From Phoronis australis (Eukaryota > Animalia > Phoronida): 63,902 bases of DNA. Under the pieces are notes generated by a model that was not told the origin of the DNA, ran no database searches, and was given only the letters and a program-made list of their open reading frames with translations. The stretch is from positions 248,099-312,000 of the forward strand of contig NMRA01000414.1 of the NCBI GenBank assembly GCA_002633005.1. The letters run 5' to 3'. The position numbers and the translations under genes are program-made. Shown here piece after piece: positions 1 to 63,902 of this stretch (its first letter is position 1; each line of letters starts with the position of its first letter).

Positions 1-2627
1 TGACCAGATGAGAAGTGATTTCTGGTCTTGCAAAGAGCTTGCAGTTCCTTATTACTCGAGACGATGATCAACGACTAAAACAACACGCCGTGAGAAGCCA
101 ACTCGTAGAACCCGGTCTCAATGACCTTCAACCCCTGGGGACAGTTCATGAAAAGTGACTCAAGACAGAAATTTGGTCCTTTATAAATTACCTTAACTAG
201 CAGTTATGTGTATATTCTCAGAGATTGTGCACTTTTACTCAAATGAGATTTAATTATTTTCCACAAGTAGTTGTGTGGAGTGCAAGACCAAATTTTTTAT
301 TTCAGTCTTCAGTCCCTCTTTAAGAAACAGGCCCCTCAATCCACGTCCAATTTACATATGGAACATTAACATCAGTGGTCTAAATCAAAAGTTGTTTTTG
401 AGATGGAACGCAGGTTTATCTCCCCTTACGACTAAGTCCCTTGGTGATTAGTCACACGGCATATGACGGCTCATAGTAAATATGTGTTATGATTGTTGGT
501 CTTGGACATGAAACTATCATTTATTGATCTAACATGAGTGCTCGTTTCGGTTGAGCTCATTTTAAAGAACTCATTTAGAGAGCTCAAAACTATCAAATAA
601 TGCAATTTACACGATTTAAGTGAGGAGGTAATGGAATACAATCTGATGGAATTGCACTATTGCGACTGACACAATTTAATAACTAGAGATATTAGCTACA
701 TTTTAAATTGAATTGCTTCACTTCCTAGCACCAAGACAATTATAAGACTTCTAATTCTGCACAGGTATCACAGAAGTTTGTCATCTGAATTGGTCAAGAG
801 TTTGAGCACGTAAGACAAGCAGAGTCTGTTTAATTATAATGTTACATTGTTTATAGAGTCAAATTCGCATGGTTTAAATACCTAGTTTATGCCAATAGAG
901 TCCTCTGAAAGCTAGCTGCCTCTTAAAAAATTTCCAATGCTTGGACAAGCACTCAAGGATATTACAGATCACGAATTTGTAAAACAGGCTCTTCAAAATG
1001 AAGCTGATTTGTCAATTGCAATGCAATCAGGCAATTAGATGTACAGTTGTACTGGGATGGATACGAAAAGCTTATTTGTTGGCTTTACTTCCACACTCTG
1101 GACTGATTTAGACAGAAAAATGAAAGTTTATAGCACTGTTAATATCGCGCCATTCTCTGATTGCTCCTGAAGATTATTTCAATGCTTTGAAGCTGACAGA
1201 GTCTGTACAAATGTTTACTAGAACTCCCTGCAACACAAAATGCAAGAAACAGGCACATGGCAACAGACAGCAAGGCCAAAGAAAATAGCATAATTAGTTC
1301 TGGGCTGCAAACTTTTTGAAAGCCGATGCAGTGACGTGGTAAATTATTCAGTTTGCATAATTTTCAAGAGAAACTTGTTTGAAAAGTGACTGCCACTGCT
1401 CAAAAACTGAGTCAAAATGAGGTCATGAAAGAGGCGGCTGTCGCTGAGTTGCCAAGGTAACTTTTTCAACAAAAATATTGCTTTCATTACATTCATGTAG
1501 CTTTTGCAATAACTTCGACTGAAGACAGAGGGCGTTTATTATTAAATTAAACTGTGAGGTGCAGGTTTCAAAATGAACTGGGTGAAGACCAGGCCCAATT
1601 ATGCCATTTTCTTTTGGCCAATTAATTCATACCAGTTACTACACTATTACCTATAACATTATTTTCTACCGAACAGGATCCAAAAAAAAACAAAACATCA
1701 TCGTTTCCCTCATATTGTTTGTACAATAAAATCTCACCAATTTAGCACACAATACTGCATTAAGATGTCATTCTATTGTTTGCATAAATGATGGATGTGC
1801 CAAAATGATGCATAGAGCCAATGTGCGCTGTCATATTCAAATAGCTACCAAAAGACAATACTGTAAAAATGTGAACATTCGAACCGATAGTAAGAAACCT
1901 TGAAAATGAAAAAAGTGCAATTTTGGCAATTATCATTTATCGAATTTGGCGAGACTTTACCATATTCCAAATCACCCAAAATCTTCGCTTCCACAGAGAC
2001 CGCAACATTCAATGCCTTGAATCAGTCTGATATCTGTATAAACAGTAAAAAAACTCAAGAGCATTCTGCGAAACTTTCTTAAGGAATGTTTCACTAACAT
2101 CTCACTTCAAACATCCTGATCTTTGATTACTTGAGTATCTTCCTCTTTCCTGACCACTGATAACAATACGATGCCACACAATTTTGAATAAAATATTACG
2201 GCAAAAATACTTCAATTTGAGACAAAAACCCTAAAATTGCCATATTTCTATTTTTCAGAGGCTTACCACATTGTTGCAAATGCTCAAAATTTTATCAAAT
2301 ATTGTTTGGTAATGTAACTACACCATACAAACTATGCTAAAATCAAAGTAAATTTTCTTGAAAAGTTATCTTTGTTGAGAAATTTGACACAGTAAATGAA
2401 ATTTCACTTGTCTGCCATATTATGTCCTTAACTGAAGAATTTGAACCGTAATACTTAAATGCCACCATAAAATCAGCAGCAGAGCAAACACTATACATTA
2501 ATGAATGACTGAGGTTTTAATTTAAGGTCCTGCTATACCAGCGCAGTTCTCAAAAGGTTTGAACCTGTCGTAACATCTCATGAAACGAGCTGTTAACAGA
2601 CGGAACGGGGAGAAACTTTGCCAACAA

Positions 2628-3276
2628 CACGGGTGAGAAACAACATGACCGCCGGTCCTCTTAAATCGGACTGACTCACCCAAAACAGGACCTCCGGGAA
2701 TCAAATGGGACCGCCGCAACAGAAAATAGGACTGACGCACCTAAAACATGACCGCCCCACCAGAAAACAGGACCGCCTGGGACTGAACATGACTGCCGGG
2801 GATTGAAACCGCAATGACAAACAAGCTACCGTAGGCCTACACAGATCATACAATTTAGGTTAGCTTACATTGACCAGGTTCCTTTTTTCACCGATTCTTC
2901 AGTCAGCTCTTCTTCTCTTCTATGAGGTTGCGTACATGGCACAACAAATTATCGGAACTGGTTTCGTTTCGTCATAAGTTTTTAGTATTTTAATACCAGT
3001 AACAGAGCTCAATAGCTTTATTTTGGCGAGTCTTTACACTGCTAGCTGACCGGTTACGTCATAACCCACAGTATCATACAAAGGCCTTGATAACTATATT
3101 TTGTCCGGCGGTCATGTTCCGTCCACGGCGGTCCTGTTTTGTGGTGGGGCGGTCATGTTTTTAGGTGCGTCAGTCCCATTTTCTGGTGCGGCAGTCCCAT
3201 TTGATCCCTGGAGGTCCTGTTTTGGGTGAATCAGTCCGATTTAGAGGACCAGCGGTCATGTTGTTTCTCACCCGTG
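2628..3276. mobile_element. Non-autonomous TIR transposon with ~170-bp TIRs built of short internal repeats (CACGGG..CCCGTG termini; CMC/EnSpm-like)
   Basis: 2628-2800 is the reverse complement of 3104-3276; recurring AACATGACCGCC/AACAGGACC units; AA flanks on both sides. Confidence 0.8.
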
Positions 3277-3572
3277 AACAATGTGCCTCGAAGGCACCAC
3301 TGTTCACAAAAGTTCTTATTAAGATTGTACAACGCTTAGTCGGTTCTCACTTATTTTTCTTAGAAAATGAATCGTACTACTGAGAAGTTAGTGAGACTGG
3401 ACCTTACCTACAGTGTAACGTCACTAATGAATTGGTCACAAACTGAAGGTTAGTTCTCTAACCATTATTTTGTTCTCATTGATTTGTAAAGGCTGTAACA
3501 AGATGTGCGACATGTACGCACAAGTTCCTTGAGAGGGAGCCGCTGTACAACAATGGAACAACACCATGTTTT

Positions 3573-3578
3573 TTTATT
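3573..3578 (-). terminator. Candidate polyadenylation signal (AATAAA) for ClC-2
   Basis: Minus-strand AATAAA about 430 nt after the stop codon; actual use unknown. Confidence 0.3.
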
Positions 3579-4011
3579 GAGAATGCATTCATTGCATTGT
3601 GTCTTGCAATAGACGTCGTAGCACTGTGGATGTTTGTTCAGGCACTTGCTGTCGATTCTCCAACATCGGTTTTCTAAGCAATCTGTCATAGTAATACAAC
3701 CTGAGCATCTGTCTGACTTCCAGTGACTTACAAAATTCACAAGAGCATTCTACAGCCATGATGTCAAGGCACTCGCATGAACAAGTGCAATGCAGGCATT
3801 CTGAAAAGAGCACGTTGGCGTTCCGTAAACAAACGGGCCAACAATTACTGAAATGACAATTACCTGACCAACAGCACTTGACAGAAACTGGAAGACATCT
3901 ATATGCCATTTCACAAATGTTCTGCATCCATATTCACTCACACATACTTGCATAGATTTCTTGAATTTCTTGTTTGACTAAGAATATTCAATAACTGTGT
4001 CCGACATTCAG

Positions 4012-4194
4012 TCACACGTTGGTCTCCTCAACGTTTTGCTCAGATTCACTCGGCTTGTCTACCTGTGAGATGATTCGCCGTAAACTAAATAAGTCCGGCT
4101 GCTCTGGGACAAGCTCTGTTTCAAAATATTGTTCATTTCCGCCCTCTTCAGACTGGCCAATGCTTACGCCTGATTTCTGGAGTGCTACACGGAC
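4012..4194 (-). CDS. CLCN2: ClC-2 terminal coding exon (VRVALQK..EETNV*)
   Basis: gttccag| acceptor, 60 codons then TGA. Confidence 0.8.
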   Translation of the reverse strand, partial: VRVALQKSGVSIGQSEEGGNEQYFETELVPEQPDLFSLRRIISQVDKPSESEQNVEETNV

Positions 4195-7100
4195 CTGGAA
4201 CAGGTAACAGACCCCTTACAGGCATGTTAACAAACAAGTGATCATCTCAAAAGAACTTACAGGCTGGTACCCAACCACTCTACTCAGAACTTTGCTCAAC
4301 AGATGGCACTGTTACAAGATATTCTCACTTCATTTGTCTTTTTCAATATAACAACCCAGATCACCAGCAATGGCAAGAAATCACATCCATTTCAAATGAA
4401 GACTTTTGTTTCGTAAACATGTTTTGCAAACACCTTGTTCACCTCGCACCAGTTGTTTTAATCTTTTTAACAAGAAATGAACAAATTCTTAAATATAAGT
4501 CTAGAGTGAGGCATAAGCATATTTGGTTCTGGCCTGAGCCCAACTCATTTAAGAAGTGGCAAAAAGAGAACGCACATGCCTGCATCATTTGTTGCCAAAA
4601 TCCGTTTTTCGAAATCTTTACAAAAAACGTTTAACAACATTTTTAATGTAAAGGATTGTCAACTCTGCTATAATGACTTGGATAAATGAGTATGAATCTA
4701 TAGCGGACCAAGGTTTCATTTAGTGGGGGCAGCGAGAGACCCCCCAGGTCAACACCAGTACAGCCAATCATGTCACAGCAATACTATTTTCGGTTTTACT
4801 TGAGTAAAAGAAAAAGCATTGCCACACCACTGATATCAGGTCAAATTTTTCTGAAAAAAAAAAAACTAAAAAATATCACATCACCACACCATCAATGTCC
4901 TTTGTTCTGGCAGAGTAAATATGCCCAATAAAATTCTTGTCTCTCCTTTCCCATTATGAAGATGAAGTTTTGAACCAGTAATTGAGATAAACAATCATTT
5001 ACAAAAAAGTATTTCCAGACCACAACCAAATATACTTTAGGTCTGAAACTACAGCTAAACGACATTTTAAGCAGGATATTTTAATGTTGAAACTTTTGAT
5101 ACAAAAACAGTACGACACATGAAAGGTAACAAAACTCTTAGATTTACCTCCTTGAGGGCCACTACCCCCATTAGCCGGCCAACGTTGGTAACATACGCAT
5201 GACTGAGACCAAGCAGAGAGAACAATGAATGCACCTACAGTAGAGTAAAAGAACAGCAACTACTGGTAGTTTTCAAAATAATTTGGACAATGCTGAAAAT
5301 CAACAAAATTTTGGCGCACAAAACCGTGACTTAAGATCCATCAATTTTCGATTAGAATCCGTCTCACTTTTTGCTAAATCATGACAAAATTTCGACAGAT
5401 GTATCTCTGTCCACGATGTCCAAATCGCAACAAGTTGCTGAGCAAGTACATTACATCAGGGCTTGGAATGACCAATGACAAAAAACGCGGAAACTTTTAC
5501 GGCCGAAATCATGCCCGATAACCATTCTTGAAATGGTCAATGTGAACCTTTCCCCGACAAAAATCGGGAGGACTAAAAAAAAAACAAAAAAAAAACGTTA
5601 CCACCATCAGTAGCATGCGTCTGCGTCCTTTTAGCTCGCCCGTCCACTCCCAACCCACACATTTTTGGCTGCAGAGCGGTACTATTTGTCGCCGCGCTTA
5701 ACAATAACACGAGACGCCATTGAAAATCCCACCACGCTGTCCCAGATGCCCCGGCCATGTTGACAATTTACGTTCCTCCGAAATATAAAGAGCAACTTCC
5801 GCTTTTCGAGGTGAAAGTCGTCTGCAACGCCGCGGTAAGAAAGGAATTTGCTGCGCAAATTTTATATCAAATCCGATTTTTTTACGCGGAAATATTATAA
5901 AAAAAGTGGAAAGCACATTTGAAAAAAGCGGAAATCCGTGTTTCCGCGGAAAATTCCAAGCCCTGTTACATAAACAACAAGCGATTAGGCACAATAATGT
6001 CACAATAAACTCCTACAAAATTTGACAAAACACTATTTCATTGTCACAAAAGTTTGACTAAGCTGCCATATCATACCATATCAAGATGTTTACTCAAGAT
6101 TGTCAGAGTCTGACAGCATTCCGTCGAAGTTTGTCTCCAGCGTGTGAAACAATTAGATGAACCACATTTATTTATAATTTGTCCACGTGACATAATTGGT
6201 AAGAAATACATAAATCTAATCGTCCAACTTCTGGAGGCTTACTTTAACTTTTTTCCTAACATTTCAGAAATTTCCAATTCCTCACTAGAAAGAGCAAAAT
6301 TACCAAACTTTGCAATGTCGGTAAAAAATCATGCTTCCTTCATTTTTCATATTGAACAAGAGTTAATTCAAAGATTTCACAAGAAAATACACACCACTAA
6401 TAGTTCCTGTCATGCATTCAACACTTTACTTTTAATTTCAAAGTGGATAAATTTCAAAAGAACATAACAAAATATTCGTAAATTTCGAATAGCTGACGTA
6501 TTAAATATTCTGTCCGTGAGGTAAGACACACCTGAAGAATTAACAGGGGAGATAAAGAGAAGAGAGACCCTCAACAGTTATCTGAACCGTATTTTAATGT
6601 CCTTTTTGTGATTGCCATAAGAGATAAAAGATTGACAACATGAGATCACACTGTCACCTATACATTGTGTGAACACAATAAATAGTTGAAAAACACAATT
6701 ATACGACTTTGAACAGAACATTTATACACTCAGACTGTGCTCACATGTCACCTTATCAGGTGGCAGATACACCATGTGAACGTTTGATTTAACCGGCTTA
6801 TCTGCCATCTGAATCAGTTGTCCAACATGCTTTTTCATAAAACCAGAACAGTGTATTTGTCCCATACCTTATGTAAAGAAGTCCTCTCAACCAGTTGGAA
6901 TGGTGCAGGGTCAATCTGGCAACCATCAAAATTTATTCTCATTGTCAACTGTTCACTTTCCCACTGCTCTAGCTGAAAACAAAAATGTCAAAAGTTGTGA
7001 TTGCTGGATGTTACGGAGTGCACATAAAAATACCAACGTAAAGATAATACAGTGACGACTATTACCAGCAGACAAATACTTTCTAGTCTCTGGTGAGTTT

Positions 7101-10100
7101 GAGTCGAGCAGAAATCATTCAAGAACACCACACTTATTCATTTCTGTGTTTTAAACCACACTCTACAGTCTTACGTTAACCGAAATGAAGGACTCCAACT
7201 CTCCCAGTATGGCACTTTCTACTGTGTGTGACATAACAACAGGAAAGAACTTGTAGCACAAGTCACAAGATGGCAGAGCATGGTTTGAATTCTCAACTAT
7301 GATAAGCTGGGTATTACGTTATTTCTATTTTTCTCAGCTACGAATGCTGAAAGAATAACGGTTTGATGGATGGGCACTTTTATTACTTGTTCTAATGGAG
7401 GCTACTTGACATTGTAATGAGGCCATTCCTCTCCTGTACTAGGCCCAGAGTTTGCGTTAGTTATGTTTAAAGAACAGAATAAAAGTTTAAGTTCTCCAGA
7501 ATCTAATGTCCAACTTTTCTAACAAGTTTCTAAGGAATGCTTTCTGATTAGACAAAGCAACTTAAGACAGTCAAGAAAATGAACCAGTCTAAATCATTTG
7601 AACTGCACTTACATAATCAAAATAACTTATTAATAAGTTCCCTTGCTAATCCAATCTTTTTGAGCATTCTAACTTTAGTACCATCCTAAATTCAGGCCGG
7701 TCTAACTCATCTTTCGCATTGGACCTAAAATTCTCATGGTCGCGAAAGAATATTAGTTCATTATTCTAAATCCGTAATAGGAAAGGCCCTTCACATGTCA
7801 GGGGAACCAGCTTTACAGAACTAAAATCTCATACCTCATCTTCAGTCATGTCTATTGCACTTTGCTCCGGCTGAAAAAATAAAACAGTTTACGTTTAGTA
7901 ACAAAGTTTCCAAAGCTCATGCTACTGGATGTACAGTATGTGGCCAAAACAAACATCATCTGGCAATGACCATTATGTAATCATTACACAATTGTTTCAA
8001 CCAGAGTGGTGATGAGTCTGTAATGTATAGCTACGCCCCCAAAGGAGCACATTTCAGCGTGTTGTCATGACAACAACACCACACCATGTCCCGTGTGCAG
8101 AATCACTTAACCTGTTGTAAATTGCAAATTGCACAGTGGTTCGGATGATTAATAAGCATTATTAATTATTATCAAAAGTCGGACTTACCACAGAAATGTT
8201 ACAAGAATGAAAGCGTGGATATGTTTGATTTCTTTACAAAGAGCTGGGCGCAGATAACATGAGTTTGAGAAGTTTTTACTCCAACACACATCCTAAATGC
8301 AGTACACAAAGACAAATACTAGCTGAACTAATGCGCCTCCAATAGAGTAATTGTTATTCCGCTTTTCTATCAAAAGGAGCAAAACGAAGACAATGCAGTA
8401 AAACTACAATTTTGTAAACATTTGATTCACGCAAAATGTAATAACACTTCCACAGTTTTAAAAAAACAACCAAAGACCACACAATCAACTAAGGTGTAAA
8501 AAACATTTCAGTCATAAATATGTAAATGAGTGTAATTACGAGAGTGGTTCGTGGACATGGAAATCAAACCATGCAGACCAACACAACATAATACACTGCA
8601 AGTAATGAAGACGGCTAGCGTGCAGATTTGATTCTTTTCTATAAAGAGTCTAAAAGGTTAACACACGGAACAGAAACACATTCAAGCATCAAAGTCTATT
8701 TACACTGTGCTGCCAGTTTGCTGGTCAGCATTCCGCACTATACTTACCACTACTACGCGCACACGTTTGACCCAGTTGGGCTTGACAAAAAATTACCAAA
8801 GGTTACAAGCAGTGACTGACGAGATAACCACGGCTAAGTATTTGGCATTAATTTTCAGTGGACTCAGTGATACAGAGAAGTGCTAGCTTAAAGATGCTAT
8901 GTCTCATTAAAACCATGAATATTTAATATTGGAAGCAAGCACCACCTACTGAATATATGGAAAACTATGTGCACAAGTATAATCAGGAAACGAAACAATT
9001 TATATACTAACTAAATTGCAGTTTTAAAGAAAACACCACAACTGCTACACTTAAAAACAAGTGTGAACATATAAAAAACCCTAGTAATTCCAAACATTAC
9101 GAAATCGTTATTTGATAGTGAAATAAACAAATAGTAAAAACTGTGCCTTGTTTCACTAGGATGAAATATTACCATACTCATTTCCATGAAAATAGTCTCG
9201 CAAAACAAGACTTTCACGAGATTTTGATGGTAACTGGTTCTCGAATAGATTAAGGCACACTGGCGCACCTGGGGTTGCTTGCAAATTAGTACTTCATTTG
9301 CATATTCACAATTTAATGAGACTATGCATCTTTAATGTTATCTAAAGATCCAATTACAAGAACAATGGTGTAAAGTGTATCTTACATTACTAAACTTGGA
9401 TTTTTGCTATGTTTTTGTTTTCTTGGTACTAGGCCAAGCACGCTTGATCTCAAAACGATGGAAAACAAGCTGCTCTCTCGTGTTTCATTACAAATTAACA
9501 AACAGTATTGATCAGTATTTTTATTCCTACAGGGTGTTTCAAAATTACAGGACACATCTTAAATAAGAATAACTCCAAAATGGTGAGTAGCATACCCTAT
9601 GCTAGTTTTTACTCTTATAGCGTTTGAAAATTATAATCTTCAAATGGATGCCTCTGGAGCGTGAACACTCAATTGCTCTTTTTGTTTACCATCGACAACC
9701 ACGGCATTACCAAAATGTGGTAATTTTTCTCCTGAAACTTACCTCAGCCTGCTCTGCACTAATGGATGTACCCGATTTCACTTGATTATTTTTGTGGGTA
9801 TACTTAAAATTGCTTTTTCTCCAAATTAAGCTGCCAAAAAATGAAAAATGAAATAAGCCACCTTCACTTAATAAAGTCATAATATTCCTTACCCTGACAA
9901 TATCATCGTTAACAACAAGTTGAAAACCATCAGTAACTCAAAAAATGCTTCAGAGTACATCGGAGTTGGATAACCCTAAAAACTGTGAATTAAAAAATGA
10001 CACGTGATTTGAGTTGTCAGCTCATTTGGCAATAATTCAGATATGGCCAAGAATTCAACATGAACAGCGGAAAATCCTTTAAACTAAAGAGACTACATGG

Positions 10101-13100
10101 ACAAACCGCAAGCAACATCAGAATTTAAGGATAGCATTCTTAGAGAAATTGGGAGCATACCGGGTAGTTGGGTAATGTAATGGTTGCTGTAGCAAATACA
10201 GCAAAATAGTGTTCACATGCCAGAGGTGTCCATTTGAATATTGTAAATTTCAAACGCTAGGTGAATAAAAATTCCCATGCCTTGAAAATGCTGAGAGCAA
10301 GAAATGTTTATTAAATAAATACATCTTCTTTTTTTGGCTTATTTTTATTCAAAATTTGTCCCATAATTTTAAGACATCATATTATGGAAATTGATAAAAC
10401 GACCATACTTACTTCATATTCAAACTTAGTTTAACACTTTTCATGATACATTTAAGACACAAAGTCATGTATTCTAAATTAAGCAAGATTACCTCTTTGC
10501 TTTTCTTTTCCACTTGTTTCTTGCCCAATATATCGGAAAGCGAGCGGCTTTTCTTTGGACGGTTGAACTGCGGGTCAGTAGGACTCTTTTTCAAAATTCC
10601 CCGCATCGGAAATGAAACTGTGTTGTGATGGTCAACTGGTAAATCACTGGCTGTCTTGGTAAACTAGATAAAAATAGTAAACATTATGTGCTTAAAATTG
10701 GATTAACTAACTTAAGCGTCATTAGTTAACAAGAAGATAGTAGGCGGTCTGATGCCAGAACTTTGCCAGACAGGTGCAGGCATAGGCCTGGCCCATTGCG
10801 CAAAACACCCAATTTGAAACTCATAAGAACGAAGTCATCAGGCTGTTACTGAGAGAGGTTCCAGAAGTCCGTAGCCACATTCTTCCTCTACTGGTGTTTG
10901 GCATTCAATCCAAGTTGATATTTACAGAGAGTGTCTACAGTCACCACTGCTTTCGCCTGTCTGGTCATCTCACTTAACTTTCCACCCAGAATTAATGATT
11001 CCCCTGAACTAGTCTGGTTAGCTTACATTCACTTCTGCCCGTGATAGTAGAAGTAGACCCCAGTGACTCCCCAAGCATGTGTACACATCCAGATAGCTTA
11101 ATTAGTCGCTCGAGGAGCTGACGAAAACCTAATTTTAAATTAGGCCAATTAAATCTCTCAAACCCCATTTCATTTGCTCTAAAGATGATGTGTTTGCCCT
11201 GAAAAGAACATTCAAGTTAGTATGCTGTCGTTCACGACACTAATGTCTTTATGAGAATACAAAAACAAATCTCAATCTCCTACAGTGTTAGCCAGGGATA
11301 AACTCAGGAAAAGTGGAGTTGGGCACAGCTCAGGACACTAAACAGATGTTACAAACTTAATGTTTTTTCAAACTCAACCATGATGTTATGAATATTACAC
11401 AAGAGGCAGATTTATGTGACAGTCAAGATGCTAATGTGTGGCAGTTGAATTTGATCTCAGCTCTTCCCATTGATAAAATCTGAAACAACATCCTGTCCTG
11501 ACTAGGACTTCAACTTGATGCCTTCTCCTGGCGTTGCATAAGTTCTGTTCCAGTGACCACTAGAATGATGAACAGTCCAACTTCACTAGAATTTCACCAC
11601 TTTTGGACAAAAAATAATTGCCAAAATTGCCCATTTTAATATAATTCAAGGGCTTTTTAAAAACTGTTGTGGATGTCCTCAAATAGTTTGAAGGCAGATA
11701 TGGTGCACAACTTGAAAAGAGTAAAGCAGTCACTTGATGGTGCTTAAATTTTATTAAAAAAATTAGAAAACTTATCTAGATTTCATTTGTCCGCCATATA
11801 ATATTAATAACAGTTATGAGTCTCTTTGCTGAAGTCACATGACAAAAGGTACTATCTCCCCATAGCTCTCACCTTGGAGTGCACATCAACTCTAGCACTT
11901 TTCTTGGCAGGACTCTCCTCTTCCGGAGGTAAAGAAACCTTTGTCACCTCAAACCGACTCTTCTTAACAAGGGGTTTCTGTTCAGGAGCTGCCTTGGGAA
12001 CGTGAATTTCCTCGAGGTCACTGCCGTCAGATGCGGAGGCTGTGGCAGCCTTCTCCGCCTCTTTCAGAGCTGCTGCCTTGGCCAATAGGCGGCGCTCTAC
12101 ACTCAATTGCGTGGCCATCAGATATTCCAACTGAGGACGTTGGATGGAACCCAACAGAATCATGGACTCTAAAATATCATGAATGAAGTAAATGATTAAG
12201 TATACAAACATGTATTTCTTAAACCGGTGTGGAAATGTGTATCCCATACATTGTTAAGTGAGGTCAGCACACCACCTGTTGGCCACATCACGCGATCTGA
12301 TGAATATGAAGTCTGAACAGATTTTTGCCCTAATCGAGACTCGAACCCGTGACCTTTTGCTAACCGTGTACTTAATTCATTAGGTTTCGTGATGTGGCCA
12401 CAGGTAGCGTGCTGACCAGACTTAAAATTTTTGTGATAAATCATCAAGTATTTCAACTTAAAAAATGGTGATAACAAAAGATTTTTTGAAAATTAAGTTT
12501 ATGCTCTTTTTAAAATCAAGTTGCTAAGGGCATTAGGAAATCAATTTTTCATGCTCTTATAATAAGGATAAGAAACAAAATTAAGCTGCAAACTTAATTT
12601 TAAAACTATCCAGAAAAACACATAGATCTAGAACAAGGAAGTTAAAAATAAACACAAACGAAAAAGCAAGAAGCATAAAAGAGGGAATGAAGGACAAACA
12701 CAAAAACTGGAGGTGAGGTCAGAGAAGTTCAGCTGCAATGGACTCGGGACAAACCTTTAACCACATGGTATATTTACTTTTATTCGCGTAAACTTACAAG
12801 GCATGCCCAGCAAAGTTATTCCAGAACATGCTAGGCAGCTGTATTTAATACATTGAAACTTACAGTTAAAAGCCAATATTCACTCTTGGCTGACTTCCTA
12901 GATAAACCTATTTAACAAATCAATAACGTAGCCACTATAAATTGGTAGTCACTCAAAATGCCAAAACGGCATTGACTTCAAATTTATGGATATTTTACAA
13001 CTGGTCAGAGAATTCCGAGTAACGAGTATAAAATTAATGAAAACAATTTGTGTCGTCAGTCTGCAGATAACGAGATGACTATGGATGGAGAACAGTGCTA

Positions 13101-16100
13101 AAAATGATCAAGGCACTTGTAGACAAACAAGAAATTACAACACCAGAGGAAACAAACTTCTCTCCGGAGTCTACTTGAAAAATGACCAATAAGATCGCAT
13201 GAAATTTCAAAGTTTAGTCAAAAAGTGCCAACTGATTGGTCAATTTTCAAGTCGAGACTCGAGAAAAGTCTCTCTGGCGTGAATCTGAACCCATGAAGGT
13301 TATTTCTTGAAGTGTCTACTGTCTTTTGGCTAACAATCAATGTACGGACGGTTGAGCCCGTATCACGAATTTAGGCAACGGCTAAAAGTTAGAAAATCTC
13401 TCTACACCATGAAATCAACAGACAGAAATCTGCAGTTTGCTCAACAAGACAGAAGGCAGAACGTTTTGAAAAACGCAAAAGAAAAAATATCAACTTGTGA
13501 CTATTCAAAGTCAGATATCAGATTCTTGGCTTAAGTCAAAAGACAATAGATTCTTCAAGCAACAGGTCTCAGGTCAAAAACAAACGCAGACAATTGTGGT
13601 TAACGACTGGAATGTCTGACCGTATTACACTGCATATTCACTCAGGGTACAAGGGCGGAGAAAGCAAACCCAGCAAGCCTTTTTGGAGGATTTTCCGAAG
13701 CCGGTCCAACTGCAGGGTAATGGGTCGCCGATAAAACGTTTACCTGGCGAGTCTACTAGAGGATATGAACGGTGGCGCGGCCTACTGGCCAAGAGTGATT
13801 TCAAGTCGAGATAGGAATGTGTCATGCTGATGTACGTGACATCACATATCATAATGTCCTCCACAAAAATATTGTGAACGCTACAAAAGAACACAGTCAA
13901 GATAATGCTGATGTCGTGACCACAAAAGTTAGTAAAATACTGACCTGTAAAGAAAACATCACAAGTATCTATTCAATACTCTTGCGCAGAAACACGTAAG
14001 GATTATTACGAATTTGATAGAAACACCTTCAGGTTGCAACAATAACATTGCAAAAATACTAAATTTTAACGACAAGAATACAAAATCAAGGCAGCACTGA
14101 GTGTCCAAACTAACTGCAGTACATCTACCTAAAGCCAATTCTAAAAGAGAATTTTTACAAGCAAGACCAGAACAACTTGTGATGTCACTTTTCAGGTTGA
14201 TCCAACTTGTTGCCTTGTTGCACATTCACTTCACAACTTTAATTCTATTTCAAAACATTGTGATTTTACACAACCATCAACTTTATGAAAACTCACAGGA
14301 TAGAGTGGTATATCTCTTGAGAAGAAAACTCAGTGTTTTAGGCCTGAAATATGCCACAGCACCCATAAAATCTTCGCAAGAGACAAACCCATATCAAAAC
14401 CATGTTCTAAAAGACAAGTGCAACAAGACAACAGTTATTACATTAGGTGTACGTGAGTGCGCCCACACGCCATCTGTTGTCCACTTACCAGGCGCGTCAA
14501 CTAACGGAAACGAGCGCAGCGTGGGACCTAACTCCAACACTTCTTTCAGCTCTCCATAGGTGGAGATATAGCTGATAAATTTCACATGACGCACCATGAT
14601 ATCTTCCACAAAAACATTATGTGCGCTGCAAGTGTACACGGAAGATTAACAAGTGCTTGAACAAAAAGCTGAAACCGTGAGAATAATATCAAGGCTTGTC
14701 ATTTTCTTACCATGTAATGACTTGAAAATTTTCAACAAACCTGAGCAAAAAGGTAATAAACATTAATCAATGAATGCGGATGTTCGCTACTGAACAGAAA
14801 AACTTTTGATGGTAAAATTTTACTGGAGGAAACAAGAAATTGGCTTACTGTACTGGAATGTCAAGGCAAACATTCTGCAACCCTAATCACCTCCAAACTT
14901 AAGAACACTTGCTGCTGAAGAAAAACAATTCTTTTGGAACTGCGGCATTACCACTCTAAAACACAGCAATTCTTTTCTCAAAAACACAGCCATTTTTCTC
15001 ACAAACCGCACTTCATTTTACTACATATACCAATATCATTTACTGTACTTCGTAGGCATTGTCTAAACATACATAAATACAGATTAAATTCAAATGTATT
15101 ATTCAGAATATTGTCACAGAGCACTTCTTCTCTTTTGAATACGCAATGCAAGGTGGTGGATACTCATGGAAGCATAGATGCATGTTTTCTGCACTGTATT
15201 GTAACTAGTAGGTACTAGCAATTCATCTTGATAAAAGAAATATGTCCTTAAAAGAACTGTGACTCATAAGGAAAGAAAGGGACCTTAAGAAAAGAAATGT
15301 TGCGGACGAGAATGGATACACAACTTGCAAGAAAGCATTGTTTTTACGGGCAAAATCCCATTGCGAGAGCGGCTTATAACAAATGAAGATTGTCTATGCT
15401 GCGAGATGTTCAGAAAAGTAAGATACTCACAAGTGATGGTCACTAAAATTATGTGATTGGCTTGTAATTCGTGGCAATATCTCACGAAGACTTGTACGAA
15501 TTCGCCGCACTTGCAACAAACTAATCTTATGTAACGTAGTTTTGATAGTGACTTACTTTGAGCGAGTAGGAATAAAATCGGGTAAATATGGCAGACGTTT
15601 TATCTGTATCATGCTGTCGTAGATGGATGGAGAAAGCCCATTGGCTACGGCGTTGGCTATTAAAACAGCTATCTGTGAAGCGAGAATAACCAAAGGATTA
15701 GTTAAAGTAGACACTGTAAGTAAAGAATTTAGGCAAATGTATTTATAACACAAAGAGTTATATCTTTGAATGAGCGAGGGCAAAAGTGTGTCACTGGGGG
15801 AACGGCAAACATTCGTGGCAACGTCAAATCCTACTAAGAATATTTGGTGACATTTCTCCACCAATAAAAAGTAAATAAAATAAATTAATGTAGACAGCAT
15901 TCAAAATATTCTATCTAATCGCAACCAGCAGTAGTATACAGTTCAGTACAACACAATTATTTTGTCCACTGGCGACGCCTAGACATCTACAGGATGGCTA
16001 AGATATGCTAACCGATTACTGACTAATGACCTCTTTGCCCTGCCTCAGATGTTTGCAAACTGTCACTCGACAAAATATACATCAACAGTGCTATTATAAC

Positions 16101-19100
16101 TAATTTCTCACCACAGCAGGCAGGACATGAGTAATTTGTCCCGTCAGTTCAAATACTATAACGGCAGTTGAGATTGTGTGTGTTACGCTGCCAGATAGCG
16201 CTGCTGCCCCTACGACAGCATAACCACCCGGAACGATGCGGTAGATTGTGTCCCCTGTATGAACGCCGTCTGGGAACCACACCGCCATGGCTTCGCCAAC
16301 CAAACGACCGAATGCTGCACCTGCATTGGTGGAACATGTGGTGAGTACAAACATTTGATCCTTCACATTAGAATCATTCCAGCAAGGGATTCTGGGTATA
16401 GGAGCATAAGATGTACATGTTGACCAATCAATTTTATTAGAAGACAAAAATGGGTTTCCTACAAAAGGTATCTTTGTTACAAGTACCTTAAGATTGATAC
16501 AGTGAGATAAAAAATACAATGAAAAATATCAGTTCAATCATATGATAATCGTCAACAGATGATACAGGTTTGCAGCAGGAACACCTATCAATCCGCAGTA
16601 TCACTGAGAAATCACAAATAACTGTAATAACACAAGGAGTTATCGGACATGCATTTTAATTACAATTTCGTGGGAAATTGTGTTTTGCTTTCTACAATAC
16701 TGAAGCCTTTCTAAGACTAATGATAACGTGAGAGGCAGGAACATATGACATCATCATGTGTCGGGATGTCTGACGGGCGTCTCGGAACGTTAGTCGGGGT
16801 TGTATGTGTTTGATAGCAAGCAAGCAGACTAATGTTCCGAGACATCCGTCAGATGTGCCCACGCAGGATAACGTCCCACGTTCCAGCCTCTCACGTCATC
16901 AGACTGAGAAAGGCCTCAGAGTGAATTCTGAAAACATTAACTAGGCACGTAACTATATCGTTGACCATGTACTAAAAACTTTATAATTTTTATTCCAAAT
17001 ATGACACGTGTGGAATCTGGGAGGTAATTCTTCAAAGTCCTACTGCCAGGTCTAGATAATAATGCCAGCCTAATCAGACTCCCCATGATTCTTGAAAGGT
17101 ACTTACCAATAGCAAACACAGGAGTGAAGACACCAGCTGCAATAGGCAGAGTGTTGGATATGGCAGCCATACAGAACTGCAAGGCAAGAACATCAACTTA
17201 AACAATCATTTAGAACTGGATGACCTAGCAGCAATGTTTTTGGTTTCAAATTAACTTACGAATTGCTGGCTATCAGGCATAATTTAAGAGACTTTACTGA
17301 ATTCCTGACACTTATAAACTGGTATCGGTGCAACATAAGTGAACTTAAGAAGTTGAAAATATTTGTACAATAGTGTTCCACTTGACCGAGCAAACACAAT
17401 GAGCGATTAAACTCAGACTGAGATCATCTTAAGTTGATCGTGAAAGGAAAAATAATGAAGAAATACCACAATTAAGTCAAGAATGTCATTTCATGAAATA
17501 AATGTTACTTGCATAGCAAGACCGTCAGTAAAGAGTAAATAAACGTTGAACTGTCTAAGATATTAAGTGAAGATTCAATCTTGATCACAATCATGTTGGA
17601 CTTCCCCCTTGAAGGCATTTGGTATTTGTACACAGAGATCCTAGATACAAACTTATAAACAAAGTATACAGGCGTCTTGTTCATGCTTTAAAGCACCATG
17701 ATGCTAGTGTAGTAACCGTAAATGAATCAATGACAATTTTAGTTTCAAAACTTATTCTGTCGACTTAATAGACAAGCAAATGACCACATAAGATTTCCAC
17801 AGCTCAGACAGCAGCAAGAATTTCAAGCCGATGCATGTCAAAAACACCGATTGTCCTACATGTGTTAGAATTTGATCTCACCTGCATGATGACGTAAAAG
17901 GTGAGCGTGACGAAGACGTTTGTGTGAGGGTTATTCCACGTGTCCACCACAGCCTGCTGCTCGATGTTGAGAAATTCACGTGATGACTCAGCCCAGGAAA
18001 AGTTACTGAACAACTGGTTAATAGCCGTCTGGAAACTCACCTGAAATGGAGACGGACCAACAACTGACTTACCTAGGATGTTATAAAGGGGGTGAGGGGT
18101 AGCAAATACAAATTACCAAGGACAAAACATTTTCATGCCATAACCAACCACATAACATTGAGAAGGATTGATTGTCAATGATCATTTTTAAATTTAGGCC
18201 AGTCAATAATGCAAGTTTCTAAAATTTGATATAAGAACCGACCTAGAGCAAAATAATCAAATTTTCACTGTCCCAAAATGAAGAATTTTCACGGTATCTG
18301 CCATTCCCATATTTTGGCTGCGTCCGAAGGCAGCACCATGATGTAATTATCATACAGTGACCATACAAATAAATATATGTAAAACTATGCTTAATATGCA
18401 TTTTAGTTTGACGGAATTGTTGAGATACACTTTCACAAGGATGGTAACTGTCATACTGTCCAAGTCAACTGCTACGTTCCTTTTAACGGCAGAAGTCAAA
18501 ATTTCCAAATTTTCAATTTTAAACTCCCATGCTATTCTAAGCCCCCACCCCTCATTTATATGACAGAGACTGCCTAAAAAGTGCCCGTGTCTTTGTGAAT
18601 GCCGGTTTCATCAGATGTTTAGCTCCCATGATGTGCCAGTAACACACGTCTCATAAGAATTTAAGCTCTCAAAACGTATGCAATTTGCTTTACTTTGGCA
18701 GTCAAATTCAGCAGAACTTATAAATATCTGGGCGGGAATATACCGACTCTTTATTGAAGGAGATGAGAAATGGTTCTCTTGGCTCATGCACATTCTAATA
18801 TTAATTGTACTGGACCTGTGCAAAAATGTGGAATGTATTTGTGTAAGCTGACCATTCTATCCCAAACTTCTCATGCTCACGCCCACCCAAAATTCTGGAA
18901 TTTGAAATTCAAGTGCCCTGAGGGCTAACCTGGACAAGTGCTGTAATGAATGAAAACGTGCACTTATTCGAAGAAAAATACTCGTCTACTGACAGTAATT
19001 GTTAGTATTCCTCAAAAATAAAATTGAATAAACCTCATGATACTTGATTCCTTTTGTAAATGTCCCATGATCCATTGTGTGACATTGTCAAACCCACTCG

Positions 19101-22100
19101 TCATTCACAATTAAGTTGATTCCATCCAATTCCAAGCATGTTCTGTCAGACGATTACACAATATTACGACACACGACGTTCAAAATTCTAAATGGGTACT
19201 GGATTGACAACCCATTACCCAATCAGTTTGCTTAAAAGTTTGTATGTAACAGTACCACAGCAACTTACATGGCCAGCCATGAACTGTCCAAAGCCGAGAG
19301 GGAAGGTGATTGTAGCCACTAGGAACGAGACGACAGCTGGGTAGATAAAGCGACTGGAAAGGAAGCAGATTATTAGATATGGGAAAAATTATAATCAATA
19401 AAGAAGTGCTGCATTTCTTTGACAAGAAGGGGTTGATCCCAACACTAACCATAGGAAAGGTTTTGGTTATATTTGATCCTAGCTTAACAATCCTGAAATA
19501 CATTACTCTTCAAAACTGGACTGGCTATAATGTTGACATCCTGTACAAGCATTAAGTGACACCCGTCGACTGTGTGCGGCAATTCAACATGACTGTGTAC
19601 ATTGAGCATAGGTGGGGAGTATGGTGATAGCCACTTACAGGGGTGACCGGACTTTGAGAACCAGTTTGATGCCTGTTATACAGTGTAGAAAACTGGTTCT
19701 CAAAATGTGGGACCCCTGTAAGTGACTGTTACTGAGAGTATCACAAGACTCCTAAATGACACATATTTTACATGTGACATTTACGAAATATGATGTCAAA
19801 GCGGCAATAAACCTGACTTACGTCACAAAATTTAGATTCAGACCAGTTACTGTTCTGAAATTGGTATCAAAATTTTCCTGTCGAATTGGTGATGATTTTA
19901 GAGCTCCCAGAGAACTGACCGTCTGTTAAGACTACAGCTTGTCATATTATGCGCCGAGCGTTGTATCAACGGATAACGAACTGTCAGTTATTTGCAAACC
20001 CAGAAATCTCTTCGCATCTGAGCAAAGAACAAATTGAGACAAATTCTCTAGCCTTGGGTGGTTTAAATCAAGTTTGCTTCTTAGATGGAACATGGGTATA
20101 TAGATGTTTCAAGCTATATAATACAATTTTTTTTCTTTTTTATTGTGATATTTAAAATGAGGGTGACCTCTTCAGTGATAGCACTGCTTTCTAAGAGGAC
20201 CCTCAACAACAAAAACAGTAATATAATACAATGAAGTAATAAAACAACAATTAAATATACATGACAAAGGTACAATTAAAACAGGTTGAGAATTAAGACA
20301 ATACATGAATGACGAAGAATGGCGAAAATTTAACTAAGAGAGATGAAATAAATAAAGAGATGACTCTAAACAGTGAGAGTATTTATGGCAATGAGAAACA
20401 AAATGACATGATTAAGACAAATGTTTTGAACAATGGGAAAAACAATCGTCTGGAGTGTTCCAGATGTCCTATTTTGAATTGCAGTCAAAAAGTGCTAATA
20501 ACAAATATCAAATCGATGATTTTAGACAAAACTTACTTTTTCTGTAAAAAGCTGGACAGTTTTTTATGCATTCTCATGAACTTGATGATTCGCCGATGAA
20601 CGTAAACAAACAGAGCGCCACCAAAGCCACATATCACTCTACAAAAGAAAAAAAATCACTGTGTCAAACAAAACCCTTCAGAGATATCATGCGGTACAAT
20701 CTCACTAGTTTCTGACAAAAACAATCGCTAAGATTGCCCTTTCATCATTTTTCAAGTTCTTCTTATGGTGTTGAGAGTGACCAGAAGTTCGCAAAATTTT
20801 GAGTGGCCTTGGATACCATACGGAACTAGAACATGGCAAAGCATTCATTACGTGCTATCTTTCATAGGAGCAAATACGAATCAAACAAATAAAATTTCAG
20901 CTGTCTACCATATTATGTCCAATACTTTGACACTGCATAGTTTATTCTGAAAACTATATTGCACATAGAGGGTGCTTTCAGCTCAAGACCAACAAAATTG
21001 TACGTATCATAACTGCCAACAGTATTGACCACACAGAAACAGCAACAGTCCATTTGTAAGGCTAGCAATAAGGATAAAATACAAAATTTGAATCTGTCCA
21101 TGGCCCAGACCTATGACATTTAACGATTTTCTACTTTAGGCCTAGGAGGAGTTACCGGATAAATGAATGTATTAACGCCCATGATCCCATGAGTGAAGCA
21201 CTTGAGCAATACAACTGTCATTTATCAGGCCAAACAAATGTCCAAACTTAATCCAACATTTCAAGACAGACAAATACTAATCCTACGGGAAGCTGTCATG
21301 GCTGTGATAGCCAATCAAATAGAAGCTGTCATTTATCAGGCCAAACAAATGTTCAAACTAAACCCAACATTTCAAGACAGACAAATACTAACCCTACAGC
21401 AGCAAAAGCAAACAGCTCTATGGCGTCAAAGGCAAACTCTGTCCTCAGCCGTGTCTTAAATAGTGCTGTTATAGTCTCTACAATCAGTCAGACAGTAAAA
21501 CATATGAATGCGTGTGCAATATGAGCAGAAGTAAGCAGTAAATTCATCTTGTAATCAAGCACCATGCAACATTGAAGGATGTACAAATTAAAATCTAAGC
21601 ATCTCGCAGCAAACAGCAGCAACGCTGAAAATATAGACAATAATTAGTGAAATACAAGATCAAAAGTGCACACATCTGAGCACAAACAAAAACTATAAAA
21701 CACTGGTTATTAACAGATAAGAGAAAATCTAACACACTGCATACCAAAAACTGTATTCCACAAACCTGCCACAACGTTTATTCTGTACTTGGATCTTTAG
21801 TAGAAAGTAAGTTACAACACGAATTTTGGAGAATCACTGCCGTCACTAAATCGAGGCTATGTGAGACCACTGAAAACAGTGGCGGATCCCTTATGAAGCA
21901 GGTGAATCTAAAGCTTCAGGCCCCCCATGCCCAGTCACACAGGGGACCCCAGTGTCGGATGTCTAATGAAATTAACTATCTGTTAATAGGCCTCGTACAG
22001 AACAAGGGCCTCATCTTACAATAACAGGGCACCATAACATGGTGGTTTACGTAGGAAGGGCATTGCAGAGCGCTTTGAAACCGGTACAAAAGACAAGCGG

Positions 22101-25100
22101 TATTGGTAAAAAGTTGACCGAAGGAACGGTTACCAGGGGGAGGAGTTTGAGAGTTTACATTATCATGGCTTGGAATGATCAATGACAAAAAACAGGGAAA
22201 TTTTCTAGGAGATGGATCATTCCACAAATAAATAAGCTTAAGTGGTAGCAATACTTTTTGTTGTATGAATAAAGTCAGTAAATGAAAAAAGAGACGAAAA
22301 AGAGGAAACTCAAAATCAAATGAGAGGAAATAGAAACCAAAAAACAGGAAATCTTCTTAAAAAAGGAAAATTCCAAGCCCTGATTATGCACCTGTTCATA
22401 GTTGCATGGGGCCCCCATAGCTGATTAAGCTTCAGACTCACAACTGTGTAGAAACACCTGAAAGTGCTGTACCACATCAGAGACTACTCAAAAAGGTAAC
22501 CATTTACACCTTTATGTGAAATGCCGTACTACAATTATGTCAGTAGCATTATTTTGATAGCATAATAATTGTTACACACTGGTATACCCAAAACCCCTGG
22601 TGGTGTTTTCACATACCTTCCTCAGTGAACCAGAACGCCAGCAGCCGGAACACCAGAGCACCACAAACCGCCGAGAAGAAACCTCGCCAATAGTTACGCA
22701 CGGCAAAGTAGGTCGCTGTGACCTCAATACTGAATAATACACCTAAAAACATTAAAATTGCAACTAACAAGGAGAATAATAATTATAGTTCATGGGGATA
22801 CGATTCACAAACAAACTTCACGGAAAAGCAGGATATTTGCATAAATGTCATTTCGCCAAATAATGAAAGTGCTCTCAGGAGCGATACTAGGCAGAATCGA
22901 CTGAAAAAGCAAAGAAAACGTCAAAGGCACAGATAAAAACGATGACCAACAAAGATAAAGATTAAGACTTCAAAAAGTCTTGAACTTATCACTGATAGCA
23001 ACAATAAAAGACAATTAACGCAGAAATGATAGTGAGAAATGGATGAGATACTCCAGATAGTTCTTGACTAGGTCTATCTACATACCAAATTTCATGATAA
23101 TTCCAGACAGGACCGTGGAGTGAAAATTTGAATAATGACAGCATTCTGTCTCCAGTTTCAAGCATAAACTAATAGGCATCGAATTATAGATGATTGACGT
23201 TTTGTGTGTAAATTTCATGTTGATCAGACAAGAAACGTGATTTGCAGCATGCATACAAAGAAAAAAGTCACCACAAAGCAACATTATTGGCGGAATTACA
23301 ATGCGCCATCGGCTAATTATCAGCTTAGGTCCCATAAAAAAGGAGGCAAATAGTTAAATGTAAATATACTTATTACTCTTCTGCTAACAGCATTTCTTCG
23401 GTTTATATTAATTTTTTTACCATTATAATCATTCTTAACAAGATTCGCACTTCCAATAGGAGTAGCCAGTGCAACAAGAAGTCTATTCATTTCCAACAGG
23501 AGCAACCAATACAGTTAATAAATCTCACCTCCAATAGGAACAGCCAATACAGTTAACAAGAGTCTCACCTCCAATAGGAGCAGCGAATGTACAAGCAACA
23601 CCCACAGCACAAGCAGCAGCCAGCATTTCACTATTACGTGACTCGTTCTGAAAAGAACCATGCTCAACTATAAAACGAGCAAACTCTCCGCAAAACACCA
23701 ACTTCACAGAGCTTGCTGAGAACTCCAGTGTCCGAACGGATGACAGTTACTCAACCTTCCCTAAAAGGAGGCCAATCCACAACAGGTTACTTAAAGTTGC
23801 AGCAACTAACAATTAAAGTAAACTTGGTTGTCAAGAAGATTTTAAGAATTATTGACACAATAAAACATTAATTGCAATTTTCTATTTTTGAGATTCAAAG
23901 TTTTGTGTCAAGTGGTCCGGTGGCAGATGAGCACCATGAGTTATGCTAACAACGAAGTAGGATCTAAAACTTGCTATTTTTGTTAGGGAGTTTGGCAAAA
24001 TAAAATTCTGCTTTACTACCACATTGAATACAAAACTGAAAAATCTTTAGGTCTACCATTTACACTTCACTGCTCAATAATTTACATGATTGTGTTCTCA
24101 AAAACAGCTAATAATACTACAAAATTTTGGTGCATGAATCAAAATTTCTGTAATAATCTGATGTCGACAATAACAGAAGGTTGTAGATTTTTGAAACTGA
24201 ACAATTTTCTTGCACATCTTGTAGCCATACATTGGCAGTATGTCTGAGTGTCAGACCTTTAGTCGTCCATCATCAGCTGTGTAAAACTTGGAGTGCTTGT
24301 GCACCCATGAATAGCATCACGTGTTGATAATGACATACCTCGTAGATACCACGAAAAGACGTCACTAGCTTACTGAGTAAAGTTGCCACGATACTGGCTA
24401 CGTGGACAAAAGGGCCCTGAAAACACAGAGTTAACGATGCATTAGGTTTCATATTAAACTTCTGTTGCCAAGGGAGACCCAAACAAACAAGGCTGAATTA
24501 TTGATTTTAAGACGTCTGTCCAACATCAGACCAAATTTCGACATTTACTGATTGTATAAATATTCAACATAGATATTACACTTTGCACTTCAAATGTCAA
24601 TACAAAGCACACAAAACTGAGTTTGAACTTTGCTTACTATTAACAATTTAAAAAAAAAATAATTTGGTGGCAAAATATTCAGTCAATGTACATTACGTGA
24701 TTTACGCACATCTTTTACCACGCAATACGGACTCTGTGACCGGTAAAAGAATAGGACCTCTTTCTGAACAAAACAGGAAGACAAAACTGACGAATGAGCT
24801 TCCAAAACATAGTCCGATCATATAACATTACAGCAAGCAATTCTATAACTAATCTGGCAAGCTTCATCATGTTACAAGTAACCCTACTGCAATTTGCAAC
24901 TTATTAGTAACAATACAGCTCTTAACATTAGCGTATCGTCGTAAAAATTTTGGATGACATACGATCATGTTCCATTTAGGTTTTAATGCTAAAAATTGTA
25001 TTAACCTTTACCCAACTTGTGAACTGAAGAGATAATGAGACAAACGAAGAACGTAACGGACACAAAACAAAAGTAAACAGACAAAGAGCTGTTTCCCCAT

Positions 25101-28100
25101 CATGACAGCTAATTCCGTTAACTGCACAATTACTGGCAATGACTATTAGGGCGGCGAAATTCTAATTACAGAATGATTTAGCCACCTTACTAACTGGCCT
25201 GTTAATTCCCCTTCATTCTCAGTCATCAGGGGAGACTACTCCGACGATGAATTGGCTTTCGCCCAGACGTCCTGACGGAGAATTCCGGGCCATTTTGTCT
25301 GAATGCGTTTGGCTTGTACTGCGTTATTATTTGTAAATATAAATTTATCACCAGATCTGTGCGGCTCAGTGACTTGAGCTCCACACTCCGATGTGGGAGA
25401 CCCAGGTTTGAATCCTGTCTTTACTGGCAGACAATCAAGTACTGCACAAAGGTGTCTCCTACACCAGTAACCTTCGTCTTACTTGTAATGAACGTATGCA
25501 AGGGAATGAATGAGAACCAGGATACAATGCAGGAGTGATTTCTAGGGCTGTGCTCATATTTTTATCATCAAATCTCATCTTGTTAACAATACATTCAAAT
25601 TGTACGATCCCTCACCTCTTTTCCTATAGGGAGTCCACTTCCAAGAGAAGTAGTAAGACCCACCATTTTAGAAACAAGTGTTCTAAATGTTAAATACTCT
25701 TTCAACACAACTCCACGCAGAATAGTCTTCATCTCTGGAATACCAGAACCTGAAAAATCAACGAAAAAATTGTTACAAAATGTGGAAATAACACACCAGG
25801 AAATGCAAAATAAAATAAAATAAAATAAAATAAAATAAACAAGTAGCGCATTTCACATTTGGTCTGTGTAAAAAACCAAAAAATAAAATAATCAGAGTAT
25901 ATTTTCAAAACAAAGCTCACCAATGATACTGTGGCATTGATAATAAAATTCCCCTCACCTGATGTTATTGGTGTCATTTTTGTGTCATGGTTTTGAACAC
26001 GCCATTAGCCATTAAGATTGCCTAAGATTTTGTATGAAGCATCAAAGATGCAAGAAAATGACTTGTATTTTGAATTATTGATGGTGGCAATGCGCACGCG
26101 ATAGGTTAATTGAAATAACCAGACAAGTGAAAGAAATGGTGGCTGTCAACGCTATCGTGAACAGCAATTTGGTACAAATAACAAGTATCAACGACAGAAG
26201 AATGTAGCCTATTGGACTACTGGCGCTTGACTAGATATTTGTCTGGGCCTTTTATCTGGATGTTTATCGTCTTTTACCCTCACTTAATCCATTCTGAACA
26301 CAGCGTGTGGAAGCAACTTTTGCTGTGGAAATTTGCTCTGGGGAATCATTGGACCCTACTGTCATGAACAGAATTGAAAGAGAGGCGACCAGACCTGGTT
26401 CTAGGCAATCACTTATCCTTCTGGTCCGAAGGTTAAGTGAGATGACCAGACCAGCGGAAGCAGTGGTGGTTGTGGATGCCATCTGGGGTTCATCAATAGC
26501 AGACGAATGAAGCCTACATGGCTATGAACTTCTGCAACCTCTCTCAATAATATAGAGGTAGGGAGAGGGATAGGGAGAGGGAGGCGAGGGGAGGGGGAGG
26601 AGGGTAGATGTAGAGATAGAGATAGATATAATACATATATGAGCACAGCCCCAGAAATTGCTTTCACATTATATCCAGGTTCTCATTCACTCCCATGCAC
26701 ACATTCACATGTAAGACACAAGAAAACTCTAATGACTATATAAATAAGAGAGTACTCAATTGTTTTATGCAATGGGCTCAACCTATGTGGCCTGCAACCT
26801 TTTTTTCACGCGCACGAGTATGTTCACGATCTCATGTTGAAAACGTAGACAAAACTCAGGCAAACCCAAAGAAGAGCATTTATTTGTGAGCCTTTATCAT
26901 CAATTCATTAACACGAAGAAAGACACAGTGATTATAAATGCACCAGTTGTTGTACAGGGCACAAGGCCAGTCAGTGTTTGGGTCACGTGTACAGCAGTTA
27001 CTGGGTGCCCTACCCAAATAGGACAGCACCTACCTATGGCTTGTGGAGAGATGATGTGTGTGAAGCCCGTGGAAAACAGGACAAACAATAATGTGTAGCT
27101 GACCCAGGCCAGGTACTGTAAGACTGGTGAGAAGTTGAGCTCCTGATATAACCAGTAGTGGGCTGAAAGGGAGAGCAATGGGTGAACAATGGCACAATTA
27201 TACTGCAAACATCCTTCTATGAGCGTAAAATAACTACCAAAAATTTTCACTTTCTACTTTCAACAGCTTGCTACAATGTTACATAAGTTCAAATCCTCCT
27301 GAGTATTGGTAAAATTTTAATGATAATATAGACAAATATTTTTTTCTGCTGTCATATTGGGTGTTAAACTGAACAATGTTAATGAAGATAATCAGTGCTT
27401 TTGTTTAAAAACCGAATTTTGCGATGAGGTGTTTGTGAACACTTTTTCAGGTAAAAGAAAGCATTTGTCATCAGCAGCCAAGACTGAATCGTATCAGGCG
27501 GAAGGTGCCTGTGCCTTCAGATGATGAAATAATTGTCATTGAGAGGAAATTTGCCCCCAGTTGTAACCAAATCTGCCCCCTACAACATGCCACCACATAC
27601 ACAGCGAAAACAAAATTTGCAATTAACGATCAAGAGGAAGAAATCAAATATATAATCCTTGGTTACAATACCTGTCTGACATTTTTCTATGGTGTAGTCC
27701 ATGATGAAACTGCACAGCGCCATCGTGACGCCGAGCATGGCAAGAAATATCCAGTCTTCGCCTACTTTTGAGAATATAAAGTCACGGACTACCAGAAGAA
27801 ACGCTGGAACAAATAATTAACAATCATGAAAGCGCTCTGAGGAGCGAAACTTGGCGAAATTAACCAAAAAGATGACGATAAAGATGATGACGAATATGAC
27901 GAATATGACGACGATGGTGGCGAAGATGAACAAAAGAATAATAACATACACATGACGAACGTAGACGTCTGAAATCAGTAAGAAAAAGGCTACAGTCTTG
28001 AGCGACACTTGGCGAAATTAACGGAAAAGACAACGACGGAGATGATGACGAAGATGATGACGATGATGACGAATATGATGATGGTGGTGGCCATGATGAA

Positions 28101-31100
28101 GAACATCATAACATTCATATGACGAATTTAGATGTCATAAATCATTAAGAAATAGGCTGCAGTCTAGTTCAATAGAAGCTAAACCAACCTGAATGCAGCA
28201 AGAGCGCTCAACAAAGGAGCAGCGTTATCACAAAATCTCAAATAACTCGAAAAGTAGACGTCGTAGAGAAAAATGAAAAGCATCTCCTGAAAGCCCGTTC
28301 AAAGCTCTATCTAAACTGATGGTATCGCTTAATTCCGTAAATTTTTCGAAAAAAATGAAATTTTGCGTGTTTTTAAGAATTTCAAAGTCAAATAACTCGA
28401 AAACGGTAAGTCTGAGAGAAAAATTGTTACAAGCCATTTGAAAGGTAATACTTCAAAGAATCTACATGCAAAAAATCACGTCTTTTTCTCTTCTGGTTTA
28501 AAATCGCACTCCAGACGCCTGAAAATGGGTCAACATGCGCCATATCCGCCATCTTGAAAGCAACTTCCGGTTTTTTGGTTTTGTATAATAGCATGTTACA
28601 AGAAACTAATACCTGTAAAAATTCGAAGGAATTGGTATGATAATGCGCCCTCTAGAGGAGAAAACGTTTTTAAGCCAAAATCGAGGTGCGCATGCGCGAT
28701 CGCCGATATTTCCGCTATCTTTAGCCGGAAGTAAACAATTTCCGGTATACTTGTAGCAAGCTTCCAGTCCATTTACTGTGCCGATTCTTAGCCTTTTACG
28801 TAAAAAATTGTAGCCTCCAGAAGCATTTGAACCTTTAAATGGAAACAAAATGGCCGCCACAGCCGCCATCTTGGATCCGATTTTGACGAAAAACAATAGG
28901 CTTCCAGTACTTCCGTGCTATGTGTAAATTTCGTGATGATCGGACGAAAATTGTGACCTGTATCGTGCGAACAAACAAAAAAAAAACAAACTTAGTGTCA
29001 GAGCAATATACTTGGCGAAATTTATTTCGCCAAGTAATAAAGCAGGGTTTCGACTGACCCTTGCTAAAAAAGAAGAAACATTTCCAGGTAATGCATCCTT
29101 CTACAAACGAATACGCTTACGTGATAGTAATATTTTTGTGTTGTAAAACTGAACTGAAATAAACATTTTTGGTTGAATAAAGTCAAAATAATAATAAAAA
29201 AGAGACGAAAAAAGAGGAAAAATGGAAATCGAATAAGACACTGAAACCAAAAAAGAGGAAATCTTCTTAAAACAGGAAAATTCCAAGCCCTGAAAAAGCA
29301 TCACTTCCTAATGAATAATGTAAAAACATGGTAAAGGTAGATCAAAATTCCCAGTATGGTCTGAGCATAACTCCAGTTCATCAATAGTATACCATCATAA
29401 TGGCTCCATCATAATAGTTCTTCTAGTCAAATTAATGTCCATCCAAGTCTCGAAAATTTCATTAACAATGACGCCTGAGTAATTTGTGTTGACGCAATGA
29501 CTTCCAAAATTAGAGCAACTACTGATGGATGACACGGTGAAGGAAATTAATCTAATTAATCTAAGTCACCATTGTGAAAAAAAAGAAGTACCGCAAGATT
29601 CTGGAACATACGTAAGGGGTGGAAATGCGTAAAACGTAAAACTTTACAAAACGGAACAAGTTTGATTTTTCTACACGTTAAAGGCATCACTAACCAATTG
29701 GTAATGCCGCATGCAATGCATCATGGTTAGTTGCATGACACGTCATAAGTTAAATAATATTACATCACACAACCATATCAGTAACACTGTGTAAAGTTTC
29801 CATGTTTTATACAACTCACCATCGGTATAGCAATGTAGTGACGAAATGCGAAGGGAGGTGAGAAACTTGGAGGGTATACTTGAATGCTAATTAACACATG
29901 GCATGTATACAGTTTAAAGGCAGTCAGCAGCTATGGGGTTATGTAAGATCCAAGAAAAATTCCAATATTGGCAAACTTGGAACATTACATCTCAGAAATG
30001 GCTGATCAGATTTACATGAAAGTTTCCTATATCATGGTTTATACATTGTTCACTAAAATGCAGATAGGAATTGTCATTAGAATGTTCCACTTTTGTATGT
30101 GGGGCTATCAAAAACAAGACTTGCATGTTTTTCATTAAAAAGTTTCATAAACGAAAACAAAACAATAATTTAGACAACTGAAATAGCAATTTTGAGATTT
30201 TATTTTGAGCATTCAAATGACACAAAATTTTTATCATGTTATTGATCATGTTGTTATGCTACGAATGCACTTTCCTTTTTTGGTTTTTTTCCTACAAAAG
30301 CTAGGTCACAAGACCAAATTAGCGGCAGGTTAACATGACGGGACTTGTACATAAAGTCGTACACAACCTTACAAGATTTGGTCTCAGCATTCTGCACATC
30401 TACTAGTCTCAGAAATAAGAGCAACGCAAGACCTACATACTAATATTGATGATATCTTCAAATTGCTTTTACGTCATATCTATTTGAACAGTTTATGAGT
30501 TCCCTGGGGAGTATAAACAACCAATAAACTAGGCAGTTAGTGGCATATTAAGTGGTCCTCATTTTCACCTCATTGGGGCTTAGCGGTGGGCCTCCGCACA
30601 AACTGTATATGATTATTTTATTATGGCCTTACAAGAAAATGGTTCCGAAGCTTCAGGTCAAGGATAGGCAGTTCTACTTTCCTTTATTAACACGACTAAC
30701 ACAACTGTAATCAAACTATGCAAGGTAGCCAGTCTCCCATGCTCACAATTTACACAGGCACTCTTACTTAGCAGTGTCCTGTTGTCACAAACCCAATTAT
30801 CACAAGTGTTGTTTCCTTCTCACCAACTGCAATTGTTTTTTACCAGCAGGATTTTCTCCTCATACAGTGTGCAGGATTGATACATTGTATCCGAAACACT
30901 GCCCTCTCATGCCCAATGGTATAGACAGAATGAGGCTTTTTGATTATGATGCAAAAACCCTACGGTAATTCGTACGATAGATTGGGACACAGAAAAATTA
31001 ATCATTTTGCTCAAGATCGGAGCTTGAACCAAATTTCAGAAATGGGCAATACTGGCCGTACCAAATTCAAGCATTACAATAAATGACAAACGATCATTCA

Positions 31101-34100
31101 CCTAGATGTTGCCCATTCCGTACACGATAACATTTGTTGCTATTTTTGAATAGGCAAGTCTATTTTCAGCCCGATACTTGAGGGATACCAGGAATGCCAA
31201 AATCGCCCATGTCCCAACTTTCAGAACCAAGAAAATTCAATTCTCCTTTGAATCCGGAGTCCTGAAGTTTAGAGACTGTCCCACAGTGAAGAATTTTTAT
31301 CCTAGTAAAAATATGTATGTGTGTATAACGTCCAGTTTTGAAAGTATTTTAAACGTGTACAACCTCGTGAAATCTAAGCTCTGTTGCATGAGGACCATCT
31401 GCCCTAGCACCCCACATTCACCATCTCCCATGCACTCAATTTAAGACTGGGAGCCAGGCCTTTCTGCAGCGCACGTCCTGGGCGTCCAAATGGATGCCCT
31501 AGCACTAATCTGGAAGCCCTTACAAGGACCCCAAATGTATCATTTGGATGCTCACTGTCAATAGGAACCTTTCAAGTTTGGACTGGCACATTGTGATGAA
31601 TACTATGAAACCTTTGAAGGCTCACAGTGGGGGCTCTTTTTTCAAAGCAGGAAGAAATATACAATGTATATACAACGTATATGCATTCTTGCTATTTTGA
31701 CACTTGACTGACAGCATTGTAAAAGTCTTGGTCTACAGTTTTTTTAGTAAAAATGCTCACCATAGAAGGCTGTTTTATAAACTTAGAAGTAAAAACTTTG
31801 ATCTATGCATTTTTGTAAAAAAAATCTGTGTGTTTGGGGGTATTGCTGGGGGTGGGGGGTTATGCGTCGGAATCATGGACGCCCTGGAATATTGGGAACC
31901 CCATTTTGGACACCCTATTTTCAAAATCAGGGCTTGGAATGACCAATGGCGAGAAACGCGGAAATTTTTACGGCCCGAAACATGCGCAGCAGCCAGCCTT
32001 GAAAAAGTCGGTGTGGACCTTTTGCCGACCAAAATCGAGAGGACTAAAAAAAAAAATCGCTACCACCTCCGGAAGCGTGCGTCTGCGTCTGTCTTAGCTC
32101 GTCTGCCACTCCCGCCTCCAAGCATTTTTTGGCTACAGAGTTGTAGTATTTGTCACCGCGGTTTACAATCACACGAGCCGCCATTGAGGAAATCCACCAT
32201 GCTATCCCAGATGCCCCGGCAATGTTGACAATTTAAGTTCCTTCGAAACATAAAGAGCAACTTCCGTTTTTCGAGGTGAAAGCCGTCGGCAATGCAGCAG
32301 TAAGAAAGACATTTGCCGCGGAAATTTTATATCAAATCCGATTTTTTTACGTGGAAATATAATAAAATACGCGGAAAGAACATTTGAAAAAAGCGGAAAT
32401 CCGCGTTTCCGCGGAAAATTCCAAGCCCTGCAAAATCCTGGATAAAGGCCTGCTCGGAGCACGGAGGCGAGAAACCACTAGTGCAATACTCATAGACGGC
32501 CAGCCAACAAAGCATTCAAACTTAGGCTTTACTAGCGAGTCAGTTCACAGTGAGTTCAAATCACAGCGTAATAATATCTTCCAACATTTTTTCCATACCT
32601 CCTTATTCAGGACAAGTGCAGGAGAAACGAGAACAAGCTGACAGTATGCCACTCAATGACGTACACAAATAGTGTCAAACCTGCTTACCTTTAAGAACTC
32701 GGCAACAAACGTTCCCCTTGTAAAATGCAAAGCTTATGGATTTCTTTTTCCGTGACTCAGCTTCACGCCGTCTCTGTTCAATTCTGGCTGCGGTCGCTGT
32801 CTTTTTGGCATATTGTCCAAGGTCCTTGGTGTAGCGACCATACATCTACAAACAAGCACAAGGGATCTCTCTATACAGAAGACCAGTTTGTGTGGAATAT
32901 TAAAACAACAAGGCTCATTTAAAATAATTAAAAGAATAAAACATTATTTGACATGACTCTCTGTGATTTACTATAAGTGTATTGCCATTTTAGAAAAAAA
33001 AATAATTGAGAAATCTCATTTTGCACTATTTAGCTGGTTACAAATTATGCCATTTAATCTTATTAAATTGGTCTCAGAATCTTACAGTCATAGGATTCCC
33101 TCTCCGTTACCAAGAAGAAATACAATCCTATAACCGTAAGGATTTTATGAGACCAGAAGTGTCTGATTTGATTTTTTCCTTTTTTAGTCAGCAAAACAGG
33201 CAAAAGGCAGCTTGAAGTTTTGATTCAAAACAAGCAAAAATGAAATCAATAAAATTCGTGTAGTTGCACATTCAGCAGCAATTTTTATATACTATACATG
33301 GTCATCTTCAGGCTCAAGCACCTATATCTGACATATCGCTCTCATACACATTCAAACTCACCCACAAAATTTCCAAACTTTCCATATTCCAATTTTCAAA
33401 ACCTCATTACTGTAACATTGAAAATATTTAAGTGTCATAGCTTGTTTGTTAGTTGATCGCAATTCTACAATATAAAGCTTGGAAATGGTTAAATATTTTT
33501 TTCAAATTTACTTACCGTATTTGTTGAAAATTATGTTAAAATAATATTTCGCTGTTCCATCATATTGCGTTCTAAACTGAAGGAATTTCACTGTACTGCC
33601 AGACACTTTGTTTTTCAAATATCACACAACTTTAATGTAATATTTAAAAACACATTTGTACCGACGCAGACCAAAAATCCCTTTCATGCCATAGTCTCGG
33701 CCAATTCTCAATCATTCACAAACAACACCGGCAATGGGAGACTTTCAGCATGCTATAGGGTGTGATCATGCGAGACCTGTGACTCCACCAAGCTAAACCA
33801 GAAGTTACTTTGTCTTCGCATAGGCTGGCACAGGGGAACAGTTTGACTTAGTGAAAACACCCTTTTACAACATATGCGATTACACCAAAAGTGTTTAATA
33901 CAAAAGTTATAAAATGCCTTTAGAGGCCACTAGTATCCGGTCCCGCGTGACCAGTCGCCAAGTTACCATTTTAAAATCTCCCATTCTCAACCTTTCACAG
34001 ACACAACTGAGATGTTGACAGATAAAACAGCACAGAACACACTCTAACTGGTACCATTCATCTTACTTTCACTGAAACTCCTTAACTTTGGAAATGGAGA

Positions 34101-37100
34101 AACTGTCTTCTCAGCAATCTGCATCAAGTTTTAAGATTTTGAAACAAACAAGAAGAGTAATGCCGATACAAAAATTAGAGAACTGTTTTCGCAAGAAAAA
34201 CATACGCTATACGCAGACTATGGACTGATCCCAAGTTAAGGAATAACATTATGTTCCGAAATCTCAGGATTTACCGTATGTAAAAAACTGAGACTTTGAA
34301 AATTACAGAAAAGATTTTGCAAGGATAATTGCCCTTCTCGCAAATCTACTCGTGTTTGTGGTTTTCTGTTTGAAGTTCAACTTACTCAGATAGATGTAGA
34401 AGTGGTAACCCAAAATTAAGGAATTTTCAGTCATCACACTTTCCAAATACATGCACATCACTTCCAATTTTAACTCAACTCAACTGTCTTCAGCATCCAT
34501 CCATGTCTTACCAGAGTTTGAACAAAGTCCATATTTTGTGATCTTTTCACCATAACTGGTGAACGAATCTTGCCTTGCTCAAATGCTGACTTGCGAGACG
34601 CCATCGTGTTCCAAACTTGCAAGTGTTTTTACGATCTGTTTGAAGCTAATGTAATTACAAGTAATGAGAAATGAAATTACCATAAAAACTGCATCTTCAC
34701 GTATATAGATGTGTATGTATATGTGCAAGAAATGGTAAACGAATTTATTAGAAACGGGAGAAAATGTCACTAACAAACTGTTCTGTTTTGATAACTTTCT
34801 AACTCAAGTAAAAAACGGTTATCAATTTCTATACATAATTCAAAAATGCGGTGGGCAGTGTGAGAGTTAAAGATGTTTCACCATGACAACTTGAAATGAA
34901 GAAATGTTTACTCTGATACTATGCCAAAACAATTTTCATCACAAAAACCACCACAAAAAGTGATTACCATGCCTAGCACCATGCAAAACCTGACCCTTTA
35001 CTATAAGCGGTTCTAGCCAGCTGTAAATATCTTCTCTACAAAAAAAATTTAGGCAGTGTACTAGCCATATAAATATAAGCCACGCTAATATATCTCCAGT
35101 GCATATCGAGATTGCTAGGAAAACCAAAGCCAATATGAGCTCACTCACAAATAAATTACCTCCACCTCCATGAAAATGAAAACACCAAATTCATAGCTTA
35201 GCAACATCAAGTGTTAGACAACAGTGTCAATGACTGTACAGAACTGCTGGTATGCCATGAAACAGTTCGCAACAACCCATATTATCAAAATAGCAACTGC
35301 TAAAAATGGTTTTGAACAAAAAGACCACACTGACTATTTATGCAAGAAGAGGATGGCTTTGATTTCGAAGGGAAAGACAAATAGACATAAGGTGTTCTTT
35401 TAAGACTACCCAGGGATTGAAAAGTGGAAAATAAAAGAGATCCAGGGTTGTGACAAATTCTAAGGGGATCTCTTGTCATGCAGCTACTACAGAGAAATCC
35501 TGGATGATGAAAAGGGATTTACACAGATTAAAAAAGCTATTGTGGAGATTGGCCTTATAATAATACAATAGAAAATTTTCAAAATGTTGTTTTCCAAACA
35601 ATATTTATATCATATGACTAATGACTTAATTAAAAAACAAGGTAGAATACCTGGACGATGTGAAGTGACTACCATAGATATAATGTATATGTATATATAT
35701 GAAGAAAATCTGTGACAAAATACGTAGCCATTTTGAGAGCGAAAGTGCTACTTTACGAAATCAGACTAAGAACTCACCAAATCTGTTCTGGAGCACTGAC
35801 TTTTTAATCCTTTCAAAAGCAGGGATGTCAGAGCCAGGTGGGACAGAAAAAGGCAATCAACTTCAGCTACGCATAAACTCTCACCAGAAACTTCCCTCAT
35901 TAGCACACCAATCACATCCAAGGTAAAGCACCAAGTCAATACTACAGTATCAGCTGTTTTGAAAAGAGCCCTTTACTACATTAATAAATTATTCCAGGAG
36001 CACACATGCCATTGATTGAAGCATACAAGATCTGATTTAAACCTGGAGACCCCACAGGGCAAAGGTTAGTCATGGATTCTTTTCTGAATTCAAACTAACA
36101 AGTTTTAAAAATACCTTCAGCACGAAGTAACTACCACACAAAGAATCATTATTTCTTGTTCGAGATGGTCTGATGATTTCAAAATCTTCAATTAAGAAAG
36201 AACCGCTTCAGGATTTAGAAAGCTTACAACTGAAAATTAATGAGTCATAACAGTTCTTGCCAAATCTATTTTAGAACTTTGAAGTCACACAGACAAATGT
36301 TAGAAATAAGTATCGACAAGTAAGACAAGAGGGTAACTATCCCAGTGGCAGATTTAGGGGGGCGTCAAGGGGCTAGGGCTCTCCTCTCCTTGGCTGCCAG
36401 CAAAAATAGATTTTGGTATTTAATATAATGGGACAGTACTTTTCTGTGCGCATTTGTGTTGGGGGGTGGGGGGGTGGGGGTGGCAGATATCATAATTGTT
36501 GGACCCATTCATGGTATCCCGAGGCCTTTTCATACTTACTTAACTCAGGTTTGAGGGGAGCGTCAACGTAAACTGCGAAGTTAACTAAATTGTTCATACC
36601 GGTTTCAGTAGTTAATGGACTTCGAAGTAAATGGTAGGTGAGGCTGTTGTTATTGAAGTAATCGCACGGTAGCACTGCACCCAGGATTTTTAATTTTTTA
36701 TGTGACAATTTGGGAACATTTACTTGGGCTAATTGACATAAAACTTATTTTTAATTGATTGTTGATTTTTCGAGCAAAATATAAACAACTACTAGTGATG
36801 AAACTACCCTTTAATTGTTGACGATAACAGTGGCACCTGGCAATAACTTCGATGGGACTGAAGTTAACCGTTCATACTGCACCGCAGCGTTGACGCTCCG
36901 CTGATAAATCCACCTGTTTTCCGCGAAGTTAACTAGTTAACTTTGATCCAAGACCGAAGTTAACCGGTCATACTGACCGCAACTCCCCAAAACATAGACA
37001 TGTCGACGTTAGTATGAAAGGCTCTCTAGATCCGCCACTGACTATCCATTGCACGATTTCACTGATGACATCTGTCAAAGTACACTGTAGCCCCATCAAA

Positions 37101-40100
37101 ATAACCACATAAAGCATCAAAGCTTACAGAATGGCAGCCATTTAAGCCAAACTCTTTTTGATTGAAATATTTTCTTAACAAAAAAAGTTTTATGAAGAAC
37201 TGGATATGCTACAGACAGGATTATCAGTTGCAATTTAAACAGATGGTTATGACAATGAGTAGGTGGGTTCGAAGCTTTAAGTGTTCCTGGACAGAAATGG
37301 AATGAAATGGATATTTTCAACTGATTACCAAAGCTTATTTCAAAACGCATCAGATTTTTAGATATTTATTTGAAAAACTTTTAATGGCTGGAACACCAAC
37401 ATCATAGATCAAGCGTTGCTTTTTTTCAAAACATGACACACCATTAAAACCTTACAGTTAATAATGCTTCAGCACATATGCTGATAATTTCACAACTTAT
37501 TGTCAATCAATCAGTAATTAAATCTAAATATGTTTACTGTTCACCTTAAATTAAGCATGAACAAATAATGATTACAATTGTCACTCTATTACGTTTAAAC
37601 AAAACACTAACTGTTGTTCAGACAGAATAACAGCAATTTGCCTTTGCACTATGCACAACTACGCAGGCGAACATTATTACGGTAATTCTCCATGTCGAGG
37701 CGAATGATCATTTGTCGTCCATTATAACTTGTGAATATAGTACATCCAGATTGCCTATTTCTAAAATTTGGTATAAGCTCTGACCCTGAGCAAAATAATA
37801 AAATTTTCAATGTCCCAAACTAAAGAATATTTATCCAAGTAAATCATATTACTTTCAAAGACTTAAAAAAAGATAAAGAATGTGATTCAACCAAGCCAAC
37901 ACCATGACATTTTTGAAAAAGCCTACCATTGAAAAGTTACATACGGTACCGTAGTAAATACATGCAACAATGGGTGAGTGGTATTCACTAGATGGTGCTG
38001 TAGAAAGGTAACTCAATACCAGACCGTGGTCATACTACTACCACCTAGTGAATTTCAAGTGGCCAATCACTGATTGAATACTTCATTTCAATAAATACCA
38101 AAAACTAAGTGCCAATAACAAAAAACAAAGATTTGAAACGTGGTGTCTTCCTATGGACGATCTAAATTTAGCAAAAACTTTAATAGTGGAAACGTTACTG
38201 AATACATGTTTTCGGATCTTGAGTAAAATGAAAATTCAAAGGGGCATTCTGCGAGATATAATGCCAGCCGCAAGATTTGAACTTGGAATCTCTGGCATAT
38301 TAGGCATACGTCTGCTATGGAATGATTCACCACTACCGCTTTACACACATGAGTTCGTTTCGAAGTCACTGGTTTACAAGCAATTGAAAATCACGAATAT
38401 AGTGTCCTTGGAGGTTTTTACACAAATTCCCACAAAGGATGAAAAACCACTATACCTAAAGCATCTATAAACCTGCTTTTCACAACAAAAACAACTTTTG
38501 ATTTAGACTATTAATTAATGTACCATTACAAAATTGGTCTCAAACTGTTCCGTGGTCAAACTGGAAAATTATTTCACGTCTTCGAAAGATTTGCGACAGT
38601 TGGTTATTGCCCGAGATCAGGCTTTACAAGATGACTTGTCACGGCATGTCAATTTATGAGCGGAGCATGCTTTCAACTCCTAACTAACCATCAGTTTTTC
38701 GAAACCTCAGAAATCACCTCCCCCATGACCTCAATAATAAACAAGCTGAGACTGGCTTTACACCAGCGGTAAGTGGTCACAAACATTTTTAACTCTGATC
38801 TGCATGCCACCTGTTGGCAACATCACGACTTAATGAACACAAGTCTGAAAAGATTTCAGCCCCCCACCAGGACTTGAACCCACGACCTGCTAATCGTGCA
38901 GACACTCTGCCCACTGAGCCATCGGGACCACGAGTCAAACACAGATATCTAATCAGCCTTAGCAGTCGACATCCCGCCCATCACCTCATATATTTACATA
39001 TTTATACAGTGGTAAGTGATCACTTTACCAATTTATCATCATTACCATTCGTGTCAAAAACTGGACTCTATCACTTATATAAACAGGAGAAAACTAACAG
39101 ACATGATCATTGTTACAATAGACAGGACAGAAATCTTGACGCAACACAATGGTTAGATCTGTCGTCATTATCAGCATCCTCCATATAGTTTTTTTTACGG
39201 TGGCGGTACAAGCTCGATCAATGCCAGGGCCAGTCCTTTCTCCAATCTGTCGGCCGGGAGACAGAAGTATCTTTGACGGATGCAACCACTGCATATGTAC
39301 AGGTACTGTTTAATGATATGCACAGGTAATTCGGGAGTTAAACGATGGCAGGTATGGCACTATCATGACAGGGGGGGTCTGGACCCGGAATTAGGAATAG
39401 AAATGCAGTCACATGTCATTGTCAATAAGCCATTATACTTACAAGAAATTTTCAATTTTGAGTCCAAAATGGTTGTGCACAGTGTGTGAAGTTGAAAATG
39501 ACCAAGACTTACCAGGTCCATAGTCTGGTAACAATTTTCAAACCACTTAGTTATTTAAAGCATTATGTAAAAACTAGCCTAATTATTTTTATTTTTCATT
39601 TTAATTTTGTTTGAATTATATTTGTCCGAGTCCAAGACATTGAAATGGGGTCATCATCCCTAGGTGGCAACCGTCTTTTGAAGCTAACATTCTAGTTTTC
39701 ATTTGGGGAGAGGTCCTTGTCATTTTTGATGGCAAGCTCTGTCAAAGGTCATGTTAGCACCACCTTGTGATAACTTTGCTGAACTATAACTCTGAAGATG
39801 ATGAAAATGTTAAAGCTTAACTTTGTGGTTAACCGCAGTTAACACCGAAACCTAGGTAGAAGCGAAGTTAACTGTGTGGGAAATGTCCTTTAGTCATCTG
39901 TCGTGATTTCAGTGGATGTCTGACAAACAACAGTGAAAATTGGCGAATAGTAATCAAATCTCAAAAACACAATAGGTTTTGGTGCTTTATAGCTCTGATA
40001 AAAAATTATACCTGGATTTTACGTAGATAAGCCCACCCGATGAAATGACTGTCGGCACTTATTCCAAAAATCATGCCGCATAAATGCCAATGGACGTAAA

Positions 40101-43100
40101 TTTAGTGTTGAAACTTTTGATGTCAAGCATCCAGACAGTGGGGCGTTTATTTGGAAAGCCCACTCAGCATCAACTTTTAGCCGCAAATTCAGTTTTGTGG
40201 AGCATTCATTAGGAACAAAGACGAACAAAGAGTTGGCGAACTATGTATTCATTAACTTAAAATTAAAAACAGTTTTATGCACAAAAAAACGCTGATATTT
40301 TCATACGAGCTGAGGCTATGACTTTCCGTTGACACGTCCTTTTTTCAGGCTTCTCGGTAAGACCAAATAAATGCCCGAGCATTTATTTGGTCTTACCGCC
40401 TGAAAATTTTTCATCTTCCGAATACACGCTGGGCTTACCTACAGAAAATCCCGGTATTTTATCCAACAATTCCGAAAATGCATCTTTCTGCCATAAATAC
40501 AACAATGTCACAATTGGCTTGGATTGTTTTTCAGGAGGACCATCCTGTACAGAAATGAGTTGCTCATGGTTGCCAACTTGCCCTAAAGGAACACGACTGG
40601 GACAAAGATTTGTGGAAGCTGGACGAAAATGCATGTGCTCGGAAAGCGGTTACAAATTTTGTTAAACTGAAAAAGCTGGACTGAAAATTTAACTGCCACC
40701 GCCTGTCTGCCAGTGAATTACTGTGCAGCAGACACCAAGTTGCTACCTGTGTAGCAGACGGCCAGTTGTATTCAACAAACTGTTGAAATAAACCAATCAA
40801 AAATGTCATTTTTAACTTAATCTTGAAAACAATAAAAGCTCATGACACTGAACAACAAAGCACTGAGAGTATCTCCCTACGAGGACTTGACAAAACAACA
40901 GATTTTAATTGAAAAAGCTCCGACAGACCTTTCCTAATATACAGAGGTTTCATTTTAATCCTACTATTTTCATCGAAGTTTCGCTTGCAGATTAACTACT
41001 GGCGTTAACCTTTCCCACTTACCGAAACTTCGCATCTAGTGGGAAAACAGGTCAAGAGACTACAGCGAAGTTTCTTCAAATTAGAACGCAACGTGGCAGA
41101 ACAATAAAATTTTACCTGATCAAAATTTTCAACAAGAATAAACAAGACAGTTTTGATTCATGATTTGAAAACTTTATATCCCGCTGTCGTCAACAAATAC
41201 ACATTTTTTAGTTTATTAAAATTGTATCGACTAGAATACACCATAATCTCAATACAAGGGTGTCTCAAAAACGTTCAAAAAAAATAATCTGTCATAAGGC
41301 TACCAATGGCAGATTTAGAGGGGGCCAAGGATGCCATGCCCCCCCCCACGTAAAACTCTTCCAGATTCCATTTGGCAGTTCGGGGGGTGCGAATGTATGA
41401 CAACGAAATTCTGGCTAATATTCTGCCCTGACCTCCCTAACTAAAAATCCTGGATCCACCCCTGCCTACCAAGTAAAGGTTTTTGTGGGAACTATTAATG
41501 TATTCCAATGTTCGCAAGTCATAGTAGCTAGCAACAGTTCCCCAGTCATCAGTCATTGCTCAACAAAGAAAACAAAAAATGTCCAGTTCTGGCACAAAAC
41601 ACAACCACTTGCACAGATCTAATGCAGATTTCAAAGATTTTTCAAAAAAATTACAAATGCACCACCTCAACATAACAGTTTGACAACTGTGTACAATTTG
41701 AAGAAAGATGTTGTTGCTGAAGTCCTCATTAAAGTGGTTGATCTGTGAAGCATGTGAAAGCAAGTGCTCTGTCTGTGAAACGTGAAAGCAACTGCTTGAT
41801 GTTTGAAACATGTGAAAGGTGAGAGAATCCATATGTAATCTTTGTGCAACTAGAGCCAACTGAGGATTCTTTTCCTTTAGTTTGCCACATACCGATATAT
41901 ATTTGGTACCAGGACGGATCCAGGATTTTGAGTTCGGGGGGAGGGGCAGGGCGCAGGAATAACCAGAGTTTCGCCACACGTTGGCCCCCAGCCTAAAATG
42001 TAGGGATGCAGGGGTCTCAAATTTATGGGTTTGTGGACCGTATTACTAAAGAAAAAAAACGGTAAACAGGGTTTGTTCAAGGCCTATGCATTGTGCTTTC
42101 GCCCCCCTACTGTGTGCACACATAGGCTACTCAGAAATTCGCACCCCGAACTCCCAAATGGTATCTGGGAGAATTTTAGGGGGGGGGCATGCCCCCCCTA
42201 AATCCGCCACTGGGTACACCCTGTATAAATATAACTACACAAAAAGTCAAATAAATGCATGATTAGTCTCACATTACAGCATCACGCAAGTCAAATGGTA
42301 GGAATCATAATAACTTGTAATATAAATCTTTATAGCATAATATACTGTGAAGAAACTTGGCAAATTCACCAAACAGTAGTTCACTGACATCATTAGTGAA
42401 ACTTAGAGAAGCAAATATTATCTGTACCATGCACGTACCCAGCCTAAAATAAATGGGGGAGCTCGAATTTTTGAGAATGTGGACCTTTTACTAAGATTCA
42501 TGGGATACGTTCAGAGCTAAGAATTTTGCATTTGCCGAATTTTGGTAGTTCCTGCTCTTCAGTGGACTTTTGCCTCGTTTTCTACTTTTTTTTTGGGAGT
42601 TCTTGTTTCTCTGAGGCAGACCTTTTGGCCCACTTTGTTCGAGGTACTACTGTACTACCATATCACTTGTTTTCCATTTTATTATTGACAGGCTCTAAAG
42701 TCTGGAGTTACCGAATGCACAGACCACTATTGATAACGCAGTCGAAAAATATGTAACATTCACCGACACAAACGTTCTGAAAGCTAGAATATAACAATTT
42801 TAATATCTCAGTTCTAGCAATTTCATGGCAGAATGTTAAAGTCAAATGCAAATTTACATTAGGTAATCAAAATTGGCGAGAAATTACTGTCAGTATTACC
42901 TGTTAATTATTCTGATTTATCTAAATTGTGTGAAAAATCCCCTTAATACATTCAGCTGATAACATAATCACATTTCATTACCATCCCCTCCATCATTTCA
43001 TATATAAAAAGGGCAAAACTGAGAAGTGATCAAGCCAGAATTACAGAGGAACCTTGAGGTAACAAAATGATTAGATGTGTGCTCGTTCTCAGCATCCTAG

Positions 43101-46100
43101 CTTCGGTACTGGTCCTGATTGAGACTCGGACAAGATCACCGCCAGTCAACTCACCAGTCTGTAGACCGGGAGATGCAGTGATTTTCGATGGATGCAATTA
43201 CTGCACGTGCAGAGGTAATACACAGTAAAATAAAATCTCTCCTTTTTCGATAAAAAAATTACAAAAATTACACTTTCTTTACTTTTTGAGGACTTCCAAC
43301 ACTGCCCTAAATGTTCACAATTTAACAACACTGGGTTCAATGGTAGCTGTGGTGCATAATTTGGTGCTACATATGCTGCATGAAAAAGGATAAAACATAA
43401 ATTTCACTTGTCAGCCATATTGTGACCTAACATTGAGAGATTTTACCATCTTTGGACTGTTCATAACCTCAGTCTATTGAAATGAGTATATGGCTTGATG
43501 GGGATGGAGTTTTTGTTAGACCATTCACGTTCAAAGCAAAATGATGTAAAGGAAAACTTATAGGAATGAAAAAAAAACAATTGCAGGCGGTCTGATACAA
43601 ATTGTACCAGACGTGCGCAGGCCTCGCATGTGGGCCCACTGCACTGATCACCTGAAATTATTTATTTATTAAATATATGGTTAAAACTTATGCTTTATTA
43701 AATATATGGTTAAAACCGAGCTGAGGAGCTAGAAACCTGGCTCAAGGGTTTAGTAGTGTGACCTGGTGGAACTCCAACCCACGACCTCGAGTAAAGAAAG
43801 CGGATACTTATCAACCAGGCTACACTGCCTCCTCTACAGGAATGACCTTGTACAGTATTTTTTCAAATCTTTGCCATTAACATTGCAAAATATCCATTTC
43901 CACCAAAATTTGAAATTTATAAAAGTCACATTCACGATCTCAATACATCAAAGAGTAGTACGTTGGACATTTTTAAATACCAATAAGTCACATTACCAAA
44001 TCTTCTCTGATTTAAAGTAAGAGAGGTATCTTCCAATTTTGAGGAAAAATACATTTTTTTCATATTCTCAGCTTGGGAAATTTTTAAAAATGAAATGTGT
44101 TCAGGGACACCTGAACCTTTATGTTTTGAAATTACAGTAAAAATTGAACGTAATTAAATAAAATTACAAAGCATTGTTTAGTTAGTCACCATAAATTCAC
44201 TATGAGTAACCTTTAATAAAAATGTGCGGTCTTACATGTGGCCTTAACATAGGAAGCTGGAGACAAAAAGCTTTACTTTGTATGCATCATTTACAGAGAG
44301 ACCACTCTGCACAAAAATAGCGTGCTTATGGTTGCCAAGGTGTCCACAAGGCTCCAGACCAGGTGACCAGTTGACCCAAGCTGGACAAGACTGCATCTGC
44401 TCAGCAAGTGGTTACAAAATTTGCTAAAATGTAAAAGTTGTCTTGAAACTTGAATTGTTGCTATCTCATACCTTGCAAATAAAGCCACTTCCAGCATTTG
44501 GTTCACTTATCCCTAAGTTGTTGGAATAAAATGATGAAAATAGCTGACTTTCGAAATTCAAATCTGCCAGACAGTGATCACTTCTTTGGTAGACAGGCCT
44601 TCAGCGCCACCTATGGATCCCATGTAATGCAGACAGTAGGTATAAATTAGTGGAATCAACAGTGCTTTAACATCTTTCCTGCTATTGTAATGGCGGAAAA
44701 TTTCCATAACTGGAGAGCGAGATTAACCAATGCCTTATAAAGAAGGCAAACCTTTTGAAATATCAATTGACGAGCAAGGACGTCCTATCCCATATATTTC
44801 TATCTATAAAGATGTACCTTCAACAAAGCCAGAGGCTGTCACTGGATAAAGCGGGAGACTAGGGCCATCTGGGTTACACTGCAGATAAGAAAGCGCACGA
44901 CCTCGTTTTAGAAATCAGCCACATTTTCGAGTCTCTCATTGATGTCAGGAAGGCAAAGAATTTCAGATCACGCAAAGGAGGGTATGCCCTAATGTCCATA
45001 TTTACGAGGAACTAAAAGGCTTTCAAAGTAAACAGTGCGAATTGTCTAACGAAAGCAACGACAACGAGGTTGACGACAACAAACTGGAGTGAGTACGGGT
45101 GCACCAGTGACGTGCAAAGAAACTGAGTGTTTGATCGATCCAGCAATACCACCATCTGCAGAATCGGTGCGATTTAAGCCTGAGCCTGCTGTGGCTGTTC
45201 ATACTGGTTGTGCTCCATGTTGAGCAGGTAATGAATCCAAGTGACTACCGTGGATTTTCAAAAATAGGCTCACCCAAAAGTACGTCCATGGGTGTATTTT
45301 CGGAAATTTTGCAAAAGTATGCTCATGGGTGTATTTTGGATTACTGTTTGCATGTTTTGAAAGTCTGATTTTGTAAAATTTCTCAACAAAAATGACTTTT
45401 GGGAAATTTTACTTTGCTTTTAGCACGGTTTGCATGGTGTAGCTATTACCAAACATTTGGTAAAATTCTGAATATTTCGAAAATGTGATAAGCCTCTGAA
45501 AAAATGAAATGTGGCAATTTTAGCAGTTATTTTTATCCCAAATTCAAGAATTTTACCACAGCTCTACAGGCCCTTTCATACTAACGTTGACGTGTCGAGG
45601 TTTTGAGGGAGTTGCAGTCAGTGTGAATGGTTAACTTTGGTCCTGGATCGAAGTTAATAGTGCCAGTTAACTTCGCAGTTAACAGATGGATTTACCAACA
45701 GAGCATCGATGCTGCAGTGTGGTATGAACGGTTAACTTCGGTCCCATCGAAGTTACTGCTAGTGGCCACTGTTATCGTCAACAACTAAAGGGCAGTGTTG
45801 TCGCTAATAGCTGCTTATATTTTGCTCTAATAATCACCAATAGAATTAGAAATAAGTTTTGTGTCAATTAACTCATGTAAAGGATCTGAAATTGTCACAT
45901 TAAAAAAAAATCTTAGCATACCTGATGAACCTTGTGATTACTTTGATGATGACAGCGACACCTACTATTTACTTCGATGTCTGTCAACTACCGAAGCCGG
46001 TATGAATGGTTCAGTTAAGTTCACAGTTTATGTCGACACTCTGCTCCTACCAGAGTTAAGTCAGTGTGAAAGGGCTTTACGAGCAGAAATGGGATAAGAG

Positions 46101-49100
46101 TATCTATGCAACATGATACCAGAGGGGCCAATGCTGCCAACAGTATGTATGCACGAATGAAGAATGACTTGCTAAAAGTTCAATTCTTCTTGCTACCGGT
46201 ATGCAATATTTGAACTACCACCTCCTAAAAAAGCACATTTAAGTCCCACACAGCACCCATGTCAAGCCCAGATCTGCAAACGTCAAACTCACATAAACCA
46301 TGTTGTGGGAATTCTTGCCGTATATTAAATACTTAACGAACTGCATTCGATCCTTGACTGTGCCATGTGTCATCAACAAAACCACAGGCCTCCACCCGAA
46401 AACACGGAACAAAAACGGGGTTTTAAAAATGGCAAAACATGGGACATTAAACTATAAAAATAAAGAATGATGCGAGTCATTGGTCAAATTTCATCATCAT
46501 TGATGCTAGCAACACGAATGAGTGTAACTTCGTCTCTACACCAGAACAAAACTGCGTTCATCTTGGACTTTTGAAACTTAAGTAGCAATGTCGTAACACA
46601 AGTTCGACACCTGGAAATGCATGCAGCAACTGAACACCTAATGAACTGTAGACTTTGCAGCAATTAATGGGAAATTTCTGGGTTAATAAGGAGAAAATTT
46701 ACCAATGTCATTGTCATTTGTTGACTCAGCCTAAAAATGAGATTGCTTTCAAATATTACAAAAATTTAGTTGCATTTACCTTTTAGAATAGCATATATTA
46801 TATCTAGATAGGAAATCAATTATAATAAAGTTCTGCCTTAATTTGTTTAAATAGGCTTAAGGGTACTTACAGTAATAGTTATATAATTGCACTGTAAGCA
46901 CTATTTAAGGATCTTCATTGATGGAAATGAACAGTCACAATGACCAACTATATGTGAAATAAAATGGCTGCCTTCACGTTGCTGGTGTTTTGTATTGTCC
47001 TACTGGTACCACCAGTGGTACAAAGTAAGGGCATTCCAAGGACTCCAGTTTGTCGTCCAGGGGACACGGTGATATTTGATGGGTGCAATCGCTGCCGTTG
47101 TTATCCAGGTAAGAGACCAACATCCTCAGTTTTCGCAATCCAACTGAATTACGATGTCTGTGATGATTAAGTCATATATCTGTAGGGTTTTTGCATACTA
47201 ACTGAACTCCTGTGTAACAGAAGCGGCGATGCTAAAATAAACATAGTGCTTATAGTAGCAGAATAGTGAGTATTCTAAGAAAATATGGAATAATACCACA
47301 ATGCGTGTTGTTATTAACAGTGACACTTGACCATAACTAGAACGACACCGAAGTTAACAATTCACAACACATCAAAGCATGATGTTCCCATCCACATGGT
47401 TGCTGGCGCTGTCGCCTTCGATTCAGAACCGAAATTAACCGTTCTTATCATATCGAAACGTCAATGCCCCCATCAACATGGTAAGTGCAGTTAACTTGCA
47501 CTGTCATCTCCGAGCCATTTCCGTCAATTGATTTTCAGTTCCTTTCCATGGATAAATACCAAAACACAATAAAAATATTTTAATCTTAATTTTAATTTTA
47601 ATATTCTACACCCTTAGCCATCTCCCAGTGTTACAAGAAATTTTATGCATTCACAACAATGTTAATGACCTTTGAAAAACGCAATAAGGTCAATTGAGGT
47701 AAATATTCTTGTTTGAAAAGGGTAAGATTTTACTATATGTTTCTAACCCAGTTTCTATTCTCAGAACAAACAGCAAATCAGACTATAATTAATTTTTCGT
47801 CTTATTTTAGATGGAGCAGCCTGCAACAGAAAAGCGTGTCCATGGTTGCCACGATGTCCCCAAGGGTCACAACCTGGTGACCTGTTACCCGAGTTTGGCC
47901 CCACTTGCGTCTGCTCAACCAGTTACTACCGAAGTTGTTAAACAGTGCTAAAAGCCGACAGTTATAAATCAACGTCATAGGAATTAAAAATACGGATTTT
48001 TAAAAGTCATACTAGGCAAAAAGTAATAAACTACGTAAATAAACTATATCTTACAAAGGAAAATAAATTCTTGGCGTTCGTAAAAACAAACTGCACGGTA
48101 TCACTTTCACTTAGCAAAACGACGACACATATGTTCAGAGGAAAATTATCTGCAGTTACTTTTATCATTGAAAAAACTGGAATAAAACTAAGAAATCACA
48201 GATGAAATTGGAAACTAATACTGGAAATAAAACTTACTAAAACGAGCGCCGTTGCGCCGTCTCTCACGGACTTCAGCTAGGGTATTGAAGTTGTTACCAT
48301 TCTGGCTAATAGGTGGTGTTTTAGCCAGACAGTACGGCATTGAGGTCAGGAGACTACCCCACACGTGCGACAGATTGAACCCTAAGCCACCTCGTTTATT
48401 CAAAGAGGGACTCTCGATGCGTTCATGCCTTAACGCCCCTTCTGAACTAATCTTCCTAATAGACTAGGATAGCCAAGATTAAGTCCGTGAGAGACGGATG
48501 CAACGTCGCTAATTTTAGTAAGTTTTATTTCAACTATTAGTTTAAAATTTCATCTGTGATTTCTTAACTGGATGTCTCAAAATCTCCATGCGCTTATAAC
48601 TAAGAAATAAAACAGAATACATTTGTTTCGTACAATTTATCAAAACTACATCCAAAATACAACCAACTTGTGGTGAACACTGGTAATTTGAAAATCAAAG
48701 ATCATTCATTAAGTTCTCCAGACTGAAAATAGACAGAATTATATAACTAGCTTTATTGCCTATTACCAAATCCAAGTAGAACCTATCAAAACAATTACAT
48801 ATGTTTGCACTACTGATATTCTCATGAAAGACACAAACTGTTCCAAACTCCCACAGTGCCCCCTTTTGAGTGACAAGTGACTCATCAATCACAAGGGAAG
48901 AGAACAGGTAGATATCACCAAGTATTGCAAGTCAAACATGGGATCACAATAGCTTCCTGCACAAAGTCCTTGCAGCTACAGAAATGAGTCATGATACCTA
49001 TTTCATATATGCATATATATCAAGCTGGTGTATTTTTTCAAGCAAGTACTAGTATAGGCACACACGCCCAAATTTCAACTGTAAGTGCATTTCACTTGTA

Positions 49101-52100
49101 CTGCTGCACCTTTAAAACTAGGTGTATTGCTTGATTTTTCATGTACTTAATACAAATTTCAAAACGTTTAAAAATTTACTGTGACACAATTACTGAATCT
49201 TCATCCATATTGCTAAGCTAACAAACGTGCTCCCTCGAAAGTTTTCTAAAGTCGTCAGTGAGCAATTAAACGAACGAGTCAATGCTCAGGGGGGCTGCCA
49301 GACACTTCATGAGCATGTGACAAAAACATTGACAGAATACAGACCAAGTACTGTTTGATGGAAACAAACAAGCAAGCCGTGAATATTTTAGGAGCTGAAA
49401 TTTCTTGTAGGTCACGTGCGGGTGGTTTGAAGGAACTAGACAGCAACCAGAACAGAAGAGCACAAGCCAAAGCGGGCCTAATAAGGGTAGGTGTATTACA
49501 GAACAAGGGATTGAAAATTTTGAAAACATTGGGGTGTTTGGGTAATACATGGGCAATGAACCATACAAATATACACAAGAGCACATGACCATGTCCGCTA
49601 AGTTTTGATAGTATGTTCAATTATTACCATGCAAAACATCAACTTGTGTTCAGACCAACAATATAACAGTACTTTAAATAGACTATTGGGTGAAAACCAA
49701 CTGAACAACCAAGCGCAGTGACTTGTTTTGACTCGTCACTGCGTCGAGTCTGAATTTTGCCACGAGGTTGAGCTAGGACACCACCGAAAATGCAAGCATA
49801 AAAAACATTCAACATCAGCATGATCTGGTAAATAAAATTGACAGCTTGAAAATCCTACCTCTATTAGAAAAAATATTAGCATAAGCTTGGGTCCTGTTTC
49901 GGAGAACCACCCCGAACATGTGGAGATGGCAGAAAGCAACAAATATATTCATTTGCCAGAGCAAAAAGGATGTCTCATATGGAAGAAGCTAGCACAACTC
50001 AATCAGTACCAATAACAGAACATGTAACATTCTCTTCCATTTTCCCTTATCTTTCTGGCATATACTGGTGTGAATCCAAAAATATCTCGAGTGCCTTCTA
50101 TATACATGCAACCCAGTCACTGAATATCTGTGTTAACAAACAAAACCAGCTAGGAATCTATAATAAAACAGATATCATGGTTTTATAAAAAAAATCAACT
50201 GTTTTTTCATTTAAATTTTATAATCGTAAGTCACGTTTATAGACTGAAATTTTACTGTCGTGTGTAAAAAATGGATAAAGCGTTTTTTACTTGTACTGTA
50301 ACAGTTGAGCACTACACAGTTTATGGATGATCACAGTGACCTGACTAATTTACAAAGGCCTACAAAATGATCAGTATAAATCAATCCAGGTCAGAACAGA
50401 AGGAACACTAACCATACCATATATATGGATAGACAAAACGGAAAAAATTCAATAGCGATTTTTCCTATGAAAGAACTAAAATAAAATCGAAAACATTACT
50501 TTGACTATGCATGACCAAAAAATAACAATCCAAGATAAGCGTTTTCATTTAAAATTTGACTAAAATATAACTTTTATACTCAAAGAAACAAAAAAAACAG
50601 AATATTTCACACCATGCCAGGACTGAATCATGTCCCAGTAAAAAGTTAACCAGCCACTAAAAGTGATGAGGTTGGTATAAGTTTACGCAAGGGCTTCGGC
50701 CAACAAATACAAATAACCTCTCTGCGCATTCTGTTGAAAAGTGGACAATTGCCCACTCTAACATTCGCCATGTTGCTCCAACCGAATGAAATATCACGAC
50801 TTTCGTGGTTAGACGTTCTTAAAAGGTGACTTTTTCAGGGACATTCCTGACCAGGTTTGAACCCGAGCCCTTTGGGCACACCTGACGATAAAAAAGTGCG
50901 TTTTTTCTAGACGTTGTGCTCAGCAGACTTAGCGTAATTAAAACAATAATAAAAATAAAATACAAATAAGTTTTGAAGGGGGTAACCAACCCATCCAACA
51001 TCATGCAGCTCAGTCAATTGACTCTCAGGTGATAACATACCTTTTCTTTTTAGAAAACAAAATATTGGTCTTGTACTGGCTACATCATTCAGTAAACCAT
51101 ATTCAACTTGACACATATGAGGAAATTGTAAGCTAGACGACACAAATCCATAATGTTCTTATTGAGTTATAGTCTTGTTTAAAGGCTGAAAACTCGTCCA
51201 TTATTTTCAAAATTTCAATTGATTAAATGCCCACCCTCAACTTACGTACATAATAGCGCAATCCCAAGGCACCTTACCATGTCTTTGTAAAAGTCCATTG
51301 CACGCTCAAAACATTCTGGTCATTAACCCCTCAAATGATAAGGGTATTTTAAACCAATTTGTGCTACCCTCAATAAACAAGCTTAAGTGGCAAGTATAAC
51401 TGAATTGAACCATTGATAAAATTATTACAATCCCTGTAATTCAACATATATGGATGGTGATCATACTTTATTTAGTACTATTGGTAATTTCTGAATTACT
51501 ATTTTCTCAAACTACGGCAGTCAATGGGGTAAAGCTTCTCTCAATAAGAGCAACATGAAAGCTGCTTTTTAACACACTTAGAGCAAATGGTACAACACCA
51601 TCACTTGCGTGAAATACATGCAAAAGGAGTCTATACTTTGCTCCAATAAAATTAAAATATATGGGGTTTTTAATAGGGAAGTCGGGTAATATTTATGTGT
51701 GAGACTTTCAGTAAGCCACAAGTCCTGACTAACCCCCAGTCTGCTCTGGCAGCTATGCTACTGGAAAAGAAGACAATACAAAACTGGTACAGTGATTCTT
51801 TACTTATATAGCACGAAGTATGGCTGACATGTGAAATTGTGTTTTGTAGTTTCTACACAAAACTAAAGATTAAGAACATTTAAGTCTATTACAAGCTTTG
51901 ATTGCAATGTGTGTGGATTTCACAAAACAACATTTGCTCAAGTTCCGAATATTTGCAATAAAGGTAATCCGCTACTGAAAAATGGAAAAAATTAACATTT
52001 TTCCAAATATTTTTGTGTGAAATATGTGGAGAGTGTTGCAAATATCCAAAAAATTTGGCAGCAGCAGTACAGAGTTTGAACATGAAATATCACTGATTTG

Positions 52101-55050
52101 GTGATAAATACCTTTTACCAAAAAAGGAGAAATTTCACTTGTCCGCCATATTGTGTACTAAATTGGGGAGATTTCACCATAATGACATTTCCTCATCTAA
52201 TATTGTTCAATAAGCTCTTATAACTCTTTTAGTTGGCCTAACATATACATTTCCGTCTAAATAAAATGGTCGAGACTCAAGGGCCGACCACATTCAGTGT
52301 CATGCCAAAACTCTGCCTGTAGATTGAAGAAAGGTTTTAGAGAGGAAAACCATACATAATCATTGTATGCAAAGAGTTGATTTTTGTCCAGTGCAGCACA
52401 TAATCAGTTACGTAGTGGAAGAATTGAAGGATCGTGACAATCTGAGGACTTAATGCTAAAATTCATGACTTTAGTTGAACAGAGTACAATTGCAGCAGTC
52501 TTGAGTCATTACAACATAACATGCGCTTCAGAGAGTCTTACTGCTTCTAAACTGGGCCAGCTTGGGCACAAAAAAGTGGCCATGTCGTAAGTCCTCTATA
52601 TGCCGATTGTCTTTCACAATAGGTCATGGAGAGGTGATTAAAAATAAATATGCGACAGAGAAGTGCAGCAATGCAATCACAACAAAAATAGCTAGTTTAT
52701 GATTTTATTGAGGACTGAAGTTTTGTGTAACTGGATGGGCACACCATCAACGCCAACTCTTGAAGAGTGACGTGAGAACACCAGCTACAGGGTGAATGAG
52801 AAATCCGTTGCTACAGTGTGTCACTTCGGATCTCCCATCGGCTGAGTCGAGACTACTCGGTATCGTCCTTTATATTTGTGACTGTTTGTTACTGTACTTT
52901 ACCAGCTGCCCCATCTGAGCACTCTACAGACGAGACACGTTTGAAAGAAATCTTAATTCATGAAATTTGTATTTGTTTAAGTTGGAAAGATTTAAAGACA
53001 CCAACGGCCTACTGATATGCCTTTCCTTCTATGCACGAATGGTACACTGGTTCTCAAATCTTGTTTAAATGAGGACCCTCGCATCCTACTATTGCCTTGG
53101 CAAAATACGCCAAAAGATTTTTTGCAGGTAGCGCTTCACATCCGAGTCAAGCTTATTATTAGTACTTATAATAACCTTGACTCGGATTAAAGCGTGACTT
53201 GCAAAAAAATCTTTTGGCATATTTTGCAAAGGCAATAGTAGGATGGGCGGTGCCTCATTTAAACGGGATTTGAGAACCAGTTACTCTCACTGAATAACAT
53301 GCGTTATTTTTCATCTATCCAACTAATACCTTGCCATATTAGAACAAGTCACCGCCTTCATGCACATCAGCATTCCTGAGGTTATGATGGACATTTCTTC
53401 AATTTTTGAATATTAATACGTGTGAACATAGGCAACACATACCCCTCGGCTGGCTGTCTACGGGCTAAAATACTCCCTATCACTTTCTATACTAATTGCA
53501 TCCTGTGTATTTCTAATGGGCGGTACAAAGCTGTATACTCGGGAACCCAATGGTCGTCCGCCTAAGCATAAAACCGGCTTGTTGTCGTACTCACCCAACT
53601 ATTCCACTTCAAAGTTATACTCTGCATAGAACTTGATTTGACTCTCACAAATCAATAGTATTAGTTGATTCAAAAGTTTTCTTTTATTTATGCCGCGTTG
53701 TTTGAACTGTGCATTGCTTTTCGGCAGCCATTTTATAATGACTCCTATGGTCGTCATATGCTGCCGCCTTTTGAAAGAACAGAAAACCACACAGAAAAAG
53801 GCCAAGAAAATAGTGGAAAGTGGTTTACAGCAATTCTACTACAACCANNNNNNNNNNNNNNNNNNNNNNNNNNNNNNNNNNNNNNNNNNNNNNNNNNNNN
53901 NNNNNNNNNNNNNNNNNNNNNNNNNNNNNNNNNNNNNNNNNNNNNNNNNNNNNNNNNNNNNNNNNNNNNNNNNNNNNNNNNNNNNNNNNNNNNNNNNNNN
54001 NNNNNNNNNNNNNNNNNNNNNNNNNNNNNNNNNNNNNNNNNNNNNNNNNNNNNNNNNNNNNNNNNNNNNNNNNNNNNNNNNNNNNNNNNNNNNNNNNNNN
54101 NNNNNNNNNNNNNNNNNNNNNNNNNNNNNNNNNNNNNNNNNNNNNNNNNNNNNNNNNNNNNNNNNNNNNNNNNNNNNNNNNNNNNNNNNNNNNNNNNNNN
54201 NNNTGAAGAAAATTTAATTTCGAAAATATCTTCTGAAAATGAACAAAAAAGTGCATTAGTAAAATCTACAAGTTTTTGAGTGGTCTCAAAAAAACAGTCG
54301 GTAAATGCATTAATTTTAGTCTCAGTTCTTCCATGCGTGTTTCTCCCGAGAGGTTATTACCTAACGTGCAGACGAGCACTCCAAATTGGACCGCTAAGTC
54401 CCGCGTGGCTGCGCTGCACGCGAAAGAAGATGGCGGACGACCTTTGGAGCCTGATGACGATAGGTATTCGGACTATATATAAATATACAGCTTTGTACCA
54501 AGGCTAAATTGTCTCCTGAGTCAGGGTATGTGTTAATCATAACTTCATGAGTATATTTGCATGTTTCATTTGATTTTATTCACTATATTAGTATATTTAT
54601 TGATCAAAGTCGATTTATTTTTAAAGAAATGTGCACACTCAAGCCAACGTAATTGCATGTGAACAGGTCCTAGATCTAGTAGATGCTACTAGAATGTTCA
54701 CCAAGTGGGCAGACCATGGATTTGTAAGCCATTGCCTTGTTTTGTCTTGTCCTGTAAATTCCTGCGGTTATTTGATGCAGCACCGTCCTCAGACACAGTG
54801 GTTTTACATACCAATACCCACTTCCTCGCCAGGCTCTCCGTCCGGGATTTCCATGTATCAAAACACGCATATCAGTCACTAATCGGATGTTGCCACACAC
54901 ACCACTCAACTCGCAATCGACAAATTTGCATGGCGTCAGGATAACACACTGCATTCAGACATACTGTACTCCACATCAGCCATAAATGACCGAATCAAAA
55001 CTTACCAAGGTCTGTTCATAGCCAAAACTTTTCCCGTCGGTGGAGTCCAT
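4012..55050 (-). CDS. CLCN2: ClC-2/ClC-a-type voltage-gated chloride channel, whole spliced gene span (~955 aa with linker micro-exons)
   Basis: Manually spliced exons with GT-AG boundaries and consistent phases give YEQTL|MYGRY N-terminus, GSGIP, GKE|[21 protein letters not shown] motifs and two CBS domains. Val after FSIE indicates the channel rather than the exchanger branch. Confidence 0.96.
5148..5234 (-). CDS. CLCN2: ClC-2 exon, CBS2 ([29 protein letters not shown])
   Basis: 87 nt, tgtag| ... GAG|gtaaat. Confidence 0.97.
5457..5965. mobile_element. MITE with CAGGGCTTGGAAT TIRs and 6-bp TSD (TTACAT)
   Basis: 13-bp TIRs; TTACAT on both flanks; near full-length homolog at 31928-32430. 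Confidence 0.9.
6868..6972 (-). CDS. CLCN2: ClC-2 exon, CBS2 start ([27 protein letters not shown])
   Basis: 105 nt, hallmark [16 protein letters not shown]. Confidence 0.97.
7835..7870 (-). CDS. CLCN2: ClC-2 36-nt exon ([12 protein letters not shown])
   Basis: ttttttcag| ... GAG|gtatga, phase 0-0; DM-x-x-x-E precedes the conserved QWE. Confidence 0.85.
8748..8780 (-). CDS. CLCN2: ClC-2 putative 33-nt micro-exon ([11 protein letters not shown])
   Basis: ttttttgtcaag| ... GTG|gtaagt, phase 0-0; basic/hydrophobic stretch immediately before the IDM motif. Confidence 0.6.
9743..9830 (-). CDS. CLCN2: ClC-2 linker exon ([16 protein letters not shown])
   Basis: ttttttggcag| ... GAG|gtaagt, 88 nt, open as phase 2 to 0 (phase 0 reading hits TAA). 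Confidence 0.7.
10161..10186 (-). CDS. CLCN2: ClC-2 putative 26-nt linker micro-exon (QPLHYPTTR)
   Basis: tttgctacag| ... CG|gtatgc; supplies the phase 0-to-2 change needed before the 9743-9830 exon. Confidence 0.6.
10493..10663 (-). CDS. CLCN2: ClC-2 linker exon 18 ([20 protein letters not shown])
   Basis: 171 nt, phase 0-0, tttatctag| ... GAG|gtaatc. Confidence 0.82.
11873..12168 (-). CDS. CLCN2: ClC-2 exon 17 ([22 protein letters not shown])
   Basis: 296 nt, end of CBS1 and start of linker, |gtgaga. Confidence 0.94.
13744..13880 (-). CDS. CLCN2: ClC-2 exon 16b, CBS1 variant B ([27 protein letters not shown])
   Basis: 137 nt, ttttgtag| ... G|gtaaac, phase 2 to 1, no stops, TACTAAC branch point at 13928-13934. 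Confidence 0.88.
14489..14625 (-). CDS. CLCN2: ClC-2 exon 16a, CBS1 variant A ([27 protein letters not shown])
   Basis: 137 nt, ttgcag| ... G|gtaagt, phase 2 to 1. Confidence 0.93.
15557..15672 (-). CDS. CLCN2: ClC-2 exon 15 ([27 protein letters not shown]..)
   Basis: 116 nt, central Tyr motif, AA|gtaagt (phase 2). Confidence 0.96.
16112..16320 (-). CDS. CLCN2: ClC-2 exon 14 ([24 protein letters not shown])
   Basis: 209 nt, tgcag| ... |gtgaga. Confidence 0.97.
16700..16919. repeat. ~220-bp imperfect palindrome (MITE) in intron 13
   Basis: gcctttct..acgtgagagg..tctgacgg..tctcggaac mirrored on the right arm. Confidence 0.8.
17107..17176 (-). CDS. CLCN2: ClC-2 exon 13 ([23 protein letters not shown])
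   Basis: 70 nt, GxFxP motif, G|gtaagt. Confidence 0.95.
17882..18040 (-). CDS. CLCN2: ClC-2 exon 12 ([22 protein letters not shown])
   Basis: 159 nt, phase 0-0, tttcag| ... |gtgaga. Confidence 0.93.
19269..19353 (-). CDS. CLCN2: ClC-2 exon 11 ([18 protein letters not shown])
   Basis: 85 nt, tttccag| ... |gtaagt. Confidence 0.95.
19624..19732. repeat. ~110-bp hairpin repeat
   Basis: cacttacagggg..tttgagaaccagttt / aaactggttctcaaa..cccctgtaagtg. Confidence 0.7.
20537..20638 (-). CDS. CLCN2: ClC-2 exon 10 ([16 protein letters not shown]..)
   Basis: 102 nt, ttttgtag| ... AA|gtaagt. Confidence 0.95.
21215..21397. repeat. 72-bp direct duplication (period 111) including the exon 9 donor
   Basis: 21215-21286 matches 21326-21397. 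Confidence 0.85.
21393..21477 (-). CDS. CLCN2: ClC-2 exon 9 ([18 protein letters not shown])
   Basis: 85 nt, ttgtag| ... GG|gttagt. Confidence 0.94.
22164..22382. mobile_element. Short derivative of the CAGGGCTTGGAAT MITE family
   Basis: CATGGCTTGGAAT..TTCCAAGCCCTG ends, ATTAT flanks; internal part shared with 29043-29292. Confidence 0.75.
22617..22742 (-). CDS. CLCN2: ClC-2 exon 8 ([23 protein letters not shown]..)
   Basis: 126 nt, ttttag| ... G|gtatgt. Confidence 0.97.
23447..23588. repeat. ~40-bp tandem repeat (4 copies, decaying) derived from the exon 7 3' end plus donor
   Basis: ctcacctccaatagga unit at 23564 and 23524, degenerate copies at ~23486 and ~23447. Confidence 0.8.
23569..23647 (-). 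CDS. CLCN2: ClC-2 exon 7 ([26 protein letters not shown])
   Basis: 79 nt, ttttcag| ... G|gtgaga. Confidence 0.96.
24339..24416 (-). CDS. CLCN2: ClC-2 exon 6 ([14 protein letters not shown])
   Basis: 78 nt, phase 0-0, tttcag| ... |gtatgt. Confidence 0.96.
25616..25749 (-). CDS. CLCN2: ClC-2 exon 5 ([19 protein letters not shown])
   Basis: Selectivity-filter GSGIP and gating GKE; ttttcag| ... |gtgagg. Confidence 0.97.
26554..26640. repeat. Purine-rich (GA/GGGAGA, GATA) microsatellite
   Basis: Direct reading. Confidence 0.8.
27034..27162 (-). CDS. CLCN2: ClC-2 exon 4 (..[15 protein letters not shown])
   Basis: tttcag| ... G|gtaggt, 129 nt, inside ORF 26900..27250. Confidence 0.95.
   Translation of the reverse strand, partial: PTTGYIRSSTSHQSYSTWPGSATHYCLSCFPRASHTSSLHKP
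27672..27803 (-). CDS. CLCN2: ClC-2 exon 3 (..[25 protein letters not shown]..)
   Basis: ttccag| ... G|gtattg, 132 nt, helix B motif GEDWIFL. Confidence 0.95.
27818..29040. mobile_element. Helentron/HINE-like non-autonomous element with internal ~160-bp tandem duplication of a (GAT/GAC)-rich unit
   Basis: Begins AACAA..AGCGCTCTGAGGAGCG, ends with hairpin CTTGGCGAAAT-TT-ATTTCGCCAAG followed by TAATAA; repeat units at ~27850-28007 and ~28008-28165. Confidence 0.6.
29043..29292. mobile_element. Short derivative of the CAGGGCTTGGAAT MITE family
   Basis: Degenerate left TIR, intact right TIR, flanks ataaag/aaaaag; shares TGAATAAAGTCA..AAAGAGACGAAAAA core with 22164-22382. Confidence 0.65.
31455..32452. 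mobile_element. hAT-like MITE (CAGGCCTTT..AAAGGCCTG) with 8-bp TSD CTG/CGGAGC
   Basis: 9-bp TIR; flanks ctgggagc and ctcggagc (7/8 match). Confidence 0.75.
31928..32430. mobile_element. Second copy of the CAGGGCTTGGAAT MITE, 6-bp TSD CAAAAT, nested in an hAT-like MITE
   Basis: Same TIRs and internal sequence as 5457-5965; CAAAAT on both flanks. Confidence 0.9.
32689..32845 (-). CDS. CLCN2: ClC-2 exon 2 ([14 protein letters not shown]...CCRVLK)
   Basis: tgtag|ATG acceptor, G|gtaagc donor, 157 nt, phase 0 to 1. Confidence 0.95.
36343..37040. mobile_element. CAGTGGCGGATCTAG-type MITE, 7-bp TSD ACTATCC, containing a nested PIF/Harbinger-like MITE (~36522-37025)
   Basis: TIR cagtggcagatttag / ctagatccgccactg; actatcc on both flanks. 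Confidence 0.75.
38806..38930 (-). mobile_element. tRNA-derived SINE-like fragment; related copy at 12272-12406
   Basis: Minus-strand TGGCTCAGTGG (A box) and GGTTCAAGTCC (B box); shared ccacctgttggc.acatcacg..aagtctgaa.agattt flank. Confidence 0.5.
39076..39083 (+). promoter_or_regulatory. TATA box of inhibitor gene A
   Basis: TATATAAA 73 nt upstream of ATG; the paralogs have TATA-like motifs at similar distance (66 and 62 nt). Confidence 0.65.
39149..40665 (+). CDS. Pacifastin-like secreted protease inhibitor A (exons 39149-39302 and 40535-40665; 94 aa; reactive loop CTEMSC)
   Basis: Signal peptide [22 protein letters not shown], then [18 protein letters not shown]|[30 protein letters not shown]; phase-1 GT-AG intron; TATATAAA at 39076; AATAAA at 40787. 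Confidence 0.85.
41304..42212. mobile_element. Two oppositely oriented CAGTGGCGGAT-type MITE copies (~41304-41464 and ~41910-42212), apparently inside TACAGGGTG..CACCCTGTA Tc1/mariner-like ends
   Basis: 41304-41395 is the reverse complement of 42135-42212; outer ends at ~41253 and ~42224. Confidence 0.55.
43001..43009 (+). promoter_or_regulatory. TATA box of inhibitor gene B
   Basis: TATATAAAA 66 nt upstream of ATG. Confidence 0.7.
43067..44427 (+). CDS. Pacifastin-like secreted protease inhibitor B (exons 43067-43214 and 44297-44427; 92 aa; reactive loop CTKIAC)
   Basis: Signal peptide [20 protein letters not shown], then [18 protein letters not shown]|[30 protein letters not shown]; TATATAAAA at 43001; AATAAA at 44478. 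Confidence 0.87.
45568..46057. mobile_element. PIF/Harbinger-like MITE, 3-bp TSD TAC, inverted homolog of 36522-37025
   Basis: AGGCCCTTTCATACT..AGTGTGAAAGGGCTT TIRs; TAC flanks; internal repeated CGAAGTTAAC motifs. Confidence 0.8.
46902..46908 (+). promoter_or_regulatory. TATA-like box of inhibitor gene C
   Basis: TATTTAA 62 nt upstream of ATG. Confidence 0.5.
46964..47941 (+). CDS. Pacifastin-like secreted protease inhibitor C (exons 46964-47108 and 47811-47941; 91 aa; reactive loop CNRKAC)
   Basis: Signal peptide [21 protein letters not shown], then [19 protein letters not shown]|[30 protein letters not shown]; TATTTAA at 46902; AATAAA at 48025. Confidence 0.87.
48189..48566. mobile_element. 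MITE with ~100-bp TIRs
   Basis: taagaaatcacagatgaaatt..ctctcacggactt is mirrored by aagtccgtgagag..aatttcatctgtgatttctta. Confidence 0.8.
53046..53281. repeat. ~235-bp imperfect palindrome (foldback MITE)
   Basis: actggttctcaaatc..tccgagtcaag-loop-cttgactcgga..gatttgagaaccagt. Confidence 0.85.
53848..54203. other. Assembly gap (356 N)
   Basis: Run of N. Confidence 1.
55006..55050 (-). CDS. CLCN2: ClC-2 coding exon 1 ([15 protein letters not shown])
   Basis: AAG-ATG-G start with in-frame TGA 7 codons upstream; TTG|GTAAGT donor, phase 0; YEQTL is the typical ClC-2 N-terminus. Confidence 0.92.
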
Positions 55051-55369
55051 CTTCGATGTCAAGTGTGGTCACTTAATATTGAGCTTGTGAAATTAAGAAG
55101 CGATAATGATGAAGTTCGTCAACAGATGGCAATACATCCTAGTTAAAAAAATACTATAGATGACAGCACTGTCGTTCAATTTTGACAAACATAGTCGACG
55201 ACGTGAAAAAACATAATTTGCTTTTCAAAGAATATTCAGCGTGTTCACTGACAAATCTGAAACTAGTTTACGATTTAGAATAATCTCAGTTTGCCTCACT
55301 GTTTTTTTTAAATAGTGTATACAAGAACAACGCCTAATAAGGCAAGTGTTCGAATATTGCATCATTCTG

Positions 55370-55452
55370 ATTGGTCAAGCGAACAATGTGTAGTGTTGGA
55401 TTGCGTTCCGTTAACCTAGAGTGCTGGCGATTAAGTCCAATACAGTCACGTG
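55370..55452 (-). promoter_or_regulatory. Candidate proximal promoter motifs for ClC-2 exon 1 (CCAAT box 55370-55374; GTCACGTG E-box 55445-55452)
   Basis: Motifs lie 320-400 nt upstream of the ATG in a relatively CpG-rich segment. Confidence 0.3.
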
Positions 55453-58400
55453 CTTCTCGTGTAATGCATCACGTTATTGTGCGAAGATTTACGCGATCTA
55501 GTATTTCTTGTGTGAATCTTGGTCTATGGAACGCAGCTTGGTAATCGTTAGTCGGTAGCAATATGAGTAAAGGTATTCAATTATATAAACAAACCGTATC
55601 CGCACAATACCTTTCTAGTCCACGAAGTAATCAATGGCAATGAACAATGCAGTGATTTCCCGCCATTTCACTCACCAAACGAACTACGTTCAACGTAGCA
55701 CTGGGTCGCACCAGGGGCAGATCCAGGATTTTTAAAGGGTTCAGATCAATGATTTTTTTTAAAGGGCGGTCCAAGTCAACAATTTGAAAATTCTAGATTT
55801 AATATCACTAAAGTAAAAAAGGGGGTCTAGACCCTTGACCCTCGTGGATCCGCCTATACCGTACCGTAAAATTGAAAGAAAACCTCAATGAGACGAGCTG
55901 TGAAGAACACCGGGGTTGTGTATACAAAAGTCACAAAAATATTTCGCTAGCTTTTCCACATGTCGTTGTTTCAAATTCTGGCGAAGGGGTGTCACATAAA
56001 ATTACTTGGTCTACCATTGTGAGTTCCAAGTGAGTTACTGGTATGTAACAAAACATTTTTTTTTTTCAGAAAACTAATTTTATTATTTTAAACTTTTGAC
56101 AACGAAACCTTTTAAGATGCGCTTTATGAAAATGACTTTTTAGAATTTATTAAGTGCGGGACAGTGCTGTCTATTCGTTGCTTACTTGAACTGTCGGTAC
56201 ATATTCCGCGACAGAACATAACTATTGTAGATCCAAGAGGCATTAGAATGATATATAAAATGCGACTATATTTCTAGAGTGGTCATGTCTCATCTTCAAT
56301 TGATCTTCAAACAGAGATAAATTGATTCAAGGTAGGTGAACATGTACAACAACAAGTCACAAAAGGTCACAACCTTGGTCACAACCCTGTCAAGCCGGTG
56401 CAAACTAATGACAATAGATGGGATAAAGATAGGGACGCGAAATACGGGCACAATGGGAATTGCTTTTTAGAAATTTTTCTTACGCGTTTTCGAGTTTTAT
56501 CACAGGAAATTTGTAATAAATTAATTGAAATCTAATATTTATTTCAGAAATTTTGAGCTCTTCATAAATTGTCAAAAGTCATTGAAAAAGCTAATAATCT
56601 TATTTGGTTCTATGCCTTTTGAAATATTTGATGGGGTAGTGCGATATCATTTTTGTTCGCCCACTTTTCATAAGAAAGTTACCCAAGACGAGTAAAAAGT
56701 GATGCGTATTTTTCATTTTAATTCATTTTTCTTTTTTTGTTATGCCAAACTAAAACCACTTTCAGTGCTTCAGCGACCTATTTCTAAAAGAGAAGGGTGG
56801 GGGGGGGGGGCAATGAATTAGACAACTCCACTAGACCTCGCTTGGCAAGCCCACGGCGTTTAAAGTCTTGTTTGCGTACATTTATAAAGTTCGAGAACTT
56901 GTTGAAATTGAGGTGCAGGTTTCAACTTTTGGTTGCATTTCAGGCTTAATATTAGGCTTAGGCAATACCAAAAGACAAACAGAATAGCTAAATTTTAATA
57001 TTTCAATAGTTGATTTTTTTGGTAGTCAGATCCCAGTCTGTTCAAGTAACATAGAGATGTCGCCACTACGCACTTTATGAGAAATTACCCCTGCTGTACG
57101 TGGTCTTTTCTGATACTGATTGTTTGGAGACATCGCCTAGAATACATGTACTCATAATAAACTAATTGGGTCAGTACTTCTCTCACATTACTATATATAT
57201 CAATATACCAAAATAAACCATCCATCATTTGTCAAAGTGCTTGATTGACGTTCTCCACCGATAAGCAACCTGGTGGGGAAATTTGGTTAATTGAGAACAA
57301 AACACACCTACACGTGTAGTTATTACGTACAGATATTGGCGGTGTCACTTCGTACAAGATAAAGGAAGATAGGGGCGATTGATGGTTTTCGGAAATTACC
57401 CGCATTAGCTCGGTAGAGTTCAGTAACGCTACGTCCTCGCTAGAAAAGTACGACTTCGCAAAATTACGCGAGATATTGCCGTGTATTTTCAACGAGAGCA
57501 CGTGATTTTGGCTATATTTTCTCAGGCTCGCCGCGAAACAGCTACAGAACGCTACCCAGGACTATTCCATTTTACTTGCGGATCGGAGGACTTTACCATT
57601 CAAGGGTTGGCGAGGACGTACCGACAATGCGGGCCGCACGTATGAAACGTTTAACTTTCTCACTCGACTACTGCCGCCGTAGTTTGATCTTGCCTAACGA
57701 ACTTTGACGAGAATGGGTATTTTTCGTCACTTCGTATTATCTCGGGTACGGGCTTAGTCCAGGTTACTGCGTTTGAGCCTGTGTTCTGAATGCGCAAAGT
57801 CACCCCGTCCCCATTATTAGGTAAAAGAGTCCCCGACATTGGTTGGCCTACCCGTGTCACTGCCAATGATTAGTGATCGGGGCGATTGAGTAAATACTTT
57901 CAGGAAATAATTCAATTTTTTTGTTTCCGAGGGGACAGGGACTTCAAAAACGCACAAAACAATCCTGACCAAAGAAACAAACCGAAATGAATTTAAAGCT
58001 GCATTCGCACTGTTAGCAAAAGCTGGCAAAAATGAAAATCGAATTAGCCTTCTACTATCATGAAATCGGTCGCATAATATTCTTTGTTATGGTAGGATTC
58101 TAGTTCAGTTACCAGTAAGAAGATTGTGAATTCGAACGTAGTGCCTGTGACCCGAGTTGCCAACTCATTCGGCAACAATTCAAGATCGGGTGAATGGATT
58201 TGTTTTTACGCACTAAAACGAATGTCCCTTTAAACAATGATAGATATGTTTATTAAAATCGCATATCATTTTTGTACAGTTATGGTGGATGCGTTTTAAT
58301 GAGCGGTCTTTCATTTTTGAATTTCTGGTTGTGCACCTCAAAAATGACACTTTCTTTTCATTAACTTAGAAAACTGTTTTAACCTACTTCAGATTCTCTT

Positions 58401-61400
58401 TGGTTGTCTGCACACTCAGTCGAACTGTGGCATACAGATAGTAAGAAACGTAGATCAAAAAATTTACTTTATCTTCCAATGACATGTATTTCCCCCCCGA
58501 GAAAATCATCCACCACACAGGGGTCTTCTATGCAAAATCTATTCCCCTTCTTAGAAAACCTACTAAAGCGTAGTTGTTTGCTTTGAAGAGCTACAAAACA
58601 GTAAATTTTGTTGTAGTGAAGGCGATAGGTCATTGGTTCAATACCCAGAAGCCAAGGGTCACTGGCCTCGTAGATTTCCGCGAAAAGCGAAAGAAAAAAG
58701 CATATATTGATGAAAAACCCGCGCAACTGTTGACGTCTTGTCCAAGATAAATTCGTGTAATCTTATAGAACTTTATCTACTCTTCATTGTCGCCGATTGT
58801 CTCTTAAATTTCCGTGTACGTTTTGTTGACGTCAGGCTTCGAGAACAATTCATAATAACATTATTTAGATTTGAAGGTGGTTCAAGTGCTTTGTGGTAGG
58901 CCTATAAAGGTGGGTTTAGGGAGGGCCTAGTGGCTCCCCCCACGTCTTTAAAACTCCTCGTTTTGGTTCATGATTTGGGAGGCGACCCTTTATTTTGGGA
59001 AAAATGAACACAGGGTATCAAACATGTTCATCATGACTGGACTGTAAATGTTTCACGCAAGCATATTTACAGTCGAGGAAAATGACCTTTTTGTTAGTCT
59101 CGTCGTCATGAATTAGGAAACGATTTGGTCAATAGTTGACTCAAGAGTGAACATTAACTACAATCAGCTATCGGTCAAATGTCGGAATAAATTCTACGTT
59201 CCCGAAGCCATTCTGAATTGTTTCAAAAAACACAATGAACGTGAAATTATCAAAATTCTTATTTCATTGGTGAATGAGATGAGGTTGCGTTCCTGGATTA
59301 ACTGGCATTAGTTTCATTTGTGTGAACGATCAGCCGTTTCATCAAATTACAGCGTTTCTGTAATTTCTCAAACTCAAATAAGACACGTTAGATTCGACAT
59401 TTTATTAAGCTTACGTCGCAACTTTAGAAGTTTGACAGAAATAATTTACATAAATACATTGTCACTTCTTACATATTCCAGTATTTACAATCAAAAAAAA
59501 AAATAAATTACTTATGACACAGGGAAGCGCGGGATAACCTATAATATCGCCATGTTCGGCTTCAGCGTTAACATTCGTAGCAAGGTGGCAGCTGCTATCA
59601 TTTTCATCCCAGAGACGTATATTCTCGACAACAACCGCCTACGCGGTAACATATGCGGGCAATGTACGCAACTGGATGAGAAACCACAGGACGCCATATT
59701 GAACTTTGGGTCAGAGCCAGCTTATACCAAGGGGCGACTCAAAGGACAAACAAGTCAAAATCCACAAATATTTCTAAGCATTGATTAATGAAGGGATATC
59801 GAAACTACTCTGGCGGTCTGTTTCAAATTAACCAATCAAATTGCACAACTGAACATAAGTAAACAGACAAACAAAGGCACATTCATAAAATTTAATAGAC
59901 ATTGTTCCCCTGACCTAAATCAGAACTTAAGTTTTGTTTACTTTCGTTTCACTACTTTGTGCCTTTCTCACGACGAGACCGCCACAACAGAAACTATGTG
60001 ATCGATATTTGACGCCCAGCCAAAGTGATGACTGGAAAAGCTTGGCAGAGGGCCAGTTGCTATCGATTAGATATCGTCTGCGCGTAATTTCTGCGGTGTC
60101 ATGGTCTTCGTGGTCGCACTCACTATCATTTTGGACAATCCCGTCTCATAAACTGTTACAATTATCAGCTAAGACCCATGATATGACATAATTTCTATTT
60201 GCTTATGTTAGAAGAACAGTGACTCTTGTATTTAACTAGAAAGCATCGTCTGCCGTAATTCCGGCCACTCGTGATTAAATTGGGAAATTTCCAACTATGA
60301 ATAACATCATAAACAAAGCTGCAGTCGGAAACGAGCCAAGCTGGTCGTTGTAATCGCACAGTTTGTGCCAGTAACACAGATATGAAACAAACCGGAGGGG
60401 AAATCCAACATAAATAATCCGGAAATATTTATGGCACGATTCCAAATTCTACTTATCACAACATCCTGGGAAATCAACCAGTCACTTTTGTTCCACACAG
60501 TCACGACTTCATGACCACGACATTTATTTGGTTTTGCTAAAAGTTCGTTGAAATGTGAACACATCGCACCCTTCTTCAACTTTGCCTACGTGACAAAAAC
60601 AAACCGCGCTGAAAAACTAGGGCAGACAATCTGACAATCAACATGATGGCTGATATAAATAAGGTGTTTACCTTACTGTAACTTATATGATGAATTTTCG
60701 ATTTTGAAAACATTAACAAGACAGATAAGTCGACACAGAGAATATTAAATTTACTCGTCAAATTTTACGTCACGACAAAAATGCTTTTATCATTCAAGAT
60801 TTAGTGGTCTATGGTAGAACAAACATTGGGCGGGCTACACACTAAACATTATGAAAGACATGACCTATGAGAAAATTCGTGTTTGTTAGTCAGCCCCCCA
60901 CACCACTCATGAGTCGCAACACTGGCATTATCATCGCTAACACCATACAGTGAATGCACGACTAGTCAATAATAACAAAGAAGACCCAGACAGTGTGAAC
61001 TATTCCAGAACAGGTTCACAGTAATAAAATATGGGCGGAATGTATGCTGGGGTTTTGAACAAAGATCAAACCTCTTCAAGTGCTTAGTCCAGAAGTAGGA
61101 CAGACATTCGCCCACACCATTTGCCAAGGATGGATGACGAGAGAATTTCAGTGTAATAATGTGATGAGGATTCAGAGAAGAAAACCTATGTAATCAAAAT
61201 ACTGCGTTGAATAACAAAACCACAGGACAGATTTTTGGCAGGTGTGTCAGAATTCGGGATTGCTAGATACTTTATGTACGTTGTTATCAACTGACCAGTT
61301 ATTCTTGAAGTGATAATTTAAGTGCAAATACTGAGTGATGAGCATGTAAATTGTGATTTATTGGAGGAATGTTAGGTCTCAAAAGGAACCAAAGTGACCG

Positions 61401-61939
61401 GTTAAGATTCCCAGACTATTTAAGTACACTACTTCTGCTTGCCAATGAGACAAATAAATTATCACCGGTAGAATTCTATAATAAGTCCCATTGCTACACA
61501 AAATATTGCACTGTGATACCAGTTGAATTCAATTACATAATCATGTAGCTGCCTAGTACTTGGTACAAGGTTGTGGATTGCAGGACTGCGTGACATGAAA
61601 TAGTCATTCTTACTGGATATTTCCAGTACTATTAAGCAAACAGCTAACATGTAAAATGAGAACATTCAAACAGTAGTATAAAGGGCAACTGAACAGTGTA
61701 CCCTCAAAACCTAACGGTGGGAGGGCATAACACTTAATTAAATCTTAAACCATAAATAGCTACCATCATAAACAATGGCGGAAAGAACCAGGATGATAAT
61801 TTCTAAAACTTGAGTAATTGCATTGATAAATCACCACACACTCTTGCATAACATCTTGGGGGCACCAGCCCTTAGGATCTGCAGGAGCACATACCAGTGA
61901 GCAATCAATCGTCGGGACAACTAAAAAACGACAACTGGG

Positions 61940-62572
61940 TCACTCTAAACTGCTGCCAGGCAAACTGCTATCGAGAGAGTCTTCACGTAAGTAACGAGTC
62001 CGCGGAATATCGATACCAACTGCATTTAGCACAACGTGCACATGGGATGTTTCGTCTTCACTAGAGATACTAGCCTCGTCTTCATGAGGTTCCTCTATTT
62101 CTTCTATGGCTTCCATGACTATATTGCTATACAAAGACGAGTTAGTACGCGTCCTTTGGCGTTTAGCTATGTAGATGTCGGTTGCCGTCGGTAATGTGTG
62201 CTTAGTGTTTGGACTCCCGGATGGACTGGTCTTTGGGCTGCCTTTTGGACTATTCTTTGGACTAGAACTTAAGCTGATCTTGTTCTCTTTACGTTTGTGG
62301 AATAAACTGATCAAGTTGGAGAAGAAAGATTTGTCTTTGCAGGCTTCCTTCTGCTGCAAATCGGGTTCACTGATAAAACCAGGTGTGGCATCACGGGGCA
62401 TCCGTTCTGTCAACACTGGCAAGGAGCGTATTGTGTTCCTACTGTTTTTGTCCATGGTGACCTTGTTCGGCGCACTTTTATGCCTCAATCTTTCCTTATC
62501 CCTCTTTTCCTTCTTCTGCTTTGCTGTGGGAACAAAGGGCATGTGCCCACCTACGGCATTTGGGAACATCAT
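61940..62572 (-). CDS. Uncharacterised 210-aa disordered, Ser-Pro/basic/acidic-rich ORF (MMFPNAVGGHMPF..PGSSLE*) in an exon starting at acceptor 62612
   Basis: Longest ORF in the window; ttttctcgtattttcag| acceptor at 62612; AAA-ATG-ATG context; SPKNSPKGSPKTSPSGSP repeats and RQRTRTNSS motif. May be an alternative 5' exon of ClC-2 or an exon of a neighbouring gene. Confidence 0.75.
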   Translation of the reverse strand: MMFPNAVGGHMPFVPTAKQKKEKRDKERLRHKSAPNKVTMDKNSRNTIRSLPVLTERMPRDATPGFISEPDLQQKEACKDKSFFSNLISLFHKRKENKISLSSSPKNSPKGSPKTSPSGSPNTKHTLPTATDIYIAKRQRTRTNSSLYSNIVMEAIEEIEEPHEDEASISSEDETSHVHVVLNAVGIDIPRTRYLREDSLDSSLPGSSLE

Positions 62573-63902
62573 TTTCACTTGATTTTCGTTTCTGTCCAAT
62601 AAAATTCCGTTCCTGAAAATACGAGAAAAACAATCCACGTAAACGTCATAAACTTCAATCAAATGAACTGTTTCAACGCACTGGAATTTCCTACAGACAG
62701 TTGGCCTTCAACACAAATTTATATGCCACTGAACAAATTTATGAATTACCCGAAGCATAAATGACAGTATGCGTTCCACAGAAATAAGGAAACCACATAG
62801 TTAGCCACATAAAATGTACAAATGCAATTATAACATGTTCATCAATCAAAACCTCATAATATTTGTACTAGTAATGAGCCAACCTATAGATTCACTTTCA
62901 CGCTAACCCAGTTTCATCAGACCAGAACAGTCACTGGCCAGAAGGGCAACTGGGCACGATAAGCTATCAAAAACAAAAGTGTACACTAAATATCATGTGG
63001 TACACACCAATGATATGACCTTCGCTCACTTACAAAACTTCAACTATTGACAACTCGTGACGTGTTAAAGATAAAAAAGTCTCAGCTAAGGTGTCTAGAA
63101 TCCTTCTACTGAAGAAACTTTTGATTTAGACAACTTGTAATGATATGAAAGTGTTCTCCACTTGTAACATATTTAGAAGAGATGTAATTTTTGGTCTGCT
63201 GAAGACCATGGTTGATGAATGAAATGACACAAAATGACAGTCAACTTGCTTGCATACCATAATCTCAAAGTAATTAATGAGCTGTTAATTCTTTTCAATC
63301 CCAAAAATCACAAATATTTTGACCGAAGGAACAATTTGATACCTCCTCGATAACAGTACTTAGTCTACACCAAAAGTTGTGTTTCTCACAAAAGGCAGGT
63401 TTATACAACAGCTTTTAAGCCAGGCTTACAAAACAAAATGTATTTCCACACATCTTAAATACAAATTCCAACAAATGAATTTGAACAAAAAGTTTAAAGA
63501 CTATGTGTGACTAAAGATCACAAATATCACAGTGAATATCATTAATCATGACTTATCATGGACAACCAGTCTCGTGATTAGAATGTTCTTAAATAATCTT
63601 GTCCATGACGTAAACCACAACAAAAACTTGGACTGATTGACTGCGATTATCTCACGTGCCAAGATACCATTTTGACTACGGATAATAGGTGCAGCCAGGT
63701 CGGGTCAAGTCGAGGCTTTGTGCGTTATTTTTAGACCTGACAAGCGGTCAACTTGAACCAAGCAAAAACCCAACTCGTGCCAAGTTAATGTTATAAACCT
63801 ACATGTCTGATATCAACTAGAGACCACCCAATGTTTCTACTTTTAACACGGGAATCAATGAAAAGTGTACTGTCATAACCACGATAACAATTTTCCGATT
63901 TC

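What the first reader, a model, noticed from the sequence alone, without database searches (positions are those of the whole stretch)
13744..14625. Tandem mutually exclusive exons give ClC-2 two alternative CBS1 domains
Seen: two 137-nt exons with identical phases (2 to 1), intact splice sites and 23/45 identical residues by my count. Including both reads GCG TTC ACA ... TTA TGA (stop after 10 codons); skipping both also frameshifts, so exactly one must be used. Divergence is concentrated in the middle ([18 protein letters not shown] vs [18 protein letters not shown]), changing charge and adding His/Cys. Established: CBS domains control common gating and nucleotide/pH sensitivity of ClC channels. 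Inference: a splicing switch for channel regulation; I know of no duplicated CBS1 exon in vertebrate CLCN2.
Basis: partly seen in the sequence, partly recalled or inferred. Interest (0 to 1): 0.78.

Follow-up and report, generated by a model that had tools for sequence, protein, structure and literature searches.

The report
Swappable ATP-site exon in chloride channel
In a marine-invertebrate-type (lophotrochozoan) chloride channel gene, one exon is present as two old, intact tandem copies of which only one fits at a time, and the rarely used second copy would swap a residue that, in the human relative, sets how tightly ATP binds, so splicing likely tunes the channel's regulation.

Summary
Confirmed. 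Exons A (14625-14489) and B (13880-13744) are both 137 nt with AG/GT ends and 23/45 identical residues. Either alone gives a 922-aa frame; both together or neither gives an early stop. B is not decaying: synonymous sites are saturated (pS 0.76, pN 0.30), and 0 of 6000 neutral simulations kept its profile score. RNA reads show A is the main form (8 junction reads in two of three runs). B has one read that ends exactly at its acceptor and none at its donor, so its use is likely but thinly shown. Corrections: the exons encode about two-thirds of CBS1, not whole domains; the gene is a lophotrochozoan ClC-1/2-clade channel, not vertebrate CLCN2. Added: the swap puts Leu (A) or His (B) at the position of ClC-1 V634, which sets ATP affinity there. 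No docking/selector pairing was found; nonsense-mediated decay is the likely safeguard. Human CLCN1 and CLCN3 already have duplicated alternative exons, but different ones. No second copy was seen in sampled relatives, none of them close. A new member of a known kind, with a sharp testable prediction.

The parts
4012..34604 (-). ClC-1/2-clade chloride channel gene, 22-exon model, 922 aa (first exon and the linker exons between CBS1 and CBS2 are my inference)
   Evidence: joints 15672/16112 and 12168/14489 seen in RNA
15557..15672 (-). Upstream shared exon (end of membrane domain, LPYLPD linker), ends in phase 2
   Evidence: acceptor joint in RNA
14489..14625 (-). Exon A, 137 nt, first two-thirds of CBS1; main form in the RNA sampled; strong donor, weaker acceptor
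   Evidence: (5+0+3 junction reads to 12168)
14517..14519 (-). Leu codon of exon A at the ClC-1 V634 position
   Evidence: alignment; for the role of V634
13881..14488 (-). Intron between A and B, 608 nt, single copy in the window, predicted to fold into two long stem-loops (14436-14204, 14197-13943); role unproven
13928..13934 (-). Perfect UACUAAC branch-point-like heptamer 49 nt before exon B; the only one within 70 nt of the 22 acceptors listed
13744..13880 (-). Exon B, 137 nt, paralogous copy; minor form; strong acceptor, weaker donor
   Evidence: (one read ending at 13880)
13772..13774 (-). His codon of exon B at the ClC-1 V634 position
   Evidence: alignment
11873..12168 (-). Downstream shared exon (rest of CBS1 and start of linker), begins in phase 1
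5148..5234 (-). CBS2 exon holding the shared half of the putative nucleotide site (V860 and E865 equivalents kept; Ser at the H847 position, as ClC-2 has Asp there)

Best explanation
The exon that encodes the first two-thirds of CBS1 is present as two old, intact tandem copies, only one of which keeps the reading frame at a time; A is the main spliced form, and B is likely a minor, regulated alternative that would change the channel's nucleotide-sensitive slow gating. Shown: the anatomy, the frame logic, selection on both copies, and splicing of A. Likely: B is spliced from the upstream exon in some cells or stages. Inferred: transcripts with both or neither exon are removed by nonsense-mediated decay, since their stops lie about 105 and about 150 nt before the next junction (50-55-nt rule from my own knowledge). 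Inferred: B keeps the core of the fold and the V613, T636 and P638 equivalents but puts His for Leu at the adenine-facing V634 position and a basic loop before it, so it would bind ATP or respond to pH differently.
For: Frame logic. Codon-position identity 29/32/19 of 45, pS 0.76 against pN 0.30, and no similarity in 300-nt flanks (110 and 35 of 200 shuffles reach the score). B scores 71.9 bits on a profile of 82 relatives' segments (A 78.6; profile members 66.3-96.5); 0 of 2000 neutral copies keep 23 identities and 0 of 6000 reach 71.9 bits in a model that also lets A drift. RNA: 8 reads join A to 12168. One X1 read lies from about 13766 to exactly 13880 and runs on unlike the intron. An A-to-B read would match one more base and add to the depth of 5 at 14505, so its partner is probably the upstream exon. 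V634A abolishes ATP inhibition of ClC-1, aromatic residues raise apparent affinity (K1/2 0.78 mM to 0.026-0.11 mM), and plant AtCLC-a uses His620 there (PMC3068280, passages). ATP slows ClC-2 common gating through the C-terminus (PMC3778897, abstract). NMD backs up 14 of 29 such clusters in C. elegans (PMC4165533, passages).
Against: B rests on one read whose loose letters were not printed. No read ends at the B donor, and two X1 reads cross it unspliced; X2 and X3 show only unspliced or intronic reads there. Only about 18-19% of each run was read and depth was under 6. Joints under 3 reads are not listed, so A+B and skip-both forms could not be excluded, and the upstream-to-A joint was not listed either. 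No second copy in any relative sampled. V634H was not among the mutants in the passages seen, and the ClC-1 H847 equivalent is Ser here, so ATP control of this channel is itself unproven. B also departs at conserved positions outside the site (R to C, K to T, S to H), so its effect could lie elsewhere.
Confidence: 0.72

Rival explanations
1. B was functional for a long time but has recently fallen out of use; the single read is leaky splicing to a strong acceptor.
For: One read against 8 for A, none at the B donor; B donor scores 6.6 against 9.8 for A; B has several substitutions seen in 0-1 of 82 relatives.
Against: Frame, both splice sites and all invariant residues are intact; the acceptor scores 12.7, near the top of the gene's range, and the donor lies inside its range of 2.7-10.9. 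Whole-sample RNA would dilute a cell-type isoform. The long-term constraint test cannot see a very recent loss.
Confidence: 0.12
2. B works mainly as a poison exon: including it after A puts in an early stop and lowers channel levels by nonsense-mediated decay.
For: A+B stops after 10 codons of B, about 105 nt before the next junction; the 608-nt intron is long enough to be spliced; such transcripts would be rare in RNA.
Against: A poison exon read in the shifted frame would not keep the CBS frame under selection, yet B does. The one read fits upstream-to-B better than A-to-B.
Confidence: 0.06
3. Both isoforms are made, but they differ in something other than nucleotide sensing, such as CBS dimer packing, partner binding, redox or metal sensing through the new Cys and His, or trafficking.
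For: 18 of 26 middle residues differ, most outside the listed ATP-site positions; CBS domains also pack across subunits and move during gating (PMC10942593, passages).
Against: The one exchanged position with a measured effect in a close relative is the V634 equivalent, and 18 of 82 relatives' segments carry His, Phe or Tyr there, so the B state is a natural, tolerated one. This rival shares the splicing part of the best explanation.
Confidence: 0.25
4. Exclusion is enforced by RNA structure (docking/selector pairing, or folding of the middle intron that brings the A donor too close to the B branch point).
For: The middle intron folds with z = -4.8; its best stem (-28.9 kcal/mol) just beats the best of 30 shuffles and has pairing probability 0.97; it is single copy in the window; a perfect UACUAAC lies before B.
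Against: Candidate docking pairings score within chance and have probabilities under 0.001. The stems fold about as well on the opposite strand (z -5.8/-5.4 and -3.5/-3.1), and unbiased tiles give z -1.9 to -0.2; 4 of 65 control intron windows reach z of -5 or lower. Donor-to-branch contour distance is 45 against a shuffled median of 52, with 7 of 25 shuffles shorter.
Confidence: 0.15
5. The second copy is an assembly artefact, an allele or a piece of a paralogous gene.
For: No whole genome was available to check.
Against: The copies are only 60% alike with unrelated flanks; RNA reads cross both ends of B into its introns and a joint spans B from A to 12168; no other exon is doubled.
Confidence: 0.02

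Closest known systems
Human CLCN1 tandem duplicated exon substitution (ENST00000343257 / ENST00000650516)
   Same: Same channel clade; two homologous internal exons of equal length not divisible by three (79 nt), listed as a mutually exclusive pair (supplement rows of PMC8373072 and PMC5740500).
   Different: A different exon, in the membrane domain; its counterpart here (23647-23569, also 79 nt) is single copy. Dated there to bony vertebrates.
Human CLCN3 C-terminal tandem exon substitution
   Same: ClC family; listed as a duplication-derived substitution; the peptides look like the end of CBS2 (my reading, from recall of ClC-3 anatomy).
   Different: Terminal, not internal; an endosomal antiporter; changes the C-terminus, not the CBS1 side of the nucleotide site.
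Duplicated mutually exclusive exons of ion channels in general (sodium, calcium and Slo channels)
   Same: Same architecture; ion-transport genes are 42 of 214 human and 27 of 154 fly genes with such events, often arising independently (PMC9741552, passages).
   Different: CLCN, chloride and CBS have 0 hits in that main text; here the swap is in a cytoplasmic ligand-sensing domain.
Drosophila ClC-2-type channel splice variants (Flores et al. 2006)
   Same: Alternative splicing of an invertebrate ClC-2-type channel (seen only as a reference title).
   Different: Not read. From recall the variants differ by a cassette in the linker between the CBS domains, not by a duplicated exon; unverified.
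[quoted passage not shown]
   Same: V613, T636, P638, V860 and E865 equivalents are kept (V, S, P, V, E); the V634/Y617/H620 position is Leu in A and His in B.
   Different: In those proteins the residue is fixed by the gene; here it would be chosen by splicing. Binding was not tested here.

Membership tests
Mutually exclusive exons from tandem duplication | Adjacent homologous exons of like length and phase with canonical splice sites | tested here: met
Mutually exclusive exons from tandem duplication | Each exon alone keeps the frame; both or neither break it | tested here: met
Mutually exclusive exons from tandem duplication | Both single-inclusion transcripts are observed | tested here: inconclusive
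   A: 8 junction reads. B: one read at the acceptor, none at the donor
Mutually exclusive exons from tandem duplication | Double-inclusion and double-skipping transcripts are absent or rare | tested here: inconclusive
   No such joint listed, but joints under 3 reads are not listed
Mutually exclusive exons from tandem duplication | Both copies under purifying selection | tested here: met
   (comparison within this genome and against a profile of relatives; no orthologue of B)
Mutually exclusive exons from tandem duplication | Pair conserved in related species | tested here: inconclusive
   No second copy in 20 of 20 loci or in annotated isoforms, but no close relative was among them and several loci end before a neighbouring exon
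Mutually exclusive exons from tandem duplication | Tissue- or stage-specific choice | not testable with these tools
   Runs are coded and shallow
ClC-1/ClC-2/ClC-K channel clade | ClC membrane domain with GSGIPE and GKEGP motifs, two CBS domains, Val at the proton-glutamate position | tested here: met
   Model (LFSIEVT, as ClC-1/2, against LFSLEEV of ClC-3); the meaning of that position is recalled
ClC-1/ClC-2/ClC-K channel clade | Groups with invertebrate ClC-2-like proteins | tested here: met
   Quick tree: in the lophotrochozoan group of 12 rows, SH-aLRT 98, outside the mollusc group (100)
Vertebrate CLCN2 orthologue in the strict sense | One-to-one orthology with CLCN2 rather than with the CLCN1/2/K group | not tested
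   The tree held no vertebrate ClC-2 or ClC-K
ClC CBS nucleotide site (ClC-1 type) | V613, V634, T636, P638, V860, E865, H847, L848 equivalents | tested here: inconclusive
   V, L or H, S, P, V, E kept or similar; H847 is Ser and L848 is His
ClC CBS nucleotide site (ClC-1 type) | ATP binds and changes common gating | not testable with these tools
   needs binding assay or patch clamp
Dscam-type docking/selector exclusion | One intronic element pairs strongly and competitively with a selector for each exon | tested here: not met
   Candidates within chance and with probability under 0.001; covariation could not be tested
Steric or U2/U12 exclusion | Very short or distant-branch-point intron, or mixed U2/U12 sites | tested here: not met
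   608-nt intron, first upstream AG 27 nt before B, donors GTAAGT and GTAAAC; contour distance ordinary

The most novel reading that the evidence does not exclude
Splicing selects the adenine-facing residue of a ClC channel's CBS nucleotide site, Leu in most cells and His in a few, so one gene yields channels with different ATP and pH sensitivity. The two states match those fixed separately in other animals (aliphatic in lancelets, echinoderms and vertebrate ClC-1; His, Phe or Tyr in molluscs and hemichordates).
Probability: 0.3. Interest if true: 0.68.

Novelty: new member of a known kind. Interest (0 to 1): 0.45.

Why it matters
How nucleotides and protons act through the CBS domains on common gating of ClC channels is studied almost wholly with engineered mutants. 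This gene offers a natural pair that differs in 22 residues of CBS1, including the best-characterised ATP-site position, on an otherwise identical channel; both forms can be expressed and compared directly. It is also a third, independent exon duplication in the ClC family, and a reminder that such minor exons are easily missed in annotation. It does not change how splicing or ClC channels are understood to work.

Tried and rejected
No whole genome is held, so no genome-wide or sister-species test. The run search listed no RNA holder; three raw RNA runs and one contig set came by species label; X4 showed nothing on either exon. Word-based protein search with B found no hit; HMMER over 1.84 billion representatives gave 5 hits at 43-60% identity, none a B orthologue. 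Annotated isoforms of lancelets, nemerteans, a chiton, bivalves, sea urchins, a brittle star and an acorn worm each show one version of the segment per gene (one lancelet record lacks it). 20 of 20 metagenome loci have one copy. An ancient A-type/B-type split across phyla was considered: the 45-column tree does not group A with B, but holding them together is not rejected (p-AU 0.21), and both share a one-residue insertion with Pro that Lingula, nemerteans and molluscs lack; age unresolved, a lineage-specific origin is favoured. Docking/selector pairing, steric exclusion and U12 sites were rejected. Rfam gave only a weak hairpin match far below threshold. Paper searches found no duplicated CBS1 exon in a ClC gene: 0 papers; listings seen, not on point; one of them read in passages. 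The library lacks most subscription journals, and the one supplement held for PMC9741552 (15,271 characters, no ClC hit) may not include its fly gene list. Earlier findings of this scan: none in three look-ups. One search timed out and was replaced. No structure was predicted.

Full report
Observation. Two 137-nt exons lie on the minus strand at 14625-14489 (A) and 13880-13744 (B), each with AG before and GT after, in phase 2 to 1. They share 23 of 45 residues and 82 of 137 nt. I built a 22-exon model from window coordinates, guided by a lancelet protein. A alone or B alone gives 922 aa; both give a stop ten codons into B (640 aa); neither gives a stop at 631 aa. The first exon and the linker exons are my inference, and I left out one candidate exon (9830-9743) that did not fit the frame; none of this touches the A/B logic. 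No other exon of the gene has a second copy in the window.

What the gene is. It has the ClC motifs and two CBS domains. A quick tree of 32 proteins places it among lophotrochozoans (SH-aLRT 98), outside the mollusc group (the careful search did not finish, and no vertebrate ClC-2 or ClC-K was included). It is best called a ClC-1/2-clade channel. The exon aligns to human ClC-1 601-642 and B matches Pfam CBS positions 1-37 of 57, so the choice covers about two-thirds of CBS1. The exon borders are old: several unrelated metagenome loci have the same AG and GT positions.

Is B alive? Identity by codon position is 29, 32 and 19 of 45; pS is 0.76 (saturated) and pN 0.30; 300-nt flanks show no similarity beyond shuffles, apart from 14 nt at the acceptor. 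So the duplication is old. On a profile of 82 distinct segments from relatives, B scores 71.9 bits and A 78.6, against 66.3-96.5 for the members themselves. Neutral copies of A taken to the same DNA distance never kept 23 identities (0 of 2000). In a stricter model, with A drifting only at silent sites and B neutral, 0 of 6000 runs over six branch lengths reached 71.9 bits. B has been kept by selection in the CBS frame. This cannot exclude a very recent loss.

Is B spliced? Three raw RNA runs with the same species label were laid, about 18-19% of each. The joint from A to the downstream exon has 5, 0 and 3 reads; no joint with B was listed, but joints need 3 reads to be listed, and the upstream-to-A joint was not listed either. 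On a 450-nt stretch around B, 5, 4 and 2 reads lay. Ten are unspliced or intronic, two of them crossing the B donor. One X1 read fits only in part: depth shows it from about 13766 to two bases into the bin that starts at 13879, that is exactly to the acceptor at 13880, and it runs on for 20 or more unlike letters. A read coming from A would share the last G with the intron and fit one base further, and would add to the depth of 5 at 14505 that the five A-joint reads already explain. It is therefore probably upstream exon to B. This is one read, its loose letters were not printed, and no read ends at the B donor. B is at most a minor form in these samples.

How exclusion would work. The middle intron is 608 nt with ordinary U2-type sites, so steric and U2/U12 exclusion do not apply. 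A has the stronger donor (9.8 against 6.6) and B the stronger acceptor (12.7 against 5.2) on matrices from this gene's own introns, and a perfect UACUAAC lies 49 nt before B. Competing docking pairings were within chance and improbable in the fold. The middle intron does fold well (z -4.8), but about equally on both strands, not in unbiased tiles, not more than 4 of 65 control windows, and with an ordinary contour distance. It is a lead only. The simplest safeguard is nonsense-mediated decay: both wrong forms stop well before later junctions (positions; the distance rule is recalled), and NMD backs up 14 of 29 such clusters in C. elegans (PMC4165533, passages). What chooses B is unknown; regulated splicing factors are inferred.

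What the swap would do. The positions that line the ClC-1 ATP site map as follows: V613 is Val in both, T636 Ser in both, P638 Pro in both, and V634 Leu in A but His in B; V860 and E865 are kept in the shared CBS2 exon, while H847 is Ser. In ClC-1, V634A abolishes ATP inhibition, aromatic residues raise apparent affinity from 0.78 mM to 0.026-0.11 mM, and the plant channel AtCLC-a has His620 there (PMC3068280, passages; V634H was not in the tables seen). ATP also slows ClC-2 common gating through the C-terminus (PMC3778897, abstract), and the ClC-2 site overlaps that of ClC-5 (PMC10942593, passages). Among 82 relatives' segments this position is Leu, Ile or Val in 64 and His, Phe or Tyr in 18 (the set is rich in fish ClC-1). 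I commit to nucleotide and pH tuning as the most likely role, at roughly even odds once B's use is granted, because B also changes conserved residues elsewhere.

Relatives and literature. No second copy was seen in annotated isoforms, in a HMMER search with B or in 20 of 20 metagenome loci. None was a close relative, and several loci are too short for absence to count. The age of the duplication is unresolved; a shared Pro insertion favours an origin in this lineage. Duplicated alternative exons are enriched in ion channels (PMC9741552, passages) and are catalogued for human CLCN1, a 79-nt membrane-domain exon, and CLCN3, a C-terminal exon (supplement rows of PMC8373072 and PMC5740500). Six searches found no duplicated CBS1 exon in a ClC gene, within a library that lacks most subscription journals. 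PMC3245913 was read in passages and mentions ClC-2 only in a reference.

Verdict. A real, selected, likely functional pair of mutually exclusive exons: a new member of a known kind, in an exon where I found no precedent, with a direct experiment attached. Interest 0.45, held down by the common architecture, the single read for B and the lack of a conserved orthologue.

Noticed in passing
window 23435-23588 (-): A 38-40-nt tandem repeat of about 4 copies holds the end and donor of the 79-nt exon 23647-23569, giving spare donor-like sites just downstream. This is the exon that is duplicated whole in human CLCN1.
   Followed up: partly
window 13881-13907 (-): A second AG 27 nt before exon B, downstream of the UACUAAC, would extend B in frame by nine residues without a stop. 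The one read uses 13880.
   Followed up: partly
window 12240-12437: Inverted-repeat element in the intron after B draws many partial RNA reads from other loci and has a second copy near 38780-38898; probably a small mobile element.
   Followed up: partly
window 13156-13269 and 13303-13562: Two further inverted repeats downstream of B (44-nt and 29-nt arms); the first gives a weak Rfam hairpin match far below threshold.
   Followed up: partly
window 14505: Synonymous difference in exon A in 5 of 5 X1 reads and 0 of 6 X3 reads; three differences at 13902, 13909 and 13970 lie in the intron before B. Likely alleles.
   Followed up: no
window 9743-9830 and 11198 (-): Candidate extra exons in the linker between CBS1 and CBS2 that I could not place in frame; relatives have many isoforms in this linker.
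   Followed up: no
window 61940-62707 (-): A 255-codon open frame rich in Ser, Pro and Lys ending in its own stop, weak DUF4512 match (E 0.017); only low-complexity likeness to ClC linkers. Probably another gene.
   Followed up: partly
P0035, P0036: The barnacle and Lingula records repeat the CBS1 region with identical sequence, which looks like an assembly or gene-model duplication, not divergent alternative exons.
   Followed up: no
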